Of a stretch of DNA of 64,000 nt, positions 1 to 64,000 are shown one piece after another. Each line of letters starts with the position of its first letter. The first letter of the stretch is position 1. Position numbers and translations under genes: made by a program. The notes under the pieces were generated by a model. That model ran no database searches. It was not told where the DNA came from and worked only from the letters and a program-made list of their open reading frames with translations. The DNA is taken from positions 124,001 through 188,000 of IMG/VR virus record IMGVR_UViG_3300026484_000087; one strand, written 5' to 3'.

Positions 1-6
1 AAGACT

Positions 7-735
7 ATGAATAGTACTGATAAGTTATCACTTGCTAAAAATGCTTTAAAGACATTGGATAAGAATAAATCAGTACTTGGTGGTAGTATTGGGTCTAAAA
101 ATATGACGGATGCTATATTCGGAGATTGTCCAGATATGCATGGTGCGTTCGGTCCAGATTCAGCATTCTTTGAAAGTTTATTCTTAGGTTTAAGTTTGGA
201 TATGGAATGTTCTGATGGACTTATAAGTGATTTATTGTCTGCTACAAATATTGGCGAGGTTACATCAGCTATAACTGGTGCATTAAGTAAGGTTGTTGGC
301 AATAGTAAAACTGGTTTAAAAGCTACAAATATGTTAAGCGAAGTTGGAGGAAAGGGTTTAAAATTTGGTTCTAATAATACAAGTATAGTTAGTGGTTTAA
401 TTTCTAAAACAGATTTGAATTCTAGTAAGAAACCAAAAGATGCATTCGGCTTAATAGATACTGCAGTGGGTAATACTGATAGTTATAACTTTAAAAATAA
501 TAAAGTAGCAACTGATGTGGCTGTAAAGAATTCATTGTCTAAAACTCCTGATGTAAATTTGGGAAGTAAACCATCTGAACCAAGTAAAAGCGATGTGCTT
601 AGCTCATATAGTAAAAATCCAGGTACTGGTCCAACGGTTGATGAGTATTGTAAAATGGGATGGTTCGGAAGAAAAACATCTGGTGCGACAAAATGCGTTA
701 AAGATGCTTGTGATGATATTGAAGAATTTGGATAA
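7..735 (+). CDS. hypothetical phage protein (possibly 5'-incomplete, at window edge)
   Basis: 242-aa ORF ending at a palindrome shared with the convergent gene. Confidence 0.6.
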   Translation: MNSTDKLSLAKNALKTLDKNKSVLGGSIGSKNMTDAIFGDCPDMHGAFGPDSAFFESLFLGLSLDMECSDGLISDLLSATNIGEVTSAITGALSKVVGNSKTGLKATNMLSEVGGKGLKFGSNNTSIVSGLISKTDLNSSKKPKDAFGLIDTAVGNTDSYNFKNNKVATDVAVKNSLSKTPDVNLGSKPSEPSKSDVLSSYSKNPGTGPTVDEYCKMGWFGRKTSGATKCVKDACDDIEEFG

Positions 736-760
736 TGGTATTAATAATCGTATGTAAATA

Positions 761-798
761 CTACTACACTGTATCATATATATGATACAGTGTAGTAG
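761..798. terminator. perfect 38-bp palindrome, probable bidirectional terminator
   Basis: CTACTACACTGTATCATAT|ATATGATACAGTGTAGTAG between convergent genes. Confidence 0.65.
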
Positions 799-810
799 CT
801 AATAAAAATC

Positions 811-2883
811 TTAATTTCTATCAGCTAGTGCTAATGAATGATCTGCAAGAAATCCACCAACATATCCCATAGAAAAATTACCTGTTCTAAATCCCCAATA
901 TGCAGGTGACATAACGCTATCAACACCATATTTTAATTTAGATAATCTCATTTTAGCTTTAGGAAGCGTATACATATCCGTTAAGAGGTCTCTAGAGGCT
1001 AAGGTAGATATATATCTACCAAATACACTATCATCGTCTATACCACTCTTAAAAGCCCCAAAAAGACTAGCGTCCACAGGAGCGACCATTAACTGGCTAA
1101 AATCAGTAATAGAAAATGATACATCCAACGCCAACGCTCTCTTTTGTTTATTAAAAGCTAGATTTGATGTCCCTCTAGTTATGCTTAGGTCTGTAATCAT
1201 ACCTAATTTAACATTATGTACTCCTTTAAGAAAAGCTTTACAGATAAATGGGGAAGTATATGAAGCTTTACCTGCAGCTAGTGGCAATGTTCCAGCCATA
1301 ATCATTGCTAATGGTATATAGATGTTCTGTATTTGAGATATAGTATTACCATATGGCGATATAAGTTTCATATTGTAAGTTAGTTTTGGCAAAGATGCTG
1401 AACTGTCTTCCCACATCTTTGGTATATCTATATAGGCTCCACCGAATAATGTCGGTATGATATTGCTTAATCCAAAAGACAAACTATCTAATGCTCCTGC
1501 TGCTAAATCTTTAGCTGCATTAACAACATTACCAACTCCATCAGCAACATTACCTCCTGCGAATGAGAAACTAGCCTGTCTTGCCCCCTTAGCTATGCTT
1601 TTAATCTTATCCCCAGCTGGTACATCTGTAACGCTATTACTAAAACTTTCAGTAACACTACCTACGTACTCTACTTTGAATATAGCATGACCACCACCAC
1701 CTTTTACCGCACTTTTAAAATATTCAGTGGCATTTGGTATCGGAGCATTCTTCTGTTCAGTTGCAGTTGTTTTATATGTACCATCTCTTAAGGCTTGTAG
1801 TTCTTTTGGGTCCTGTTTAGTTGCTGGTGTAGGATCATCTTCTTTACCTTTCTTTTCATCACCATTAAATAAATCCCCAGCACTTGTAAGAACATCCTGT
1901 AACCATGATGTAAAATCATTATCTGGTTCTTTTATTATTGGACCAGTAACAGCCTGATGAAAACTTTCTTCATCGCTAAATGACTCATGTGCTAAACGTT
2001 GTAATTCTAATTGTCTATTAGCCATTAATTGTGCTCTTGTAGCTATAGCAAAAACATCTATGTAATTATCATCACCTATTATGTCTGGCATTAGTTTATG
2101 CATCTCAGCCATATCAGCCTGGTTTATTCTAACAGGAACACCTATTTGTCCCTCACCGCCACCTGGCATAAATTCTGGTATTAAAACTCCCAATTCCGTG
2201 GCCATACTACTTACAATAGTATTAACCGTTGCCCAATAAGTATGCATTGTTGGATTTAAATAATAAAAGTTAAAAGAGTCGTCACCAAGTATTACATTCT
2301 TTAATCCTTTTAACATCCAGATGCTAACACTAATTACAGGTAACATTAAGAAAACAGCAACATTTCCAACTACTTTACCGAGATCATACCATATCGGACT
2401 TCTACCAGTAGAAGCAACAATTGTTGTTTTATAATCCATACTTCTTGTAAAGAATGTAAATAAACTATTAAATTTGGGAACGCCAAATTCTAGATAAAGA
2501 TTTTGTTCATTATCATCTATAGCTTCTGAGTAATATCTACCCATCCCTATGTTTCCTTTGGTAGGTAAAGTAACCTCATTTCTATCCATACGCCTACCCT
2601 GTACTCTAATATCGGCATATCTTGTAAACTGCGGTTTACTATTTATTCCTATATTACCACCCATGCTTGTATCTGTAAATTTTATATCAGCACTACTAAA
2701 GTATCTATTCTTAGCATGTAATGGATCCAGATCAGCCCCTGAAATCATGAATACAGATTTAATCCATGATCTATCTATTTTATCAACTTTATCATTAATA
2801 TTTTTATTAGCAGTATTATTTTTAAATATAACCTTATCTTCCAGGGTTATTAATTTTGAATATTCAATTGGTTTTTTTGCCAT
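811..2883 (-). CDS. virion structural protein (phiKZ gp174-like)
   Basis: 690 aa; DTSMGGN..IN..PQFTRYADIR, GMGRYYSEAIDD and IDIPKMW motifs; adjacent to the prohead protease. Confidence 0.7.
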   Translation of the reverse strand: MAKKPIEYSKLITLEDKVIFKNNTANKNINDKVDKIDRSWIKSVFMISGADLDPLHAKNRYFSSADIKFTDTSMGGNIGINSKPQFTRYADIRVQGRRMDRNEVTLPTKGNIGMGRYYSEAIDDNEQNLYLEFGVPKFNSLFTFFTRSMDYKTTIVASTGRSPIWYDLGKVVGNVAVFLMLPVISVSIWMLKGLKNVILGDDSFNFYYLNPTMHTYWATVNTIVSSMATELGVLIPEFMPGGGEGQIGVPVRINQADMAEMHKLMPDIIGDDNYIDVFAIATRAQLMANRQLELQRLAHESFSDEESFHQAVTGPIIKEPDNDFTSWLQDVLTSAGDLFNGDEKKGKEDDPTPATKQDPKELQALRDGTYKTTATEQKNAPIPNATEYFKSAVKGGGGHAIFKVEYVGSVTESFSNSVTDVPAGDKIKSIAKGARQASFSFAGGNVADGVGNVVNAAKDLAAGALDSLSFGLSNIIPTLFGGAYIDIPKMWEDSSASLPKLTYNMKLISPYGNTISQIQNIYIPLAMIMAGTLPLAAGKASYTSPFICKAFLKGVHNVKLGMITDLSITRGTSNLAFNKQKRALALDVSFSITDFSQLMVAPVDASLFGAFKSGIDDDSVFGRYISTLASRDLLTDMYTLPKAKMRLSKLKYGVDSVMSPAYWGFRTGNFSMGYVGGFLADHSLALADRN

Positions 2884-2925
2884 AGTAAATCCTTATTTTA
2901 TGGTATATCAATTAAATGTAGCTAT

Positions 2926-2957
2926 CATAACTACTGGTATTTAAACCAGTAGTTATG
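2926..2957. terminator. 13-bp-stem hairpin
   Basis: CATAACTACTGGT-ATTTAA-ACCAGTAGTTATG directly after the protease stop codon. Confidence 0.6.
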
Positions 2958-3728
2958 TTACCAATTATGCAGTATACAGCTATTGTCTTTTTTACAATCA
3001 AATAGATCTATAACTGATTGTAACATTTCTCTACTGTCTTCAGTAGCAACATTTTCATCCTCTTTTAAACTCTCACTTATCTCATTCTTTGTTTGGTTAT
3101 CATCTAAATCAATAGATAATAAATCAAGGGATTCAATACTCAAGGTTTTATATTTAGTAGCATGTTTTATGCCAGGTTCTATAACAAAATCCCATGTAAC
3201 CACTTGACTAAGGGTTTTAACCACTACACCATTTATAATAACATCTTTAGTTAAAGATCTTATAGAGAATGCAACATTAGCATCACTGTCCTCAAGTAGT
3301 TCTTTTAAGAACTCAGCTTTAGGACCATTAGGTTTTACTTTGCCCTTTATAAGAACTAAATTCTCATTACTACCTGGTTCTTTCTCATTAGTTTCTTCTA
3401 ACCAGATTTCTTTTATGTGTGCACATACGTTCTCTGGATTTATAGTTAAGATTCTAGTCATATAATCATTCATCGTCATAGATGGCTGCTTCTTAGGATG
3501 ACCTACTTCAGCTTTTAAAAAACCATTCTTAATTCTACGCATAAGTATAGAACTGCTTTCAAATAATTGTCTGGCACCATCTAATTTGTAGAAAGCCCCA
3601 GCGGAGTTAAAAGTATTTAACGCCCCAAGGTTAATTGTATAGTAACCATCAGCATCTACTTCTAAATCTTTATTCTTTATATTTTTAGTAGTTTTGATAC
3701 TACTAAAAACTATTTTATTATTACCCAT
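2958..3728 (-). CDS. prohead protease (phiKZ gp175-like)
   Basis: GYYTINLGALN, EVGHP (His), AFSIRSLT (Ser) and TWDFVIEPGI motifs; C-terminal SIE/ATE candidate autocleavage sites. Confidence 0.85.
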   Translation of the reverse strand: MGNNKIVFSSIKTTKNIKNKDLEVDADGYYTINLGALNTFNSAGAFYKLDGARQLFESSSILMRRIKNGFLKAEVGHPKKQPSMTMNDYMTRILTINPENVCAHIKEIWLEETNEKEPGSNENLVLIKGKVKPNGPKAEFLKELLEDSDANVAFSIRSLTKDVIINGVVVKTLSQVVTWDFVIEPGIKHATKYKTLSIESLDLLSIDLDDNQTKNEISESLKEDENVATEDSREMLQSVIDLFDCKKDNSCILHNW

Positions 3729-3737
3729 ATCAGCTCC

Positions 3738-4469
3738 TTAAGCTTTTATCATGTCTTCAACAGCATTTGATTCTGTTTCTTTATTAACTAGTGCACTAGT
3801 TATACCATCTTTAAAATAACTACCAGATAACTTGGACATTGTACTAGTAAAACTATAGTAAATGTTAAGTAATGCGATATATGCAGGCATATTCTTTTTC
3901 ATAGCATTTATATCTTTAGATAGTTTTCTATATAGCATAGTTTTATCATCTTTGTTTCTAGCTACAATAGAAGCTAATAGTTCCATACCTAATGGATTGT
4001 CTCCTATGCTTGTACCAGCATATTTGCTAGATAGTTTAAATAGATTAGAAACATCTTCATAATTTAAGAACCATGGTATATTACCATGTATTAAAAATTC
4101 ATCGAATAAATCATAAATATTACCATTACGAATTATAAGATTAACATTATGTGTAAAGATATCACCTTTTGAAAACTCTAATACTATATACTCTTTTCCA
4201 TCAATAAGAACTTCATCGGTCATGTTTGGACTAAGCTCTATACTTACAGGAGCGTTAACAACAGCATAGTTATTATTTTCATCAATTATAGCATATATAG
4301 ATAATACTGTTACAGTATCACCCATAATAGCTAATTTTTTATTTATGTATCTAGATGGAAACATAACTATTATATTTTCTTTTGTAACCATACCGCCATT
4401 AGTTTCTTTAAAATAAGATCTAACAATATCAGGTTTTCTTTTTAAATTTTTAGTTATGTATGTGTTCAT
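3738..4469 (-). CDS. conserved virion-associated protein (phiKZ gp176-like)
   Basis: 243 aa; GNIPWF motif; lies between the protease and the RNAP gene. Confidence 0.6.
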   Translation of the reverse strand: MNTYITKNLKRKPDIVRSYFKETNGGMVTKENIIVMFPSRYINKKLAIMGDTVTVLSIYAIIDENNNYAVVNAPVSIELSPNMTDEVLIDGKEYIVLEFSKGDIFTHNVNLIIRNGNIYDLFDEFLIHGNIPWFLNYEDVSNLFKLSSKYAGTSIGDNPLGMELLASIVARNKDDKTMLYRKLSKDINAMKKNMPAYIALLNIYYSFTSTMSKLSGSYFKDGITSALVNKETESNAVEDMIKA

Positions 4470-4477
4470 AGACCAAC

Positions 4478-5800
4478 CTAGATTATTTCTATCTGAGTTA
4501 ACAAATAATCTACTAGTAGATCAACACTTGCATACTTAGCAGCTTTCTCTGGAGTCAATGATGGATCCATTTTAGAGTAGCTTTTCATATATCCAATAAA
4601 ACTTGAAGCATTTGTTTCATGATACATAACATCACATACAAATTCCTCTACAATAGCGTTAACATCAAAAAGATCCATATAGTTCTTTTCATTCATGAAC
4701 TCAATTATAATCATGCCAATATTGTCTAGCAGTGTCTCATTAACTTTAGATTTACTAGCCGTATCCATAAAGTTAGTAACTACATTTTGAATACCTAATC
4801 TATAAGCCATTCTGTATTGTTCTAAAGTGGCCATTTTGTTTTTCATTGTTTCTGCACTAACATATTTGTTCCACTCTTTAAGATAAGTTTCTTTATTGTT
4901 GGTAAGAGTAGTCATTCCTGCTGTTTTAGCACCAGCTAATACTGCACCATATATAACTTCAGGTTCTCCACCATTATTAAGGAATTTATCATAAGCTTCT
5001 TTAACTACAACTATAGTTTTTAAAGTATCTGCTTTAAGGATAACTTTCCCTATTTTAGCATTTGAGTTTATAAGTTTAACTAGATTACTAATCTTAGCAT
5101 CTAAAACGATGTTTAAGGTACCTATAACGTCATTATACATACCAGCAGTAGCTCTAACGCCTGTAGGCATTTCATGTATAAGATTCTTAGCTATGATAGA
5201 AAGAACAAAAAGATCTAAAGCATATCTCCCATCAGTTACTTTTGTACCAAGACCAATATAACTTGTATTGTCTGCAGTTATTCTATTTAAATATGTAGTC
5301 CATATTCTTTTAAGATCTGCATCAGAGATAGTCATAGCAAAATCTTTAACCATTTTATCCATTTGACCACCACCAGCTTTAATGTATGATCTAATAACTT
5401 CTACTTCAGGAGTAGGCAAAAGAACAGCATTATTACTAAGCTTAGTATTCATAACGCCATTTATATTAATGATGTTTCTACTAATAAGTTCCTCAATAAC
5501 TTCAGGAACTTCAGCAGTAATAATATTGATATCTGTAAATAAAGATTTGTTTATTTTATCACCAAGAATAGTGTTTACCTCTTTACCAAACTCTTTCATA
5601 ACTGGAATGATAGAATCTTTAATATAACTAACTTCATTTCCAAGTACGTTAGCAAGTTTAACATCTATACCCTGAAAATCGCTTCCTTGTATACCATAAA
5701 CAGGATTTATGCTACTAAGAATACTACCAGCATATACATTTATCGTTTGATTATTTTTTGTAAGCTCAGCAGCTACGTTTTTAATAATTTCATTACCCAT
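4478..5800 (-). CDS. conserved protein (phiKZ gp177-like by synteny)
   Basis: 440-aa ORF with RBS; assignment rests on position. Confidence 0.55.
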   Translation of the reverse strand: MGNEIIKNVAAELTKNNQTINVYAGSILSSINPVYGIQGSDFQGIDVKLANVLGNEVSYIKDSIIPVMKEFGKEVNTILGDKINKSLFTDINIITAEVPEVIEELISRNIININGVMNTKLSNNAVLLPTPEVEVIRSYIKAGGGQMDKMVKDFAMTISDADLKRIWTTYLNRITADNTSYIGLGTKVTDGRYALDLFVLSIIAKNLIHEMPTGVRATAGMYNDVIGTLNIVLDAKISNLVKLINSNAKIGKVILKADTLKTIVVVKEAYDKFLNNGGEPEVIYGAVLAGAKTAGMTTLTNNKETYLKEWNKYVSAETMKNKMATLEQYRMAYRLGIQNVVTNFMDTASKSKVNETLLDNIGMIIIEFMNEKNYMDLFDVNAIVEEFVCDVMYHETNASSFIGYMKSYSKMDPSLTPEKAAKYASVDLLVDYLLTQIEII

Positions 5801-5819
5801 AATTTAAAATCCTTATTTT

Positions 5820-6032
5820 TTAGTTTTGTACTAAACTATTTTTTAGTTTAAGTGCAACTATATTGCTTATAGTGCTAGTATTTTCCTCAAGTTCAGATAT
5901 ATTTGTTGGATTGTGAAATATATCGCTTCTATCAGAAGACATTTTATTAACAGTACTTGTAGCGATGGCATGTATCGCCTTTAACATAACTTCATTTTTT
6001 GTGCCGTGAGCACTAACCTTTGATACAGTCAT
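5820..6032 (-). CDS. small hypothetical protein
   Basis: 70 aa; AAGGA RBS upstream. Confidence 0.6.
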   Translation of the reverse strand: MTVSKVSAHGTKNEVMLKAIHAIATSTVNKMSSDRSDIFHNPTNISELEENTSTISNIVALKLKNSLVQN

Positions 6033-6104
6033 TTATTATCCTTTTTTTAATAGCATTTCAATAAAATGCGTAAGCTAGGGCAGTAAGCCCCAACTAAGTT
6101 AGTA

Positions 6105-9100
6105 TTATTTAAAATACATCTCAACAGCCCTATCTCTAAGGAGATCTAAGACGGTATTAGTGGTACCAATAATATTTGGGCTATTCACTATTCTGGCAGC
6201 GATGCTTCTTGTGCTGAATAAAGCCTCTACATCCCTACCACTTTCAGTTTTGATATCGTAATCATAAACATCACCTACTGTAGATTTCAATTGATTTGCT
6301 ATAACGGCTTTATCACCTATGCCCATACCAACATTATCTTTAATGCTTATTTTTATTTCTACGTTACCTTCAGTTAATGGTTTACCTTTTATAGAGTAAC
6401 TACTATTTACTTTACCAGTTAAAGAGCTGTTAAGGTTATCTTTACCTAAATCTTTATCAGTCTTATCGGTTATCTCTTTTATACTTTTACTCATATCTTC
6501 TTTTTCGCAATTATAATAAACAACTATCTTAGTTATAACTCCTCTCATTTTAGCTTTAGGACTTCTGTTCTTTATATTTTGTAATATAGATAAAGATTCT
6601 TTATCTAATTTAGAATCAGTTCCTGGAACTAGATTATCAGATATTGTAAATAATAAATCATTTGGTTCTACTTTATCACCGATATTAAGTAAGTTTATGA
6701 TATTATCACTAGCTTTAACTATAAAACTTTTTGATTTAATTATAGACGTACCCAATTTATCGGATATTTTTTTGGAGATAGTACATGAATCTTCATATGT
6801 TTCAGTATTCTCCATCAAAGCTACTTTAATAGTATTACCTGTTTTATAGATAACTCTTGTCTTATCGAAGATATCTGGTTCGAAGAAATGTTTATCGTAA
6901 GATATGGTATTACCTTTTTTAAACTTATCACCTTTATCTAAATCAGTTATAAGTATATGTTCATAAGATACTCCTGCCTCTTCTTTAGTAAACCAAGATC
7001 CAAGTTTAACTGTTTTCTTCTTACCATTTTTAAAGATAATTTTTATATTACTTTTACTAACAGATTCTACTACTCCATCATCTTCGGCCATGTAACAGTA
7101 GTTCTCATCTAGTCTATACGGCAATACAGCTTCATAACCTGTTCTAACTGGTGGAACTCTCATTTCATTTATAGCTATACTATGGCTGTTTTGAATATTA
7201 ACAAAGTTAAGTCTTTTAGGATCGTCACTTGTACTAGCTGGTGCTAATAAGCCACTTGTGCTTAAGTAGTTATCAGGTTTAAGATCCTTCTTTTCAGTAT
7301 CAACCATACCTCTAACAGTTTTTATCTTTGGATTAGCAGACATATATGCAGAAACACCAACATCACCACTGTCCTTAACTCCTTCAGATATAACACCTAT
7401 CTCACTGCTGTGTATAACCCTTGTATCCATAGACATTGATTCTTTAGATCTACCTCCAGAACCAAGGTAAGTAACATCCTCATTTTGTTTAAGACTAGCT
7501 ATTGGATTAAGATTATCTACTAGTGCAGAAGTACTATCATTATTTATATCTCTCCATACTGCATAAGGATCCATAATCAACTTTGATTTAGAGAAAACAT
7601 TTTTATTTTCATATTCTCTAATGCTCTTAACTAATTCAGTATATAACATACCAGAAACTCTTTCATAACCTTTTATAAGCATACCATTAGCGTTATTTGG
7701 ATCTATATAGTTGTTGTCTAGTAATAATTCAGATGCTTTTATAAGTAATCCTTTAAAAGTTTCTGGTTCCTTCATTGTGTTAAGTATAGACTTGGTTACA
7801 GGATCTACGAACATGTTTTCCATAAGTTTAATTTCAGTAACATATAGAGGAGGGAGGTTCATACTGTTAAACAGCACTGGAAAGTACTCTCTTTTATTTA
7901 AAAGAACTAACTCTATATCCTTAGTATAGTTTCTTAAACCAGCAATACCTGCCAATATCATTGTAGCTAGTTTATCACTCTTATTTAAAATAACCTTTTT
8001 ATCTTTAAAGGTTAACATATATTCATCATCGGTTAACTGATAACGTTTAGTTCTATCCATTATAACATGTTTTGCTTTTAATAGTTTTAATAAATTGGTA
8101 AAACCAATATAATAAGATAAAAGTATTGCAACCGGTATTCTCTTTTTAAAGATCTTTATAAATGCCGCTTCTATAGGCATATTGTTTTTATTTATGTTAA
8201 GTTGTGTATAAATATCATCCATAGGTTTCTTTTTACTTCCACTACCTATATAAAGGTTATTATCGAAATCCATATAGATTAACTCCATACTATTTTCAAC
8301 TCTACCAACTAGTACATATTTATCTTTTTCTTCAAGAATACTAAGTAGGGTTTTTATATCCGACTTAAGTTCAGCTCTATTCTTATAATCAAAACTATAT
8401 TTTATATTTCCAAGTTTAAACATTTTAACATATCTACTTATCTCAGAATATAAATTAGGTAATTTAAAATCCATTAATTTAACTGGCATTAGAACAACAT
8501 TTTTTATTTTTTTATTTGTTTCACTAGCTTCTATAAGTTTCTTTCTAAACCAAAAACCAACATCATCTTTTTTCATATCAGCTTTAGTAACGAATGATTT
8601 ACCAAAATAAGATGTAAGTGCCACTTTATTGTAGTCTATTTTTCTTATTGGTTTATCTGTACGTTGTTTTCTAAGCTTATACGTATTGCCGGATACAGTA
8701 AACTCACCATTTTCTTTTATAACTGGTAGGTTAAAGAATATTTTAGATGGCTTACCAGATAAGGGTTTAACCATTATAGTATGTGTTTCAACCCCACCTA
8801 GAATAGATTCAGTTGTTTCAACAGTATGGTCTTTTATAACAATATCATTGTTTTGTATACTATAGATAGTTGCAAGTATATCCTTCTTATAAACAGTATT
8901 TATATAATGTTTATCCATAGCTTTAATTGGGTCTTTAAGCATATCTTTATTTTCTATAATATTTATATCTGGTATATCTCCAAGATCCTTAGGTACCTCT
9001 AAATCTGCTTCAGTTATGCTAAGCATCTCCTTCAATGTAGCTTCATTGCCATATGGGGACTTAGCTGTTTCCTGATAATTTAATGCATCATCTATATCGT

Positions 9101-10292
9101 CTTTTTCTTTTTTAGTTATAAGTTTACTTTCTTTTAGTTTTTCAGCCCTTTCTCTAAGAGTTTTATTGCTGTCCATTTTTTCATTTATAACATCATTTAT
9201 GCTTTTATAAGTGCTTTCTATGTCATCCATTAATTCATTAGATTCATCATCATCCATAAGATTATCAGATAACTTATCATAATTGATATCTTTGTCTCCT
9301 TCTAAATCATCAAGAACCTCATTAACATCTACTTTCTTAATATCACTATCATCATTATCTGTTAGTTTTGTAATATCTATTGTATTTATAACATTCTTAC
9401 TGTTTCTAAGTTCACCTATAGACATTGCACCATTTACCATAATGCTTTTAATATATATTAGAAATAGTTTTCTAATTGTTTTACTGTCATTATCTTGTAT
9501 GTTTGTTTTTACATCATATTCCTTAACAGTAGACATTAAAGTCTTAAGATTTAATAAAGTTAACTTATTATTAAAAGAAAATATAAATGTTATGTTTTCT
9601 AATGTTGAATTCTTTATACTCCCAAAAAGGCTATCTTTAAATAACCTAGGTGTAAGCAATTTATAAAACTCTAATATTGTTAAGTGTTTATACGTTGGAA
9701 AGTAGTCTAAAACTTTGTGGTTCTCTATACTGCTATATGTTTCAAATTTACTTCTAGTCGGTAAGTTAGATGGCAACTCTATTAGAACATATGTATGTCT
9801 ACCATTATGTGCTAGATTATTAAAACTATCAGTCATTGTTTTAAACGCATTTCTCCATTTATAATATTCTACCATAGGATTAGCTACATATTTATTAACA
9901 GCAGTTATTACCCCATAGTTATATATAACTAATGTGTTCTTAGGAACTTTAAGACTTCTAACCCCTACAGGTATAAACTTAACATCAGTATTCTTCTTTT
10001 TCATTTTATTTATAATTTGCTTAACTAAACTATGCTTAGCATTTATTTTACCAATAGGCGAACTATATTCAAATTTGGTAACTACCGCTGGTTTCTTAAC
10101 ATTGGATAGATATCCTATACTAGTATTTGGACTAATAGCTAAATCACTAAGTTTAAACCATAATAGTTCAGAACCTTTTGGAAAGAACATTTCTGTATCC
10201 ATTACTATATTTGGATTTAAGAATTGATTAATCTTACGTAACCCAATGTCTTTATATAATTGATCATGGTTCATGATTATATTCCTTTTCAT
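6105..10292 (-). CDS. virion RNA polymerase beta-like subunit (phiKZ gp178-like)
   Basis: 1395 aa; G.GGRS, DSGDVG, SDDPKRLNFVNIQNSH, ETYEDS and GIGDK..IANQLKS beta-subunit motifs. Confidence 0.92.
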   Translation of the reverse strand: MKRNIIMNHDQLYKDIGLRKINQFLNPNIVMDTEMFFPKGSELLWFKLSDLAISPNTSIGYLSNVKKPAVVTKFEYSSPIGKINAKHSLVKQIINKMKKKNTDVKFIPVGVRSLKVPKNTLVIYNYGVITAVNKYVANPMVEYYKWRNAFKTMTDSFNNLAHNGRHTYVLIELPSNLPTRSKFETYSSIENHKVLDYFPTYKHLTILEFYKLLTPRLFKDSLFGSIKNSTLENITFIFSFNNKLTLLNLKTLMSTVKEYDVKTNIQDNDSKTIRKLFLIYIKSIMVNGAMSIGELRNSKNVINTIDITKLTDNDDSDIKKVDVNEVLDDLEGDKDINYDKLSDNLMDDDESNELMDDIESTYKSINDVINEKMDSNKTLRERAEKLKESKLITKKEKDDIDDALNYQETAKSPYGNEATLKEMLSITEADLEVPKDLGDIPDINIIENKDMLKDPIKAMDKHYINTVYKKDILATIYSIQNNDIVIKDHTVETTESILGGVETHTIMVKPLSGKPSKIFFNLPVIKENGEFTVSGNTYKLRKQRTDKPIRKIDYNKVALTSYFGKSFVTKADMKKDDVGFWFRKKLIEASETNKKIKNVVLMPVKLMDFKLPNLYSEISRYVKMFKLGNIKYSFDYKNRAELKSDIKTLLSILEEKDKYVLVGRVENSMELIYMDFDNNLYIGSGSKKKPMDDIYTQLNINKNNMPIEAAFIKIFKKRIPVAILLSYYIGFTNLLKLLKAKHVIMDRTKRYQLTDDEYMLTFKDKKVILNKSDKLATMILAGIAGLRNYTKDIELVLLNKREYFPVLFNSMNLPPLYVTEIKLMENMFVDPVTKSILNTMKEPETFKGLLIKASELLLDNNYIDPNNANGMLIKGYERVSGMLYTELVKSIREYENKNVFSKSKLIMDPYAVWRDINNDSTSALVDNLNPIASLKQNEDVTYLGSGGRSKESMSMDTRVIHSSEIGVISEGVKDSGDVGVSAYMSANPKIKTVRGMVDTEKKDLKPDNYLSTSGLLAPASTSDDPKRLNFVNIQNSHSIAINEMRVPPVRTGYEAVLPYRLDENYCYMAEDDGVVESVSKSNIKIIFKNGKKKTVKLGSWFTKEEAGVSYEHILITDLDKGDKFKKGNTISYDKHFFEPDIFDKTRVIYKTGNTIKVALMENTETYEDSCTISKKISDKLGTSIIKSKSFIVKASDNIINLLNIGDKVEPNDLLFTISDNLVPGTDSKLDKESLSILQNIKNRSPKAKMRGVITKIVVYYNCEKEDMSKSIKEITDKTDKDLGKDNLNSSLTGKVNSSYSIKGKPLTEGNVEIKISIKDNVGMGIGDKAVIANQLKSTVGDVYDYDIKTESGRDVEALFSTRSIAARIVNSPNIIGTTNTVLDLLRDRAVEMYFK

Positions 10293-10427
10293 TATATTAA
10301 TATTTTCAATTAAATCACAGTAGTATAACCTTTATTTAAATAAAAAATAAAAAAGAGTACATTAGGTGAAATAAATACTTTTGGTTTATAAATAAAATAT
10401 AAACGGGTTCACTATGCGATTAATTCG

Positions 10428-10560
10428 TAGCTTTTCTCAATTGTAGTACAAATCCTTTTAAATAAGGAAGCCTATACTAAGACCAATGACTTTTTCATTG
10501 GAGGTAGGTAACTGTAGCGACGGTAGGAGATAGAGTGTGTACTATAATGAGTTATAGCTA
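10428..10560 (+). ncRNA. candidate structured non-coding RNA
   Basis: Closing stem TTGTAGTACA/TGTACTATAA encloses three hairpins; the wobble pairs read G-U only on the + strand; no ORF. Confidence 0.4.
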
Positions 10561-10672
10561 ATAGAAGAAAGAAAATATTAATTATATGTATAAGGGGGGC
10601 GTTAGCCCCTAATAATAGAAAAAAATATAATTTCTATCTTAGTTATATCAATGATAAAAAAATAAGGATAGA

Positions 10673-11986
10673 ATGATGAACAAAACATTTAAAAGAATAA
10701 AATCAGTTAATGGTAACTATAACTTTAATCTATTAGCTTTACCAGATACAAAAGCATTTAAGATAGAAGTGGTTTTTGATTATGGAGCTAACCTAGAAAG
10801 ACATTACTATAATAAATATGGTAAAAAGGTTTATGGTATAAGTCATTTAACAGAACACTTGTGTTTTAAATCTCCAGTAGGATACAGTAGTGATGCATTA
10901 TTGGCTGAACTTAAGAAAAAAGGTAATCGTAATGCTAGTACAGGCAGTACACATATTAATTATTTCTTTAAATCTATAATGGAGAACATGGAGTTTGGTA
11001 TAGATGCTGTTGTTAAAATAGCATTTAATGATTTTAGTAGAATTACCGATGAGGAATTTGAATCTGAAAAGAATGTTGTTATTTCTGAGGTAGGTAGATA
11101 TTGGGATGATAAGCAAACTATGTTTTCTTTAAATACTAAGAATACTTTATTAGGGTTAGATAAAGATGATAATATTCTTGGTAGTGTGGATATACTTAAA
11201 GAAGTAACTCTTGATGACTGTAAAAAAATAAGAGCATTAACATTACAAGAAGCTAAAGTATGGTTTAATATTACTTATGATCCTTTAGAACATGTTGATG
11301 AAGATGATATAATTGAATGCATAGAAAGAACATTAGATGATATTAACTTAGTAAAGCAAGACGTTAATATAGGTAGATATGAATATTATAAACCCTTAAA
11401 ATTAATAAAAGAACCGTTAACTATCCCATCTGAAGCAGATAGAACTATTATAAATATGATATTTGAAACGGATACGAATATATTTGTTAGAGGATTAATA
11501 AACAATTATATAGCTAGTCTTGCCAATGAAACATCTTTATATAATATTATAAGAGATAAACATGGACTTACATATGGTGTAACCTTTGGTAAAGATGATA
11601 TAATGAATATTGATCACACCAGACTAATTGTTGATGTTGAACCAGATAAGGTAGATCTTACATTAGAACTTATAGAGGAATCTATAGTTAAGAGTACAGA
11701 GAAGTTTACCAGAGAAATATTTAATGATCTTTTAGACAATAGACATCTAATGACTACTATGACTAGATGCGATCCAAGAACTTATGAGTATCTTTACGGT
11801 GTTGAAATAGACCATGAAGAGTTACTTAAACCGTTTGATGATGTTTTGGAAGATAATATTTCATCAATAGATGAGATTTTAGATATGAAATATCTTACGT
11901 ATGAGGCAGCTAAAGAATATCTCGTGGATTTATCTAATATTATTATAGATAAAACATATTCTGTGGTTATGAGTGAGAAAAAATAA
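10673..11986 (+). CDS. M16 family (insulinase-like) zinc peptidase
   Basis: GISHLTEHLCF (HxxEH), NASTG, EKNVVISE and IRDKHGLTYGV motifs. Confidence 0.9.
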   Translation: MMNKTFKRIKSVNGNYNFNLLALPDTKAFKIEVVFDYGANLERHYYNKYGKKVYGISHLTEHLCFKSPVGYSSDALLAELKKKGNRNASTGSTHINYFFKSIMENMEFGIDAVVKIAFNDFSRITDEEFESEKNVVISEVGRYWDDKQTMFSLNTKNTLLGLDKDDNILGSVDILKEVTLDDCKKIRALTLQEAKVWFNITYDPLEHVDEDDIIECIERTLDDINLVKQDVNIGRYEYYKPLKLIKEPLTIPSEADRTIINMIFETDTNIFVRGLINNYIASLANETSLYNIIRDKHGLTYGVTFGKDDIMNIDHTRLIVDVEPDKVDLTLELIEESIVKSTEKFTREIFNDLLDNRHLMTTMTRCDPRTYEYLYGVEIDHEELLKPFDDVLEDNISSIDEILDMKYLTYEAAKEYLVDLSNIIIDKTYSVVMSEKK

Positions 11987-11990
11987 AAAA

Positions 11991-12026
11991 AAGTATATAG
12001 TATAGCGAGAGCTATACTATATACTT
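11991..12026. terminator. hairpin between convergent genes
   Basis: AAGTATATAGTATAGC-GAGA-GCTATACTATATACTT. Confidence 0.7.
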
Positions 12027-12558
12027 AACATATGCCAAGTAAAGTATTTAACTCTACCTCGTTTGATTCCACACTTACAATATAATGTAATTGTCTTGGG
12101 TTAACATCTTTATTTTCCTCATAGAACTTAACTATAGCCTTATGCAAATCAGTTGTACCTTTTAGCTCATCTAAACTATTAGTATAATCATTCTGCTCAC
12201 CAGTTAAGGGTAGTTGTCTATACTTTTTAGTATATGCACAATCATCTACAATATTTACTACATTTGTTTCCCCTCTACGCATAACTTTGCCCTTTTCGGT
12301 AGTCATCTTATGCCAATCAGGTCCCTGAATCTTAACATTAGTTAAAGTTTCCATTTCTGAATTGTCCAATTTAAAAGGTTTCTTACTTTCAACGATAGCA
12401 ACAATTAAGTCATAATCTATGTTCTTATGTAATCTGATCATAGAATTATCAGATAGTTTAGAAGCTATTTCTTCACTATCGATATTTTCTAAAGGATAAC
12501 CATTAAAATTAATACCTAAGTTTTCATGATGTATAATTAGTTCTTTTAGTCCTGCCAT
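12025..12558 (-). CDS. hypothetical protein
   Basis: 177-aa ORF with RBS in a tightly packed operon. Confidence 0.7.
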   Translation of the reverse strand: MAGLKELIIHHENLGINFNGYPLENIDSEEIASKLSDNSMIRLHKNIDYDLIVAIVESKKPFKLDNSEMETLTNVKIQGPDWHKMTTEKGKVMRRGETNVVNIVDDCAYTKKYRQLPLTGEQNDYTNSLDELKGTTDLHKAIVKFYEENKDVNPRQLHYIVSVESNEVELNTLLGIC

Positions 12559-12561
12559 ACT

Positions 12562-12993
12562 TTACTCCTCATCTTCGCAATTATAACCTTCATTTACAAT
12601 ATGAAATTTCATATTACCATCAGCAACACCCCATTCTTCATTGATAGGTCTGCTATCGGTACAACCTGCATCAATGGTTCTGTATTGATTATATAATCCA
12701 AACTCATGATAGTATTTATTATTATCCTTATCTACAAGTATTACTCCTGTTTCTAATACTTCTGCCATTTCATCCGCATCTTTTAAAATTATTTCATCTT
12801 TAACTTCCATCTCTTTTACAGTATTATAGATATTACTGTCCTTAGGTAAATAGTCTAAGATAATATCTTTTTCTAAAGCTACTATTTCAGGATTTGTTCT
12901 CATTACATATTCTTCAACCAGTTCAGAATCATGATACTCTGCATTATTATATCTTTCTAAGATATCCATTTTTAAATCTTCTCTAACACTCAT
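12562..12993 (-). CDS. hypothetical acidic protein
   Basis: 143-aa ORF, AAGGA RBS. Confidence 0.7.
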   Translation of the reverse strand: MSVREDLKMDILERYNNAEYHDSELVEEYVMRTNPEIVALEKDIILDYLPKDSNIYNTVKEMEVKDEIILKDADEMAEVLETGVILVDKDNNKYYHEFGLYNQYRTIDAGCTDSRPINEEWGVADGNMKFHIVNEGYNCEDEE

Positions 12994-13026
12994 TTTAATC
13001 CTTTATATATACATGATTGAGAATCC

Positions 13027-13515
13027 TCAGTCTGTTCTCCAATTAGTTATGAAAGATGAAAACATTCCACCATTTGCTACAATGATATCCAACATACGTT
13101 TTATTTCAATAACAATTGTACATTTTTTCATTATATCCTTTCTATAGCCAATTGAATAATCTGTTACAATAGTATCCTGCATTAATGCTTGATTGTATAT
13201 TGGAGCCTGTACGGACGCTGCATGTACGTACAATTCAAATGGTGTTGCTTTACATACGTCTATTAAGAATCTTTCACCACCATTGCCATTTTTATCTTTC
13301 TTATATTCTTCCTTTAATTTATAGTTATTGTCAAAGATTCTACTTAATTTATTATCAGAAGCAATAAAATCTTTAACTTCCTCTAGATCTATAAAATCAA
13401 CTACAGTTCTACCACAACAATTGCATTTAATAAATGATTCAGTACTAATAGGGTTATTGATGCCCTCTTCACTTATATCATCACTACAACATACTGGACA
13501 TACTAAATATTTCAT
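13027..13515 (-). CDS. hypothetical protein with N-terminal Zn ribbon
   Basis: CPVC...CNCC; AAGGA RBS. Confidence 0.65.
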   Translation of the reverse strand: MKYLVCPVCCSDDISEEGINNPISTESFIKCNCCGRTVVDFIDLEEVKDFIASDNKLSRIFDNNYKLKEEYKKDKNGNGGERFLIDVCKATPFELYVHAASVQAPIYNQALMQDTIVTDYSIGYRKDIMKKCTIVIEIKRMLDIIVANGGMFSSFITNWRTD

Positions 13516-13517
13516 GT

Positions 13518-13574
13518 TTATTTCCTTGCTTTTGCTAATTTTTTCTTAAACTTACGTTTACCAATAAGTCCCAT
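13518..13574 (-). CDS. 18-aa basic micropeptide MGLIGKRKFKKKLAKARK
   Basis: GGAG RBS; fills the gap between neighbouring genes; not in the ORF track. Confidence 0.45.
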   Translation of the reverse strand: MGLIGKRKFKKKLAKARK

Positions 13575-13579
13575 TATAA

Positions 13580-13939
13580 CTACTCTCCTTTTTCAATAGA
13601 CAAATTCTTTTTTGATTTTGTAGTAGGTCCCTTTTTAGAAAACATATATAAATTAGGTTTTGATCTTAGTGTTCTAATTTCACTTTTAGTATACCATACT
13701 GTATTGTAAAAATAACTCCAATTCATTTCTACCCACTTTATTTTCTTCTTAGTACTATAACCGCCTAATAAACCTTTCTTTTTACTTAGTTTAATTGGAA
13801 CTATCTTAGAGTCAATCTGATATAATGTTTTACCGTTTAGTAAACGTTTAAGATTCTTAAAAATTCTTTCATTTTCAGTTAAGACGGATGGTACTCTAAC
13901 TGCTGATCTATCTATCTCTGTTATAAGTATCTTAGACAT
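13580..13939 (-). CDS. hypothetical basic protein
   Basis: 119 aa; start overlaps the upstream stop codon. Confidence 0.65.
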   Translation of the reverse strand: MSKILITEIDRSAVRVPSVLTENERIFKNLKRLLNGKTLYQIDSKIVPIKLSKKKGLLGGYSTKKKIKWVEMNWSYFYNTVWYTKSEIRTLRSKPNLYMFSKKGPTTKSKKNLSIEKGE

Positions 13940-14481
13940 TACGAACTCAATCCATCATGACTATCATAAACTATATCTTTAAATTCTGGATCAGTTGCTA
14001 TCTGTACGTGTCGATCATCTTCAATCTGACATGGTTCTAATTCTATTTTAATCTTGCTATCAGAATTAATTTCATTATCCAATTTAAGAATGTCTAATTG
14101 TACAAGCAATGCTTCAGTATTCTTAACGTACGTTATGTCATCACCATGTATGAACATACTGGTGTTTTTAACATCATGACCTAATACAAAGATCTTCTTC
14201 AACTTACCTTGTCTTAATCTTGCAGTAGCATATCCTAATTCATAGAACATCCCAACGCCTCTAATGTCGTTATAGAACATAATAAATACATCACTATTAT
14301 CGATGGCTTCAATATCTTCCATAGCTTGTTTCTTACAAACTTCAGCATGTTCGCTAAATGGTTTACAGCCTAAATGTTTAGTCCAATCAATACTGCATTC
14401 ATGACCATTCTCTTCTAATGTTTCTTTCAAGACATGAAATACTGATGTGTCCTGAAACTTAGTTGCTAAATAAAACTTCAT
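13939..14481 (-). CDS. nucleoside 2-deoxyribosyltransferase-like protein
   Basis: KFYLA, DIEAIDNSDVFI and GMFYELGYA motifs. Confidence 0.75.
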   Translation of the reverse strand: MKFYLATKFQDTSVFHVLKETLEENGHECSIDWTKHLGCKPFSEHAEVCKKQAMEDIEAIDNSDVFIMFYNDIRGVGMFYELGYATARLRQGKLKKIFVLGHDVKNTSMFIHGDDITYVKNTEALLVQLDILKLDNEINSDSKIKIELEPCQIEDDRHVQIATDPEFKDIVYDSHDGLSS

Positions 14482-14504
14482 CTTCTTTTCCTTAAATGTT
14501 ATTT

Positions 14505-14556
14505 GATACTACCAAGTATCTAATTAAATAATATATAATTAAATAAAAATAGAAAG
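14505..14556 (-). promoter_or_regulatory. putative early promoter plus 5' hairpin
   Basis: TATATATTATTTAATTA-GATAC-TTGGTA-GTATC; recurs at 34189, 43516 and 51333. Confidence 0.6.
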
Positions 14557-14575
14557 TCAGTAAGGAAATTAATCC

Positions 14576-14742
14576 TTACCAACTTAATGTCTTTGTAACC
14601 ACATCAATAACTGTATTACTACATGAATATGTTAAGGTACCCTCTGGGGTTATATAGAAACTTCTTTTACCTAGAGCTTCATTTATTTCCTTTATAGATT
14701 CTTCTGTATATAAAACAGTATAACTACATTTATCTCCATCAA
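14576..14742 (-). CDS. virion RNAP beta'-like subunit, exon 2 (FDGDKCSYTVLY...KTLSW)
   Basis: Joining 15409 to 14742 gives GCA GAT T|TT GAT GGA GAT = ADFDGD; 55 codons in frame to TAA. Confidence 0.92.
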
Positions 14743-15408
14743 CGTTGCCTTCACATAGGTCGTTACTCTATGCAGTTCTCTTATGAACTTCCCCAGCTTC
14801 CACTGGGAGACGAGACTATATCATGTTCTTCTGACACCATATCAGTAAGAACCAAACCACTTCGATTTAAGCACTAGGTACGTGCACCCACTTGGGCCCT
14901 ACTCCCCGCTACAGGATAGTCGTTGAACATTACCCATATTATATATATATATATAGTAACTTAGGGTCTTAGCTGCTAAAGGGAACCTTAGGTTCCACGG
15001 TTGCCTATTATACTATTATAGTGCTGATATTTATAAACGTTTAGTTGGTTACTCTAAACTGAAATATCGAGGCTATATTAATATTGATCACTTAAGATCA
15101 TCCATACAAGATACATTATTATATCCCAGTAGTTTTGCAACTACTCTTGTTAAACCGTCATAGACTAGTTTCCTGTCTATTGTGGTGGTACAGCTTTAAG
15201 GTTTTCCAGCAATTCAATTTGTTATTCGACATGCTTCTCAGCATGAAGGATCAATTTATTTTTTAACTTAAATTTAACAACATCTTTTGGCCTTTTCTAT
15301 AAAGGCGTTAGTTTTTGTTGTTTTTATTTTAAATCCTATTAGTTTATATGTATAATTAATATATGTTTACTATCTATTTCATCCTAATAGTACCAGTAAA
15401 AAAAAATT
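14743..15408 (-). mobile_element. group I self-splicing intron (IA2-like), 666 nt, no intact ORF
   Basis: Exon ends in U and intron ends in G; P AATTGCTGGAAA (~15203-15214), Q TAGCAGCTAAG, R GTTCAACGACTA (14917-14928), S TGATATAGTC (14814-14823); P1 has a U-G pair at the splice site; P8 and P9 hairpins present. Confidence 0.93.
15274..15327 (-). pseudogene. probable relic of a homing-endonuclease gene in the intron P1 loop
   Basis: AGGA RBS, then ATA in place of ATG, then KTTKTNAFIEKAKRCC*. Confidence 0.4.
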
Positions 15409-16858
15409 AATCTGCTCCTAATCTATCCAGTTTTGAAAAATGGGGACTTAAGGAATTGAAATATGCCTCCGTTAATATAGGATACTCATATACTTTATCT
15501 TCTTCCTCCCAATCAAAACCAAGGATACTAACTGTTCTGGCTTTAACTGTCGTTTTAAGATAAGGTATGCTTGGATATATACCACCTAAACCAGCAACGG
15601 GGTATCTAGTTAAGAAACCAGGATATTTTTTAACATCTTTATATATTGCTAGATATATAAGCTCAGCATATGTTATTGGTCTAAGGTATCTTTTATCTAC
15701 ATCGTCTGGTATATCTAAAGTATTCTTTATAAGTTTTACTTTTTTACCATCATCATAGATAAGGGCAAGATAATAACCCTCAACTTCTATAGGTTCAGAT
15801 CTAAGTTCATCTTGTGCTAATTTATTTATAACACTATTAAGACCTTCATCAGATGTCCACATATCCTTAGTTTTTGGTTTTATATCAACGTTAACAGTTG
15901 TTAAGGTTTTCTTATCAACTAATCTGGCAGTATTGCTATGGATATCAAATACGTCACCAAGTATCTTTAAATTTAATTGGTACTTAGTTATAGGGTTAAT
16001 AGCCTTAGAATATTGGTATAAACCTATAACGGTATTATTAAAAGATATTCTATTCTCACTGTTAGTTAAATCATGTATTACCGATGGTATTGGCGTAATT
16101 ACATTTCTAGTAGAATCTCTTATTGCCCTTTTAGTCCATTTGTTCTGTATGAACTTTTTCTTTCCATCCATCAAAGATATAAAATGATCATATATTTCAG
16201 TTATGATAGTTTGTATTCTAAATCTTATAGGATCTAATATCGTAGCATCATTAGATGATGTAGATATATTCTCAAGAGCATTTGTTGTAGTTAGTAGCTT
16301 TCTATAGATAGCGTTAACTTCATCTTCACTTGGTTTACCTGCATCATCTACTATATAATCTCTCAAACCAGCTGGAAGTACTAAAAATCTATCTATTAAA
16401 ATATCTTGACTTTTATATTTCTTAATAAGTTTAATTTTAAATTCCCTAGCATCACTATTTCTAGTTTCTAATTTAAGTTTATCATATTTAGACATAAAGA
16501 ATTCAAAACCTGTTTCACCGTCATTAGCATTTGAGAGAACAAAATCAGAACTTTTACTATCCCACTTGGCAAAAGCTTTGCCTGACATAATGTCTGAGTA
16601 TAGTTTTTTTAAGCTAGCTATATGTTTATATATTAAAGGGTGTAATACTTTTATATGTAAATTTACATAACCGAATCTTTTATTTCTTTCTTCACTTCCA
16701 ACTCTACCAAATATTTCAGTAGAGAATAATCCATCTGGATTGAAGTTTTTACTAGATGATTCGAAGATGCTAAGATCTTTAACTTCACCTATCATTTTTA
16801 TTTGGTCTCTATTAAGTATTAATAAATCTATATTAAAAGGTTCCATTTTTTCTAACAT
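15409..16858 (-). CDS. virion RNAP beta'-like subunit (phiKZ gp180-like), exon 1; spliced product 538 aa
   Basis: PDGLFSTEIFG, VLPAGLRD, TRNVIT and TRYPV motifs; ORF stops at RLGAD inside the catalytic motif. Confidence 0.93.
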
Positions 16859-16933
16859 CGCTTTTCCTTTGATAAATATTTTGAATGTTCAATTAAACTA
16901 CAAGAGTATAATAAATTATATAAAGGATAAACT

Positions 16934-19900
16934 ATGGCTGATGATACAGAAATCGACTTAGATGACGATATAGGATTAGATGACGATGATATGGATTTCG
17001 GTTTCGAGGATCCTTTTTCTGAGCCCCCTCCTCCTAAGGATACTAGAGAAGCTGTTAGTAGAAGCATAAGTAAAGTTGGTAGTAGCTTCATGGATGAATT
17101 TACCGATGATAAAGTTGAAGTTGCTTCTGAAATGGTTAAAGCAAGTATTCCTAAAAGATTATCTACAGAAGCTAGCGGGTATGGATCAGTTGTAGACTCT
17201 TTTAAAAAGGATTTAAATACATCTGGTACAGAGATAAAGAATGCTGCTATACCTATGATAAAAGCAGTAGAATCATTTGTTCCAGAAGGAGGTCGTTTAG
17301 AATCGTTTATGAACCTAGCTAAAGAAAAGTTAGGTATGAATGAAGAAGAACGTACAAGTGAAGATATTGCAGCTGATGCAGCTGCTAGGGCTGCTGGTTC
17401 GGTAGCAGAAGTACTTGGAGAATTTCAGGATAAAGAAACGGCTAAGGATGCTATCAATTCCGTAATACAAAATAAGAAAGATCTTTCTAATATAGAACTA
17501 CAAGCTGGAATGGCCGGGCATCTTGAAGCAATGTCTAATTTTAACATAGATGTAACTAATGCATATTATAGAAAATCTTTAGAGTTACAATATAGACATT
17601 TATTTACTGCTAATGAGCAATTGGATATAACTAAACAAGGTTTTGAAACATTTAAGAACCAATTAGAATCTATTGTTGCTAATAGTGCTTTACCGGATTT
17701 AGTTAAAACTAAAAATTCTGAGTTTATGAAGCACAGACTATTAGAAAGAGCTGGAGAGAGTCTATTTGCTAGAACAGGGGTATTTGATAGTCTTAAAAAG
17801 AAATTAAGTGCTGAAGTACAAGGTGTAACTAGTATCATAGCTAATGGTATGACCGGTTTAGGTGATGCTGCAGATATGGTTAAATCTACTGCCGAAATGT
17901 CTGAGATGGCTGGGGGTAAAGAGGGCATGCTTGGTAGCCTTATGGCTGGTGGAGTTAAGGGCTTTGTTGGTAATAAGATAGGCGACATATTCGGTAAAAC
18001 TGCTATAGGCAAAAAAGGTATAGATTTAGTTAAAGATTTAACTATGGATATGTCCGGTACTTTTGACAATTTAGCAGAAAATAGAGAAGACGGATTGCTT
18101 AAGAATATATTTAGTGGTCTAAGTAGCTTTACATCTAATGAAGATGAAGAGCGTTCGTTTGGTATAAATAAAATAGATAGAGATGGAGTTGCATTATTTG
18201 ATGGTAAAGTACATACGTCTATAACTAAAATAATACCATCTTTATTATCTAAGATACTTAAAGAAGTAAGTTCTAGTAGATCAGGTAATGAGGAAGAAGA
18301 ACTTAGATTTGATTATGATACAGGTTCTTTTAAAACAAAATCAGATATATCTGATAACTTAACAACAAAGCTGGATAATAAGCTTTTGGATTCTGGTACA
18401 ACATTTAGTATCGATAGAATATTAAACGATATAGATAAAGAAATAAAACTTAATCTATCTGAAGAAGAATTAGCAGACATTAAAGAAAATATTTTAATGT
18501 ATACTATAAATGGTAAATCTTTAAATCCTAAAACTCTAGAGAAAAATGGTTTTTACGACGATCTTAATCCAGAGTTGGCAGATAAATTCAAAACAGCTAT
18601 AGATAAATACCTAAATGTTGAGGACGATAAATTAAGAGATACTAGGGTTAGTTTCCTTAATAAAGAATTAAATAACATTAAAACAAATGCTCCAAGTCCA
18701 CAAGATATACTTGAAAGCTATGATTCATCTGGAAGTATGGATGTTCTGGTAGATAAAGGCTTTGTTAAACTTGATGAGAAAACAGGTGACTATAAATTAG
18801 ATAAGGATAATTATAGAGAGTTACTTGGTAAGTCTGTTAGAAACATTAAGGATAAAGAAGAAGTAAAAGATAAAGAGTATAAATCTTTTGCTGAAAAGTT
18901 ACTAGCTGATAAAATGAAGAAAGCTGGAATATCTAAGGACGAAGAATCTGTTACAAATGAACCATCTAGTAATACAGGTAAGTTCTTTAAGGGTATTGCC
19001 ACAAGTGTAAAAGGGTTTAGTACAAATCTTGAACAAAATGCTATAGATCTAGTAGATGGCAAAAAAGATATAAGTGGTAAAATATCTGAATTAGGTAAGG
19101 GTACAAAAGAGTACATCACTGGCAAAAAAGATTTATCAAATCTTAGTTTTAGTACAGAAGCCAGCGATGACTTTAATCCATTAGCACCTATAAAAGTTAA
19201 GAGGTCTTTACTTACCGATTTTAAAACTGGTAAGGATTTTGTTAGTGGAATACATTCTATATCTGATGTTAAAAATATACTGGAATCTACTGATAAATAT
19301 AAAACAATAGAAAGTAAAATAAAAGCTGTTAAGAAATTGGCAGAAGAATCGGAAAATCCTAAAGAGTTTGTAGAATCTTTTAGGAAAACTGATGAATATA
19401 AAAAACTATCAACTAGCGGTAAAGCAGCGATAGATAAAGTTAGTGGTACTATAAGTACTGTTGGAAAAGCCATTAAGGAAGATGTAGAAAATACAAAAAC
19501 TTTTAAAACAGCTGAAACGGCAGTTACTAGAGGTAAGAAATTAGCATCTGATGTTGTTAATAGTAAGCCAATTAAAAAGATAACTGAATCTAAGATAGTT
19601 ACAAATGCTATTGAAGACTTAGATGGAATAAAAACTAAAGTTACTAATTTAGCTAATCTATCAGATATGTCTACAGTTGTAGAAGAGTTATGGGTAAAAG
19701 TTGAAAGTAAAATAGAAGAGCTAGAAGCATTAGATAAAAATGATGTTATAAATAAAAGAATAGAAGCTCTTAGAAATTTATCTTCAGATATAGAAAAATT
19801 TGAAGTAGATGAAAATAATATAAATGAAAGTAGAAAAACAGTATTAGGTTTTATAAGTACTTTAAGTAAATTACTATCAACAGCTATTGCCACGGATGTT

Positions 19901-22900
19901 AAAGATACTATAGTTAGTAAAGTATCTCCTATTAGTAAGAAGATAAGTCATGTTACTAATAAGTATACATTTAAGAAACCTACAATCGATGAAAAAGATA
20001 CTAATGCGGAAGAAGTTAGTAAGAAAGTAGAAAAGAAAACTACTAAACAAACTTATAAACCAAAACCGAGTAGAAAATATATTAAGAAAGAAGCAGGTGA
20101 AGTAATACCTGGTAAACCTACTATTATAGCTGGTAAGGCTTCTAGTTATAAATCTGCAGTAGTTCCTGATAGAAAACCTACATTTGATTTCAGCGATAAC
20201 AATGCTAAACAGGCTATAATTGATAAATTGAAGTTTACTAAAGGTGGACAGTATAAGTTCAGTTCTTCAGCGGATGTAGAGCAATTAAAAGATATACTTA
20301 AGTTACCGGCTATACCTGTTAAAATAGTTAGATTGTTATTAGATTTTAATTTTATAGGAACAATAGGTTCTGATAGCACAATGCCAGCATCATTTAGTGC
20401 AGCATTCGTAAAAGAGGTACCTGGTCTAAAAGATGACTATCTATTCTTAATAACTAAACAAACTTTAGATATGGCAGAGGCTAATCCAGAAGTACTTATA
20501 GAAATGATATCTCATGAACATGAGCATTTGGTTCAAACTACTGATGGTAGATTAAGATTTCCTCAACAGGATGAAAGTATAGCTGGTCACTACTACAGTG
20601 AAATAGATTTTGATAAAGATAAATTCAAAACAGCTACACATTTAATACCGTTTAAACATTACTTAGATTCTCCATGGGAAACAGAAGCATATAGAGAAGG
20701 TTACTCTAATGTATATGATTACTATATAGAGAATGGTATAATACCTGAAAAGACGACTAGAGAAGAGTTTATAAAACAAGCTCAAGACACTAACTTCAAA
20801 CAGATAAGAGACCAGAACAAAGTAATACTTAAACAATATGAGGATTTATTTAAACAGAATAATGCTCCATGGTATTATGATAAAGAAGGAGATATCGATT
20901 ATGATAAAATACCTTCTTTAAAAGCTATGCAAGAAACGCCTACAAGTTTCACATACGAAAGTCCAAATGGGCCAGATGACGGTGTAGTAGATGTTAATGC
21001 GGAACAGATTGATATTGGAGGCGATCCAAAAGTTGCTGCCGGTATAAAAACTGATAGAAAAGAAACCTTAAAAGATAAGCTATCTAGACAAAAAGATAAA
21101 CTTGTAAATACTGGAAAAGATATAAGTAAAAAGGTTACTGCTAATAAAACAGTAGATAAACTATTACATAAAAATAAAGATCTTACTAAGATGTCTTTTA
21201 GTACTGAAGATAATAGCTTTAATAAGTTAGCTCCGGTTAAAAGAGAAAATAGAATAGATAGTTTTATACAAAGTACTAAGGATACTGTTAAGGATACAAA
21301 GGATACTGTTGTAAACAGTAAACTATATAAAGACAGCATTGAAAAAATAAAATATATAGAAACATTCTTATCTAATAAAGTAGATAAAATAGTAACTCCA
21401 GATATTAAGAGAACAGTTATAGATAAAATAGATTCTTATGTTCTTGATAAAATGACAGCTCTTGGTAAGATAGATACTGATGATAAACGTAAAACATATG
21501 ATGGATTACAGAGTGCTAGGGATAAACTAAAAGCTATAGATGTAAATAAAAATACAACTAAGGATTTTATAAATAGTACAAAATCGGTATATTCAGATAT
21601 AAATAAATTTGGTCCGAATGAATTTAAAGAACTGGTATCTGATATAAAAACTAAATCTATAGATAAGCTTACTGAATTTAAAGGTAGGGTTGAAGATAAC
21701 GTTGCTATAAACAATATAAAAGATGATGTTATTGAAAGAGCTACTGACGTTAAAGAGTTTGTAGACAATAATGAAACAGTTAAAAACATAAAAAACTCTG
21801 TTAGTAATGTTGTTAAAGTTAATGATATAAAAGATAGTAAAGCTGGTAAGTTAATTAAAAAACATATTCCTAAAAGTTTTACTGATAGTATAGCCAACAT
21901 TAAATCTACTGTATTTGATGCTCCTAAGGATGAGAGAGTACATGAGTTCGATGTTAATGAAGAAGATAAAACTGAACAACAGGAACTAAAAGATATTCTG
22001 TTTAAGATAACTGATAGTTCTGATTCAGATAGTCTTAGATTAAATCTAAAAATATATTTGGAAAAAGTAAATAAAGAGATAGATAAAGTAAGTGACTTCA
22101 TTTCTAAAGATAAAGAAAGAGAACTTAAGTTTAGAGGAAGAGTAGATAAGTTAAAGAACATTAGTGAAAAACTATTTAATATAGACATTAATGAAAGTTC
22201 TACTATAAAAGATCTATCTAAAGAACTTAATGAGGGATTAGGTACTCTTATATCTGACGTTACGCCATCTAAGTTTAAAACTAGTAGCGGTCCAACGAAA
22301 GAAGAAGAGGATAAAGCTAAAGAAGAAAGTAAAGAAGATTCATTATTAGATATACTTGATTCTGATAATCCTATAGATGCATTACAAAGTAAAATTAAGA
22401 ATGCCGTTAAGTCTAAAATAAAAGGCTTATTAAAATCTGGAGTTAAAGGTGCTTTTAACTTAGGTAAAGGTATTATTCAGAGAGATATTGAACGTGGTAA
22501 AAAACTTAGAGCGTTCCTTAAAAAGAAACTATTTGATAAAAAGGATGGTTCACCTGGATTTGTTAAAACTAAACTAAATAAAGGTTTAAACTTTGCTGGT
22601 AAGGTTTTAAGAAAAGGTAAAGATCTAGCATCTGATATAAATGATAAAAGCATAAATGTAGTTAAAGCTGATATCAGAAATGGTGAACGTCTTAGAGGCA
22701 TGCTCTTTAAAAGTAAATCTAAAGATAATGAAACAAAACATGAAGAAGCTAAAACTACAGTAGAACCTATTGTCAAGATATCTAGTGCTACAAAAGATGA
22801 AAAAGTAAAAGAGATATCCGATAATGCTAAGGGTACAGTCAAAAAGAAAAAACCTATTAAATCTAAGAAATCTCATAAACAAAAAAGAGGAATAATAGAT

Positions 22901-25864
22901 CCTTCTACTATTATATATACTAGAGGAGAACATGGACAACGTGTACTTAAGAAAACTAGTATAGCTGGAAGTTCTAATAAACTTAGTACTAGTGCTGACA
23001 GAGATGGTGATGGTAGACGTGATGGTTCTTGGTTGGATAAGGTCTCTAAAACAAAAGATGATAAGGTAAAAGCATCTAAGAAAACAAAACAAGTAAAAGG
23101 TATATCTGGTAGTGCCAATGTAGTTAAATCTGCTTTCGATAGAGATGGTAGCGGTAGACGTGATGGTTCTTGGTTGGATAGACTTAAAAAGAAAAAAGAT
23201 ACTGCGATAAATAGTGGAAAGAACATATTAGCTAAGGCTAAAGAAAAAGGTTTTTCATGGTTGCCTATGTTAATTGGTGCTTTTGGTTTCTTAAAACCAT
23301 TGTTGGGCAAATTAATTGGTGGCGTAAGTAGTTTAGGTAAATTTATAGTAAATGGTGTTGGAAGTGCTTTTAAATCTGTTGGTAGTTTCTTATTAAATGG
23401 AATTAAAGGAATCTTCGGATCATTGGGTAAAATGTTATCTGGTCCATTAGAGGCTGTTAAGGGTTTTGTTTCTAATGGTATAGACAAAGCCAAGGCTGTT
23501 GCTGGAAAAGCTCTTGATGCTGCTAAGAATGCCGGTAGTAAGGTATTAGAAGTAGCTAAGAATTCTAAAGCTGGCAAAATTGTTGCTAACGTTGCAAGTA
23601 AGGCAAAAAATGCCATTGTATCAGGTGGATCTAAATTATTAAACGGAGTTAAGAATTCTAAGGTGGGTGGTGTAGTTGCTAAAGTAGCTAAGAAGATACC
23701 TACTGATGGAATACTTAAACTTCTTAAATCTTTTAAAGGTTTAATATTTAAGAAACTAGGTAAAAAAGCAGGGGCCACAGTTGCTGCTAAATTGGCTGGT
23801 AAAGTTGCATCTAGAATTGTTCCATTTGCCGGAGCAGCATTACTTGCTTATGATGCTGCTAAAATAGGTTATGATGTCTTCCATAATGGTACTAGTCTTA
23901 AGAGTGCCATATCTAAACAGATTCTTGGATTTGATTTATTTAGTAAAGACGATGTACCTAAAGATGAGGATGGTAATCCTATAAAACCAGATGAGCAAAC
24001 CTCGGAAGCTTCTAAAGGTAAAAAAGATAATTCAGCTAAAGTAGAAGCAGTTGTTAAAAAGAAAGTTAAACAAGCTGGATTCATAGATGTTGACGGTAAG
24101 AAAGTAAGGGTTTCTACTAAACAAATGGCTATGATAAAGGATTTAATGGATAAGGGTGAAAGTCAAAAAGCCTTAATGTTATTAAATACTTTAAAAGAAC
24201 AACAATATAAAGATAAAGATAATGATGCTAAAAATAAAGCGTTAGAAGAAGAGAATAATAAAATAGACGAATTTAATTCTAAGATAGATGAAAATAAAAC
24301 ACAATCTAAAAAAGTAATCAAAAAGAAAAGTAAAAAACTTAATAAAGTTATTTCTATTCTTAATGGCGATAAAAAGAAAATAAGCAAGAAAATAGATAAA
24401 GTATTTGAAGATAAGAATATTAATATAAAAGAAAAAAGAAAAAGAATAAGTAAATTAACGTATATAATAAACAGCATAAATACGATAATTCATGAATTAA
24501 AAAATAGTTACGATATAAATGATCCTGAGGATATTGAAGAACTTGTTAGTTTATATGGTAAAGGCTATAAATATGCTTTAAGTAAATCATTATTAGATAC
24601 TCTTAATGGCATAGATAAAAATACAAAAGATATAAATACAAAGGTAAAAAGTAAATATTTAAAAGATCTTAAAGAAGATAAGGATAACAATATAGAAAAA
24701 CCTAAGGAAGAAAAAGGTTTACTTAGTAGAGCTGCAGATAGCATAAAGAATTTCTTTGGATTTAGTAGTAAGAGAGAAGAACCTACTACAATGACCCCTA
24801 GTATTAATAGTGCCAGTACAAACAGTGGCGGTAAGATAGCAAAACTTAAACCTATGACCGCTACTGATAGTGATCTTATCTCGGACCTTAAACGTGATGA
24901 GGGAGTTGTATTACATACATATAAAGATCATCTAGGTTATAAAACCATAGGCACAGGACATCTTACTGATGAACGTAAAGGAGGCATTCCATTACGTAAA
25001 ATAATTGGTGAAGATAAAGATAATATCACTATGGATGAAAATGATACTATATTGAAATATGATATAGATAGAACATCTAAAGAGGTAGAATCTAAAATAC
25101 CATGGTTAAAGAAAAAACCAGAACCGGTTAAAAAATCTATTATTAACATGGCGTTTAACTTAGGTACTAATGGATTACTTAAATTCAAAAATACTTTAAA
25201 ACATGTTAAGAATGATGAGTACAATGAGGCTGCTCATGGCATGCTTAATAGTAAATGGGCAAGACAAGTTGGTAATCGTGCTACAAGAATAGCTAGTACC
25301 GTTGCTTCTGTAGATTATGCTACAGCAAAACAACATGATAATAAAGTTACTGAAAAGCCTTCTGTATTTAATACAGATAAAGCTATAAGTAATAGTAGAA
25401 AAGTTGTTCCAGTAGCTAATAATGTTACCTATAAACCAAGACCTAAAACTGAAGTTAAATCAGTTGCTAAAGTTGAAAGTGTAGCAGCTCCTGTTAGTAC
25501 TACAAATACTAGTATAGGTAAAACTATAACTAAGAATACTACCAAAATAAAAGATCCAGCTAAAACTTTAGCGGTTGAAAGTAATAAAAAACTATCTGCT
25601 GTTGGAGAAGTTAGCGATAAATCATTAAGCGAATTAAAAACACTTAATAAGACAATGACTGATTCTCTAGATATACAGAGACAAACATTAGAAGCAATGA
25701 CTCAAATGTTAAATTTGAATCACGACATGCATAATAGAAGTTTAAGTATGGATAAAGATATAGTGGATGTAGAGGTATCTAAAACAAAAAAAATAGCTCC
25801 TCCGCAAATGCAATCTATGCCTAAACCAGCTATGGGACTTGAAAAAAGAAGTTTCGCAAGTTAA
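16934..25864 (+). CDS. giant tail-associated protein (phiKZ gp181-like) with C-terminal T4-type lysozyme and internal HExxH domain
   Basis: 2976 aa, divergent from the RNAP gene; YYRKSLELQY, N.ALPDLVK and ITKIIPSLL motifs; two DRDG.GRRDGSWLD repeats; DEG...YKD.LG..TIG lysozyme motif. Confidence 0.88.
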   Translation: MADDTEIDLDDDIGLDDDDMDFGFEDPFSEPPPPKDTREAVSRSISKVGSSFMDEFTDDKVEVASEMVKASIPKRLSTEASGYGSVVDSFKKDLNTSGTEIKNAAIPMIKAVESFVPEGGRLESFMNLAKEKLGMNEEERTSEDIAADAAARAAGSVAEVLGEFQDKETAKDAINSVIQNKKDLSNIELQAGMAGHLEAMSNFNIDVTNAYYRKSLELQYRHLFTANEQLDITKQGFETFKNQLESIVANSALPDLVKTKNSEFMKHRLLERAGESLFARTGVFDSLKKKLSAEVQGVTSIIANGMTGLGDAADMVKSTAEMSEMAGGKEGMLGSLMAGGVKGFVGNKIGDIFGKTAIGKKGIDLVKDLTMDMSGTFDNLAENREDGLLKNIFSGLSSFTSNEDEERSFGINKIDRDGVALFDGKVHTSITKIIPSLLSKILKEVSSSRSGNEEEELRFDYDTGSFKTKSDISDNLTTKLDNKLLDSGTTFSIDRILNDIDKEIKLNLSEEELADIKENILMYTINGKSLNPKTLEKNGFYDDLNPELADKFKTAIDKYLNVEDDKLRDTRVSFLNKELNNIKTNAPSPQDILESYDSSGSMDVLVDKGFVKLDEKTGDYKLDKDNYRELLGKSVRNIKDKEEVKDKEYKSFAEKLLADKMKKAGISKDEESVTNEPSSNTGKFFKGIATSVKGFSTNLEQNAIDLVDGKKDISGKISELGKGTKEYITGKKDLSNLSFSTEASDDFNPLAPIKVKRSLLTDFKTGKDFVSGIHSISDVKNILESTDKYKTIESKIKAVKKLAEESENPKEFVESFRKTDEYKKLSTSGKAAIDKVSGTISTVGKAIKEDVENTKTFKTAETAVTRGKKLASDVVNSKPIKKITESKIVTNAIEDLDGIKTKVTNLANLSDMSTVVEELWVKVESKIEELEALDKNDVINKRIEALRNLSSDIEKFEVDENNINESRKTVLGFISTLSKLLSTAIATDVKDTIVSKVSPISKKISHVTNKYTFKKPTIDEKDTNAEEVSKKVEKKTTKQTYKPKPSRKYIKKEAGEVIPGKPTIIAGKASSYKSAVVPDRKPTFDFSDNNAKQAIIDKLKFTKGGQYKFSSSADVEQLKDILKLPAIPVKIVRLLLDFNFIGTIGSDSTMPASFSAAFVKEVPGLKDDYLFLITKQTLDMAEANPEVLIEMISHEHEHLVQTTDGRLRFPQQDESIAGHYYSEIDFDKDKFKTATHLIPFKHYLDSPWETEAYREGYSNVYDYYIENGIIPEKTTREEFIKQAQDTNFKQIRDQNKVILKQYEDLFKQNNAPWYYDKEGDIDYDKIPSLKAMQETPTSFTYESPNGPDDGVVDVNAEQIDIGGDPKVAAGIKTDRKETLKDKLSRQKDKLVNTGKDISKKVTANKTVDKLLHKNKDLTKMSFSTEDNSFNKLAPVKRENRIDSFIQSTKDTVKDTKDTVVNSKLYKDSIEKIKYIETFLSNKVDKIVTPDIKRTVIDKIDSYVLDKMTALGKIDTDDKRKTYDGLQSARDKLKAIDVNKNTTKDFINSTKSVYSDINKFGPNEFKELVSDIKTKSIDKLTEFKGRVEDNVAINNIKDDVIERATDVKEFVDNNETVKNIKNSVSNVVKVNDIKDSKAGKLIKKHIPKSFTDSIANIKSTVFDAPKDERVHEFDVNEEDKTEQQELKDILFKITDSSDSDSLRLNLKIYLEKVNKEIDKVSDFISKDKERELKFRGRVDKLKNISEKLFNIDINESSTIKDLSKELNEGLGTLISDVTPSKFKTSSGPTKEEEDKAKEESKEDSLLDILDSDNPIDALQSKIKNAVKSKIKGLLKSGVKGAFNLGKGIIQRDIERGKKLRAFLKKKLFDKKDGSPGFVKTKLNKGLNFAGKVLRKGKDLASDINDKSINVVKADIRNGERLRGMLFKSKSKDNETKHEEAKTTVEPIVKISSATKDEKVKEISDNAKGTVKKKKPIKSKKSHKQKRGIIDPSTIIYTRGEHGQRVLKKTSIAGSSNKLSTSADRDGDGRRDGSWLDKVSKTKDDKVKASKKTKQVKGISGSANVVKSAFDRDGSGRRDGSWLDRLKKKKDTAINSGKNILAKAKEKGFSWLPMLIGAFGFLKPLLGKLIGGVSSLGKFIVNGVGSAFKSVGSFLLNGIKGIFGSLGKMLSGPLEAVKGFVSNGIDKAKAVAGKALDAAKNAGSKVLEVAKNSKAGKIVANVASKAKNAIVSGGSKLLNGVKNSKVGGVVAKVAKKIPTDGILKLLKSFKGLIFKKLGKKAGATVAAKLAGKVASRIVPFAGAALLAYDAAKIGYDVFHNGTSLKSAISKQILGFDLFSKDDVPKDEDGNPIKPDEQTSEASKGKKDNSAKVEAVVKKKVKQAGFIDVDGKKVRVSTKQMAMIKDLMDKGESQKALMLLNTLKEQQYKDKDNDAKNKALEEENNKIDEFNSKIDENKTQSKKVIKKKSKKLNKVISILNGDKKKISKKIDKVFEDKNINIKEKRKRISKLTYIINSINTIIHELKNSYDINDPEDIEELVSLYGKGYKYALSKSLLDTLNGIDKNTKDINTKVKSKYLKDLKEDKDNNIEKPKEEKGLLSRAADSIKNFFGFSSKREEPTTMTPSINSASTNSGGKIAKLKPMTATDSDLISDLKRDEGVVLHTYKDHLGYKTIGTGHLTDERKGGIPLRKIIGEDKDNITMDENDTILKYDIDRTSKEVESKIPWLKKKPEPVKKSIINMAFNLGTNGLLKFKNTLKHVKNDEYNEAAHGMLNSKWARQVGNRATRIASTVASVDYATAKQHDNKVTEKPSVFNTDKAISNSRKVVPVANNVTYKPRPKTEVKSVAKVESVAAPVSTTNTSIGKTITKNTTKIKDPAKTLAVESNKKLSAVGEVSDKSLSELKTLNKTMTDSLDIQRQTLEAMTQMLNLNHDMHNRSLSMDKDIVDVEVSKTKKIAPPQMQSMPKPAMGLEKRSFAS
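22997..23180 (+). repeat. two intragenic DRDG(D/S)GRRDGSWLD repeats
   Basis: GGTAGACGTGATGGTTCTTGGTTGGATA occurs twice, 141 bp apart. Confidence 0.85.
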
Positions 25865-25871
25865 AACATAT

Positions 25872-25906
25872 CATATAGTACATAGGTTAAACCTATGTAC
25901 TATATG
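25872..25906. terminator. hairpin between convergent genes
   Basis: CATATAGTACATAGGT-TAA-ACCTATGTACTATATG. Confidence 0.7.
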
Positions 25907-25907
25907 T

Positions 25908-26513
25908 TTATATGTCTTTTATTTCTATTTCAAACGGTACGCCATCAAACATAGATTTATTTTTATCCACTTTGGACTCTTTTATTAAATCCAATATTAG
26001 GTCATCCCATTTGCTTTTGTCATTATTTCTTATAATATTATATACATCATTAATTATGCTAACATAACTAGTAGCTGATGTATTGTAATCGGTAACAGTG
26101 GATTCTAATCCGCATGAACTAAATTTACTTATATTAAAAGATGTAAATTTTATATCTCTATCTAATTCTAAAAGATCTTTTAATAAAGTTTTATCACCAA
26201 TGATTCTACTGTAAGCTAAATGGATAACTATCGACCAGTAGTTTATAACACTTGCTTTCTTACCTTTAGGTATCTTAGCTATATCCTTTGGAGATAGTTT
26301 GTTTTTGCTAATAAACTTTTTAGGATAATCCGGAATGAGAATATAATCCATTGCAGTTCTTAAACAGCTAATTTTACCGATTAAAGTCATAACGGGGTTA
26401 AATGTAGCAGTATATGCTAAACGTCTACCTATCTTACTTGCAGTCTGTGAACTAACGTTAATGTAGTTTATTTCTTCTACATCTTCTGGTTTTACTTTAT
26501 ATAGTTTACGCAT
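25908..26513 (-). CDS. hypothetical protein
   Basis: 201-aa ORF with RBS. Confidence 0.7.
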   Translation of the reverse strand: MRKLYKVKPEDVEEINYINVSSQTASKIGRRLAYTATFNPVMTLIGKISCLRTAMDYILIPDYPKKFISKNKLSPKDIAKIPKGKKASVINYWSIVIHLAYSRIIGDKTLLKDLLELDRDIKFTSFNISKFSSCGLESTVTDYNTSATSYVSIINDVYNIIRNNDKSKWDDLILDLIKESKVDKNKSMFDGVPFEIEIKDI

Positions 26514-26528
26514 AAATATCCTTTAATA

Positions 26529-26954
26529 TTATAAATCTTTTGTTACATCATAAGCATATAGTTTAATTATAAACATTATACCCATACTACTATTAAGTTC
26601 ATCTTTATCTGGTTCAACTAGATCTTTGAAACTACTTGGCATATGTAAACTGTCCACAGTTGCATTTAAAGATGTAAATAGTTCTTCAGCTAAGTCATCT
26701 ACATATAGTTCATTTACTATAAGTTTCAATTTAAGATTTAGAATAAATTCTAATTTTAAATCCTGATCATCCTTACTCTTCTTTATGTTATCCATAATGG
26801 TATCGATACCACTCTTATTAAAGAACATAATAATATTAACTTTAGATAAGAAGTTTATAAAATCCAGTATTGTTCTAGTATCCTTGTCGCAAGTACAGAC
26901 GTCCCTAATAACGCTTTTCATAGTTCTAACTATGATATCTTGTCTATTTTCCAT
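26529..26954 (-). CDS. hypothetical protein
   Basis: 141-aa ORF overlapping the upstream gene end. Confidence 0.65.
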   Translation of the reverse strand: MENRQDIIVRTMKSVIRDVCTCDKDTRTILDFINFLSKVNIIMFFNKSGIDTIMDNIKKSKDDQDLKLEFILNLKLKLIVNELYVDDLAEELFTSLNATVDSLHMPSSFKDLVEPDKDELNSSMGIMFIIKLYAYDVTKDL

Positions 26955-27624
26955 TGTCTAAATCCTTCAAAACAGTTATCTCATGCTGGCTTTCTCTATT
27001 GCTAGCATGTTTTATATCTGTTACTAATCTTAACTTTGTTACATTTAATAAGTTAAATATAACATCCACAAAGACACTCCATGTTATTTCTTTGGCGTTT
27101 ATATTGCCATTCATAGATGATTTTGTCTTTTTCTTTATACCTTTGTCAGATTTTATATATTCGTCTAACAATTTCTTTCTAGAATCTTTATCGTCAAGTT
27201 TTAAATCCACTAACACTTTTTTTAATAGTTTAGCTAACAATCCATCCATATCTTTAACGGATGATTTTTTATTTACGGTAACAGAATGTAATGTCGTTAC
27301 TTGTTCTTCAGATTCGCTAGGTTTTCTAGTTATCTGTATGGATAAAACAAGTTCCTTTATATTAAGCAGGTTAAATAGAATATAAATAAATGTCTTCCAC
27401 GTAATTTCATCAGCAGTGATGTTATTAAACATAGTTGACCTAGTTATGGTTCTATCTACATTAGTCTTATTATACTTGTTAATTCTAACGTACCTATCTA
27501 CTAAATAGGTAATGCTTTTTATTAAGTTTAACTCCATAAACATTTTATGTAGTAATTTAGCTAAAACAGAATTTTCTTTATTGTTAGAAGATTTATCTGT
27601 GATCTTCTTTAACTTGTTCTTCAT
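26944..27624 (-). CDS. hypothetical protein with a tandemly duplicated domain
   Basis: LAKLL...EITW..F....FNLLN occurs twice; AGGA RBS favours the start at 27624. Confidence 0.7.
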   Translation of the reverse strand: MKNKLKKITDKSSNNKENSVLAKLLHKMFMELNLIKSITYLVDRYVRINKYNKTNVDRTITRSTMFNNITADEITWKTFIYILFNLLNIKELVLSIQITRKPSESEEQVTTLHSVTVNKKSSVKDMDGLLAKLLKKVLVDLKLDDKDSRKKLLDEYIKSDKGIKKKTKSSMNGNINAKEITWSVFVDVIFNLLNVTKLRLVTDIKHASNRESQHEITVLKDLDNGK

Positions 27625-27709
27625 TTGTTTTTTCCTTATCATATCTCTTATTTTTAAGATATCAGTTGCCTACCCGTTGTTTGAACATCCATTATTTTTT
27701 ACATGTTTT

Positions 27710-28189
27710 TTATTCCTCCTTAACTTGGTTATTAATTATACCATCAATGATATTTTCTATATTAATAATATATGGCTGTATCTTCATCGATATCCAGTAT
27801 TTCTTTGTATCTTCAATGTTACTGTGGTAGTTATTGTATAATGTAACAAATTCTATTGCTATTGTTAGAAAGTCCAACCATTTCTTGTTACCATCTTCAT
27901 AAATTACATTATCCTTATTTGTATACCACATACTAAAACGCTTATTTTTTAATTTATTTTCTGTAATGTTATTAGCGTTAAATTCATCTATCTCTATATC
28001 ATTTATCATATTTGTTATAAGATCTATATACTCACCTATCGTGGGTTCTAAAGAATTTATTATAATGCTAGAGTTTGTTTTATATGGGTCCACTTTTACA
28101 TACTTATGTACACATATTAATTTTTTTATTAATGTTTTGCAGTTATAGCATTCTTTATTATAGAAAATCTTTTTAAATATATTTAACAT
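27710..28189 (-). CDS. hypothetical protein
   Basis: 159-aa ORF, AAGGA RBS. Confidence 0.65.
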   Translation of the reverse strand: MLNIFKKIFYNKECYNCKTLIKKLICVHKYVKVDPYKTNSSIIINSLEPTIGEYIDLITNMINDIEIDEFNANNITENKLKNKRFSMWYTNKDNVIYEDGNKKWLDFLTIAIEFVTLYNNYHSNIEDTKKYWISMKIQPYIINIENIIDGIINNQVKEE

Positions 28190-28276
28190 ATATAATCCTT
28201 ATTTATCTTTTCTCATCTATTAGTATGTCGTATAAATGATATTTTAATGAAGAATACAAGTTTATAAGGATTTGAT

Positions 28277-28684
28277 ATGGAAAATAATGAAGCAGGTCTA
28301 TTAAGTCAAGAAGACTTAGATCTATTAAGAGAAACCAGAAAGGTAAGAATGGATCTTATAAAAGATATGACCGTTGATGGAGTACCTACAAGAAGTGGCG
28401 ATATTAGAGTACTAAATGAAACTTTAGATGCCACTGATAGACAAGTTATGGAGTTAGCTAAATTAAAAGCTAAACAACAAGAGAATGATACTAATAATGC
28501 TGCAGTTGGTCTTGTTGTAGAGATACTTAATAAAGTTGGTGCTAGTGGACATAAGCAATTAACAAATGTTGAGGTGGAGCTACCAGATGACTTTATACCA
28601 GTTGATATAGTTCCAGGTGAAACGGATATAAACGCAGAAGAATTAGATTTAAGTAATTTTATAAGAGGTGGAGACGATGAATAG
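28277..28684 (+). CDS. hypothetical protein
   Basis: 135-aa ORF, AAGGA RBS. Confidence 0.7.
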   Translation: MENNEAGLLSQEDLDLLRETRKVRMDLIKDMTVDGVPTRSGDIRVLNETLDATDRQVMELAKLKAKQQENDTNNAAVGLVVEILNKVGASGHKQLTNVEVELPDDFIPVDIVPGETDINAEELDLSNFIRGGDDE

Positions 28685-29504
28685 TACAGTAAAGACTATA
28701 TATAATATTGATTTGTCGCTAGCTAATTTTAAAAGAAAGGATTATAAGCCATTACCAAATACTACGCTAAATGAAAAATTCAATGTTTTAATGGATGTAG
28801 ATAGTATGAATGTTGACAATCCAATACTTAAGGGTTATTGTTTAGGTAATGGCAATATAAAAACAATAGGTCAGGATTCTAAAACTTTTCTTCATTATGG
28901 CAATCATAGATCTATAGATGGTGCATTATATTCGCATATACCATTTTTGATTAGAGAGTTAGATAAAGATCTTGGTGTTACTGATAAAATGAAATATCGT
29001 TTAAGAAAAGAGATTCGCATTGATAATATTGATTATGTTGTTTACTATATGAAGGTTATAGAGGATGTTTCTGTGACTAATCAGATTTTGAACATAACGT
29101 CTAAAGATGGTACTTTGCCTAAATTAAGCGTATTTAATAGTAATGATGTGAGTATATTAAATCCAACTCCTAAAGAATATACTGATACCGTAACATCTAT
29201 AAAAGATGAATATGTTACAGTATCTGATCAAATAGCTTTAATACTAACTATGGATGAACTTAATGAAATAAAGAATGCTATGAGTATAATGGGTTTAGAT
29301 TCGGTAAGTACTAAAATAAATGAGTTAGCTATTTGTAGTGGAGTTGATGTTGTTAATCCAGAAGATATGACTATAGAATCTGCTTACAGTCAAGTTATGA
29401 TGTTTGTTGATTTGGATTATGATATTGAATTAGCCATTAATGAAAATAAAGGTTTTTATCGTGAGATAGAAATAGGTGGTATGGAGCCAATAAGTTTAAG
29501 GTAG
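28677..29504 (+). CDS. conserved phiKZ-like virion structural protein
   Basis: NTTLNEKF, LGNG, H...DGALY..IPF.IR and KYRLR motifs; GGAG RBS favours ATG 28677. Confidence 0.65.
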   Translation: MNSTVKTIYNIDLSLANFKRKDYKPLPNTTLNEKFNVLMDVDSMNVDNPILKGYCLGNGNIKTIGQDSKTFLHYGNHRSIDGALYSHIPFLIRELDKDLGVTDKMKYRLRKEIRIDNIDYVVYYMKVIEDVSVTNQILNITSKDGTLPKLSVFNSNDVSILNPTPKEYTDTVTSIKDEYVTVSDQIALILTMDELNEIKNAMSIMGLDSVSTKINELAICSGVDVVNPEDMTIESAYSQVMMFVDLDYDIELAINENKGFYREIEIGGMEPISLR

Positions 29505-29605
29505 TTTAAGTATCTGATATGGAGGCGACTTTTTTGGTTGTCTTCATATGTTATATAAATACATATAAACGTATTTTAATGATAATAAAGCATAAGGTTT
29601 AAAAA

Positions 29606-30166
29606 ATGAATAACAATACTATAAATATTCTGGCTATAGATCCAGGAACAACAACTATAGGTGTTTCAATATTTACTATTAATGTAATAGATTATAGTAT
29701 CGTAGCAATAGAAACCATTTTAGTTGATACCAGTATACGTTTAGTGTCATCAGATACAGCATCAGATCTTTTATTAAGATTAGAACGATTATACCATCGT
29801 GTTGTAGAGCTTATAAATTATTATAAACCATATATAGTTAGTTTAGAGAATGGTTTTATAAATAGATTACGACCAGCAGCATATGGGCCATTATCACAAT
29901 CAATAATGGCAATAGAGTTAGCTGTTAGAAATACTAATCCATATATAAAGATTTTTAAATTTGCACCTAAAACTATAAAGAAGGTTACTACTACAGCTGG
30001 TACAGCAGGTAAAAATGATATGTTAGCTGGTATAAAGACCATACCAGAGATATCTAATAAGATCAATCCAGATCTTATAAGTGAACATGAGGTTGATAGC
30101 TTAGGTGTTAATTACACTATGCTTGAATATATAAGAGAGAACCCAATAATTCTCTTAATGATATAA
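29606..30166 (+). CDS. ruvC: RuvC-like Holliday junction resolvase
   Basis: ILAIDPG, VSLE, P..IKK and HEVDSL catalytic motifs. Confidence 0.85.
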   Translation: MNNNTINILAIDPGTTTIGVSIFTINVIDYSIVAIETILVDTSIRLVSSDTASDLLLRLERLYHRVVELINYYKPYIVSLENGFINRLRPAAYGPLSQSIMAIELAVRNTNPYIKIFKFAPKTIKKVTTTAGTAGKNDMLAGIKTIPEISNKINPDLISEHEVDSLGVNYTMLEYIRENPIILLMI

Positions 30167-30178
30167 AAGGAAAAACAA

Positions 30179-30703
30179 ATGATTAATTTAGCAATATTTA
30201 GAAATAAATATGTTTTAGCTGGAGCTATAGCTTTAGTTATTGGTTTAATTATAGCTATCGGTTATACAGTTACATCTATAAAAGATTTATTTAATCCAAA
30301 TAACGATCAACAGATCATACAAGCCTCTAAAGCTAGAAAAGTTATAACTGATCAAGTCATAGATACAAATGAAAAACTTAAAACTGCTATAGAAGATAAA
30401 ACTAAAAGTAATAAAGTTGACAATCAAGTTGTTGTTGCATATATTAAGAAAGAAACTAAATCTAATAATAAAATAAACAGTATTGTTAATGATTTAACAG
30501 TTAAACAAAGTAAAATAAAAATTAAGATTGATAAGATAAAAGATGATACTATAAGTTCTATAACTGATAGGAATGAAACGTCTGATTGTTCTTATGTTAT
30601 TGATGCCATAGAAATGCAATATGATGCAGAGACTAAATCAGCTGAAGCAAATATAGATGCTTTGTTTGGAGTATATAATGAAGTAAGTAAGGAAGTAAAA
30701 TGA
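30179..30703 (+). CDS. putative i-spanin (Rz-like)
   Basis: Single N-terminal TM helix plus coiled coil; overlaps a lipoprotein gene. Confidence 0.6.
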   Translation: MINLAIFRNKYVLAGAIALVIGLIIAIGYTVTSIKDLFNPNNDQQIIQASKARKVITDQVIDTNEKLKTAIEDKTKSNKVDNQVVVAYIKKETKSNNKINSIVNDLTVKQSKIKIKIDKIKDDTISSITDRNETSDCSYVIDAIEMQYDAETKSAEANIDALFGVYNEVSKEVK

Positions 30704-31020
30704 TTAAATATGTACTAATGGCAGTCATAGCGTTCATGTTTAGTGGTTGTTTTAGATGTCAACCAGTTATAGAAACAAAGGTAGTTTATAAAGATAAAGT
30801 TATTCTTGTAGCTCCTCCGAAAGAAGTACTTAACGATATCAGTATCCCAAGACCACCAGATAGGGAGTTATTTATTCAGTCTAGTTCCATAGATAGATTA
30901 AATATGCTTACCAATTATAGCATAGATTTGATGAAAAGACTTAACTCGTCTAATAATAGATTCAGAAGTCTTAGAGAATGGGTTGATAAACAAAAGAAAA
31001 TATATAAGGAAGATAAGTAG
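30700..31020 (+). CDS. putative o-spanin lipoprotein (Rz1-like)
   Basis: Signal peptide with lipobox FSG-C; Pro-rich; ATGA overlap with the upstream gene. Confidence 0.7.
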   Translation: MIKYVLMAVIAFMFSGCFRCQPVIETKVVYKDKVILVAPPKEVLNDISIPRPPDRELFIQSSSIDRLNMLTNYSIDLMKRLNSSNNRFRSLREWVDKQKKIYKEDK

Positions 31021-31044
31021 TTAGAGGCAATACCTCTAACTACT
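31017..31044. terminator. hairpin between convergent genes
   Basis: GTAGTTAGAGG-CAATA-CCTCTAACTAC. Confidence 0.65.
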
Positions 31045-31856
31045 TATTTGTATGCCTCTAATCTGCTCTTTATTCTGGCATATGCTATTTTGGTATCGTT
31101 GTTTGGATCTGATGTAGTGCCATTAGGTGTTATATAAACCGATTCGTCCAAAACTTTTAATAGATCGGTTAATACCGACAATAGGTTTTCTGTACCATTA
31201 TTGATGTTAAAATGTGAAGCGTTCAGTGTTACTGAGTTGCTTGCTGTCATTGTAAGATCACTAGCTTCTAAATTAAATGACTTAGTTTTCAACTTTATAT
31301 CGTTATTAAATACCATACTAAGTAATTCAGCAGCACTGTCAAACCCAATTTTATTACCTTTATCATCAAATATTTCAAATAGACCTACTTTAGTATCTAT
31401 TTTCATATCCCATGTAGTTTCTTCTCCATCATTCTTGGCAGTATGTAAGCTTACCAACTTTTCAATATTGTCAAATAGCATACTATATGAATTATCATTG
31501 GTTAATTCTTTTGCTTCATCGTCATTACTAAATCTAAAATAATGAGTACCTTTTGTATGTATCGCAGATTTATCTAATGTGCTAAATACAAAGAACCAAT
31601 AATAAACACCAGTATCTCGATGTCTAAATATAATTACCTCTTTACCAGCATTTAACGGTGGTACCTCATCATGAATATTCTCTAATAAACCCAGCCATGT
31701 AGCGTTTAGATTTTGTGGCGGTGCTTCATCTGCAGGAAAGAATATCTTTATGTCTTCGTTGTCTATTCTAATACATTTTACCGTATCGTTTCCAACAGAA
31801 GTATCTTCAGTAAGTCTGTATAATCCTATAGTCTTTAATCTAGTTAACGGTTTCAT
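31044..31856 (-). CDS. baseplate spike-like protein, paralogue without HxH tip
   Basis: Aligns by eye with 31866-32735 (A.WL, V..FR, ND.E.TT.D..I.TK.G, D.KGN). Confidence 0.6.
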   Translation of the reverse strand: MKPLTRLKTIGLYRLTEDTSVGNDTVKCIRIDNEDIKIFFPADEAPPQNLNATWLGLLENIHDEVPPLNAGKEVIIFRHRDTGVYYWFFVFSTLDKSAIHTKGTHYFRFSNDDEAKELTNDNSYSMLFDNIEKLVSLHTAKNDGEETTWDMKIDTKVGLFEIFDDKGNKIGFDSAAELLSMVFNNDIKLKTKSFNLEASDLTMTASNSVTLNASHFNINNGTENLLSVLTDLLKVLDESVYITPNGTTSDPNNDTKIAYARIKSRLEAYK

Positions 31857-31865
31857 TTATTCTCC

Positions 31866-32735
31866 TTATCCACATTTAGGTGGTGATGTATCTATTCCTA
31901 AGTTACCACAATGTACGTGAGTTTTATCAATACAGATATCGTCATGGGTAATTGTACCACCAAGATATTTAACGCTACCAATGTTATGAGTATTATCGCT
32001 ACTCGTAGTAGTCCATTTATTTGCGTTCATTGTTAGGTTTGGTGTAGTTATTGTCATTTTGTTTGTAGCATTATATTCTATGATTTTAGTATTGAATACT
32101 ATTTTATCAATTATGTTAGCAGTGAGAGTATTTATAGAACTATCAAATAATAATTCATTGCCTTTACCATCTATAATCGAAATAACGCCCTTTTTAGTAT
32201 TTATCATAATATCATATGTCGTATGTTCTCCATCGTTATCTGATGTATGTATACTTACTTCTTTATTAATTGTATCTACTTTAGTCCAATAGGTATTATC
32301 ATCATGTAGATTTTCCATGAAAACATCTGTATTACTATAATAATGTATTACCTTCTCTTTTCTTCTAAGATCAAATTCATTATACATTGTCATCCAATAA
32401 AATTCATCTTCATTGGCATATCTAAATAACATTACTTGTTCACCTTTTTTAACCATAGGTGCAGTTTTACGGTTACTGTGTCCAAGTGCTAACCATTTAG
32501 CTTTTATAGTAACGCTTTTATTTAAAACTATTACTTCGGCTTCATTATCTATATCTTCGTTAGATACAGTTATGCCTTCTACATAAGCTATATCGCCATC
32601 AACATGTGTCATGTTTTCTATTGGAAAACATTCTACAATAAAACCATCTTCCTCAATATCCTTGGCTACTATAGCCACTGAGTACATGTGAAATCTACTA
32701 ATATCATTAAGACGATTATTATTATTCATCACCAT
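31866..32735 (-). CDS. baseplate central spike (phiKZ gp164/gpV-like)
   Basis: AKWL, APMVKKGEQV, beta-rich C-terminus ending in THVH; next to SbcC. Confidence 0.7.
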   Translation of the reverse strand: MVMNNNNRLNDISRFHMYSVAIVAKDIEEDGFIVECFPIENMTHVDGDIAYVEGITVSNEDIDNEAEVIVLNKSVTIKAKWLALGHSNRKTAPMVKKGEQVMLFRYANEDEFYWMTMYNEFDLRRKEKVIHYYSNTDVFMENLHDDNTYWTKVDTINKEVSIHTSDNDGEHTTYDIMINTKKGVISIIDGKGNELLFDSSINTLTANIIDKIVFNTKIIEYNATNKMTITTPNLTMNANKWTTTSSDNTHNIGSVKYLGGTITHDDICIDKTHVHCGNLGIDTSPPKCG

Positions 32736-32795
32736 TCCTTTCTTTATCTTTAATCAGATAAATGTTATGGGTAAGAAAAAGAAATAGACTTTATC

Positions 32796-32825
32796 TTACA
32801 TATGATACCATGGTATCATATGTAA
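32796..32825. terminator. perfect 30-bp palindrome
   Basis: TTACATATGATACCA|TGGTATCATATGTAA. Confidence 0.6.
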
Positions 32826-32837
32826 ATATTATTTAAA

Positions 32838-34133
32838 TTATAATAAAAGATTAATAATATATGAGTACTCTTCCACTAAGTTATCAAAATTGTTTTCACT
32901 AATCAATATTGAACTATAAGTACTGGTACCAAAAGTGGGAAGTTTATAAGCAATATATTCGCCATCATCAATACCTATACTAAAAATACTTTCACCGAGT
33001 AAATTCATTTTGATTTTTGCTTTAACTCTAACATAATTGTTATTAGTTATACTTGGTATAATAATAGATTTAAGCATTAATAATAACTCATCTACATGAT
33101 ATAAATCACCAAAGAAACCTTTTATGTTATTAAGCGTTATAGCATGGTCTCTAGTATCAAAATCAATATCTAATGATCTAATCGATGTCTCAAACATTAA
33201 ACTTTGTAACGTTTCATTTAAGGCATATGCTATTTTACTATTTTTACTACCATCTTTTAAAGTTGAGAAGGAACCATGAAATAATGGAGCAACATCAATT
33301 ATTTCAACTATATCTTTAATATCAGTGTTTATGTTATTTAGTAAATCTAAAGTTAATGTGTTTACTATTATTGTTCCACTTAATATGCCTAAGGTATTTA
33401 GAAAATGATTTTCAAAGATCTGTCCCTCTACTAAACTACATATAGCTGTATTTAAATTATCTATTGAACCCATACTTATTTTATTCATTTCATAATCAAG
33501 TATAATGGCATTTAATAACTCAGACGTACTGTGTGATAATATGTTATTCCTAAATTTAGAATTTATTGGAATAATGCTAGAATCGTTTCTTATATCGGTA
33601 TAGTCTGCAGTAAATGTGTTTTTAGCATTTATAGCTCTTATGATATCTTCTGGTCTACATGTTTTTAATTTTGTTTCTTTATCTGAACTACTTATTATCT
33701 GATAATTCTTCATATTGCGAACATGTGTGGGTTCTTTAAAATTATCTACAGTATACTCTGCCACGCTATTTATGTATAGTAATGTTCTATCATTTATTGT
33801 GTTGTCATCAGTAAACCCTAATACTATTGTAACTATGTTAATACCATTGTGCGAATGTTCAGTTTTAATCATAAAGCTGTAACGTTCACTTTCCCAGCCA
33901 TTGTCAATGACTGCATCTCTAGTCTCTTCAGAATACCTAAGTACATCAGGGTTTATTTTACTTACGCAAAATGGTTCAACCAGTGTACCTTTATTTATAA
34001 TTGTATCTATTTTGTCTATGTTTTCATATGATATATTTCCTACTACATCCCTACTACATATGTCACTGTAACTGTTCATCTTAAAGAATTTTATTTCCTT
34101 TATTATAGGACTATTTTCTGGAATTTTAAACAT
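32838..34133 (-). CDS. divergent homologue of a phiKZ-like core protein (tentatively gp69/PicA/Imp1 family)
   Basis: 431 aa from the AAGGAG-preceded ATG 34133; I.NGW...R..FM, GFTD, YINSV, RPEDI and PTF motifs; family recalled from memory. Confidence 0.45.
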   Translation of the reverse strand: MFKIPENSPIIKEIKFFKMNSYSDICSRDVVGNISYENIDKIDTIINKGTLVEPFCVSKINPDVLRYSEETRDAVIDNGWESERYSFMIKTEHSHNGINIVTIVLGFTDDNTINDRTLLYINSVAEYTVDNFKEPTHVRNMKNYQIISSSDKETKLKTCRPEDIIRAINAKNTFTADYTDIRNDSSIIPINSKFRNNILSHSTSELLNAIILDYEMNKISMGSIDNLNTAICSLVEGQIFENHFLNTLGILSGTIIVNTLTLDLLNNINTDIKDIVEIIDVAPLFHGSFSTLKDGSKNSKIAYALNETLQSLMFETSIRSLDIDFDTRDHAITLNNIKGFFGDLYHVDELLLMLKSIIIPSITNNNYVRVKAKIKMNLLGESIFSIGIDDGEYIAYKLPTFGTSTYSSILISENNFDNLVEEYSYIINLLL

Positions 34134-34188
34134 TATGTACTCCTTATTGTTAGAGGTATCATCTAGGATACTTAACCGACATAACTTT

Positions 34189-34240
34189 GATACTGCCACG
34201 TATCTACATATATTATATATGGTTGAAAATAAGTGGAAAG
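34189..34240 (-). promoter_or_regulatory. putative early promoter plus 5' hairpin
   Basis: TTTCAACCATATATAATATATGTA-GATAC-GTGGCA-GTATC. Confidence 0.6.
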
Positions 34241-34296
34241 TTAGATGTATAATTATTAAACGCAATATAAATAATTGAATAATTAAAGGATATGAT

Positions 34297-36747
34297 ATGT
34301 ATATAGAAAATTTAACACTTAGCAGATATAAAAGATTATTTTTGGCATATATAAATAAATTGGAATATACCCCAGAAAAAAGAATAAATATAATTGTTGG
34401 TAAAAATGGATCTGGTAAGTCCTCCACTTTAAAAGAACTTACTCCGTTGCCAGCTAATTTAACTAAAGACTATGATGAAGATGGTTATAAAAAAATAACT
34501 ATAAAACATAAGGGTAGTAAATATGTGTTGACTTCTGGCATAGTAGGTAAGAATAAACATAGTTTCATGGTAGATAATGAAGAGCTTAATCCAGCTGGTA
34601 CAAGAAAAGTACAACTTATGTTAGTTAAAGAACACTTTAATTTAACACAAGATATACACGATACTCTTATAGGACTAAAGAACTTTACATCTATGTCAAC
34701 CGTAGAAAGAAAAAATTGGTTTACAAATATATCAACAGTAGACTACACTTATGCTATAGGCGTATATAATAAGATAAAGCAAAGACATAGGGATATAGTG
34801 GGAGCATTAAAGATATCTCAAACAGAATTAACCAAAGGTAGCGATAGTATTAAAACCGAAGAGGAAATAAATTCTATAAAGGGTGAAATAAAAATACTTA
34901 AAGAGATATTGGATCTGGCTATGTCTTCTAAAGAACAATTTAGATCACCAGTAGATATTGATGAAACCAAACTTATGATGCTTGTTGATATGGGTTATAA
35001 AGTATTGTCAGAACTCAATAAACCAGATCTAGATGTAGATATAGATGTTGCTATTGGATCTATTAGTAATGAAATTACTCTTTTAAAGAATGAGATAGAA
35101 AAACAAAATAAAATATTGAAAGATCTAATGTTTATGGAAGATACTAAAGATAGTTCTGATGCCAAACTTATAGATGAAACAATACTTGAGTTGCAAAAAA
35201 AGATAAGTACACTAGAAGATTCATTTATAGTGAAAATACCAAGAGATGATCTTCCTGAATTTATAAACTCTTTTAATTATAGATATCAAGACATCATAGT
35301 TATATTAAATGAAATTTCTATTAGGAATGATGCTGATTATGATATAGACCTATATAAAAAGAATTTAACAGATATTGATGTTATAAATGCAAATATAAAT
35401 ACATTTGTAAATCTTAGAGAGACTTTATTTAAAACGAAGGATTCTATGGAACATAATAGAGATCATAATGAAGTTGAATGTGTTAAGTGTGGTAATATTT
35501 GGTCTATAGGTTATGACGAAAAAGAGTATAAGATAGTTATTGATAAGATAGATAAATTAAGTGTTAAAATAGAGAAACTTAAAAAAAGACTTGATGAACT
35601 TAATGAAGTAGTAAGTACTTTTAAAGAGAAAATAACCTATACTAAACAGTTGTTATCTATTAAAGACAATGAAACTAATTTATACAATAAACAGGTTTTA
35701 GAACATGTTCTTGATAAATACAATGTTCTTACCGAAAGCAAAGCTATTATAGACTATATGTATAAAGTTAAGAATAATGTAGCAGAGCTTGAAAAGATAC
35801 CTATTTATGTAAAAGAATATGAAATGCATCTTAAAGATAAAGAGATATTAGAAGTAAAACGTAAAATGGAGGTTGAATACTTCAATACTAATAAGGATAA
35901 CATAGAAGAAGAGTTAAGTAACAACAAGGTCAGATTAAAAGAACTTGATAATAAGTTAAACTCTGTTAAATCCTATAAATCCAATTTATCTATACTTACA
36001 AAGATATCTGATACTCTTATAGATAGTATTAAGAAATTGAACTCTAATAAACAAGTAGAGATATCTATGGCCAGAAATAATAGTCTTAACGAATCCATTA
36101 AAGTTATAAATCTTGAGATAAGTAAATTAGAATCTATAATATCAGATTCTTTATATAACTCTAAACTTATAGAGAATAACAAAGAGAAAGTTATAGAGTT
36201 GGATAAAAGAAAGAAAGCCACCGCTTTATTATTGGAAGTAATGTCTCCTAATAACGGTTTAATAGCTAAATCGATAACACAATTTCTTGATATGTTCATA
36301 AACGATATGAATTCTATAATAAATAAGGTATGGAATTATAGTATAGATGTTCTTCCTTGTAAGATAGATGATGGAGTTGATTTAGATTATAAGTTTGAGG
36401 TTAGGGTAGATGGTAGAAACGTTATGGAGGATGTTAGTAAGACTAGTTCATCTATGAAGGAGATAATTAATTTAGCTTTTAAAATAGTGAGTATGAAATA
36501 TCTTAATATGGAAGATTATCCATTATACTTAGATGAGTATGCTGCATCATTTGACGCACATCATGCTATAAAAGCATATGACGGTATAGAGACGTTAGCT
36601 TCATCCAGCTTTAATCAAATTTTCATGATATCGCATTATGAAAGTACATACACCAGGTTCAGTGATTGTGATATATCTGTATTAGATGCAGAGAATATAT
36701 TGCTTAATGGAGATATGGAAATAAATAGAGTATTAAAACTTAGTTAG
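34297..36747 (+). CDS. sbcC: SbcC/Rad50-like ATPase
   Basis: Walker A GKNGSGKS, coiled coils, CVKC zinc hook, SSSMK signature, LYLDE Walker B, ISH motif. Confidence 0.9.
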   Translation: MYIENLTLSRYKRLFLAYINKLEYTPEKRINIIVGKNGSGKSSTLKELTPLPANLTKDYDEDGYKKITIKHKGSKYVLTSGIVGKNKHSFMVDNEELNPAGTRKVQLMLVKEHFNLTQDIHDTLIGLKNFTSMSTVERKNWFTNISTVDYTYAIGVYNKIKQRHRDIVGALKISQTELTKGSDSIKTEEEINSIKGEIKILKEILDLAMSSKEQFRSPVDIDETKLMMLVDMGYKVLSELNKPDLDVDIDVAIGSISNEITLLKNEIEKQNKILKDLMFMEDTKDSSDAKLIDETILELQKKISTLEDSFIVKIPRDDLPEFINSFNYRYQDIIVILNEISIRNDADYDIDLYKKNLTDIDVINANINTFVNLRETLFKTKDSMEHNRDHNEVECVKCGNIWSIGYDEKEYKIVIDKIDKLSVKIEKLKKRLDELNEVVSTFKEKITYTKQLLSIKDNETNLYNKQVLEHVLDKYNVLTESKAIIDYMYKVKNNVAELEKIPIYVKEYEMHLKDKEILEVKRKMEVEYFNTNKDNIEEELSNNKVRLKELDNKLNSVKSYKSNLSILTKISDTLIDSIKKLNSNKQVEISMARNNSLNESIKVINLEISKLESIISDSLYNSKLIENNKEKVIELDKRKKATALLLEVMSPNNGLIAKSITQFLDMFINDMNSIINKVWNYSIDVLPCKIDDGVDLDYKFEVRVDGRNVMEDVSKTSSSMKEIINLAFKIVSMKYLNMEDYPLYLDEYAASFDAHHAIKAYDGIETLASSSFNQIFMISHYESTYTRFSDCDISVLDAENILLNGDMEINRVLKLS

Positions 36748-36770
36748 TATAACCATATGGTTATACTAAC
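36743..36770. terminator. perfect 28-bp palindrome between convergent genes
   Basis: GTTAGTATAACCAT|ATGGTTATACTAAC. Confidence 0.65.
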
Positions 36771-37380
36771 AGTTACATTTTATTTTTTTTATATAAGATT
36801 CTAGGTTTCTTATATGGGTATCTTTTTTATCTAATAGCGTTAATGTTTCTTGGTATCTAGTTCTAAAACTTTTCTTAACAGATGATTTGTTCTCTCTAAG
36901 TAATTCCATTTGCTTACTTGTAGTATCATCTAACAATACTTTAGCAGAGGTAGGGATCTCTTTTAAGGCAGCTTCTACTCCGAGATTGTCGTATATAACA
37001 TTAATCAAATCATCTTTCAACGTTGTAAGATCTAAATCCAATGGTAATAAGCCTAATGAAATAGCCAGCATCCTTTCTTGATGTTGTTTACCAACTATAA
37101 CAGGTATACTTAATATTTTATTAGCTGGTACATAAAGATATTCGTTACCAGTACTTAATAGAACTACTATAGGTACTTTATTTTCAAGATCTCTTGCTAG
37201 GTCTTCTTCAGTAAGACCTACTGGTTTATAGATATTGTCAAGAGGTTTATCTGTAGCAAGTTCATCTAGACTACGTATAGCTGTAACAAGGTATTCTTCT
37301 AAACTACTTAATACATTATCAAATGGGGCTGCTAACACAAACTTACCTTTTGAATTTATTGGTGGTACTGTATATTCCAT
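36766..37380 (-). CDS. hypothetical phage protein
   Basis: 204-aa ORF, AAGGA RBS. Confidence 0.7.
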   Translation of the reverse strand: MEYTVPPINSKGKFVLAAPFDNVLSSLEEYLVTAIRSLDELATDKPLDNIYKPVGLTEEDLARDLENKVPIVVLLSTGNEYLYVPANKILSIPVIVGKQHQERMLAISLGLLPLDLDLTTLKDDLINVIYDNLGVEAALKEIPTSAKVLLDDTTSKQMELLRENKSSVKKSFRTRYQETLTLLDKKDTHIRNLESYIKKIKCNC

Positions 37381-37450
37381 TATTATTCCTTTATTTATTT
37401 AATCAATAAAATGTTATGGGTAATAATTGAAAAAAAAAATAAACATGATA

Positions 37451-37735
37451 TTAGATATCATGCTCATCCAGATCAACTGACAGTCTGATCTTATTTGGTG
37501 TCATAGACACAACTTTAATGTTGAATTTTGTGTAGATATTAACAAGATCATTGAAATTATCAATAATATCAGTATAACAAAATCCACCACATACTAGTTC
37601 ATCGAACTCTCCAGAGCTTGAAGCTATTGGAAATGTTCTTTCCAACAACTCTTTATGTACTGTATCAAATCTTACGATAACTACCATAGTTCTTGGATCT
37701 ATATTTTCTAGTTGTTCTTCAGTTAGTTTTTTCAT
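37451..37735 (-). CDS. hypothetical protein
   Basis: 94-aa ORF, GGAG RBS. Confidence 0.65.
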   Translation of the reverse strand: MKKLTEEQLENIDPRTMVVIVRFDTVHKELLERTFPIASSSGEFDELVCGGFCYTDIIDNFNDLVNIYTKFNIKVVSMTPNKIRLSVDLDEHDI

Positions 37736-38117
37736 TGTCTTCTCCTATTTCCTTAATATAGTCTTTGAATCTATTTAGCTCATTAAGACTCATATTACAT
37801 TCGAACTCTTCAGTCCATTCTAATGTACAAAGCTCAGCGATGCTTTTACCAGCATCTTTATAATCCTGAACAGTTCCAGGACTAACTTGATCTTTTAATA
37901 CATCAACCACTATTTTGTTATTATCATTGTATTCAACAACAACTCTAACTGTTCCTACGTATATAAGATCTACTTCTCTTTTATTGTCTTGTCTTATTCT
38001 ACTAGCGAAAGCCATACTATCTTTTGGATAGTTTCCTCTATTGTCAAAGTTTCTTGTTAGAGGACTAACCCCAGTAGTAGTAAAATTATTAGAAAAGTTT
38101 TGTGGATTAAATGACAT
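37719..38117 (-). CDS. hypothetical protein
   Basis: 132-aa ORF, AAGGAG RBS. Confidence 0.7.
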   Translation of the reverse strand: MSFNPQNFSNNFTTTGVSPLTRNFDNRGNYPKDSMAFASRIRQDNKREVDLIYVGTVRVVVEYNDNNKIVVDVLKDQVSPGTVQDYKDAGKSIAELCTLEWTEEFECNMSLNELNRFKDYIKEIGEDNEKTN

Positions 38118-38221
38118 AATGTCTCCTTCCGTAATAGACCATTGATTATAGGTTCTAACTTTTGTTAGATTATTTTAAATTACCCATAATAAAAGAATCA
38201 TTAGCTATTTGATTCTTCCCC

Positions 38222-38263
38222 TATTACTACTTTTATTATATATGGTTGAAATATATTCGAAAC
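38222..38263 (-). promoter_or_regulatory. putative early promoter
   Basis: TTTCAACCATATATAATA core shared with copies at ~34211 and ~41746. Confidence 0.55.
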
Positions 38264-38322
38264 TCAATTTTAACAGTTTTTATAGACTAAGTAATTTTAT
38301 GATAAAATATAAGGAAATTAAT

Positions 38323-39762
38323 ATGTTAGATAATGAAAAACAATATGCTGCTTGTGTGTATACTGATGGTAGTGCTAATAATATGTTGAAGATATGGGGA
38401 TGGGGTTCTCACGGTTATATATATGACATTAATGAAAAGCCTAAGGTTACTAAAAATAAGCCAGTTAATATGGTAGTTACTGACATAGGATATTTAGAAC
38501 CAGGAGAGTTGAAGATCAAACCAAATGAATTAGTTAATCCAGTAGTTTATTTAGATTGGTATGGATCTTACCGTAGAGCTGGTACAAATAATGTTGGAGA
38601 ATTATTAGCTATAATAGAAACAGTAAAAAAATTACTAGAACATAATGTTACTAAGATAACTTTATTCTCAGATTCTACATATGCTATTGGTGTATTTAAA
38701 TCTAGCAAAACTAAAACAAAAGAATCTATAATTAAAAACGTAGAAGCTAATCAGGACTTATGGTTACTTGCTAAAGATATAAATGATACTGTAGAAAAAA
38801 GTAATATAGAGTTAACTATAGAAAAGATAAAAGCACATAATGGACATCTTGGTAATCATACGGCAGATGATATGGCTATGCTTGGTAGATACAATTCTAC
38901 TAAAATAATGAATGATGAAGAGATTGATTTTACATTAAGGGAACCACAAGGTTATTGGAAGCCTAAAAATGAAAGACATCCTTTCTTAACAGCTAAACAA
39001 ATATTCTTTACCAATAACGATAAGAATCCAAATGAGTATTCTTTATTAGGTTATAAGGAAGAAAACGAGATAGGTAAAAAAATGCATATAGCCAACTTTG
39101 GTTTAGTTGTTTTAAAAGATAAAGATGAGACTATAGACCTTATTAAGAATACATATAATGAGTTACTGGGAGAACACTCAGTAGTGTCTACTGTTAGAAT
39201 GGATCTTTTATTTAAACCAGATAACTTTAAATATGTAGAAAGATATGGTAAGAAATGTTTAATGCCTTTAAATAAAAATAGAAGGGGTATAAGTATACTA
39301 GAAAAAGAAATAGTGGCTAACTCTATAAATCCTCCAGCGTTAGCTTATACAGCCTTAAATAACCTAGACAACCTAAGAGTTGTATTAAATGATTTTAACG
39401 CTCTGAAGGCAGATAAAGGCTATATAACAGGCAAAGAATTTATTGACATTACAGATATGTATTATACTACTAATGATAAAGGTAAAAATGTATTTAGACA
39501 GGAATTAGGTAATGATATTAAAAGTTTAAAATATGTCTATGAAGTAGATGATAAAAAAGCAGATCTTATAATTCAATTTGGTAAAGACATACTTGCTAGA
39601 AATCCTATGAAGAAACTAGAAAAATTAGAACCTAAAGTATATTTAGTTATAGTAAATAGTAACAATGTAAAGTTGGACTATTATACCATAGTTGATATAG
39701 AAAGTACAGGCGATCAATCTGTATGGAGTAATTTTTATGCAAAGACAGTTTTTATAAAGTAA
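38323..39762 (+). CDS. rnhA: RNase HI with C-terminal extension (phiKZ gp155-like)
   Basis: YTDGS, TNNVGEL, SDS.Y and KAHNGH.GN..AD motifs; AAGGA RBS favours ATG 38323. Confidence 0.9.
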   Translation: MLDNEKQYAACVYTDGSANNMLKIWGWGSHGYIYDINEKPKVTKNKPVNMVVTDIGYLEPGELKIKPNELVNPVVYLDWYGSYRRAGTNNVGELLAIIETVKKLLEHNVTKITLFSDSTYAIGVFKSSKTKTKESIIKNVEANQDLWLLAKDINDTVEKSNIELTIEKIKAHNGHLGNHTADDMAMLGRYNSTKIMNDEEIDFTLREPQGYWKPKNERHPFLTAKQIFFTNNDKNPNEYSLLGYKEENEIGKKMHIANFGLVVLKDKDETIDLIKNTYNELLGEHSVVSTVRMDLLFKPDNFKYVERYGKKCLMPLNKNRRGISILEKEIVANSINPPALAYTALNNLDNLRVVLNDFNALKADKGYITGKEFIDITDMYYTTNDKGKNVFRQELGNDIKSLKYVYEVDDKKADLIIQFGKDILARNPMKKLEKLEPKVYLVIVNSNNVKLDYYTIVDIESTGDQSVWSNFYAKTVFIK

Positions 39763-39791
39763 GAGTAGTATAGCATATGCTATACTACTCT
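39762..39791. terminator. perfect 30-bp palindrome between convergent genes
   Basis: AGAGTAGTATAGCAT|ATGCTATACTACTCT. Confidence 0.65.
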
Positions 39792-40052
39792 ATACCTCAT
39801 ATTTAACATATGAATGTTATCTGCTATATTTTTAAAAAGATTAAATTCTCTTGGATCTTTTTTACGATTAACTAAATTTTTTCTATAACCTTCATAATTC
39901 AGTTTTATTAAATGTTTGGCATAAGAATCAATATCTTTAAAATCTATAATGTTATAGTTTAAGTTATATAATTCAACAATGTCTAATAATAAATTATCTA
40001 GATCATCCTTAGTGAATGTTATTTCACCAAATTCAATTTTATCTGTTGTCAT
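39780..40052 (-). CDS. hypothetical protein
   Basis: 90-aa ORF, AAGGAG RBS. Confidence 0.65.
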   Translation of the reverse strand: MTTDKIEFGEITFTKDDLDNLLLDIVELYNLNYNIIDFKDIDSYAKHLIKLNYEGYRKNLVNRKKDPREFNLFKNIADNIHMLNMRYRVV

Positions 40053-40122
40053 ATTTTCTCTCCTTTAATCAGATAAATGTTATGGGTAAAAAAATAAATA
40101 GAGTAGAAACTACTCTATCTTA

Positions 40123-40719
40123 CTATCTAAGGTACTTGAACCAAAGATAGTAGTCATACATATTTTGTATAACGTTTAATATTAACATAACCATGGTAAA
40201 TTGTATAATATCTATATGTAGAACTGATATAGATACTACTGCTATACCTGAACCAATAGCTCCACCAATAGTTATAGTTAAGTCAGCTGCTTTTCTAATT
40301 AACTTAAGTGCTTTGTTTCCAGAATCTGTATTAAATTCTTTTTGCTCATAGGCTCTAGATGTTTCCCCAGTTATTTTTCTAATAATAGCAGATCCTATAA
40401 TAACGCCATATACGATATAACCAGCAGTGGCTAAATCACTCGTATATATAAGACTTATATATAATGCTATTAAGAAGATGGTTTCCTGTGTTATAGATGC
40501 TAACTGTCCACCTTTTAATGTAACCCAATTAGTATGGGCTACTTTGATTCCTACTAGAGCAGTTATAAATATAAGCATCTCAAAGATAGGTATCACATCA
40601 TTACCCATTGCATTCTTAGCCATAATCATGAATGTAGTTAAAGCCATCCATGTTGTAGTTCCTAATAAATCACTTAGTATCATTGCTCTTGACCATTTTA
40701 TATAATTTGTTCTTTTCAT
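40123..40719 (-). CDS. multi-pass membrane protein
   Basis: 198 aa with about six hydrophobic helices; AAGGAG RBS. Confidence 0.7.
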   Translation of the reverse strand: MKRTNYIKWSRAMILSDLLGTTTWMALTTFMIMAKNAMGNDVIPIFEMLIFITALVGIKVAHTNWVTLKGGQLASITQETIFLIALYISLIYTSDLATAGYIVYGVIIGSAIIRKITGETSRAYEQKEFNTDSGNKALKLIRKAADLTITIGGAIGSGIAVVSISVLHIDIIQFTMVMLILNVIQNMYDYYLWFKYLR

Positions 40720-40798
40720 TATGTTCTCCTTAAATTACCCATAATATATTTTGTTACTTAAAACTAAAAAATAACAGATACCAAATTGGTACCTATTA

Positions 40799-41050
40799 TT
40801 AAAGATACTTAGACAATCTGTCTAACTCTTTTCTATATGACTCGATCTTAGCTGCTTTCTCTCTAGCGTCTTCAATAACCCTTTCCATATTTATGCCAAC
40901 TATATGTTTGGCTGACAATAATGATTGAGTATTTATTGAAAATATCTCAAACATATATTCACTATTTATCCTAGAATAAATTCTAGAATATACATATTTG
41001 CGTCTATCTTTTTTATTTAATCTAACTCTTTTATTTAATTTAAGCATCAT
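40799..41050 (-). CDS. hypothetical protein
   Basis: 83 aa; overlaps the upstream stop codon. Confidence 0.6.
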   Translation of the reverse strand: MMLKLNKRVRLNKKDRRKYVYSRIYSRINSEYMFEIFSINTQSLLSAKHIVGINMERVIEDAREKAAKIESYRKELDRLSKYL

Positions 41051-41262
41051 AATACCTCATTAGCTTTTACAATACACTCGATATTATTTCTAATATCAGT
41101 TGCTTGTATTGGTTCATCTTCATAGTTGAATACTATTTCACCAATATTAAAACCCATACCGTTAAAATGCGTGCTAGCCATTCTAGCATGATCAGTTAAT
41201 AGCGTTAATGTTTCTAGATTAAACACTGTATCTTCTTCCACGTCCATTCTGATATTATACAT
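41047..41262 (-). CDS. hypothetical protein
   Basis: 71 aa; translationally coupled to the upstream gene. Confidence 0.6.
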   Translation of the reverse strand: MYNIRMDVEEDTVFNLETLTLLTDHARMASTHFNGMGFNIGEIVFNYEDEPIQATDIRNNIECIVKANEVL

Positions 41263-41444
41263 TATCTTTCCTCCACTTTAACTATAATGTTACTGCATTC
41301 GGTATTTGACCATATTGTAACTGAACCATTCTTTACTTCCCAACAATGACCTGTTCTTGTTTTACTTAAAGGCATTATTTCATATGCCCAACCATTACAA
41401 ACCTCTACCATTTTCTCACATCCGTCTACTGTTATAACTTGCAT
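41262..41444 (-). CDS. hypothetical protein
   Basis: 60 aa; AAGGA RBS. Confidence 0.6.
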   Translation of the reverse strand: MQVITVDGCEKMVEVCNGWAYEIMPLSKTRTGHCWEVKNGSVTIWSNTECSNIIVKVEER

Positions 41445-41477
41445 TTTAGTTCCTTATTTATTTTTTAATAATTACCA

Positions 41478-41567
41478 TTAATTGATATAGGAAATTATTT
41501 CTTTTAGAATATCTTTTAATAAAGATATCAACACAGTTCTTAAAAGAGATATTAAAAACTTTCTCAT
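41478..41567 (-). CDS. 29-aa amphipathic peptide MRKFLISLLRTVLISLLKDILKEIISYIN
   Basis: AGGA RBS 6 nt before ATG; not in the ORF track. Confidence 0.45.
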   Translation of the reverse strand: MRKFLISLLRTVLISLLKDILKEIISYIN

Positions 41568-41587
41568 GTGGATTCCTAGTCAAATTT

Positions 41588-41740
41588 TACAGTATGGTAC
41601 CGTCAGTACCATACTGTAGTCATTTGTTTATTTCTAGTTAATCCATCGAACTAAATCGATCCACCATATTAAATGGTCCATTCACTAACGATACGTATAC
41701 CGTAAATGATGGTTCACAGTAATTACAACTGCAAACTCTA
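41588..41740 (-). ncRNA. candidate small RNA (~150 nt)
   Basis: Bounded by the promoter motif and a 13-bp-stem hairpin; four internal hairpins; no credible ORF. Confidence 0.5.
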
Positions 41741-41774
41741 ATTATATTATATATGGTTGAAAAAAAATGGAAAC
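41734..41774 (-). promoter_or_regulatory. putative early promoter
   Basis: TTTCAACCATATATAATATAATTAG. Confidence 0.55.
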
Positions 41775-41775
41775 T

Positions 41776-41804
41776 CAACTTAGAGCATTTAATGCTCTAA
41801 GTTG
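41776..41804. terminator. hairpin after the 41810-42475 gene
   Basis: CAACTTAGAGCATT-T-AATGCTCTAAGTTG. Confidence 0.6.
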
Positions 41805-41809
41805 TTAAA

Positions 41810-42475
41810 TTACCTTTTTTTCTCTGTACCAGATAACAAAGCCACAGAATTAAATTTAAAATCCAATAAAAGTTTATCTTGTCTATGGTAGTAGTATTCT
41901 GTTTTCTTAACAGCTAATATGTTACTTTCACGACTAAAATGATCTTCATTGAAATCTACACCTAGATACTCTGCTCGATTTTTCTCAACTTCCATGTTTA
42001 AGAAATATATTTTTCTATAGATTTCGTACCTAGTCAATTTTGGTTGTTTATAGTAGATGCTGTTTGATTTAGATCTGGTCCATATAATATCCATTTCATT
42101 GTTGGTTTTTATACTTGGGTAGATATCTACGAACCTTTCAGCCAATTTACCAAAATTATCTAAATGAATCTCTGGCATATCTATATAGAATCTACAGTTA
42201 TTCTCTAGAATAAAACTATTTATTATCTTAACTATGTCATCTTTTGATCTGGCTTCAAGCACAGTATAATTTACATTTTTAAGCTTACCAAATGTTCTTA
42301 TATCATCAGCTTTGGCACATGCTTGCTTTATGGCTTCTGCTGTTTCCTCACATGTTATGAAGATGGAGTTATAACTTGTACCACTGGTTTGTTCTGTTAT
42401 AAATAACCTAATAAGCTCGGTTGTTTTACCGCTTCTTGCTTTACCTACTATACATTTTATTTTATTCTTTTCCAT
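41810..42475 (-). CDS. small P-loop NTPase-like protein
   Basis: GKARSGKT Walker A, IFITCEE, FYID. Confidence 0.6.
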   Translation of the reverse strand: MEKNKIKCIVGKARSGKTTELIRLFITEQTSGTSYNSIFITCEETAEAIKQACAKADDIRTFGKLKNVNYTVLEARSKDDIVKIINSFILENNCRFYIDMPEIHLDNFGKLAERFVDIYPSIKTNNEMDIIWTRSKSNSIYYKQPKLTRYEIYRKIYFLNMEVEKNRAEYLGVDFNEDHFSRESNILAVKKTEYYYHRQDKLLLDFKFNSVALLSGTEKKR

Positions 42476-42493
42476 AGTATTTCCTTTTATATT

Positions 42494-43087
42494 TTAAATT
42501 TCTACCATTAATGCTTTATCTGTATCTTTAAAATACACTTCAGCTCCATTAAACCACTTATCTATTAGATCTATTTCTTCACATATATCATCATATGTTA
42601 ATATAAGATCTTTATCACTAAACATATTAGTTTTATATAGCCCAATATCATTCATGAAGAATGTATCACCTCTAGCGTTAATAACCTTAGCATAGATTTT
42701 ATCATTCTTTCTAAGGTAAGACTCTGAATAATAATAGATTCCATAGATGTTAAATTCATTTACATTTCTGGTTTGAGGTTTAACCTTAATGTATATGTTA
42801 TCAAAACTGGTTTTAGTAATGGATGCTATGCTACATTTAACTTTAGCCAAATTACTACCACCACTACCTATGACATGTTTTATTTCAATAGTAGGTACAT
42901 AAATAGTAAAATTCAACTTAGGTCTGCCAATAAACTTTGTTGGTAAAAATACATAACCATCAAATTGTGCCAAATGTACTTTAAATGCTCTAAGTTCCTT
43001 TTCAGCCAACTCAAGGTTTCTATCCTCATGGACAGGATACGAATTAAACATTCGTATATCGTCTTTATCTTTTAAAATGTTGGACAT
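42494..43087 (-). CDS. KH-domain protein
   Basis: VP..EIKHVIGSGGSNLAKVK matches the KH GxxG loop. Confidence 0.55.
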   Translation of the reverse strand: MSNILKDKDDIRMFNSYPVHEDRNLELAEKELRAFKVHLAQFDGYVFLPTKFIGRPKLNFTIYVPTIEIKHVIGSGGSNLAKVKCSIASITKTSFDNIYIKVKPQTRNVNEFNIYGIYYYSESYLRKNDKIYAKVINARGDTFFMNDIGLYKTNMFSDKDLILTYDDICEEIDLIDKWFNGAEVYFKDTDKALMVEI

Positions 43088-43491
43088 TATAAGTACTCCA
43101 TCTTTGTATTTTCAGATATAGTTATGCCTTTATGCTCATATATGTTTTCTAATGTATCTGTAAAATCTGTATCAATATATGCTAAGTTATCGATATGCGA
43201 TTCCTTAAGTTCAGCAACAACATCTGCATCTAGAACGATGATCTTTTTATCCTCATCAACTTTATATGTAATATCATGGTTCTTAAAGTATTTAATAAAC
43301 CATACAAATATACTTTCACTTTCTTTAACATAAAGTTCGCCTAATTCATTCTCTATTTCTTCTAATCGCTCATCGATATCATCAAGTCCATTTACATGAC
43401 TCTCATCTATGTCTAAACCTTTACATCTGATAACTTCAGCTTGTGCAAGTAACTCTTCTTCTTCTTTTCTTAAACTTTCTATTCTAGTCAT
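43087..43491 (-). CDS. hypothetical acidic protein
   Basis: 134-aa ORF, AAGGAG RBS. Confidence 0.7.
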   Translation of the reverse strand: MTRIESLRKEEEELLAQAEVIRCKGLDIDESHVNGLDDIDERLEEIENELGELYVKESESIFVWFIKYFKNHDITYKVDEDKKIIVLDADVVAELKESHIDNLAYIDTDFTDTLENIYEHKGITISENTKMEYL

Positions 43492-43515
43492 AACGACTCC
43501 TTTATATTTATATCT

Positions 43516-43560
43516 GATACTGCCATGTATCTATATTAATAATATATAAGTAAAAAAAAT
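43516..43560 (-). promoter_or_regulatory. putative early promoter plus 5' hairpin
   Basis: TTATATATTATTAATATA-GATAC-ATGGCA-GTATC. Confidence 0.6.
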
Positions 43561-43564
43561 TAGA

Positions 43565-43596
43565 TAACTACTTAGGACATATGTCCTAAGTAGTTA
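43565..43596. terminator. perfect 32-bp palindrome
   Basis: TAACTACTTAGGACAT|ATGTCCTAAGTAGTTA. Confidence 0.6.
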
Positions 43597-45075
43597 CATC
43601 TTAACGATTTTTATAAGGTTATTAACCATGCCTATTTGATGGTTTATTAAACTATAATTAGTCATTGCTATAGATATCAAACTAGCATTATTATCTAGAC
43701 CAGTAGATAATGCATGTAATGTAGATTTAGTTATTTCAAACTTATTATCTTTACTAACAATATGTTCATGTAGCATATTAGTTTTTTCAGCTATCTCTTT
43801 AACTAAGCTATCTATTTTACTAAAATTAACCTTACCAAGTTTATTTCCTAGAATGGCAGTATCTTCAGCAAGCTTAGGCAATGAAGTTAAATTTGGTACA
43901 AGTTTACCAACTGGCATTCTATCGTTGTTAGAGTTAACATCTATAACCCCAGATAGATTATTTTTTATCTCATAAGCAACTTCTTCGGTTTTTTCAAAAA
44001 GTGTTTTCTTAGGTTTAAAAGATTTTCTGTAATCTTCATCAGACATTATCTTACTTAAGATGACATTTAACTCACTAAGAGAATCTATAATTAAAGAACC
44101 TAACATATGTTCATTTTTACTAAGTTTATTTTCAAGTTCTATTAGGTTAGTGTTTAAACCAATAACGACTGGGGTTTCTCTAGATTCTATACTAGCATAA
44201 CTTTTATTCTTAATAATTCTCTTAAGAGAACTAATATCACTTCTAAGTTGTCTAAGTTCTTTATTGCTTTCACCAGATATACCACTTATGGTTTCTGTAA
44301 CACCAGAGAATAATTCGCTAATAGAATTTAATCTATTTAAAACAAAGTTATTTATATTACTAATTAAACCATTTTCATTACTAAGCATATTAACCGCTTC
44401 ATCTACTGATTCAAAACTAAGAGTTTCTTCTAACGTTACTAACTGATTAACTTTTTCCATATTCTTTTTCCTTTTATCCCATACATCTTGTATGTTCTGT
44501 GATTGACTACCCCATTTAAGATTGGTAGCATTACAATTCTCTTTATTATCGTCCTTATGCATAACGACAAAACCTTTTGGACCAACTCCATGAAATGCAG
44601 TACAAACCAATATATGTACATACTCCATTTTACTTTTGGTGCTACCATCTTTAAAAATAGATACTTTAAGATAGTGTCCAGCACTAACACCTTTAGTAAA
44701 ATTACCTGTTTTCAATGTAAGTATTTCTCCAAGGTTACTCGCCAGATACTTACTAAATCCAGGTATAGGTTTCCATATTCTATCCATAGCATTTAATGGG
44801 ACAGGTATCCTATTTGATACATCTACATTAACTGGCAACTCAATTGGTATTATGTTTTTATGTATATAAGGAGCTTCCTCATCTACATATAGGCCATCAT
44901 CTGATAGACTAAATACTTTATAGTACCATCCATCAAGTTTTCTATGTTTTTTCTTAATAGCTTTAACAAGGTCTTTTAATGTCTTATACATTTTTATATA
45001 ACCAGTGCTATTTACCTTAATTTCTATTTTTTTATTAAGTATATCTGTTTTATAAATTGGTAAATATAATACCAC
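43594..45075 (-). CDS. NUMOD4/HNH endonuclease fused to a putative virion head protein; internal start at 44460
   Basis: WKPIPGFSKYLASNLG (NUMOD4) and VHILV..AF, VMHKDDNKENCNATNLKW (HNH); helical C-terminal part with SFE/SNE sites and its own AAGGA RBS. Confidence 0.8.
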   Translation of the reverse strand: MVLYLPIYKTDILNKKIEIKVNSTGYIKMYKTLKDLVKAIKKKHRKLDGWYYKVFSLSDDGLYVDEEAPYIHKNIIPIELPVNVDVSNRIPVPLNAMDRIWKPIPGFSKYLASNLGEILTLKTGNFTKGVSAGHYLKVSIFKDGSTKSKMEYVHILVCTAFHGVGPKGFVVMHKDDNKENCNATNLKWGSQSQNIQDVWDKRKKNMEKVNQLVTLEETLSFESVDEAVNMLSNENGLISNINNFVLNRLNSISELFSGVTETISGISGESNKELRQLRSDISSLKRIIKNKSYASIESRETPVVIGLNTNLIELENKLSKNEHMLGSLIIDSLSELNVILSKIMSDEDYRKSFKPKKTLFEKTEEVAYEIKNNLSGVIDVNSNNDRMPVGKLVPNLTSLPKLAEDTAILGNKLGKVNFSKIDSLVKEIAEKTNMLHEHIVSKDNKFEITKSTLHALSTGLDNNASLISIAMTNYSLINHQIGMVNNLIKIVKM

Positions 45076-45139
45076 TAATTACTCCTTATAATACATTATT
45101 TCATATAAATGTTAGGTGGTAAAAGAAAAATACCATTAG

Positions 45140-45165
45140 GTTAGATGTGCCATGGCACATCTAAC
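45140..45165. terminator. perfect 26-bp palindrome
   Basis: GTTAGATGTGCCA|TGGCACATCTAAC. Confidence 0.55.
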
Positions 45166-45246
45166 ATTATTTCTTAAGTTAATAAATATTGCATGACAAT
45201 AGTGTATTGCTATCATTATCAATTTGATATTTAAGCTTATACTTTA

Positions 45247-45900
45247 TTAGACACCCACATTTTCATCTTCCTTCCTAATCATATGCAAGGTTAAGTTTTT
45301 ATTATCTACTTTAAAATACTTAAAAGGATTACTTTCTTCAGTTACATAGCCAGTAACTACATGTGGTCGATACCCCTTTCTAACAAAGATACCAACATTC
45401 TCCATAGAGGCTAAGTACTCTTGACCATCATACTGATCTAAATTATTTAATTTAGTTATGATATTAATTACATTAGCATTACTTAAACCTTCATTCATGT
45501 CTATCATAACAACATTTTCTTTTGGTATCTTATTGCATTTGTTACCACAGATATCGTCAATTTCATCATCTATAACTATATATGTTTCCACATTGTGTCC
45601 AAATTCAAACAGGTAATCCAATATCTGTTCGCCTCTAAGATTCTTCTTCCTAGGAGTTGAACCAATTATGCGATCTAGATATTTAAATCTCTGTTTCTCT
45701 AATTTTCTTTTAAGTTGATTTTCAAACCATGATGACGAAATAACTATTTTTAAATCAGGCACTCTTTCAAGTATAAATTCTAATCTTACCATAAGATGAT
45801 GTTCAATTGGATCATTTCCAATATTATTAAAGCCATGACTGTAGTAACTTGGACCCATGATATTAAGTACACCATCTACATCTAAGAATAATATTTTCAT
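45247..45900 (-). CDS. HAD-superfamily phosphatase (HAD_SAK type)
   Basis: ILFLDVDGVLN, IVISSSW, RGEQI and YIVIDD motifs. Confidence 0.8.
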   Translation of the reverse strand: MKILFLDVDGVLNIMGPSYYSHGFNNIGNDPIEHHLMVRLEFILERVPDLKIVISSSWFENQLKRKLEKQRFKYLDRIIGSTPRKKNLRGEQILDYLFEFGHNVETYIVIDDEIDDICGNKCNKIPKENVVMIDMNEGLSNANVINIITKLNNLDQYDGQEYLASMENVGIFVRKGYRPHVVTGYVTEESNPFKYFKVDNKNLTLHMIRKEDENVGV

Positions 45901-46103
45901 TACTGACCACCAATATAAAAAACAATGGTACCATCATCTAAATTTTTTAAACCGTGCTTAGTATTAGTAAAGCGAGCTGGGTGTTCATGTAAGCTTCCAT
46001 CAAGATCTTGTTGTACGAACCCCTTTCTATCAACAATAATAATATTACTAGTAGTTCTAGATATTGGTTCGAGAAACGACTTTTCAATATTGTAATTCTC
46101 CAT
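45900..46103 (-). CDS. hypothetical protein
   Basis: 67 aa; stop overlaps the next start. Confidence 0.55.
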   Translation of the reverse strand: MENYNIEKSFLEPISRTTSNIIIVDRKGFVQQDLDGSLHEHPARFTNTKHGLKNLDDGTIVFYIGGQ

Positions 46104-46114
46104 AATAATCCCCT

Positions 46115-46885
46115 TTATTCCATTACAGATTCACCAGTAGACTTAAAATACTTTAAGTCTACTGTAGCATCGTGTTCTAAATACTTAGCTGTATTATAAA
46201 CACACATTGTTTTATCTATTTTATGTTTTACGTTCATGCTACTTAGTAAAATAGAATGTCCTTTAACACATTGATTATAGTATTCACCAAATAAAGTTAT
46301 CTCAGTATCCTCACCAATTTCAATATGTTTGTAAAAATGTTCTGCAAACTTATTTACATATGGAATGCTACCATGACTAAATTGCATAATATTTATATTA
46401 TTAATCTCTAAAGATTTAAATTTATTCATATGCTGTTCGAACTTATCCATAAAACTATAATCGCCATCAAATAGAATTCCAGAGAACTCTGTAGCCATTA
46501 AATCTTCTATATGTTTACTCCTAAATAATTTATTTAAACGATGTTCTAAATTAAATTTTCCTAACGCAATATTATTTTTATATCTTTTAGGAGTTTTTAT
46601 CTTAGTTGTTAACATATCTAAGAAAATCTTTATACCTTGTTTACGAATAGGACATGCTATGCCATCTACAATAAACTCTTTACCATATAGGTAATACTTA
46701 ATAATATCACTACTAAACGCTTTAATATATATTAAACGTAGTTTAATGTCAACGGTACATTGGTATATAATAACTGTATCAAAACGTTTAATGTATTCTA
46801 TATATTCATCCATCATCTTAGCATTATTGTTGTTGCCAATAGTGGACCATCCTGGATGAACCAGGATACCTACTTTAGTTTTCAT
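46115..46885 (-). CDS. hypothetical protein, weak cysteine-hydrolase-like motifs
   Basis: ILVHP and ITLFGEYYNQCV; function uncertain. Confidence 0.5.
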   Translation of the reverse strand: MKTKVGILVHPGWSTIGNNNNAKMMDEYIEYIKRFDTVIIYQCTVDIKLRLIYIKAFSSDIIKYYLYGKEFIVDGIACPIRKQGIKIFLDMLTTKIKTPKRYKNNIALGKFNLEHRLNKLFRSKHIEDLMATEFSGILFDGDYSFMDKFEQHMNKFKSLEINNINIMQFSHGSIPYVNKFAEHFYKHIEIGEDTEITLFGEYYNQCVKGHSILLSSMNVKHKIDKTMCVYNTAKYLEHDATVDLKYFKSTGESVME

Positions 46886-47184
46886 TGTTCCTCCTCAATA
46901 GGATCCAGATTATACTTAGGTATGGAATATGCTTTCTTTTCTTCTTTTATTTTGTCAAGTGTTCTTTGCGTTTTTCTAACCTTTTCTAATAATGTCCTGT
47001 CTAGAGGCGTTTGTATCGCATCTTGTAAATCAACAATACTTACTTCAAACCCATCAGTACCCGTGGTTGAAGCTATGGCACTTTTAAGTTCTTCCATAAA
47101 TTCATCTGGAGTTTGTTTAGATTGTGAAACTATCTTTATATCACCAACTATCTTCTGTTTAAAGTTGTCCATGACTAATTCCAT
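46882..47184 (-). CDS. hypothetical protein
   Basis: 100-aa ORF in an overlapping operon. Confidence 0.6.
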   Translation of the reverse strand: MELVMDNFKQKIVGDIKIVSQSKQTPDEFMEELKSAIASTTGTDGFEVSIVDLQDAIQTPLDRTLLEKVRKTQRTLDKIKEEKKAYSIPKYNLDPIEEEQ

Positions 47185-47954
47185 GCATAAAGATGATCAC
47201 TAACATACCCGCATGTAGCAATAATCTCTTTTTCCATAACCGCTCTACCAGCTATCATCTCAAGACTTGTTGCATCTACATACATATCGTTCTCTTCAGC
47301 AAATTCCATAAGGTCATCTGGTAAAGGTATATGGTCTATCCAACCATCGAACCCTTCAAGTATCTCAACTTTACGATCTGGATGAACTACATATAGCCTA
47401 TACCATTTACATGTATTTTCTATAGTGATAACTGGTTTATCAGCTTTAGTATGTCTATATACTAATGGTACGTTTCCTTTAGTACTATAGTATGTAGTAT
47501 AGTCATCATCTATAATAGTTAAACCAATTAACAAATCTAAAGCTTTGAATATATTGAATTTAATATCGTCTGTAGCATCTTTAACTGCTTCAGGGATGCT
47601 GCAATCTAATGGTGTTAGCATGTGTAGGTTAGAGAAATCATTTATAACTTCACCAGTACTTATATTAACTACTTTATAACACCTATATTCAGGAGATTCA
47701 TTCTCAAATCTAAAGTATCCTGGTTTTATGACTACAATCATATCGCCATAGTAAGGCATGCTGTTGTGCTTATCTTGCTTATAAACTACATGGCCGAATT
47801 TAATAACTTCCCCATTAGCATCTAGATGACTTAAACATTTTTTACCATCGTAATATAAATATCCATCTCTTATTTCAATATTTGATTTTTTCACAATATC
47901 TCCTTTTATTAAATATTGCCTGTCTGAATTAACTCTATTTGCCCAGTACCCCAA
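47175..47954 (-). CDS. hypothetical protein
   Basis: 259-aa ORF; start uncertain. Confidence 0.6.
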   Translation of the reverse strand: MGYWANRVNSDRQYLIKGDIVKKSNIEIRDGYLYYDGKKCLSHLDANGEVIKFGHVVYKQDKHNSMPYYGDMIVVIKPGYFRFENESPEYRCYKVVNISTGEVINDFSNLHMLTPLDCSIPEAVKDATDDIKFNIFKALDLLIGLTIIDDDYTTYYSTKGNVPLVYRHTKADKPVITIENTCKWYRLYVVHPDRKVEILEGFDGWIDHIPLPDDLMEFAEENDMYVDATSLEMIAGRAVMEKEIIATCGYVSDHLYAWN

Positions 47955-48214
47955 TCTTTATTAATGTCATGTATTTCTGGATTAAAACGGATCCTACCGT
48001 CAGCTTCTGGTAAACCAAGAGCGTATGAGTTTTTACCATTATCCTCATTCGGATAGTATTTTTCATGATTTCCATTTTTCTTAAGAAATTCAATCGTTTC
48101 CGATAAAGGAATGTTATTATTTCCAACATTTATTTTATGTTCAATACCATATATAGAAACTATGTTGTTAGCAGTATCTACAATATGAATATTGGGTTTA
48201 ATCATTTTATTCAT
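47909..48214 (-). CDS. hypothetical protein
   Basis: 101-aa ORF, GGAG RBS. Confidence 0.55.
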   Translation of the reverse strand: MNKMIKPNIHIVDTANNIVSIYGIEHKINVGNNNIPLSETIEFLKKNGNHEKYYPNEDNGKNSYALGLPEADGRIRFNPEIHDINKDWGTGQIELIQTGNI

Positions 48215-48550
48215 TTATTCTCCTTTTTCAATTTTGGTTGTTAATATTTTACATATTTCATCCGTATTTAAATTCGGACCTATAAGCAAGTCACCTGTTT
48301 CAATTGTCTTTTCTACATTTACATAATCCGTAGCCCATATTTCGATACCAAGAATTCTTGATATCATAGTCATAACTTTTGTTCTACGTTCGTTTGTAAG
48401 TAGTTCCGATATTGGTTTAAAGCTATTAAACTCAACTCTTCTCCGTGTTGTACGTCCAAGCATACCCTTTTGTTCTATGTGGACATCTACATTATCTCTT
48501 ATTAGAGTAGTTATAATATCAGCAATCATTATACTTGTTTCTAATTTCAT
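48215..48550 (-). CDS. hypothetical protein
   Basis: 111-aa ORF, AGGAG RBS. Confidence 0.65.
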   Translation of the reverse strand: MKLETSIMIADIITTLIRDNVDVHIEQKGMLGRTTRRRVEFNSFKPISELLTNERRTKVMTMISRILGIEIWATDYVNVEKTIETGDLLIGPNLNTDEICKILTTKIEKGE

Positions 48551-48558
48551 TCTATCTC

Positions 48559-48831
48559 CTATTTACTAAATGTCAATGGTCCTAGATTAATAGGATTATT
48601 AAAACCATCTATTATATGGTTATGTCCATGTATAATAATTTGATCTTTTAGATCATGATGATCGCTTCTCACTAGATTCATATCACCAATGTGTCCATCT
48701 ATTATATCTGCGATTTCATCGTTGCAGTATATAGTATAATCAGCACTATAATTAGTAGTATCAAATTTCTTTTTTAAACCTTGGTCTATCTTTTTAAGAA
48801 GGGTAAACAGAGTTTCAGATTTATTTGTCAT
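48559..48831 (-). CDS. hypothetical protein
   Basis: GGGAG RBS favours the MTNKSE start. Confidence 0.6.
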   Translation of the reverse strand: MTNKSETLFTLLKKIDQGLKKKFDTTNYSADYTIYCNDEIADIIDGHIGDMNLVRSDHHDLKDQIIIHGHNHIIDGFNNPINLGPLTFSK

Positions 48832-49483
48832 TATTTTTTCTCCCAAACATACTAGATAAAACCTCATGTAATAGTTTAGTATCATCTACACAGAAACTCA
48901 TCATTTCATCGGTAGATATATTAAAACAATCTTCAGGTTTACCGACATATTTAATTGTTTTACCTAATTCAGCCTTAGCCATATCATTTAATGTAAAAGC
49001 ATGTTCTTTTTTCTTATTGTTGTTATAGAAAGTAACCATGTCTAAGAATTTAAAGTTAATAGGCAATTCAACTGTATAAGTATACTTCCATACATCCAAT
49101 GGTTTTATTTTATCACCATCCATAGTTGTTCTTTCTACAACTATATTGACATTCTTATCAGGATACTTATTATCAGGGTCCACAAGTTCTCTTAAAGGAA
49201 CTCCTAAAGCTTCAGCACGATGACTGATGAGACTTAAGAATGTATCTAAGAAACTTATTAAAACATAGTCATAATTAAGAGAATCTAAACTTCTAAAAAA
49301 ACATTGTATCATTGATTTCTCATCTGGAAAATCGCTAATATTAAATGTGAGCGTGCTACCGCATGGGTTGTTATCTTTTACGATAACAAACCCAAACATT
49401 GGACCATAGCCCATATTTTCTTTTAAAAATGAATACTCAAAATCTATAACAGCTATTTTACTGTGTCGATTTACATTATACAT
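48821..49483 (-). CDS. degenerate PolB-type 3'-5' exonuclease-like protein
   Basis: IDFE, DEKSMI, FLDM..FY, FTLNDMAKAELG and FCVDD resemble Exo I-III regions. Confidence 0.55.
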   Translation of the reverse strand: MYNVNRHSKIAVIDFEYSFLKENMGYGPMFGFVIVKDNNPCGSTLTFNISDFPDEKSMIQCFFRSLDSLNYDYVLISFLDTFLSLISHRAEALGVPLRELVDPDNKYPDKNVNIVVERTTMDGDKIKPLDVWKYTYTVELPINFKFLDMVTFYNNNKKKEHAFTLNDMAKAELGKTIKYVGKPEDCFNISTDEMMSFCVDDTKLLHEVLSSMFGRKNNDK

Positions 49484-49676
49484 GGTTAAACCCTATAAAA
49501 CAATTAGGCATTTGATACTCTGGAAATTCCTTAACGAATTTATCTTTAAGGCGTCTAAACGTATCTACATCATCATCTTCAAACGATACCAACATTAACT
49601 CAAGACCATCAGCTATTGCTTTCTTGTCTAACTCTCTTAATTCAGCAATGTCCGCTCTTAAATCATCTACGCTCAT
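49476..49676 (-). CDS. hypothetical protein
   Basis: 66 aa, AGGAG RBS. Confidence 0.65.
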   Translation of the reverse strand: MSVDDLRADIAELRELDKKAIADGLELMLVSFEDDDVDTFRRLKDKFVKEFPEYQMPNCFIGFNHV

Positions 49677-49722
49677 TTTCTACTCCTATTTTTTTATTTA
49701 CATTATACATAATACATTATCT

Positions 49723-50127
49723 TTATTCTATAATGAATGCATCATCTAATGATTTGAACTCCATCTCACTAATTTCTGAACGGATGCTATTACTATTGCC
49801 AGATAATGAGATACATGAAAACGACCCATCAGTTTCATGTACTGATACGTTATAATTGTCACATTTTATATCCTTAACAGTTTTACCAGAAATCCATTTT
49901 TCAAAGAATATATCATTATCCATATCAGGATCTTTATCCACGTGTAATGTTAGAACATAAAGATTACCATGACAAAGCACCCATATCTCTTGTTCAGTTA
50001 TAACCATTTTATCTACATCAGTAGCACTGCCAATAAAAGTCTTATTACCATCAATAACTGTAAAGTTAACTGAATATTTAGTCTTTTCTACTTTTACTTT
50101 AAAACCATTTTTATTAAATTCTTGCAT
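49723..50127 (-). CDS. hypothetical protein
   Basis: GGAG RBS before MQEF. Confidence 0.65.
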   Translation of the reverse strand: MQEFNKNGFKVKVEKTKYSVNFTVIDGNKTFIGSATDVDKMVITEQEIWVLCHGNLYVLTLHVDKDPDMDNDIFFEKWISGKTVKDIKCDNYNVSVHETDGSFSCISLSGNSNSIRSEISEMEFKSLDDAFIIE

Positions 50128-50238
50128 CTTATATCTCCATTTCATTTATTTAAATACTGCTTATTGTCAGTATGTCTTATTTTACGCCAAGTTTACTATT
50201 ATACCAATGATTGTCATTTTTTTATTTTTCACTAGATA

Positions 50239-51300
50239 TTATAGTTCCTTATTTAAAATCTTAGTTACAATATTAGAACCAACCTCACCTTTTTTATCAT
50301 ATACTGATCTAGTAAACACATCACCAACTGTTTCAGCCTGTAAGTAATCATTAGTTAAAATAAGACTGCCTGCATGTTTAATCTTTTTTATATCACCAGT
50401 AAAGTAAACTGTCTTCTTATCCTTATGAAATAAAGCATACGTTGCAACAGATACCCATGCATGAGACCTATATTTAGGTATGTATATAATTACCACTTTA
50501 GCATTGTCTACTTTAGCAAGTATATCATTCTTAATCTTTTCTGAACTATCAAGATCATATGTTAACAATCTACGCTCCATTTGAAGTTTAGAATTGTATG
50601 TATATTTAGCCATGAAGTCTTTCTTATCATCAAGACGTTCTTGCATCTCTTTTCTAATAGCTAAGACTTTACCACATGCTTTCATAAACATATTATTAAC
50701 AGATACTTTACCTTCTAAATCAGCTCTCTTAATCTCAGCTTCAAGTTCTTCCATTCTAGAAACAGTACTATTTCTAATTGACGTTTGGCCATAGTAGAAT
50801 ATAATGGCATCTTTAAGTTCTTTCTTTCTAAGAACCTCATCACGCTGTTGATTTAGTTTAATAGCAAAAGCATCTACGCCCGCATTACTAATAATACTCT
50901 TAGCTCTAAATGTCAATACCGTACCATGACTATTGCTTAATCCAGTTGGCATCATACCAGTTACTAAATAATTCATTCCATAATATCCCTCAATAAGCAA
51001 TATTATTTCAAAATCTGATGGTTTTGTTTCAGGTTTAAGTGGTACATTGAAAGTTTCATATAGCTTAGTATATGCATCTATAAACTCAGTACCGCCAGGC
51101 AATGTCATTAGATCTGTGTAATCTAAATCTAAATGTACGGAACCAATCATTTTTTTAATATTATCAAATGTAACCCCACCACTAACTAATGAATCGCCTA
51201 TCTTAATAACATTAACTAAACATCTACCCGTGATCTCTTCCATACGTCTATTGCTATGCGTAGGTACCATAAAGTAATTTTCTGTTAAATCTAGTTCCAT
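50239..51300 (-). CDS. hypothetical protein
   Basis: 353 aa, AAGGAG RBS; first gene after the promoter-hairpin element. Confidence 0.75.
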   Translation of the reverse strand: MELDLTENYFMVPTHSNRRMEEITGRCLVNVIKIGDSLVSGGVTFDNIKKMIGSVHLDLDYTDLMTLPGGTEFIDAYTKLYETFNVPLKPETKPSDFEIILLIEGYYGMNYLVTGMMPTGLSNSHGTVLTFRAKSIISNAGVDAFAIKLNQQRDEVLRKKELKDAIIFYYGQTSIRNSTVSRMEELEAEIKRADLEGKVSVNNMFMKACGKVLAIRKEMQERLDDKKDFMAKYTYNSKLQMERRLLTYDLDSSEKIKNDILAKVDNAKVVIIYIPKYRSHAWVSVATYALFHKDKKTVYFTGDIKKIKHAGSLILTNDYLQAETVGDVFTRSVYDKKGEVGSNIVTKILNKEL

Positions 51301-51332
51301 AATGAACTCCTTGTTTATTGTTATATTTATTC

Positions 51333-51384
51333 GATACTGCCTAGTATCTATTTTAATAATATATAACTATAATAATGTTGAAAA
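51333..51384 (-). promoter_or_regulatory. putative early promoter plus 5' hairpin
   Basis: TTATATATTATTAAAATA-GATAC-TAGGCA-GTATC. Confidence 0.6.
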
Positions 51385-51458
51385 TAAAACTTTAACAGTT
51401 AGCATATGTTTGATAATAAACATCTATAAAGATATGATGATAAACAAAGGATAAAATA

Positions 51459-52901
51459 ATGGCTATTAAATTTAATGTACCAAAGCCTAGACAGGCTAGA
51501 ATATTAATAAACATCGGTGCCTCATTTGACATCCCTACAGGTTTCCCTGTAACTGGTGCAAAAGGTGAAACAATATGGAATGGTGGTATTGGTTTAACTA
51601 CAGGTATCATTGGTAGAAGCAATAACTTTAAATCTTCTATTATGCATTATATGATGTTATCTGCAGCAGATAAGATAGCATATACTCATGAAACATCTAT
51701 GCATCTTTATGATACAGAGGTTACAGCTATACCTGAAAGATTGGATGCTTTAGGTAATCAATTCGAACATCTTGGTAAGGATGTAGCTACTAGGGAAGAT
51801 CCATCTTTAGTCATAACTGATAAATCGCAATACGCTGCTGATGAATGGGGTAGTCTTTTAAAAGCGTTTCTATCTGAAAAAGAAAATGATAAGAATTCTA
51901 TTATTGATTATACTGCATTCAGAGATCCAAATACTAAAGGTATGCTTAGAACACAGGTTCCCACATTTGTAGAGATAGATTCATTATCTGAATTTGAAGC
52001 AGGTACTACTATAGAGATGCTTAATAAGAGTAAGTTAGATGATGGTTCTACAAATACTTTATTCATGAGACAAGGTTTATACAAATCTAAATTCTTAGCA
52101 GAACTACCTAGACTTACCACAAACAGTAATACATTCTTTTTTATGTCGGCTCATCTTGGCGAGGAGATAGCTATGGGTTCTAGTCCTTATTCTCCTGGAC
52201 CAACTAAGAAATTACAATTTTTAAAAGTCGGCGATAAGATTAAGGGCGTATCTGATAAGTTTTTATTCTTAATGTCTAATGCATGGTATGCTAGTGGAGT
52301 ATCTGTACTCAAAAATCAAACAACTAGACAAGCTGAATATCCACTAGATAATAAAGCTGATTCTGCAGAAACTGAGTTGCAGGTAGTTAGATTAACGCAA
52401 CTAAGAAGTAAGTCTGGTATATCTGGATATACATTAGATATAGTTGTTTCTCAAAATGAAGGCGTTCTACCGACACTTACAGAGTTCCACCAAATAAAAA
52501 CAAATGGTAAATTTGGTATATCTGGAAGTAACCTAAGTTATAACTTAGATCTTTTACCAGATGTTAAACTTAGTAGAACTACGGTTAGAACTAAAATAAA
52601 TACAGATCCTAAACTTAGAAGAGCTATAAATATCACTAGTGAGCTAGCACAAATGTATAAGTTCCATCCGAAGTTAAATGAAGATGGCTTATTATGTAGT
52701 CCAATGGAATTATATGAAGATATAACTAAAATGGGTTATGATTGGGATTTATTATTAAATACAAGAGGTTGGTGGACTCCTAATAACTATGAAACTGAAA
52801 TACCGTTTCTAAGTACTATGGATTTACTTAAAATGAGAAAAGGTTTATATAAACCATTCTGGTATCCAAAAGATAAATTAAAAGATATAAAGGAATTATA
52901 A
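51459..52901 (+). CDS. uvsX: RecA/UvsX-like recombinase (phiKZ gp152-like)
   Basis: N.GA.FDIPTG, GRSNNFKS Walker A, YDTE, EIDSLS Walker B, LRSKSG. Confidence 0.85.
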   Translation: MAIKFNVPKPRQARILINIGASFDIPTGFPVTGAKGETIWNGGIGLTTGIIGRSNNFKSSIMHYMMLSAADKIAYTHETSMHLYDTEVTAIPERLDALGNQFEHLGKDVATREDPSLVITDKSQYAADEWGSLLKAFLSEKENDKNSIIDYTAFRDPNTKGMLRTQVPTFVEIDSLSEFEAGTTIEMLNKSKLDDGSTNTLFMRQGLYKSKFLAELPRLTTNSNTFFFMSAHLGEEIAMGSSPYSPGPTKKLQFLKVGDKIKGVSDKFLFLMSNAWYASGVSVLKNQTTRQAEYPLDNKADSAETELQVVRLTQLRSKSGISGYTLDIVVSQNEGVLPTLTEFHQIKTNGKFGISGSNLSYNLDLLPDVKLSRTTVRTKINTDPKLRRAINITSELAQMYKFHPKLNEDGLLCSPMELYEDITKMGYDWDLLLNTRGWWTPNNYETEIPFLSTMDLLKMRKGLYKPFWYPKDKLKDIKEL

Positions 52902-52902
52902 A

Positions 52903-53322
52903 ATGGCAATCGGACATAACTTTGGGACAGCAGACTTATCTGCTGGCAATGTAAAAAATACTGAAAAGAAGATCTCTGCATTAGAGATGTTTAATACTAA
53001 AAGAGTTGCAGGTGAACCTGATTTAGTAGCGATAGTAGCTAGAGATATAGCTACTACTTATGGTGATGTAGCATCTGCTATGTTCTTAAATGATAGTGAA
53101 ATTAGTAGTGTTAAAGAGCTTAATCCTGTTAGTCAGAGAATAATCATTAATAAATGGTTTACTAGTAGTTTGTTAATCTACAGATCACATACTGACAATA
53201 AAGATGTTGCTGAGATCATGATGCATGTTATTAATGATGGTACAGTAGATCAATGGTTTGAACATCTTAGGGATGTAGTTATTTTATTCTTTAAAAAGAA
53301 TAACGTTCTTGGTATAGCATAA
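52903..53322 (+). CDS. hypothetical protein
   Basis: 139 aa, AAGGA RBS. Confidence 0.7.
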   Translation: MAIGHNFGTADLSAGNVKNTEKKISALEMFNTKRVAGEPDLVAIVARDIATTYGDVASAMFLNDSEISSVKELNPVSQRIIINKWFTSSLLIYRSHTDNKDVAEIMMHVINDGTVDQWFEHLRDVVILFFKKNNVLGIA

Positions 53323-53359
53323 GCTATTTACTTTGATAATTAAATAAAAGGAAACAGAT

Positions 53360-54181
53360 ATGAAAGAATCTACATTCGAGATGAGATATGCTAAAGTTCT
53401 TAATAATGAAGATGATAAAGAATGCAATAATAGAAGAGTAGCCATAAACATTATAGGTACTCTTCCTATTTTAGCTGGTACATTTATGGATAGAATAAGT
53501 GGTGATGATGGTGCTAGTTATGGTCTTATAGATAGCATTACTACGGATACTCCGCATGGAAAGAAAGACAACAAGAATTTCTTGTATGACGATGAAAAAG
53601 ATACCGATGGTAATCTAGTTAACCCTGATAGATATGTATTCTTAGGAAATGCACAAAGTATGGTTAGCAAATTATTTGCTTCTATATATTACGATGCGTT
53701 ATTTAATGACATTATAGTTATCCCTGATATTTATTCTTTAGGTATTGAAGATGAAAATATAGATTTCTATAAGGACAATGAGATGACCTTAAATGCATAT
53801 AGTGTTGGTAGAGGTCAGTTCAAGGATAGACCTTTTAAAGAACTTACTATACCTATAGATCAAATAGATAGCGACGGTATGCCGCAACCGGATAAGTTTG
53901 ATAAGACTAAAACATTATTAGTTACTACATATGGTTTAGCTATAAATTCACTATGTACATCGAATACTACAGTTGTTAACGATGGTGGTGAAACAAGCTA
54001 TATCGGTGCTGATAAAGTTGTGCCTTTACAATATATTCAGTTTCCAGATAATTCTGATATTTATGATGAAGTACCACCATTAAATACCCATAATCTAATA
54101 CAGCAAACACATGCTGGATTGTCTGTAGATTTCGTTGGTAAAAGACTCATTACTAAAATGATGATTCCTTTAAACTTCTAA
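53360..54181 (+). CDS. hypothetical protein
   Basis: 273 aa, AAGGA RBS. Confidence 0.7.
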   Translation: MKESTFEMRYAKVLNNEDDKECNNRRVAINIIGTLPILAGTFMDRISGDDGASYGLIDSITTDTPHGKKDNKNFLYDDEKDTDGNLVNPDRYVFLGNAQSMVSKLFASIYYDALFNDIIVIPDIYSLGIEDENIDFYKDNEMTLNAYSVGRGQFKDRPFKELTIPIDQIDSDGMPQPDKFDKTKTLLVTTYGLAINSLCTSNTTVVNDGGETSYIGADKVVPLQYIQFPDNSDIYDEVPPLNTHNLIQQTHAGLSVDFVGKRLITKMMIPLNF

Positions 54182-54190
54182 GGATAAGTT

Positions 54191-54880
54191 ATGGATAAAA
54201 AAAGAAAAGAAGTTCAAGATTTTATCCTTAAGTATGTAGACAAAATAGCTCCTGGTGGATATAACCATGGGCTATATGTCGATCTATTTAAGAAAATGTC
54301 AGATAAAGATTTTAAAGAGTTTATGATAAAGCTTAGAGATAAAGATTTAACCATATCTATAATAGCTCCTGTTAGCGGTAAAGTAAAATTAGATACTAAA
54401 CGTAACTTTAAGATAGGTAAAGAATTAGGCTACGATTTCTTTCAACCTCTTATTATAGGTCCAAAAGGTAATAAAAAAGATGGTACTTATATACCTAAGT
54501 TTAAAACTAATATAAAATATCTTACATACGATCTTCCTATTAGAAGAACTGCACAGTTACTTATGAAAGGTGTTTCTGTTGGTACGGATAATAAAGTTAT
54601 AGATTTAACTACTGGACAAGTTACTGGTGATTCTAAATCTGCTAAACTAACAAAACCTGAGCTTGAATTATTAGTTGGTATGGGATTAGATAAAAGTATA
54701 AAAGAGCTAATGAAAGTTAGGGGTGGTGATTTAGGTTCAGCAAGAGCAGCTGAAGCTTCTATAAGTAGAACAGGACAAGTTAGTCAAGACGCTATAGAAC
54801 CGTACGGCACTGGAGTTGTATCTACTAAAACATTAAATACTATGTTCAATGCAGCACATTTAAAAACGACATTAAAATAA
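54191..54880 (+). CDS. virion RNA polymerase beta C-terminal subunit (phiKZ gp149-like)
   Basis: LPIRR..Q...K, D.TTGQVTG.SK, PE..LL and K.RGGD motifs. Confidence 0.85.
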   Translation: MDKKRKEVQDFILKYVDKIAPGGYNHGLYVDLFKKMSDKDFKEFMIKLRDKDLTISIIAPVSGKVKLDTKRNFKIGKELGYDFFQPLIIGPKGNKKDGTYIPKFKTNIKYLTYDLPIRRTAQLLMKGVSVGTDNKVIDLTTGQVTGDSKSAKLTKPELELLVGMGLDKSIKELMKVRGGDLGSARAAEASISRTGQVSQDAIEPYGTGVVSTKTLNTMFNAAHLKTTLK

Positions 54881-54881
54881 C

Positions 54882-54915
54882 TACTATAGATGATGGAAAT
54901 CCATCATCTATAGTA
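54882..54915. terminator. hairpin between convergent genes
   Basis: TACTATAGATGATGG-AAAT-CCATCATCTATAGTA. Confidence 0.7.
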
Positions 54916-54921
54916 TTGCCG

Positions 54922-57900
54922 TTATTTTATCTCAGTAGTATCTTTAGTAACCACATTAGGTTTATCTACAGTTTCATCTTCATAAACTATAGTTTTTAGT
55001 TCATTTATATTAACTAAACCATTTATATCTATTTCATTATTTATAGAAATAGTATCTTTTGTTTTATCTAAACTACCTTTAAGTTTAGGACTATACATAT
55101 CTACAGGAGTTCTATTATCGCCTATCACATTAGGTTTACTAGATTTATCTCTATCCATATCATACATAATTGTTCTTGTTGTACTAACATTTATTTCACC
55201 TATTACTACATCCGTATTTATATTAGATGTTTTATTTGTTTCAATATCTTTTGTTCTACTTAACTTAGGTTTAAACATTCCTACATCTACTTTACCATCA
55301 GTAGCTATTAAAGCTGGTGTACTATCTACCCCATCCTCATTACTATATATAATAGTATTTAACTCGCTACTTATAGCAAGACCAGTAAGATCATTAACAT
55401 TTATAACTTCAGTATCCTCTAATTCTAAAGTTTCTGTTTTTGGCATAACTGGAACAAACATGTTGTCTAATTCATTATCTATAGAACCAACAAGTTCAGG
55501 TACTATAGTTTTAGCCAAATTGTTTTCCTCTACCCTACCAATACCAGTAACATCCTTTTTGGTTTTACTACCTTTAATTGTATTGTCAACAACATATTCA
55601 GTATCTTTGAAAACAATCTCTACTGATTTATTTATTTTAGGTTTAAACATATCTACATTAGAACTCATATCACCTATTAATTCAGCATCATTGTTTGTAT
55701 TTAAATCTTTACTATATAATAGGGCTTTAACAAACTTGCGATTATATGTACCAGTGAATGTATCTGTAGTTAAAGTATATGTTTCATTTAACTTATATCC
55801 TTTAGCTGTACTAGTTGGACTAAACATATCATCTAGATCACTATTTACAGAACCATATAGTACGGGGTTAAGGTCTCCCGCTATAACTGGTGACATATTA
55901 AGAAGTATACCATTGGTAGTTTTAACTCTTTTACTACCAACAATAGTCTCAGTAATTATGCCATCTATATCATCGGCTCTATTGCTAATAACGTCTGTTA
56001 CTAAAGGTTTGAATAGGTTAAGTGCAACATCATTGTTTCCTATTAAAGATCCAACTTCATATTCACTTATCTCACCATTTTCACCATACATTATTATTTT
56101 ATTTATATCTTGTAGAACGTTACCTTTATAATTTATACCTTTAGGTATAGAATCAAGGATATCCTTTTCATCTACAGAACCTGTTTTAAAATCAGGTTTA
56201 AATAATGTTAATGTTGATAAATTAGTATTAAATTTACCTATAGGAGCAACATCTACCCATATATCTTTACTATTTATATCCATAGTAATTTTATTGGCAT
56301 CACTTCTACTTGTACCAGAGACAGTACTCGTATTAATTGTAGTATCCAAACCATCAACTTGTTCATTGGAGTTAACTCTAAACTTAGGATGATACATCTC
56401 TATTATGTTCTTAGTAGTATTGAAGTAAACATTAGGTTCTATATCACCATCTATAACATTACTTGTATTATAGAACATCATTTCATTCTTACCAGTAACA
56501 CTACCCATAGGAACATAGTTTTCACTGTAAGGATTTCTTACAACTTCATCTATACCGTAAGTTATACCGTCAACTTTTGGAGAGAACATATCTATGGTTT
56601 TATAGTTTCTACTACCTCTAAGTACTGGCTTGCTTCCATCATTAGGTCTATTATCTATATCTTCTAATAATACTTCCATATGATTATTGATATATCTACC
56701 TTTACTAGTATCAAAGCTGCCAGCCACTATTCTATATGATTCATTTATACTAAATACTTCAGATCTAGGCTTATAAAGTTTAGTATCAGCTTTTCTAACA
56801 GAACCGTATACGTTTGGTTTATTAGAGCTTTCTATATCCATTGTTTCATTAAACATAGTAAGTACATTATGATCATTATTTAAAGAACCATTGTATCCAT
56901 AATTATTTTTCATTGGAACAAGATCTTCTGCTAATGGGTTATAGATATTTGAAACATTTGGTTTAAAGTAATCCAAAACTCTCATACCAGTATCTATGAT
57001 AGCAGTTGGTTTATTATTTTCTAAAATATCATCTGTATACATTCTAAGTTTGGTTGTATTTATTTGTACTCTACCAAAACCTTTGGTAAAGTTACTTACG
57101 AATGCTAATGTAGTATCCTCTACACTAGTATTTAAAGCTACAATAGGATTAAACATATTTATAATACTATTATTAGTAGATACCTTAAATGTAGAAATTT
57201 CACTAGACCACAATTCTTTACTAATAACAGACATACTCACCATATTTCTATGGTTATTAGTTTTACCCATAACAACCGTTTTGGATGCTGAATAATTTAT
57301 ACTAGATACTTCATCATTAGTTATGCCGCTAACTATAGGACTAAACCAATTAAGTACGTCTTTATTAACGTGTCCTAGAACATTAGGTATGGTACTAAAA
57401 TCCTCATATAGTTTAACATCCGTAACGCCTTTACCAAGATTACCATACATACTTACTCTATATTCTATTTCAGAATTAAGTACTTCCCTTTCTTTCTTAT
57501 CCATGCTAATATTAGGAGAATACATATTCACTGTACCAAATTCACTAACAAAAGATAATACTGGAAGGGTGCTGTTTTCAAGATCATGATGTAATTGCAT
57601 ATCCATTTTAACAGGAGTATTTAAAACAGTACCTGATAATTTATTTACGGTATTTATACCATCTATAAACGTTCTATCAAAACCACCATTGGATAACAGG
57701 ATAGGACTATACATTGTTATAGAGGCTTTTTTGCTCCTACTTATCATAGTTGTCTGTTCTACAATAATATCAGTTTTATCAACATGCATTGTAATAATAT
57801 TATCATCAGTTCTAGATGAACCATGAATAAACTCATTTTCTGTTTTATCTATAACATCTACAATATCATTTATGTTTCCACTAACTATAGGAGAGAACCA

Positions 57901-60900
57901 TTTAAGTAGTCTCTTACTTGTATTCATCACTAATGTAGGCATAGCATTATCGGTATTTAATCCAGTTTCCCCACTAACTATAAGTTTGGTTTCACCTCTT
58001 TTTATGTTAACGTTACTATTAAACTTATTACTTATGAATTTTAAATCAAGAGTAATATTTAAAGTATCTGTTGTAAATGTTGGTTTAAAGAAATCAATGC
58101 CTTTTAAAGGAACATTGGCTATAAGAGTACTTGTCTCTTGATACATTTCAGAATCATAGTTCTCGATTCTTGTTTTTAAAGTATGGTCTTTAGCTATACC
58201 TTTAATATATGTATCTTTAAAATACTCAGTACTTTCTTTATTGTTTTTATCTATAAACGATCCTATTTTAGGAGAGTACATATTTAAACTAGACTCTATG
58301 TTTCTTATAAGATTAATAGAAGTCTCTCCAGTTATAGAATGTATTCCATCAGACATAAGTAATTTAACCTTAGCCTTTTGTTTACCATAAGGAATCATGC
58401 TAGCGTTAAATACGTTGTCTATTGTTTTATAATAATCTTCATCATTTTTACCACTATCTAAGCTAGGTCTAAACATATCTGGTATACCACCAATACTATA
58501 AGTAATATTAGGCATACTATAATTGAAAATACCTAAAGGCGTTTCCATAGTTATGTTTATACTATCTTGTTTAATGTAACCTGTTTGACCTCTATCTATA
58601 GTTAAAGAATCACTTTTGTTCATGGTCTTATCTGACATAGATTTAACTGTAGGTTTATACCAATCTAATAGTCTTCTGTTTGTACTCATAACCATTTCTG
58701 GTTTGCCATTTACTTCAACATTACTTGATATATCATAAAGCTTAAATTTGGTAACATCATTTATAAAATTACCATAACTTAAGTTAAATGAATTAGAACC
58801 TATGGTCTGAATTATATTATCAGACTTACTGTTAACTATCGGACTAAATAGTCTAAAAGACAATGGTCCAGCAGTTGTGGTAATCGTAGGTGTATTAGAA
58901 TAATCCAATTCTTTACTATACCACTCCATAGCAGTTTGGATGTATCTTTTAACAACTCTACCAACTTTACTAGTCTCACTACTAGCTAATTGGATAATAT
59001 CTTTCATATCATTTATTTTAGTACCTATATAAGGTCTAAACATAGTTAGATATGATTTATTGCTAAATACAACATCAGGCATTTCATTTTTAACATGTAG
59101 TACATTGGTTAACGCTAAACGTTCTTCAGGTTCGTATAACATTAATTTAGGAGGATTTATTCTGGTATAACCTCTTGGTATCATCAATTCTATATCAGAC
59201 TTTAAGAAGCATCCATAAGGAGCATCTCTGGCGGCCATATAACCATAAAAGTCTTCAAGTGCTCTAAATGTACCTTCATGAATATCAATGATACCAGGAG
59301 TACTTATTGACATATTTGTATTATATCTAGTAGACATAACATCTAAACTATTTGTACTATTCATAAACTGTATTGTGCTAGAAGATAAGTTTTTAACTAT
59401 CTTAATATATTTGTCAACCATTTCATTAACATCATCTTTATCAAAATAGAATCCAGTAAATGCATAAAGAACCTTATTTAATGTTTCTTTATAATCATAT
59501 ACGTCTGTAAAATAGAAATCCACAAATTGGTTAGCCATTAGTTCGTCTATAGTACTATCTCCTTGATTGAAGATAATAGTCTCTTTCATATGTAAACGTT
59601 TATACATTGTTTTTATAGAATTGTTTATGAGCATATCGTTAGAGTTTGTTGCTATATTCCAAATTACTGAATTAAAACTATTCAAGTCTTTTAAATATTG
59701 ATTAAATATATCTCTATCTAAGTATGTTAGTCTATCTGGTCTTAATTCTATAAGTTTTTTAGCTATGTCATATGTTATAGTAGGGTTTATCATGTTATAA
59801 TTAAGGGCATCCACTGTTATAACGCTATTTAAAAGTTTATTTGCAGTATAAGATGGAATCTTTGGATTAACATTGCCACTAATAACTGCTAGTAACTTAA
59901 GAATTAAGAAAGCTGCTTGCTTAGCATCTAAGTCATAAGTAAATCCAGTATTATTATCTATAAATGTTATTGATGTTTTATAAATATCTCTAAATGCCAT
60001 TTGTATAAAGTTATCTAGAACCATTTTTAGTTCTATCTTATTCTCAACTACATAAGATCTATTCACTTTTATCTTAAATGTTTTAGTTTTTTGTTTATTG
60101 AATTTATTTTTATCCAATTTATATTCTAAGGTATTGTCGTAAAAATTCGTATCTTTTATAACCATATCGTTATCTACAAATGCTTTACTAAATTGTCTAA
60201 GCAATAAAGCCTTACCACTTGTATCATCATTATCATCTATTAGATAATAATCATTTCTTCTTTTAGATATGAACCTATTCTCTTTTTTATCATATATTGG
60301 CTTAGTTATATCTGTTAAATTCAATAAGTCTTCATCTGGTAAACCGTTTAGAAGTTCTACCTCAGCTACGCCTATACCATTTTCAGTAAGTATCTTTTCT
60401 ATAAGTATATCAAGAGTTTTGTTTTTACCTATATTATTCTTGATATATCTAAGATTCTTATATAACCAAAACCTAGTTTCTTTACTAAGAACCTTAACAT
60501 CTACATCTATACCATAATTAGATCTAAAAAATTCATAGATATGAAAACTGTGTGCTTCAGATGTAAAGATATAATCCTGTCTTATATTCAATGTTTTTAA
60601 AACCATTTTAGTATAGAGTGTTGCTAATAGTGACGGTATATAAAGATCATCAATTATGCCATAATCTCTAATATGCCAACGTAGAAAATAGTTCTTAGAG
60701 AACTCATTAAGTCTATGTATTAAATTGGTTTCCTGCTCTTCAACTAGATAAGGACTATGTGCAACTAATTCTCCATTAGTGCAGTTAATGACATCGTTTA
60801 TATCAAGTCCATATATAATACCCTTTATAAGCAATTCATCTTCAGGATACTCTGCTACTAAATCATTATAGTATGTATCAAATTTCTTTAATTCATTTCT

Positions 60901-61179
60901 AGTAGTCTTATATTTATCAAGGAGTTCTTTAGTTAGTTTTTGAACAGAACCATCTTCAATGATAGTTATATTTATTCGATGGTCTAATTTATGATATTCT
61001 CCAGATATGTTCATAAAGTATTTCCAGGTAGTACGATCCTCTGGTTCATCTCCTAGAATACTTGTGCCGTATATTTTAACAAGTTCATTGTTAATTTGTA
61101 TTGCTGTATCTATACTGAGAATGATTAAACTTTTAATCAATCTTACAGTATCTTCAATATATTTTGTAGTTGTAATCAT
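54922..61179 (-). CDS. virion structural protein (phiKZ gp128-like) with long repetitive C-terminus
   Basis: TWKYFMNISGEYH, AHSFHI and WLYKNLRYI..NIGK motifs; divergent from the portal gene. Confidence 0.75.
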   Translation of the reverse strand: MITTTKYIEDTVRLIKSLIILSIDTAIQINNELVKIYGTSILGDEPEDRTTWKYFMNISGEYHKLDHRINITIIEDGSVQKLTKELLDKYKTTRNELKKFDTYYNDLVAEYPEDELLIKGIIYGLDINDVINCTNGELVAHSPYLVEEQETNLIHRLNEFSKNYFLRWHIRDYGIIDDLYIPSLLATLYTKMVLKTLNIRQDYIFTSEAHSFHIYEFFRSNYGIDVDVKVLSKETRFWLYKNLRYIKNNIGKNKTLDILIEKILTENGIGVAEVELLNGLPDEDLLNLTDITKPIYDKKENRFISKRRNDYYLIDDNDDTSGKALLLRQFSKAFVDNDMVIKDTNFYDNTLEYKLDKNKFNKQKTKTFKIKVNRSYVVENKIELKMVLDNFIQMAFRDIYKTSITFIDNNTGFTYDLDAKQAAFLILKLLAVISGNVNPKIPSYTANKLLNSVITVDALNYNMINPTITYDIAKKLIELRPDRLTYLDRDIFNQYLKDLNSFNSVIWNIATNSNDMLINNSIKTMYKRLHMKETIIFNQGDSTIDELMANQFVDFYFTDVYDYKETLNKVLYAFTGFYFDKDDVNEMVDKYIKIVKNLSSSTIQFMNSTNSLDVMSTRYNTNMSISTPGIIDIHEGTFRALEDFYGYMAARDAPYGCFLKSDIELMIPRGYTRINPPKLMLYEPEERLALTNVLHVKNEMPDVVFSNKSYLTMFRPYIGTKINDMKDIIQLASSETSKVGRVVKRYIQTAMEWYSKELDYSNTPTITTTAGPLSFRLFSPIVNSKSDNIIQTIGSNSFNLSYGNFINDVTKFKLYDISSNVEVNGKPEMVMSTNRRLLDWYKPTVKSMSDKTMNKSDSLTIDRGQTGYIKQDSINITMETPLGIFNYSMPNITYSIGGIPDMFRPSLDSGKNDEDYYKTIDNVFNASMIPYGKQKAKVKLLMSDGIHSITGETSINLIRNIESSLNMYSPKIGSFIDKNNKESTEYFKDTYIKGIAKDHTLKTRIENYDSEMYQETSTLIANVPLKGIDFFKPTFTTDTLNITLDLKFISNKFNSNVNIKRGETKLIVSGETGLNTDNAMPTLVMNTSKRLLKWFSPIVSGNINDIVDVIDKTENEFIHGSSRTDDNIITMHVDKTDIIVEQTTMISRSKKASITMYSPILLSNGGFDRTFIDGINTVNKLSGTVLNTPVKMDMQLHHDLENSTLPVLSFVSEFGTVNMYSPNISMDKKEREVLNSEIEYRVSMYGNLGKGVTDVKLYEDFSTIPNVLGHVNKDVLNWFSPIVSGITNDEVSSINYSASKTVVMGKTNNHRNMVSMSVISKELWSSEISTFKVSTNNSIINMFNPIVALNTSVEDTTLAFVSNFTKGFGRVQINTTKLRMYTDDILENNKPTAIIDTGMRVLDYFKPNVSNIYNPLAEDLVPMKNNYGYNGSLNNDHNVLTMFNETMDIESSNKPNVYGSVRKADTKLYKPRSEVFSINESYRIVAGSFDTSKGRYINNHMEVLLEDIDNRPNDGSKPVLRGSRNYKTIDMFSPKVDGITYGIDEVVRNPYSENYVPMGSVTGKNEMMFYNTSNVIDGDIEPNVYFNTTKNIIEMYHPKFRVNSNEQVDGLDTTINTSTVSGTSRSDANKITMDINSKDIWVDVAPIGKFNTNLSTLTLFKPDFKTGSVDEKDILDSIPKGINYKGNVLQDINKIIMYGENGEISEYEVGSLIGNNDVALNLFKPLVTDVISNRADDIDGIITETIVGSKRVKTTNGILLNMSPVIAGDLNPVLYGSVNSDLDDMFSPTSTAKGYKLNETYTLTTDTFTGTYNRKFVKALLYSKDLNTNNDAELIGDMSSNVDMFKPKINKSVEIVFKDTEYVVDNTIKGSKTKKDVTGIGRVEENNLAKTIVPELVGSIDNELDNMFVPVMPKTETLELEDTEVINVNDLTGLAISSELNTIIYSNEDGVDSTPALIATDGKVDVGMFKPKLSRTKDIETNKTSNINTDVVIGEINVSTTRTIMYDMDRDKSSKPNVIGDNRTPVDMYSPKLKGSLDKTKDTISINNEIDINGLVNINELKTIVYEDETVDKPNVVTKDTTEIK
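54925..59200 (-). repeat. about 22 degenerate ~62-aa protein repeats
   Basis: Periodic [M/W/L/F/Y][F/Y]xP motif, e.g. MFRP, WYKP, WFSP, MYSP, LFKP. Confidence 0.75.
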
Positions 61180-61230
61180 TGTTTTTCCTCAATATGTAAA
61201 CTGAAATAAAATAAGTAAAAGGACTTTATT

Positions 61231-63882
61231 ATGTCAAAGAAAACAGAAGCTAAGATTCCATCTGTCATTAACGAAAATAAAAATCTGGCAGCAGTAGTTA
61301 GTAAGCTAAATACTGACGATAGAACTAGTGCTCCTAAGCAATTAAAGACTGCTAATCTACCAGACATATCTGAATCTATAAAAGATAAAATAACAAACAA
61401 TGAAACCATAGTTAGATTATTTCCAGATATAGAGCTTAGCATACAGATAATGGTGTCGTCTATCTTATCACCTAATGATATGTCTAGTACCAGCATCATC
61501 TATGGAATAGATGGTTTAGAGTTACCAACAGACGTTAAGGTAGGGTTATTAGAGAACATTAAATCTTATGTATCAAATAACTACAAGCTGGAAGATAAAT
61601 TGTCAACTATTATAAGAGAAGCCTTATTTACTAAAGGGGCATACATAGAAACAATTATACCCGAATCATCTGTTGATGCTATGATAAATGGTAATGGTGA
61701 AGTAACAAGTTTAGAAACATTTGTTAATGATAATTTAAGGACTTCTAAACTAAAGATACTTGGTGATAATGAAAAAAGCGTAACTACATTTTCTTTAGAA
61801 GATATGGATTTAAGCTTATCTAAAGATAAAACTGTAAAATCACCGATATCCGTAGAAATATCGGATGAAGATTTAGGTATTGATATAACTGATAATTATT
61901 CTATATTGGCAGCAACTAGTCAAATGTCTAAAATAGTAAGTAACAAGATAAGTACTGAAATGTATAAAGAAGATACGGTTACTGATGATGATGATGACTT
62001 CTTTAATAACTTATTTAAGCCAACTACAGTTAATAATAAAAGTGGTTCAGTTACAGTTCTTACTGAAGATGAAACTAATAGAGAAAGCATTGGTATGCCT
62101 TTAACTATGAAATTACCAGTAGAATCAACCATACCCGTTTATGTTAGTGGTGATGTTACTAATCATTTGGGTTACTTTGTATTGTTAGATGATAAAGGGG
62201 TTCCTATTACTAATAGTTCTGACTTTACTGTATCTAACGATGACTTTAAAAATAACTCTAATATAAAAGCCAAGTCTATTATAGATAAAGCATCTACTGC
62301 GATCAATGGTTATTCTAAAGCCGTTCCTAAAGTTGAGAATATAGAGGAGATCTATAGTTATGTAGTTAATCAAAAACTAAAGAATAAACTTAAAAACGGC
62401 TTACTAGGTGATTTAGCAGATTTTAGTAAAGACAATAGTGAAATATATAGAACTATGCTTAGTAGAGTTTTATCTAAACAAAAAACCAAAATACTATTTG
62501 TTCCAAAAGAACTGGTTGCATTTTATGCTTTTAAATTTAGAGATAATGGTACTGGTGAATCTTTATTAGAAACCATATCAGTATTGTCTAGTATTAGAGC
62601 TATTCTCTTATTCTCTAGAATAATGGCAAATATTAAGAATTCAATAACTACAACTGAAGTATCTGCTACATTAGATGAAAATGATTTGGATCCATCTAAA
62701 ACCATGGATAAAATAGTATCTGAAGTTATGCGTAGTAGAAGCACACAAATGCCTATTGGTGTTACTAGAGTAGAAGATCTTGTTGACTGGACCAAGAAAG
62801 TAGGTTATAAATTTAATTTTAAACATGATAGTTTACCAGATATGGAAATAAACACTAGTGAAGAAAATACGAGTAAGGTAATTCCTGATTCAGATCTAGA
62901 TGAAGAAATAAGAAAACAAATACTTATGTCTTTTTCTTTGCCACCAAAAGCAGTTGAAGATGGTTACGACAGTGATTTTGCAACTACTATTGTACAGAAC
63001 AATGTTTTATTTACCAAACGTGTTATGGTGCATCAAGACATACTAGCACCTTTAGTTGCTAACCATATTAAGATTATTCTTAAAAATGATATGGTTATTT
63101 TTAATGAAATTAAAGATACTATTAGTAAAAACATAACTGCTATTATTAGAGAACTTAAAAAAGAAAAAAATGATCTTGTGTCTAGTAAAGATATAGATAA
63201 AGACAAACTTACTATATGGCTTACAAATGCATATATAGATAAAATAACAATAAGTTTTCCTAGAATAGAAGAACATGAAACTGATAATATGAAAGAATCT
63301 TTTGATAATTATAAAGATAGCCTTGATGATTATATAGAAACATTCTTTAGTACAGATGCTTTACCAGACGAGTTAGCTGGTCAATTAGTAGATAAAATGG
63401 ATGACTTTAAGTTGGCTATACAAAATAGTTTACTTAGAAAATGGATGAGTGATAATAATTACTTACCAGAACTACTAAATGCTACTACTGTTGATAAAGA
63501 TGGGAAACCTATTTATGATGTTCTTGGCGAATACGAGACTTATCTTAAAACTCTTAGTGAGATTATTGTTCCATTTATGAAACAAAATAATAGTGACGTA
63601 GAAAAAATAGATGCTAAAGTTGATAAAGCAGAAGGAAACGATGAAGAAGAGGAAGAAGATATGGATAACGATGAAACATCTACTGATGATACAGGAAACA
63701 CTGATGTAGATAATGATGACAACACTGAAGGCGGTGATGATACAGAAGAAGCAGATGATGCTGAAACCAATGATGGTGATCCAACAGATGATCTTGAGCC
63801 AAATAGTGGAGACACTGATGGTGATGATGATAACAATGAAACAGATGATGGTACTGAACCACCTGAACCAAGTTTTGATTAA
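61231..63882 (+). CDS. portal protein (phiKZ gp129-like) with acidic tail
   Basis: LFPDIEL..QI.VSSILSP.D, IIPES, GYFVLLD..G.P and D.FATT motifs; D/E-rich last ~80 aa. Confidence 0.8.
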   Translation: MSKKTEAKIPSVINENKNLAAVVSKLNTDDRTSAPKQLKTANLPDISESIKDKITNNETIVRLFPDIELSIQIMVSSILSPNDMSSTSIIYGIDGLELPTDVKVGLLENIKSYVSNNYKLEDKLSTIIREALFTKGAYIETIIPESSVDAMINGNGEVTSLETFVNDNLRTSKLKILGDNEKSVTTFSLEDMDLSLSKDKTVKSPISVEISDEDLGIDITDNYSILAATSQMSKIVSNKISTEMYKEDTVTDDDDDFFNNLFKPTTVNNKSGSVTVLTEDETNRESIGMPLTMKLPVESTIPVYVSGDVTNHLGYFVLLDDKGVPITNSSDFTVSNDDFKNNSNIKAKSIIDKASTAINGYSKAVPKVENIEEIYSYVVNQKLKNKLKNGLLGDLADFSKDNSEIYRTMLSRVLSKQKTKILFVPKELVAFYAFKFRDNGTGESLLETISVLSSIRAILLFSRIMANIKNSITTTEVSATLDENDLDPSKTMDKIVSEVMRSRSTQMPIGVTRVEDLVDWTKKVGYKFNFKHDSLPDMEINTSEENTSKVIPDSDLDEEIRKQILMSFSLPPKAVEDGYDSDFATTIVQNNVLFTKRVMVHQDILAPLVANHIKIILKNDMVIFNEIKDTISKNITAIIRELKKEKNDLVSSKDIDKDKLTIWLTNAYIDKITISFPRIEEHETDNMKESFDNYKDSLDDYIETFFSTDALPDELAGQLVDKMDDFKLAIQNSLLRKWMSDNNYLPELLNATTVDKDGKPIYDVLGEYETYLKTLSEIIVPFMKQNNSDVEKIDAKVDKAEGNDEEEEEDMDNDETSTDDTGNTDVDNDDNTEGGDDTEEADDAETNDGDPTDDLEPNSGDTDGDDDNNETDDGTEPPEPSFD

Positions 63883-63897
63883 AAGAAAAAAGTACAG

Positions 63898-63930
63898 TAT
63901 ATACTATATAGCATAACGCTATATAGTATA
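63898..63930. terminator. hairpin after the portal gene
   Basis: TATACTATATAGC-ATAAC-GCTATATAGTATA. Confidence 0.6.
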
Positions 63931-64000
63931 TGTATTTAAATTTGCTCTATAGTATAGCTGTTAGTTAATTTAGATTTAATTAATCTAAATATATCACCTT

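What the first reader, a model, noticed from the sequence alone, without database searches (positions are those of the whole stretch)
41588..41774. Self-contained small RNA with its own promoter, hairpin chain and GGA linkers
Seen on the minus strand: the promoter motif is followed by hairpins TTGCAGT/ACTGTGA, CATTTACGGTA/TATCGTTAGTG, ACCAT/ATGGT and ATCGA/TCGAT. The last three are each followed by TGGA, and the unit ends in a 13-bp stem. The wobble pairs favour the minus strand. Established: CsrA/RsmA binds GGA, usually in loops rather than linkers. Inference: an early phage sRNA (protein sponge or decoy), or an attenuating leader.
Basis: partly seen in the sequence, partly recalled or inferred. 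Interest (0 to 1): 0.65.

Follow-up and report, generated by a model that had tools for sequence, protein, structure and literature searches.

The report
Structured early-operon leader in jumbo phage
A real chain of RNA hairpins follows an early promoter of an uncultured giant phage, but it is most likely the folded front end of the messenger for a few tiny early genes, not a free-standing CsrA-type sponge RNA.

Summary
On the minus strand a recurrent promoter (41774-41746) is followed by four small hairpins, three TGGA motifs and a 13/14-bp stem. The chain folds well only on that strand.

The window is a 206-kb phiKZ/AR9-type jumbo phage. The promoter matches the AR9 early (virion RNA polymerase) consensus, giving a predicted start at 41739/41738.

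The "self-contained sRNA / CsrA sponge" reading is not supported:
- No GGA lies in a loop, and there is no Rfam hit.
- There is no U-tract after the big stem.
- No other promoter serves the conserved downstream ORFs (60, 71 and 83 aa).
- The big stem extends (p≈0.009) into a lower helix that pairs with the ribosome-binding site of a 29-codon ORF (ATG 41567).
- All sister promoters in this genome carry 40-111-nt structured leaders.

Relatives show a modular region:
- One ~95% identical lineage keeps the chain, with changes in loops or wobble-compatible.
- One assembly lacks hairpins 2-4 (57 nt).
- A more distant phage keeps promoter and hairpin 1 and runs straight into the 60-aa ORF homologue.

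Best reading: a structured early 5' leader, possibly with partial premature termination, as documented in phiKZ. This is a new member of a known kind, of modest interest.

The parts
41776..41804 (-). Hairpin (13-14 bp) ending the upstream early unit (134-, 197- and 221-aa ORFs). It forms the 'stem-loop + promoter' cassette with the next item.
   Evidence: The same position is occupied by a different hairpin in L021.
41746..41774 (-). Early-type promoter: GTTTCCA, then N8, then TTCAACC-ATATATAAT. The core ATATATAAT lies at 41754-41746.
   Evidence: Recurs in the window, the contig and a relative. Matches the AR9 early consensus AAATATATATTAT-(6N)-G+1 (PMC5312081).
41738..41739 (-). Predicted transcription start (A 41739 or G 41738), 6-7 nt after the core element.
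   Evidence: Inference from AR9/phiKZ spacing. The conserved TAG sits at the same distance in all copies.
41712..41736 (-). H1, a 5'-proximal 9-bp hairpin. It is conserved in all three lineages.
   Evidence: Three pairs change on one side and stay paired through G.U; one pair is broken in L021.
41679..41711 (-). H2, a bipartite hairpin (13 pairs, UACG loop). Its last GG is the GG of the first TGGA.
41663..41677 (-). H3, a 5-bp hairpin (ACCAU/AUGGU). L056 has a 1-nt insertion in its loop.
41645..41660 (-). H4, a 5-bp hairpin (AUCGA/UCGAU). L056 has two substitutions in its loop.
41568..41644 (-). Extended H5. The upper 14-bp stem is 41618-41588. The lower helices are CAAAU/AUUUG, CUAG/CUAG and GGAUU/AAUCC. 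The 3' arm (41585-41570) covers the SD-like AGGAA (41577-41573) next to ATG 41567.
   Evidence: The flanks add -9.8 kcal/mol against -3.9 +/- 2.2 for shuffled flanks, p = 0.009.
41478..41567 (-). Candidate 29-codon ORF (MRKFLISLL...), with SD AGGAA 6 nt upstream. Its coding status is unresolved.
   Evidence: An internal 24-nt duplication carries synonymous Leu differences. Codon usage is atypical and the amphipathicity is not significant. No homologue was found.
41646..41702 (-). Segment (most of H2, plus H3 and H4, with two of the three TGGA) that is missing in assembly L057. Contig L058 starts exactly at its right edge.
41490..41711 (-). An indel of about 220 nt relative to the related phage (L021/L055). 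It holds H2-H5 and most of the 29-codon ORF. In the relative, promoter + H1 lead directly (about 55 nt) to the homologue of the 60-aa ORF.
41262..41444 (-). 60-aa ORF, conserved in all three lineages. It is the first well-supported gene served by this promoter, and the 71- and 83-aa ORFs follow down to the hairpin at 40800-40770.

Best explanation
The region is the structured 5' leader of an early operon of a phiKZ/AR9-type jumbo phage. It is not an independent sRNA gene.

Proposed mechanism (inferred, except where a call is cited under evidence):
- Transcription starts at about 41739/41738 from an early (virion-RNA-polymerase-type) promoter that sits directly behind the previous unit's hairpin.
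- The RNA begins with a 5'-proximal hairpin (H1). This is a feature of all early transcripts of this phage and probably a stabiliser.
- Next comes a dispensable spacer module of three small hairpins (H2-H4).
- Last comes a long irregular hairpin (extended H5). Its base occludes the ribosome-binding site of a 29-codon ORF and so gates translation and/or processing.
- The polymerase must read through H5 to express the 60-, 71- and 83-aa ORFs.
- H5 resembles this phage's gene-end hairpins. A fraction of transcripts may therefore stop or be cut there and leave a short RNA of about 150-170 nt. That would be a by-product or attenuation product, as seen for 5'UTR-resident terminators in phiKZ.
For: Phage type and promoter:
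- The phage has a split beta' subunit about 40% identical to phiKZ-like phages.
- The promoter matches the AR9 early consensus, and a second motif, AACA-N6-TG, matches the AR9 late consensus.

Sister promoters and dependence of downstream genes:
- Every sister early promoter is followed by a 40-111-nt hairpin-containing leader and then SD+ATG.
- Sister leaders show compensatory pairs: 5 of 33 for the 38.2-kb leader.
- No other promoter motif lies between 41738 and 40800.
- In L021 the same promoter + H1 directly drive the orthologous ORFs.

H5:
- It has no U-tract on the minus strand.
- It is extended by a lower stem that needs downstream sequence and covers the SD.

Structure and conservation:
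- Structure is strand-specific.
- Between the window and L056, 6 of 9 variable columns fall in the 30% of columns that are unpaired. The 3 in stems all keep pairing through G.U. My arithmetic gives a binomial p of about 0.025, times at most 0.125.
- A loop indel frameshifts the small ORFs in H2-H4, so that part is noncoding.

Precedent:
- AR9 has 5'UTRs of 26-491 nt with conserved motifs.
- phiKZ has northern-validated short RNAs made by premature termination in 5'UTRs (PMC10914365).
Against: - No transcript data exist. The start site and the read-through are inferred.
- H5 has the size and style of this genome's gene-end hairpins, several of which also lack clean U-tracts. Efficient termination giving a discrete RNA cannot be excluded.
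- At 172 nt (294 nt to the 60-aa ORF) this is the longest leader of its class here.
- The 29-codon ORF whose SD is masked has poor codon usage and may not be a gene.
- Comparative depth is only three lineages. There are no double-sided compensatory changes in this RNA itself.
- H2-H5 are absent from a relative, so they are not essential for expressing the downstream genes.
Confidence: 0.58

Rival explanations
1. A self-contained early sRNA. Transcription from the early promoter stops at H5, or the RNA is cut there, and releases a stable RNA of about 150 nt that acts in trans, for example as a decoy or sponge for a host RNA-binding protein such as CsrA.
For: - Promoter, hairpin chain and a hairpin of the same class as gene-end hairpins lie within 150 nt, with no ORF between them.
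- The region after H5 is not significantly structured, z = -0.8.
- phiKZ makes such short species from 5'UTRs.
- TGGA occurs three times at 17-18-nt spacing.
Against: - There is no U-tract after H5.
- Downstream conserved ORFs have no other promoter.
- The lower H5 stem needs downstream sequence.
- The GGAs are not in loops and are partly paired.
- Loop sequences vary between close relatives while stems are kept, so there is no conserved seed.
- H2-H4, with two of the three GGAs, are deleted in a natural variant, and the whole module is absent in L021.
- No Rfam hit was found.
Confidence: 0.17
2. A recombination scar with no function of its own. Cassette shuffling at the conserved 'hairpin + early promoter' modules left an orphaned gene-end hairpin (H5) and decayed remains (H2-H4) in front of the small ORFs.
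For: - The neighbourhood is a mosaic. The upstream gene differs in all three lineages (221-aa ATPase; plus a 155-aa ORF; a 102-aa ORF) and identity is patchy.
- H2-H5 are present or absent between relatives, and H2-H4 are polymorphic.
- H5 looks like other gene-end hairpins.
Against: - Substitutions between the window and L056 avoid stems or keep pairing.
- The lower H5 stem is better than chance.
- H1-H4 fold significantly on one strand only.
Confidence: 0.15
3. A type I toxin-antitoxin-like module. The 29-aa peptide would be a membrane-active product whose mRNA is kept untranslated by the H5 structure. A plus-strand antisense RNA would start near 41517 and end at the H5 hairpin, covering the SD and start codon.
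For: - The ORF is small and Leu/Ile-rich, with an SD.
- The SD is sequestered.
- The plus strand has TTGATA-17-TAGAAT at 41482-41510.
- H5 has a T-rich tail only on the plus strand.
- H5 and the ORF travel together in the indel.
Against: - The sigma-70-like match is at background frequency: 38 found against 31.6 expected.
- It is not one of the phage's own promoter classes.
- The peptide has no clean transmembrane stretch, its amphipathicity is not significant and its codon usage is poor.
- No homologues were found.
- Wobble-compatible changes favour the minus strand.
Confidence: 0.05

Closest known systems
5'UTR-resident premature-termination RNAs of phiKZ and other virulent Pseudomonas phages (Putzeys et al. 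2024, PMC10914365)
   Same: - A jumbo phage with its own multisubunit RNA polymerases.
- A terminator-type hairpin less than 250 nt after a start site and ahead of the first gene.
- Expected dual output: a short RNA plus read-through mRNA.
- Conservation only among close relatives.
- Function unknown.
   Different: - No sequence similarity.
- No transcript data here.
- H5 lacks the phiKZ terminator motif and tail, and has an added SD-occluding lower stem.
AR9 early (virion RNAP) promoters and long 5'UTRs (Lavysh et al. 2017, PMC5312081)
   Same: - The core ATATATWAT with a purine start 6-7 nt downstream.
- A late-type AACA-N6-T(A/G) motif in the same genome.
- 5'UTRs of tens to hundreds of nt carrying conserved motifs.
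   Different: - This phage has extra conserved upstream blocks (GTTTCCA, TTCAACC).
- It is only about 40% identical in beta' to cultured relatives.
- Promoter activity is untested.
CsrB/RsmY/RsmZ protein-sponge sRNAs
   Same: Several GGA motifs close to small hairpins in a noncoding RNA of about 150 nt.
   Different: - The GGAs sit at stem ends or in 2-nt linkers, not in loops.
- There are only three.
- There is no terminator and no Rfam match.
- The GGA-bearing module is dispensable in a natural variant.
T4-type PeSL cassettes (promoter-early + stem-loop; Arbiol et al. 2010, recalled from memory, not checked here)
   Same: Repeated 'stem-loop + early promoter' modules flank small ORFs of unknown function in a mosaic, recombining region.
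   Different: - A different phage lineage and promoter type.
- Here the modules also carry conserved structured leaders.
Structured toxin-mRNA leaders of type I TA systems (tisB, zorO, hok; recalled from memory)
   Same: A long folded 5'UTR that hides the SD of a peptide ORF of about 30 codons.
   Different: There is no convincing antisense gene, the peptide is not clearly hydrophobic, and the setting is a virulent-type jumbo phage.

Membership tests
CsrA/RsmA sponge sRNA (CsrB/RsmZ type) | Multiple GGA motifs exposed in hairpin loops | tested here: not met
   In the MFE, centroid and consensus folds, none of the three GGAs is in a loop. The GG of the first is paired in H2, the A of the second in H4, and the third pairs with AAUCC.
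CsrA/RsmA sponge sRNA (CsrB/RsmZ type) | Match to a curated CsrB/CsrC/RsmX/Y/Z model | tested here: not met
   No Rfam hit at the gathering threshold in the window, and none among E<=10 hits in 41400-41850.
CsrA/RsmA sponge sRNA (CsrB/RsmZ type) | Host encodes CsrA and the RNA binds it | not testable with these tools
   The host is unknown: an uncultured metagenomic phage with no match in genome contigs.
Rho-independent terminator (for H5 on the minus strand) | Stable stem directly followed by a U-tract | tested here: not met
   The stem is present (13-14 bp) but its 3' flank is AAAAUUUG. The scan calls it a terminator only on the plus strand.
AR9/phiKZ-type early (virion RNAP) promoter | Extended conserved AT-rich element with a purine start about 6 nt downstream | tested here: met
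   ATATATAAT-N6-A/G at 41754-41738, against AAATATATATTAT-(6N)-G+1 in AR9.
AR9/phiKZ-type early (virion RNAP) promoter | Recurrent, correctly oriented upstream of genes, in a phage that encodes split multisubunit RNAPs | tested here: met
   Six intergenic minus-strand copies in the window, each upstream of a minus-strand gene. There are six 16-mer copies in the contig. A beta' fragment is present.
AR9/phiKZ-type early (virion RNAP) promoter | Early, protein-synthesis-independent transcription from this site | not testable with these tools
   Needs infection RNA-seq or primer extension.
5'UTR-derived short RNA by premature termination (phiKZ type) | Terminator-type hairpin between the start site and the first gene, less than 250 nt from the start | tested here: met
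   H5 ends about 150 nt after the predicted start. It has the same size and style as the gene-end hairpins of this genome.
5'UTR-derived short RNA by premature termination (phiKZ type) | Coexisting short and read-through transcripts | not testable with these tools
   Read-through is inferred only from the lack of another promoter and from the L021 arrangement.
Type I toxin-antitoxin | Small hydrophobic toxin ORF | tested here: inconclusive
   A 29-aa Leu/Ile-rich ORF with an SD. The hydrophobic run is interrupted by Arg/Thr, the helical moment is at the 77th percentile of shuffles, and codon usage is atypical.
Type I toxin-antitoxin | Antisense RNA gene with its own promoter and terminator | tested here: inconclusive
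   Only a 10/12 sigma-70-like match, at background frequency, and a T-rich tail after H5 on the plus strand. No phage-class promoter lies on the plus strand.
Ribosome-dependent leader-peptide attenuator (trp type) | Conserved short leader ORF with regulatory codons | tested here: not met
   A 15-codon ORF with three Trp codons overlaps the TGGA motifs. It has no SD and is frameshifted by the 1-nt loop indel in L056.

The most novel reading that the evidence does not exclude
H1-H5 is released early in infection as a discrete, stable RNA of about 150-170 nt, either by hairpin-dependent termination of the virion RNA polymerase or by RNase III-type cleavage in the extended H5. It then acts in trans on a host factor as a decoy for an RNA-binding protein or nuclease. 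H2-H4 would be a variable 'bait' module that is gained and lost between closely related phages. More broadly, the portable 'early promoter + structured leader' cassettes of this phage group, conserved with compensatory changes in front of unrelated genes, would be functional RNAs in their own right.
Probability: 0.1. Interest if true: 0.6.

Novelty: new member of a known kind. Interest (0 to 1): 0.3.

Why it matters
If the reading is right, the locus is one more example that jumbo phages with their own RNA polymerases put long, folded and evolutionarily modular leaders in front of early genes. That layer of control is known from AR9 and phiKZ transcriptomes, but no mechanism has been worked out.

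This locus offers a natural allelic series that would make the function of such leaders directly testable with reporter fusions:
- the full chain;
- the chain minus H2-H4;
- promoter + H1 only.

It does not open a new class of RNA.

Tried and rejected
Searches that found nothing useful:
- Rfam at the gathering threshold on the whole window, and at E<=10 on 41400-41850, gave only noise. ARAGORN found nothing.
- blastn of 1.5 kb against the phage collection found nothing. The 29-aa peptide by tblastn found nothing. Promoter + H1 by blastn gave only AT-rich noise.
- The 221-aa ATPase has no homologue besides itself.
- Searches with the 198-aa and 60-aa neighbours in viral, metagenome and genome collections and in the 5.8-billion-protein set found only three lineages.
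- A degenerate H3-H4 pattern in genome contigs found nothing. A 24-mer in viral contigs found only itself. The H1-type motif scan found only this contig plus noise.

Ideas rejected:
- Tandem-repeat or type III antitoxin (ToxI-like) array: TRF finds no array, and the units are not sequence repeats.
- Trp-type leader peptide: frameshifted in L056.
- The 46-aa TTG ORF at 41638-41778: it starts upstream of the predicted start site, is frameshifted in L056 and has a low coding score.
- MITE: only a single copy in all sequence held, and no terminal inverted repeats.
- CRISPR repeat, retron or tRNA-like: no support.

Uninformative:
- Conservation of the 29-codon ORF between the window and L056, because the whole stretch is 95-100% identical within a mosaic.

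Full report
**1. What is there**

On the minus strand, the 365-nt gap between a 221-aa P-loop ORF (41810..42475) and a 60-aa ORF (41262..41444) contains the following, in order:
- a 13-14-bp hairpin (41804-41776);
- a T-run and a promoter block (41774-41746);
- hairpins H1 (41736-41712), H2 (41711-41679), H3 (41677-41663) and H4 (41660-41645);
- an A-rich linker;
- a 14-pair hairpin, H5 (41618-41588).

TGGA follows H2, H3 and H4. The 187-nt span folds with z = -3.7. Without H5, H1-H4 still give z = -2.3 on the minus strand but -0.1 on the plus strand. Three TGGA within 60 nt is seen in 0.4% of minus-strand windows.

**2. Context: which phage and which promoter**

The window is part of IMGVR_UViG_3300026484_000087, a 206-kb contig of about 29% GC. 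It encodes a split RNA polymerase beta' fragment about 40% identical to those of phiKZ-like, Bacillus and Staphylococcus jumbo phages.

The promoter block recurs. The 16-mer TTCAACCATATATAAT has three copies in the window and six in the contig, and a related contig from the same sample also carries it.

Its core, ATATATWAT followed 6-7 nt later by A/G within a conserved TAG, matches the experimentally defined AR9 early (virion RNAP) consensus AAATATATATTAT-(6N)-G+1. A second recurrent motif, CCCATAACA-N6-TG (40084, 37418 and 32769, minus strand), matches the AR9 late consensus AACA-(6N)-T(A/G) (PMC5312081). Calling this an early promoter with a start at 41739/41738 is well grounded by analogy but is not shown experimentally.

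**3. This promoter class always carries a structured leader**

Each sister early promoter (51364, 43547, 38243, 34220 and 14536 in the window; L006 and L010 elsewhere in the contig) is followed by a hairpin that begins a few nucleotides after the predicted start. A leader of 40-111 nt then runs to SD+ATG.

The 38.2-kb leader is conserved in the related phage with 5 double-sided compensatory pairs out of 33. The first ORFs behind it are nevertheless unrelated (BLASTP E = 2.3). AR9 likewise has 5'UTRs of 26-491 nt with conserved motifs. A hairpin chain right after this promoter is therefore the rule here, not an exception. This one is only the longest: 172 nt to the first ATG with an SD, and 294 nt to the 60-aa ORF.

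**4. Is it self-contained?**

Four observations argue against:
- H5 has no U-tract on the minus strand (the flank is AAAAUUUG). The pattern scan calls it a terminator only on the plus strand.
- No promoter motif of any of the phage's classes lies between 41738 and the next gene-end hairpin at 40800-40770. The 60-, 71- and 83-aa ORFs therefore depend on this promoter.
- In the related phage (L021/L055) the same hairpin-promoter-H1 block leads after about 55 nt straight into the homologue of the 60-aa ORF.
- H5 is extended by three lower helices (CAAAU/AUUUG, CUAG/CUAG, GGAUU/AAUCC). Their 3' arms lie downstream of H5 and cover an SD-like AGGAA (41577-41573), 6 nt before ATG 41567. With H5 held fixed, the real flanks add -9.8 kcal/mol against -3.9 +/- 2.2 for shuffled flanks, p = 0.009. 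A structure that needs read-through to form is hard to reconcile with efficient termination.

Three observations argue in favour:
- H5 has the size and style of this genome's gene-end hairpins.
- It is the only one of them that sits in a 5'UTR.
- Several bona fide gene-end hairpins also lack clean U-tracts.

In phiKZ, 5'UTR-resident terminators produce abundant northern-validated short RNAs (71 and 141 nt) alongside read-through transcripts (PMC10914365). Partial termination or cleavage at H5 that leaves a species of about 150-170 nt therefore remains plausible. I put it near 40%.

**5. Coding or not**

The small ORFs inside H2-H4 are not coding. These are a 15-codon ORF with three Trp codons and a 46-aa TTG ORF. 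A 1-nt insertion in the H3 loop of the close relative L056 frameshifts both.

The 29-codon ORF behind H5 (41567-41478) remains open:
- For: it has an SD, and an internal 24-nt duplication whose Leu codons differ synonymously.
- Against: its codon usage is in the lowest percentile of real-gene chunks, its helical moment is unremarkable, and it has no homologue.

**6. Comparative evidence**

Exhaustive searches found only three lineages.

L056 (an ENA assembly, about 95% identical here) keeps the whole chain. Of 9 variable columns in the 171-nt RNA:
- 6 lie in the 30% of columns that are unpaired: the H1 loop, an H3 loop indel, two H4 loop positions and two internal-loop positions;
- the 3 in stems all keep pairing through G.U, which would be C.A mismatches on the other strand.

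By my arithmetic that is a binomial p of about 0.025, times at most 0.125. There are no double-sided compensatory changes, so the support for selection on structure is modest.

H1 is kept in all three lineages, with three wobble-type one-sided changes and one broken pair.

L057, a Logan assembly of SRR7968103, lacks 57 nt (window 41702-41646). That removes most of H2 together with H3, H4 and two of the three TGGA. The JGI contig L058 begins exactly at the right breakpoint. This suggests a population indel or an assembly branch.

L021 lacks about 220 nt (41711-41490), which is H2-H5 and most of the 29-codon ORF.

The region is therefore modular:
- H1 is universal.
- Extended H5 travels with the 29-codon ORF.
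- H2-H4 are dispensable.

**7. The CsrA idea**

The GGAs are not in loops. The GG of the first closes H2, the A of the second opens H4, and the third (GGAUU) pairs with AAUCC next to the SD. They arise largely from CCAU/AUGG stems. There are only three, two of them are lost in the natural deletion, and no Csr/Rsm model matches. The host is unknown. A CsrA-regulated leader, with GGA sites plus the SD, cannot be excluded, but nothing specific supports it.

**8. Verdict**

The best explanation (about 0.58) is a structured early 5' leader whose extended H5 gates the downstream small ORF(s) and may act as a partial attenuator.

Rivals:
- a discrete trans-acting early sRNA (about 0.17);
- a functionless recombination scar in a mosaic cassette region (about 0.15);
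- a type I TA-like module (about 0.05; one search gives only a background-level antisense promoter).

This is a new member of a known kind, the long structured 5'UTRs and 5'UTR-derived RNAs of AR9/phiKZ-type phages. Its main value is the natural allelic series it offers for experiments.

Noticed in passing
window 14791-15274 (-): A sub-threshold match to the group I intron model (RF00028, 34 bits against a gathering score of 50, E = 1e-6). It lies in a GC-rich stretch of the 925-nt ORF-free gap just downstream of the RNA polymerase beta' fragment gene (15407..16858).
   Followed up: partly
window 38112-38232 (-) and L021 1243-1363 (-): The leader behind the sister early promoter is conserved between the two phages as a three-way-junction fold, with 5 double-sided compensatory pairs of 33. 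The first ORFs behind it are unrelated (BLASTP E = 2.3). This looks like a portable promoter + leader cassette, or an RNA with a function of its own.
   Followed up: partly
window 51355-51335, 43538-43518, 34211-34190, 14527-14507 (-); also L006: Four or five early transcripts start with almost the same sequence, AGAUAC-N-UGGCAGUAUC (a 5-bp hairpin at +1). It is conserved in sequence, not only in structure, so it may be a protein or nuclease recognition site at early mRNA 5' ends.
   Followed up: partly
window 40084, 37418, 32769 (-): A second promoter class, TTACCCATAACA-N6-TG, lies directly behind gene-end hairpins and 15-25 nt before start codons. It matches the AR9 late consensus AACA-(6N)-T(A/G). 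Its reverse complement TTATGGGTAA also occurs upstream of genes (40743, 38188, 14938).
   Followed up: partly
whole window, e.g. 761-798, 11991-12026, 25872-25906, 31013-31047, 54882-54915, 63899-63931: Nearly every gene end carries a perfect 13-17-bp AT-rich hairpin, many between convergent genes and many without a clean U-tract. This suggests hairpin-driven termination by the phage polymerases.
   Followed up: partly
L057 80-95, L058 1, L056 798-856: Three assemblies of what appears to be one population differ by a 57/58-nt deletion of hairpins 2-4. One contig ends exactly at the breakpoint. This is either a real polymorphism or an assembly-graph branch.
   Followed up: partly
window 41810-42475 (-) versus L056 1-695 and L021 4318-4626: The gene upstream of the cassette differs in each lineage. 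The window has a 221-aa P-loop ATPase with no homologue in 5.8 billion proteins. L056 has the ATPase plus an extra 155-aa ORF. L021 has a 102-aa ORF. Nucleotide identity to L056 is a mosaic of 80% to 100%.
   Followed up: partly
window 43594-45075 (-): A 493-aa ORF with NUMOD4 and HNH_3 domains, a homing-endonuclease type, lies one transcription unit upstream.
   Followed up: no
window 41516-41563 (+ coordinates): A 24-nt tandem duplication inside the 29-codon ORF gives the peptide repeat KFLISLLR/TVLISLLK. The Leu codon differences are synonymous.
   Followed up: partly

What the first reader, a model, noticed from the sequence alone, without database searches (positions are those of the whole stretch)
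43594..45075. HNH endonuclease fused to the N-terminus of a putative head protein: a possible capsid-hitchhiking nuclease
Seen: a NUMOD4-HNH ORF (GTG 45075, AAGGAG RBS) runs without a stop into a 288-aa helical protein that keeps its own RBS and ATG (AAAAGGAAAAAGAAT-ATG at 44460). That protein starts MEKVNQLVTLEETLSFE...LSNE. Established: phiKZ head proteins have propeptides cut after S/A/G-x-E, and jumbo-phage HNH nucleases can damage competing phages. Inference: two in-frame products are made. The long one could carry the nuclease into the prohead, where the protease encoded at 2958-3728 would release it for delivery with the genome.
Basis: partly seen in the sequence, partly recalled or inferred. 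Interest (0 to 1): 0.8.

Follow-up and report, generated by a model that had tools for sequence, protein, structure and literature searches.

The report
HNH nuclease fused to phage head protein
In a hydrothermal-vent jumbo phage, a homing-type HNH nuclease gene has lost its stop codon and reads straight into the gene for a capsid-vertex protein that related phages inject, just upstream of that protein's maturation cut site, so the nuclease could ride into the capsid, although this is unproven and some relatives keep the two genes separate.

Summary
A 493-aa ORF (43594-45075, minus strand) joins an I-HmuI-like NUMOD4/HNH_3 endonuclease (residues 1-205) in frame to a 288-aa helical protein that keeps its own Shine-Dalgarno (SD) sequence and ATG.

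It is not an assembly error. Four independent assemblies carry it, as two variants 90% identical, both uninterrupted. Three further lineages with C-parts only 26-39% identical carry the same fusion.

The C-terminal part is the ortholog of phiKZ gp153, Goslar gp192 and 201phi2-1 gp238. It falls in the same PHROG and has the same RNaseH/UvsX synteny. Goslar gp192 is solved as an inner-capsid vertex-binding protein. phiKZ gp153 is cut by the prohead protease at SQE-52 and is injected. The window's LSNE (residues 231-234) aligns with that cut site and is the family's most conserved N-terminal feature.

Every lineage keeps ATG plus an AGGA motif at the junction although the linker residues differ, so two products are likely.

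Capsid hitchhiking by the nuclease is plausible but unproven. Two close relatives carry the same HNH gene directly upstream but unfused. Other relatives fuse a helicase or unknown domains at the same N-terminus.

Verdict: a new variant of known kinds, of moderate to high interest.

The parts
43594..45075 (-). Full 493-aa ORF: the HNH endonuclease fused in frame to the gp153-family head protein.
   Evidence: The same ORF is present in four assemblies.
45082..45087 (-). Shine-Dalgarno AAGGAG, 6 nt before the GTG start.
   Evidence: It is conserved in the 90% variant L003.
45094..45115 (-). Conserved promoter-like motif CTAACATTTATATGAAATAATG upstream of the ORF (TATG-containing). It occurs once in the window.
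   Evidence: It is identical in variant L003. Similar TTAATATGATA motifs lie upstream of the fused genes in L011 and L013. Promoter function is inferred only.
45140..45165 (.). Palindromic hairpin with a T-run, terminator-like, that separates the unit from the upstream HAD-like gene.
   Evidence: In the variant it is replaced by a different hairpin.
44461..45075 (-). HNH module, residues 1-205: an N-terminal domain of about 95 aa, NUMOD4 (44644-44778) and HNH_3 (44494-44622).
   Evidence: Pfam; phrog_59 at 3.8e-34; I-HmuI 1U3E at E 1.2e-12. H173, N185 and N194 are intact. dN/dS is 0.044.
44469..44473 (-). Internal Shine-Dalgarno AAGGA, 8 nt before the internal ATG.
   Evidence: An AGGA motif is kept 5-9 nt upstream of the ATG in all 7 lineages examined, fused or not.
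43594..44460 (-). The 288-aa gp153/gp192-family head protein (vertex-binding, ejected), with its own ATG at 44458-44460.
   Evidence: phrog_4682 at E 4.6e-16; hhalign to Goslar gp192 at 96% and phiKZ gp153 at 97%; AF2 pLDDT 93.9; BFVD TM 0.65-0.79.
44374..44385 (-). LSNE (fusion residues 231-234, C-part residues 26-29): the predicted prohead-protease cleavage site.
   Evidence: It aligns with phiKZ gp153 ISQE-52 and Goslar LSME-26. Glu is present in 76 of 80 family members and [LIVM][SAG]xE in 63 of 80.
44410..44418 (-). SFE (residues 220-222): a second S-x-E motif, not conserved in the family.
   Evidence: It is lineage-specific and only a possible extra site.
43564..43597 (-). 15-bp hairpin with a T-run directly after the stop codon: an intrinsic-terminator-like end of the unit.
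   Evidence: It is conserved in L003.
2958..3728 (-). Head maturation protease, ortholog of phiKZ gp175.
   Evidence: phrog_3014 at E 2.9e-71.
38209..39762 (+). RNase H-like ribonuclease: a synteny marker (phiKZ gp155, Goslar gp190).
   Evidence: phrog_3265.
51459..52901 (+). UvsX-like recombinase: a synteny marker (phiKZ gp152, Goslar gp193).
   Evidence: phrog_97. It is 48-56% identical to the divergent neighbour of the fused genes in L011, L013, L015 and L103.

Best explanation
**What it is.** A free-standing, I-HmuI-like NUMOD4/HNH_3 endonuclease gene sits immediately 5' of this phage's gp153/gp192-family head-protein gene. The phage is a distant phiKZ-like phage (Chimalliviridae, the nucleus-forming jumbo phages). 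The endonuclease gene has no stop codon of its own. The pair forms one transcription unit bounded by hairpin terminators.

**Two products (inferred).**
- Ribosomes starting at GTG 45075 make a 493-aa HNH-head-protein fusion.
- Ribosomes starting at the retained SD and ATG (44460) make the ordinary 288-aa head protein. This form must supply most of the roughly 55 copies per capsid seen for the Goslar ortholog.

**Cleavage (inferred).** The conserved prohead-protease site LSNE lies 29 residues after the junction. Any fusion molecule that co-assembles into the prohead through its head-protein part would be cut by the protease encoded at 2958-3728. The cut would give a 234-aa HNH fragment trapped in the head and a normal mature head protein.

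**Shown here:** the identity of the two parts, the conservation of the fusion, the purifying selection on both halves, and the conserved start signals and cleavage motif.

**Inferred:** dual initiation, co-assembly and cleavage.

**Open:** whether carrying the nuclease into the capsid is an adaptation or a tolerated side effect of read-through.
For: **ORF and domains:**

**The fusion is real.**
- It is reproduced in independent assemblies and in a 90% variant.
- It is also present in P0006, P0008 and P0029, with a homologous HNH and a conserved Met at the junction.

**Selection and co-inheritance.**
- dN/dS is 0.044 for the HNH part and 0.111 for the head part, at dS about 0.6.
- HNH and head-part divergences co-vary: 39-64% against 18-42% identity. 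This points to long vertical co-inheritance, not a decaying selfish gene.

**Head-protein identity.**
- phrog_4682 is shared with Goslar gp192 and phiKZ gp153.
- hhalign gives 96-97% probability and an HMM built from alignment A3 finds both.
- The RNaseH-X-UvsX synteny is conserved.
- The Goslar gp192 structure has 55 chains per virion in the vertex-binding complex (bioRxiv 10.64898/2026.04.21.720040).
- phiKZ gp153 is cleaved at SQE-52 (PMC5694885) and is injected (PMC10449902).

**Cleavage motif:** aligned and conserved.

**Internal start:** ATG plus AGGA is retained in all lineages despite different linker residues. In the unfused relatives the same signal must be the start.

**Nuclease core:** H, N and N are intact.

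**Transcription unit:** bounded by terminator-like hairpins.
Against: - There are no protein-level data. No virion proteome exists for this uncultured phage.
- The internal SD (AAGGA, 8-nt spacer) is weaker than the AAGGAG at the GTG, so the ratio of the two products is unknown.
- A 205-aa globular domain in front of the propeptide might prevent incorporation. How gp153-family proteins are targeted to the prohead is not known.
- Three contigs (L009, L010, L020) have the same HNH gene unfused. The fusion is therefore not needed for either gene to work.
- P0029 lacks the Glu at the aligned LSxE position, although it has GLE eight residues earlier.
- Only assembled contigs, not raw reads, could be laid on the junction.
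Confidence: 0.7

Rival explanations
1. Adaptive capsid hitchhiking. The fusion exists in order to load an active, site-specific HNH nuclease into proheads. The protease frees it, and it travels with the genome into the next cell, or sits in the capsid. There it cuts competing phage genomes or genomes that lack the HNH gene. The phage's own genome is safe because it lacks the target site.
For: - The fused state is kept in four lineages that are deeply diverged. P0006, P0008 and P0029 share an I-T/S-M linker, which suggests an old fusion.
- Purifying selection on the HNH part is strong.
- The cleavage site lies exactly between cargo and carrier.
- The carrier family is injected in phiKZ (PMC10449902).
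- Other enzymes are fused at the same N-terminus: an SNF2 helicase in P0101, in two assemblies, and three unknown domains.
- phiKZ virions already carry a helicase and an RNase H-like protein, according to the record's notes.
- Jumbo-phage HNH enzymes can act in phage-phage competition (PMC11620839).
- In T4, an engineered capsid-targeting sequence can encapsidate a nuclease (PMC3012670).
Against: - Unfused relatives lie inside the same clade.
- No target site is known and no close relative lacking the HNH gene was found.
- An injected nuclease would arrive inside the phage's own early infection vesicle, not beside a competitor's DNA (inference from chimallivirus biology, bioRxiv 10.64898/2026.04.21.720040).
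- There are no proteomic data.
Confidence: 0.3
2. Neutral, tolerated read-through. The HNH gene is an ordinary free-standing homing-type endonuclease that acts from the cytoplasm or the phage nucleus. Its stop codon is lost and regained by indels in the A/G-rich junction. This costs nothing because the head protein has its own start, and anything N-terminal of LSxE is either clipped off or never assembled.
For: - Fused and unfused states are interspersed on the tree.
- The junction is an A-rich tract in which one extra A would fuse the two frames in L009.
- Several unrelated upstream domains are fused to the same N-terminus, as expected if N-terminal extensions are harmless.
- The free-standing HNH of 207 aa in L020 shows that the enzyme is complete without the head part.
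Against: - Four of six or seven lineages are fused, and the frame is kept over dS about 0.6 and much deeper.
- If the state were neutral, in-frame stops in the short linker should be common.
- The partners are biased towards DNA enzymes (HNH, helicase).
Confidence: 0.4
3. The HNH module is only a giant propeptide. There is no internal initiation, and all head protein is made as the 493-aa precursor and trimmed by the protease.
For: - There is a single ORF with a strong SD at the GTG.
- Propeptide lengths vary in the family, from 26 to 74 residues.
Against: - The junction Met and the AGGA motif are conserved in all fused lineages although the linker residues differ.
- The unfused relatives use exactly this start.
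- About 55 nuclease copies per head would be costly.
Confidence: 0.08
4. A sequencing or assembly error hides a stop codon or a frameshift between two separate genes.
For: - The junction is A-rich, and the Logan data are contigs, not raw reads.
Against: - There are four independent assemblies and two sequence variants with about 175 substitutions but no frame change.
- Three further lineages carry the same fusion.
Confidence: 0.02

Closest known systems
phiKZ gp153 / 201phi2-1 gp238 / SPN3US gp214 / Goslar gp192 (phrog_4682): the head vertex-binding and ejected protein of Chimalliviridae
   Same: - Same PHROG and profile, same all-helical fold of about 280-300 aa, and the same position between the RNase H-like and UvsX-like genes.
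- The conserved (L/I/V)-S-x-E site aligns with the mapped phiKZ cleavage site SQE-52.
-.
   Different: - It carries a 205-aa HNH endonuclease in frame at its N-terminus. The isolates phiKZ and Goslar have no HNH gene at this locus.
- The sequence is very divergent: at most 15% identity to the isolates, and tblastn finds nothing.
I-HmuI (Bacillus phage SPO1, PDB 1U3E) and other NUMOD4/HNH_3 phage homing endonucleases
   Same: - The NUMOD4 sheet and the HNH core align with I-HmuI residues 3-100 (E 1.2e-12).
- The catalytic His and two Asn residues are conserved.
   Different: - It is not intron-encoded (no Rfam intron).
- It lacks I-HmuI's C-terminal helices and helix-turn-helix and has an extra N-terminal domain of about 95 aa.
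- It has Met in place of Asp74, a position that varies across the family.
- It has been co-inherited with its neighbour gene over deep divergence and is fused to it.
T4 internal proteins with a capsid targeting sequence, and engineered fusions of that sequence to nuclease or GFP
   Same: - The logic is the same: an N-terminal segment removed by the prohead protease, and a cargo enclosed with the DNA and delivered on infection (PMC3012670).
   Different: - In T4 the short N-terminal peptide is the address and the C-terminal part is the cargo.
- Here the putative cargo is N-terminal and the structural protein would be the address.
- There is no sequence relationship, and this case is natural, not engineered.
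PhiPA3 gp210, the intron-encoded HNH endonuclease of a nucleus-forming jumbo phage
   Same: - An HNH nuclease in a chimallivirus, with a demonstrated role in competition between co-infecting phages (PMC11620839).
   Different: - gp210 lies in a group I intron of an RNA polymerase gene and acts after import into the phage nucleus.
- It has no link to a virion protein.
Intron ORFs translated in frame with a flanking exon and released by proteolysis (mitochondrial LAGLIDADG enzymes); inteins
   Same: - A mobile-element nuclease made as a fusion with a host protein and separated from it post-translationally (from general knowledge, not tested here).
   Different: - There is no intron and no Hint or intein domain.
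- Separation would be done by a viral maturation protease at the host protein's own site.

Membership tests
phiKZ gp153 / Goslar gp192 head-protein family (phrog_4682) | Significant sequence or profile similarity over the whole length. | tested here: met
   - phrog_4682: window 4.6e-16, Goslar gp192 3.2e-24, phiKZ gp153 2.9e-92.
- hhalign probability 96.4% and 97.0%.
- The HMM built from alignment A3 hits both.
phiKZ gp153 / Goslar gp192 head-protein family (phrog_4682) | Conserved genome position between the RNase H-like and UvsX-like genes. | tested here: met
   - Window: 38209-39762, 43594-44460 and 51459-52901.
- Goslar: gp190, gp192 and gp193.
- phiKZ: gp155, gp153 and gp152.
-.
phiKZ gp153 / Goslar gp192 head-protein family (phrog_4682) | All-alpha fold of about 280-300 aa. 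| tested here: met
   - AF2 with an 80-sequence alignment: pLDDT 93.9, pTM 0.91.
- BFVD TM 0.65-0.79 to proteins of 271-301 aa from PhiEaH1, RP31, RSL2, Noxifer, Psa21 and EL.
phiKZ gp153 / Goslar gp192 head-protein family (phrog_4682) | N-terminal propeptide ending in an S/A/G-x-E prohead-protease site. | tested here: met
   - LSNE aligns with phiKZ ISQE-52 (cleavage reported in PMC5694885).
- Glu is present in 76 of 80 family members.
- Actual cleavage was not tested.
phiKZ gp153 / Goslar gp192 head-protein family (phrog_4682) | Physically present in the virion head, and injected. | not testable with these tools
   This is known only for phiKZ, 201phi2-1, SPN3US and Goslar (PMC5694885, PMC10449902, bioRxiv 10.64898/2026.04.21.720040, PDB 11fg and 36za).
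NUMOD4/HNH_3 (I-HmuI-like) homing endonucleases | NUMOD4 and HNH_3 domains above the Pfam gathering scores. | tested here: met
   NUMOD4 scores 27.4-29.9 bits (cut-off 23.4) and HNH_3 scores 47.7-49.4 bits (cut-off 24.8). I-HmuI matches at E 1.2e-12.
NUMOD4/HNH_3 (I-HmuI-like) homing endonucleases | Catalytic His and metal-binding or structural Asn residues. | tested here: met
   - H173, N185 and N194 correspond to I-HmuI H75, N87 and N96.
- They are invariant in 83-84 of 85 related viral HNH genes.
- The Asp74 equivalent is Met here, but that position is variable (Asp in 4 of 85).
NUMOD4/HNH_3 (I-HmuI-like) homing endonucleases | A C-terminal DNA-binding module (helices plus helix-turn-helix) as in I-HmuI. 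| tested here: not met
   The alignment stops at I-HmuI residue 100 of 174. The free-standing homolog in L020 ends at 207 aa. An N-terminal domain of about 95 aa, shared with phrog_59, may replace this module.
NUMOD4/HNH_3 (I-HmuI-like) homing endonucleases | Mobility: a patchy distribution with close relatives that lack the nuclease gene. | tested here: inconclusive
   - The HNH gene is absent upstream of the gene in P0009, P0010, phiKZ and Goslar.
- Within the clade, HNH and head protein co-diverge.
- No close relative lacking the HNH gene was found.
NUMOD4/HNH_3 (I-HmuI-like) homing endonucleases | Site-specific DNA cleavage. | not testable with these tools
   This needs an enzyme assay.
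Inteins | Hint splicing domain flanking the nuclease. | tested here: not met
   Pfam finds no Hint or intein domain in the 493-aa protein.
phiKZ_IP inner-body proteins (PF12699) | A match to PF12699. | tested here: not met
   There was no hit for the window protein at E<=1 and none among the 80 family members at E<=0.01. The only indication is an ESM-Atlas feature-similarity lead.

The most novel reading that the evidence does not exclude
The N-terminus of the gp153/gp192 family may be a natural, modular loading dock for capsid cargo in nucleus-forming jumbo phages. DNA-acting enzymes (here an HNH nuclease, elsewhere an SNF2 helicase and at least three unknown domains) would be made as N-terminal fusions and drawn into the prohead by the vertex-binding protein. 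The prohead protease would release them at the conserved LSxE site, and they would then be co-packaged or injected. On this reading the HNH is a pre-loaded, self-safe weapon against competing genomes.
Probability: 0.25. Interest if true: 0.8.

Novelty: new variant of a known kind. Interest (0 to 1): 0.6.

Why it matters
How phiKZ-like phages sort more than 50 proteins into their heads, and which of those proteins are delivered to the next cell, is largely unknown.

This locus is a natural construct in which a nuclease sits in front of the maturation site of a protein that is known to line the capsid vertices and to be injected. That gives a concrete, testable handle on capsid targeting and cargo release. 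Is an N-terminal passenger carried in, cut off and ejected?

If the answer is yes, three things follow:
- It shows a new way for homing-type nucleases to persist and act, as virion cargo.
- It extends the idea that mobile nucleases serve in competition between phages.
- It suggests a loading strategy for engineered jumbo-phage payloads.

If the answer is no, the locus is a clean example of a maturation protease making N-terminal gene fusions harmless.

Tried and rejected
**Searches that found nothing**
- Megablast and tblastn of the locus and of the C-part against 50,697 phage records found nothing, even at E<=10. The same was true for family members P0012 and P0021.
- The word-index protein search found only the protein itself, both with the single sequence and with the profile.
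- Scans of metagenome and viral contigs with the clade's head-part profile returned only the window's contig and L020.
- No paralog of either half exists in the window. No tRNA or Rfam family, and so no intron, was found.

**Structure**
- Single-sequence AF2 was useless (pLDDT 40.6).
- Foldseek against the PDB library gave only a weak top hit, phiKZ capsid chain 8y6v_G (E 0.028, TM 0.32). The Goslar entries were evidently not in that library.

**Ideas tested and dropped**
- Membership of the PF12699 inner-body family, suggested by the ESM Atlas, was not confirmed.
- The nuclease might have been dead because Met replaces I-HmuI Asp74. This was rejected because that position is variable in 85 related HNH genes.
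- The N-terminal domain of P0077 is not a decayed HNH.
- Sigma-70 promoter matches are not enriched.
- TTTAATTGAW upstream of virion genes is no more frequent than chance.

**Limitation**
- Raw reads were not available; only Logan contigs could be laid.
Full report
**1. The observation**

The minus strand carries a single ORF from GTG 45075 to the stop at 43594, 493 aa. AAGGAG lies 6 nt upstream of the GTG. Only one sense codon precedes the GTG in the stop-to-stop frame.

Pfam places NUMOD4 at residues 100-144 and HNH_3 at 152-194, both above their gathering scores. The frame then runs into ATG 44460, which is preceded by AAAAGGAAAAAGAAT.

The window is a distant phiKZ-like jumbo phage of the family Chimalliviridae, with 29% G+C. 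It encodes:
- a head maturation protease at 2958-3728 (phrog_3014, E 2.9e-71);
- a virion structural protein at 3738-4469;
- an RNA polymerase beta subunit at 15407-16858, at most 40% identical to any isolate.

The contig is IMGVR_UViG_3300026484_000087, 206,244 bp, from a hydrothermal vent metagenome.

**2. The fusion is not an artefact**

- The protein's 90% cluster has four members of 493 aa from JGI, ENA and Logan assemblies, on contigs of 206 kb and 213 kb and on short ones.
- They fall into two variants that are 90% identical in protein. The variants differ by about 175 nucleotide substitutions and have no net frame change.
- Between the variants dS is about 0.6. dN/dS is 0.044 for the HNH part and 0.111 for the C-terminal part, so both halves are under purifying selection.
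- Only Logan contigs could be laid, not raw reads. The source run's contig matches the window with 0 differences across 43567-45400.

**3. What the C-terminal part is**

It matches phrog_4682 (E 4.6e-16). An exhaustive phmmer search found 151 relatives, most of them free-standing proteins of 280-300 aa.

A profile of 80 of these relatives (alignment A3) hit two PDB sequences. Both are Goslar gp192, confirmed with the Goslar gene itself:
- 11fg_Z covers residues 1-280.
- 36za_5 covers residues 33-280 in 55 chains, and is labelled 'Tail Tube gp217' in the table.

[quoted passage not shown] Fifty-five chains equal 5 per vertex at 11 non-portal vertices.

Further evidence for orthology:
- Goslar gp192 and phiKZ gp153 both belong to phrog_4682 (E 3.2e-24 and 2.9e-92).
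- Both match the family profile by hhalign, at 96.4% and 97.0% probability.
- Synteny is conserved. An RNase H-like gene (phrog_3265) and a UvsX-like gene (phrog_97) flank the gene in the window, in Goslar (gp190, gp193) and in phiKZ (gp155, gp152).
- With the alignment, AlphaFold gives a confident all-helical model (pLDDT 93.9, pTM 0.91).
- That model matches proteins of about 280 aa from PhiEaH1, RP31, RSL2, Noxifer, Psa21 and EL at TM 0.65-0.79. Some of these are annotated as virion structural proteins.

From the literature:
- phiKZ gp153 and 201phi2-1 gp238 are head proteins cut by the prohead protease at SQE-52 and STE-64.
- The SPN3US homolog gp214 is an essential head protein that is not processed (PMC5694885).
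- phiKZ gp153 was validated as injected into the host, and the cleavage consensus was refined to LSxE (PMC10449902).

**4. The cleavage site**

hhalign aligns the window's LSNE (C-part residues 26-29, fusion residues 231-234, coordinates 44374-44385) with phiKZ ISQE-52 and with Goslar LSME-26.

In the 80-sequence alignment, Glu is present at this column in 76 sequences and [LIVM][SAG]xE in 63. This is the most conserved feature of the N-terminal region. It usually lies 26-32 residues from the N-terminus.

In the AlphaFold model LSNE lies in an extended segment before the first long helix.

**5. The HNH part**

- It aligns with the homing endonuclease I-HmuI (1U3E) over I-HmuI residues 3-100 (E 1.2e-12).
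- H173, N185 and N194 correspond to I-HmuI H75, N87 and N96.
- The Asp74 equivalent is Met. Among 85 related viral HNH genes that position is variable (Asp in only 4), while the His and the two Asn are nearly invariant. The catalytic core therefore looks intact.
- I-HmuI's C-terminal DNA-binding half is absent. An N-terminal domain of about 95 aa, shared with phrog_59, is present instead.
- There is no intron, intein or paralog in the window.

**6. Relatives**

*Fused lineages.* P0006 (485 aa), P0008 (494 aa) and P0029 (494 aa) carry the same HNH fused to the same family. They sit in their own 50%-identity clusters. Each has a Met exactly at the junction. Each lies beside a divergently transcribed UvsX-like gene.

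*Unfused lineages.* The nearest 'free-standing' relatives also have the homologous HNH gene directly upstream, but unfused:
- In L009 (P0005) the HNH stop overlaps the start of the head gene, in another frame.
- In L010 (P0007) the HNH gene has its own stop codon and a 38-nt spacer.
- In L020, a 110-kb contig from the same sample, a 207-aa HNH (75% identical) ends 1 nt before a 483-aa ORF. In that ORF an unknown 195-aa domain is fused in frame to the head protein at the same point.

*No HNH.* More distant members (P0009, P0010, phiKZ, Goslar) have no HNH gene at this locus.

*Divergence and tree.* HNH identities (39-64%) track head-part identities (18-42%), which indicates long vertical co-inheritance. 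In a maximum-likelihood tree P0001, P0005, P0006, P0007 and P0008 form one clade (support 94/96) in which fused and unfused states are interspersed. P0029 falls in an unresolved polytomy. Either reading requires at least two changes of state.

*Junction.* The junction is an A/G-rich tract in which single-base indels switch the frame.

**7. Two products**

In all seven lineages examined, fused or not, the head gene's ATG is preceded by (A/G)AGGA at 5-9 nt. The amino acids encoded there differ between lineages: KRKKN, SEGIT, KGKIT and ARIS.

That pattern points to selection on the nucleotide signal. In the unfused relatives the same signal must be the start. I therefore infer that both the 493-aa fusion and the 288-aa protein are made.

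The unit is bracketed by terminator-like hairpins at 45140-45165 and 43564-43597. It has a conserved TATG-containing motif upstream. Promoter function for that motif is only inferred.

**8. Other passengers**

Of the 151 relatives, eight proteins (counting the window's own) have N-terminal extensions of 100 aa or more, and only one (P0079) has a C-terminal extension.

The passengers are:
- the HNH, in four of the eight;
- an SNF2/ResIII helicase (P0101), found in two assemblies at the canonical UvsX-divergent locus and keeping MENL and ISNE at the junction;
- unknown domains (P0077, P0098, P0099).

L020's unknown 195-aa domain (section 6) is a further case from a fetched locus. The N-terminus of this family, ahead of the protease site, is therefore a recurrent acceptor of extra domains.

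**9. Mechanism and rivals**

*Best supported (confidence 0.7).* This is a resident HNH endonuclease gene that has lost its stop codon. It gives a fusion product and, through the retained start, the normal head protein. Any fusion molecule that assembles into the prohead would be cut at LSNE into a 234-aa nuclease fragment and the mature protein.

Whether that is an adaptation or a tolerated side effect cannot be decided here.
- *Tolerated read-through (about 0.4).* For it: unfused relatives inside the clade, a slippery junction, unrelated passengers, and a complete free-standing HNH in L020.

Two further rivals are unlikely:
- *Pure giant propeptide without internal initiation (0.08).*
- *Assembly error (0.02).*

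**10. Comparison and novelty**

The two halves belong to known families: the gp153/gp192 head-protein family and the I-HmuI-like HNH_3 endonucleases. The second membership carries a caveat, because I-HmuI's C-terminal DNA-binding module is absent.

The logic resembles T4 capsid-targeting-sequence cargo, for which an engineered nuclease has been encapsidated (PMC3012670). It also connects to the competitive role of PhiPA3 gp210 (PMC11620839).

I found no description, in the papers searched, of a natural nuclease placed in front of the maturation site of an injected jumbo-phage head protein. I rate it a new variant of a known kind, with interest 0.6.

Noticed in passing
window 14516-14537, 27753-27774, 43527-43548, 51344-51365 (minus strand): The 22-nt motif TATATATTATTAATATAGATAC occurs 4 times against 0.12 expected. 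Three copies lie about 35 nt upstream of minus-strand gene starts (14481, 43491, 51300) and are followed by GG(C/T)AGTATC, so the motif looks like a phage promoter. The stretch 43513-43583 has 20-40 times the local word depth and many contig ends in the Logan assemblies, which suggests a multi-copy element.
   Followed up: partly
L020:2710-4786 (IMGVR_UViG_3300026484_000105, same sample): A related phage has a free-standing 207-aa HNH (75% identical). One nucleotide after its stop begins a 483-aa ORF in which an unknown 195-aa domain (no Pfam or PHROG hit) is inserted in frame at the 5' end of the head-protein gene. ATGGAA is repeated at both ends of the insert.
   Followed up: partly
L103:4001-6955 and L104:2510-5464 (P0101): In another chimallivirus lineage, an SNF2/ResIII helicase of about 690 aa is fused N-terminally to the gp153-family protein at the canonical locus beside the UvsX-like gene. 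MENL and ISNE are retained at the junction. It is seen in two independent assemblies.
   Followed up: partly
PDB 36za chain 5 versus L006:22758-23597: The chain listed as 'Tail Tube gp217' (248 aa, 55 chains) is in fact Goslar gp192 residues 33-280. This is either a label mismatch in the table or in the deposit. The model starts 7 residues after LSME-26.
   Followed up: yes
window 45140-45165 versus L003:1330-1418: The terminator-like hairpin upstream of the HNH unit is replaced in the 90% variant by an unrelated hairpin of similar size, while the promoter-like motif and the SD just downstream stay identical.
   Followed up: no
window 2907-2916, 10305-10314, 16888-16897 (minus strand): TTTAATTGAW lies 20-30 nt upstream of the starts of three virion or RNA polymerase genes. 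However, the count (3) is not above chance (2.6 expected), so it is only a weak lead for a late promoter.
   Followed up: partly
window 16934-25864 (+), 54922-61179 (-), 6105-10292 (-): There are three very long ORFs (2976, 2085 and 1395 aa) that were not characterised here. The window has no tRNA and no Rfam match.
   Followed up: no
L009:90-150: In the unfused relative the HNH frame and the head-gene frame differ by one base within A-runs (A7 and A6). One extra A in the second run would recreate an in-frame fusion without stop codons, so the fused or unfused state may switch by homopolymer slippage.
   Followed up: partly
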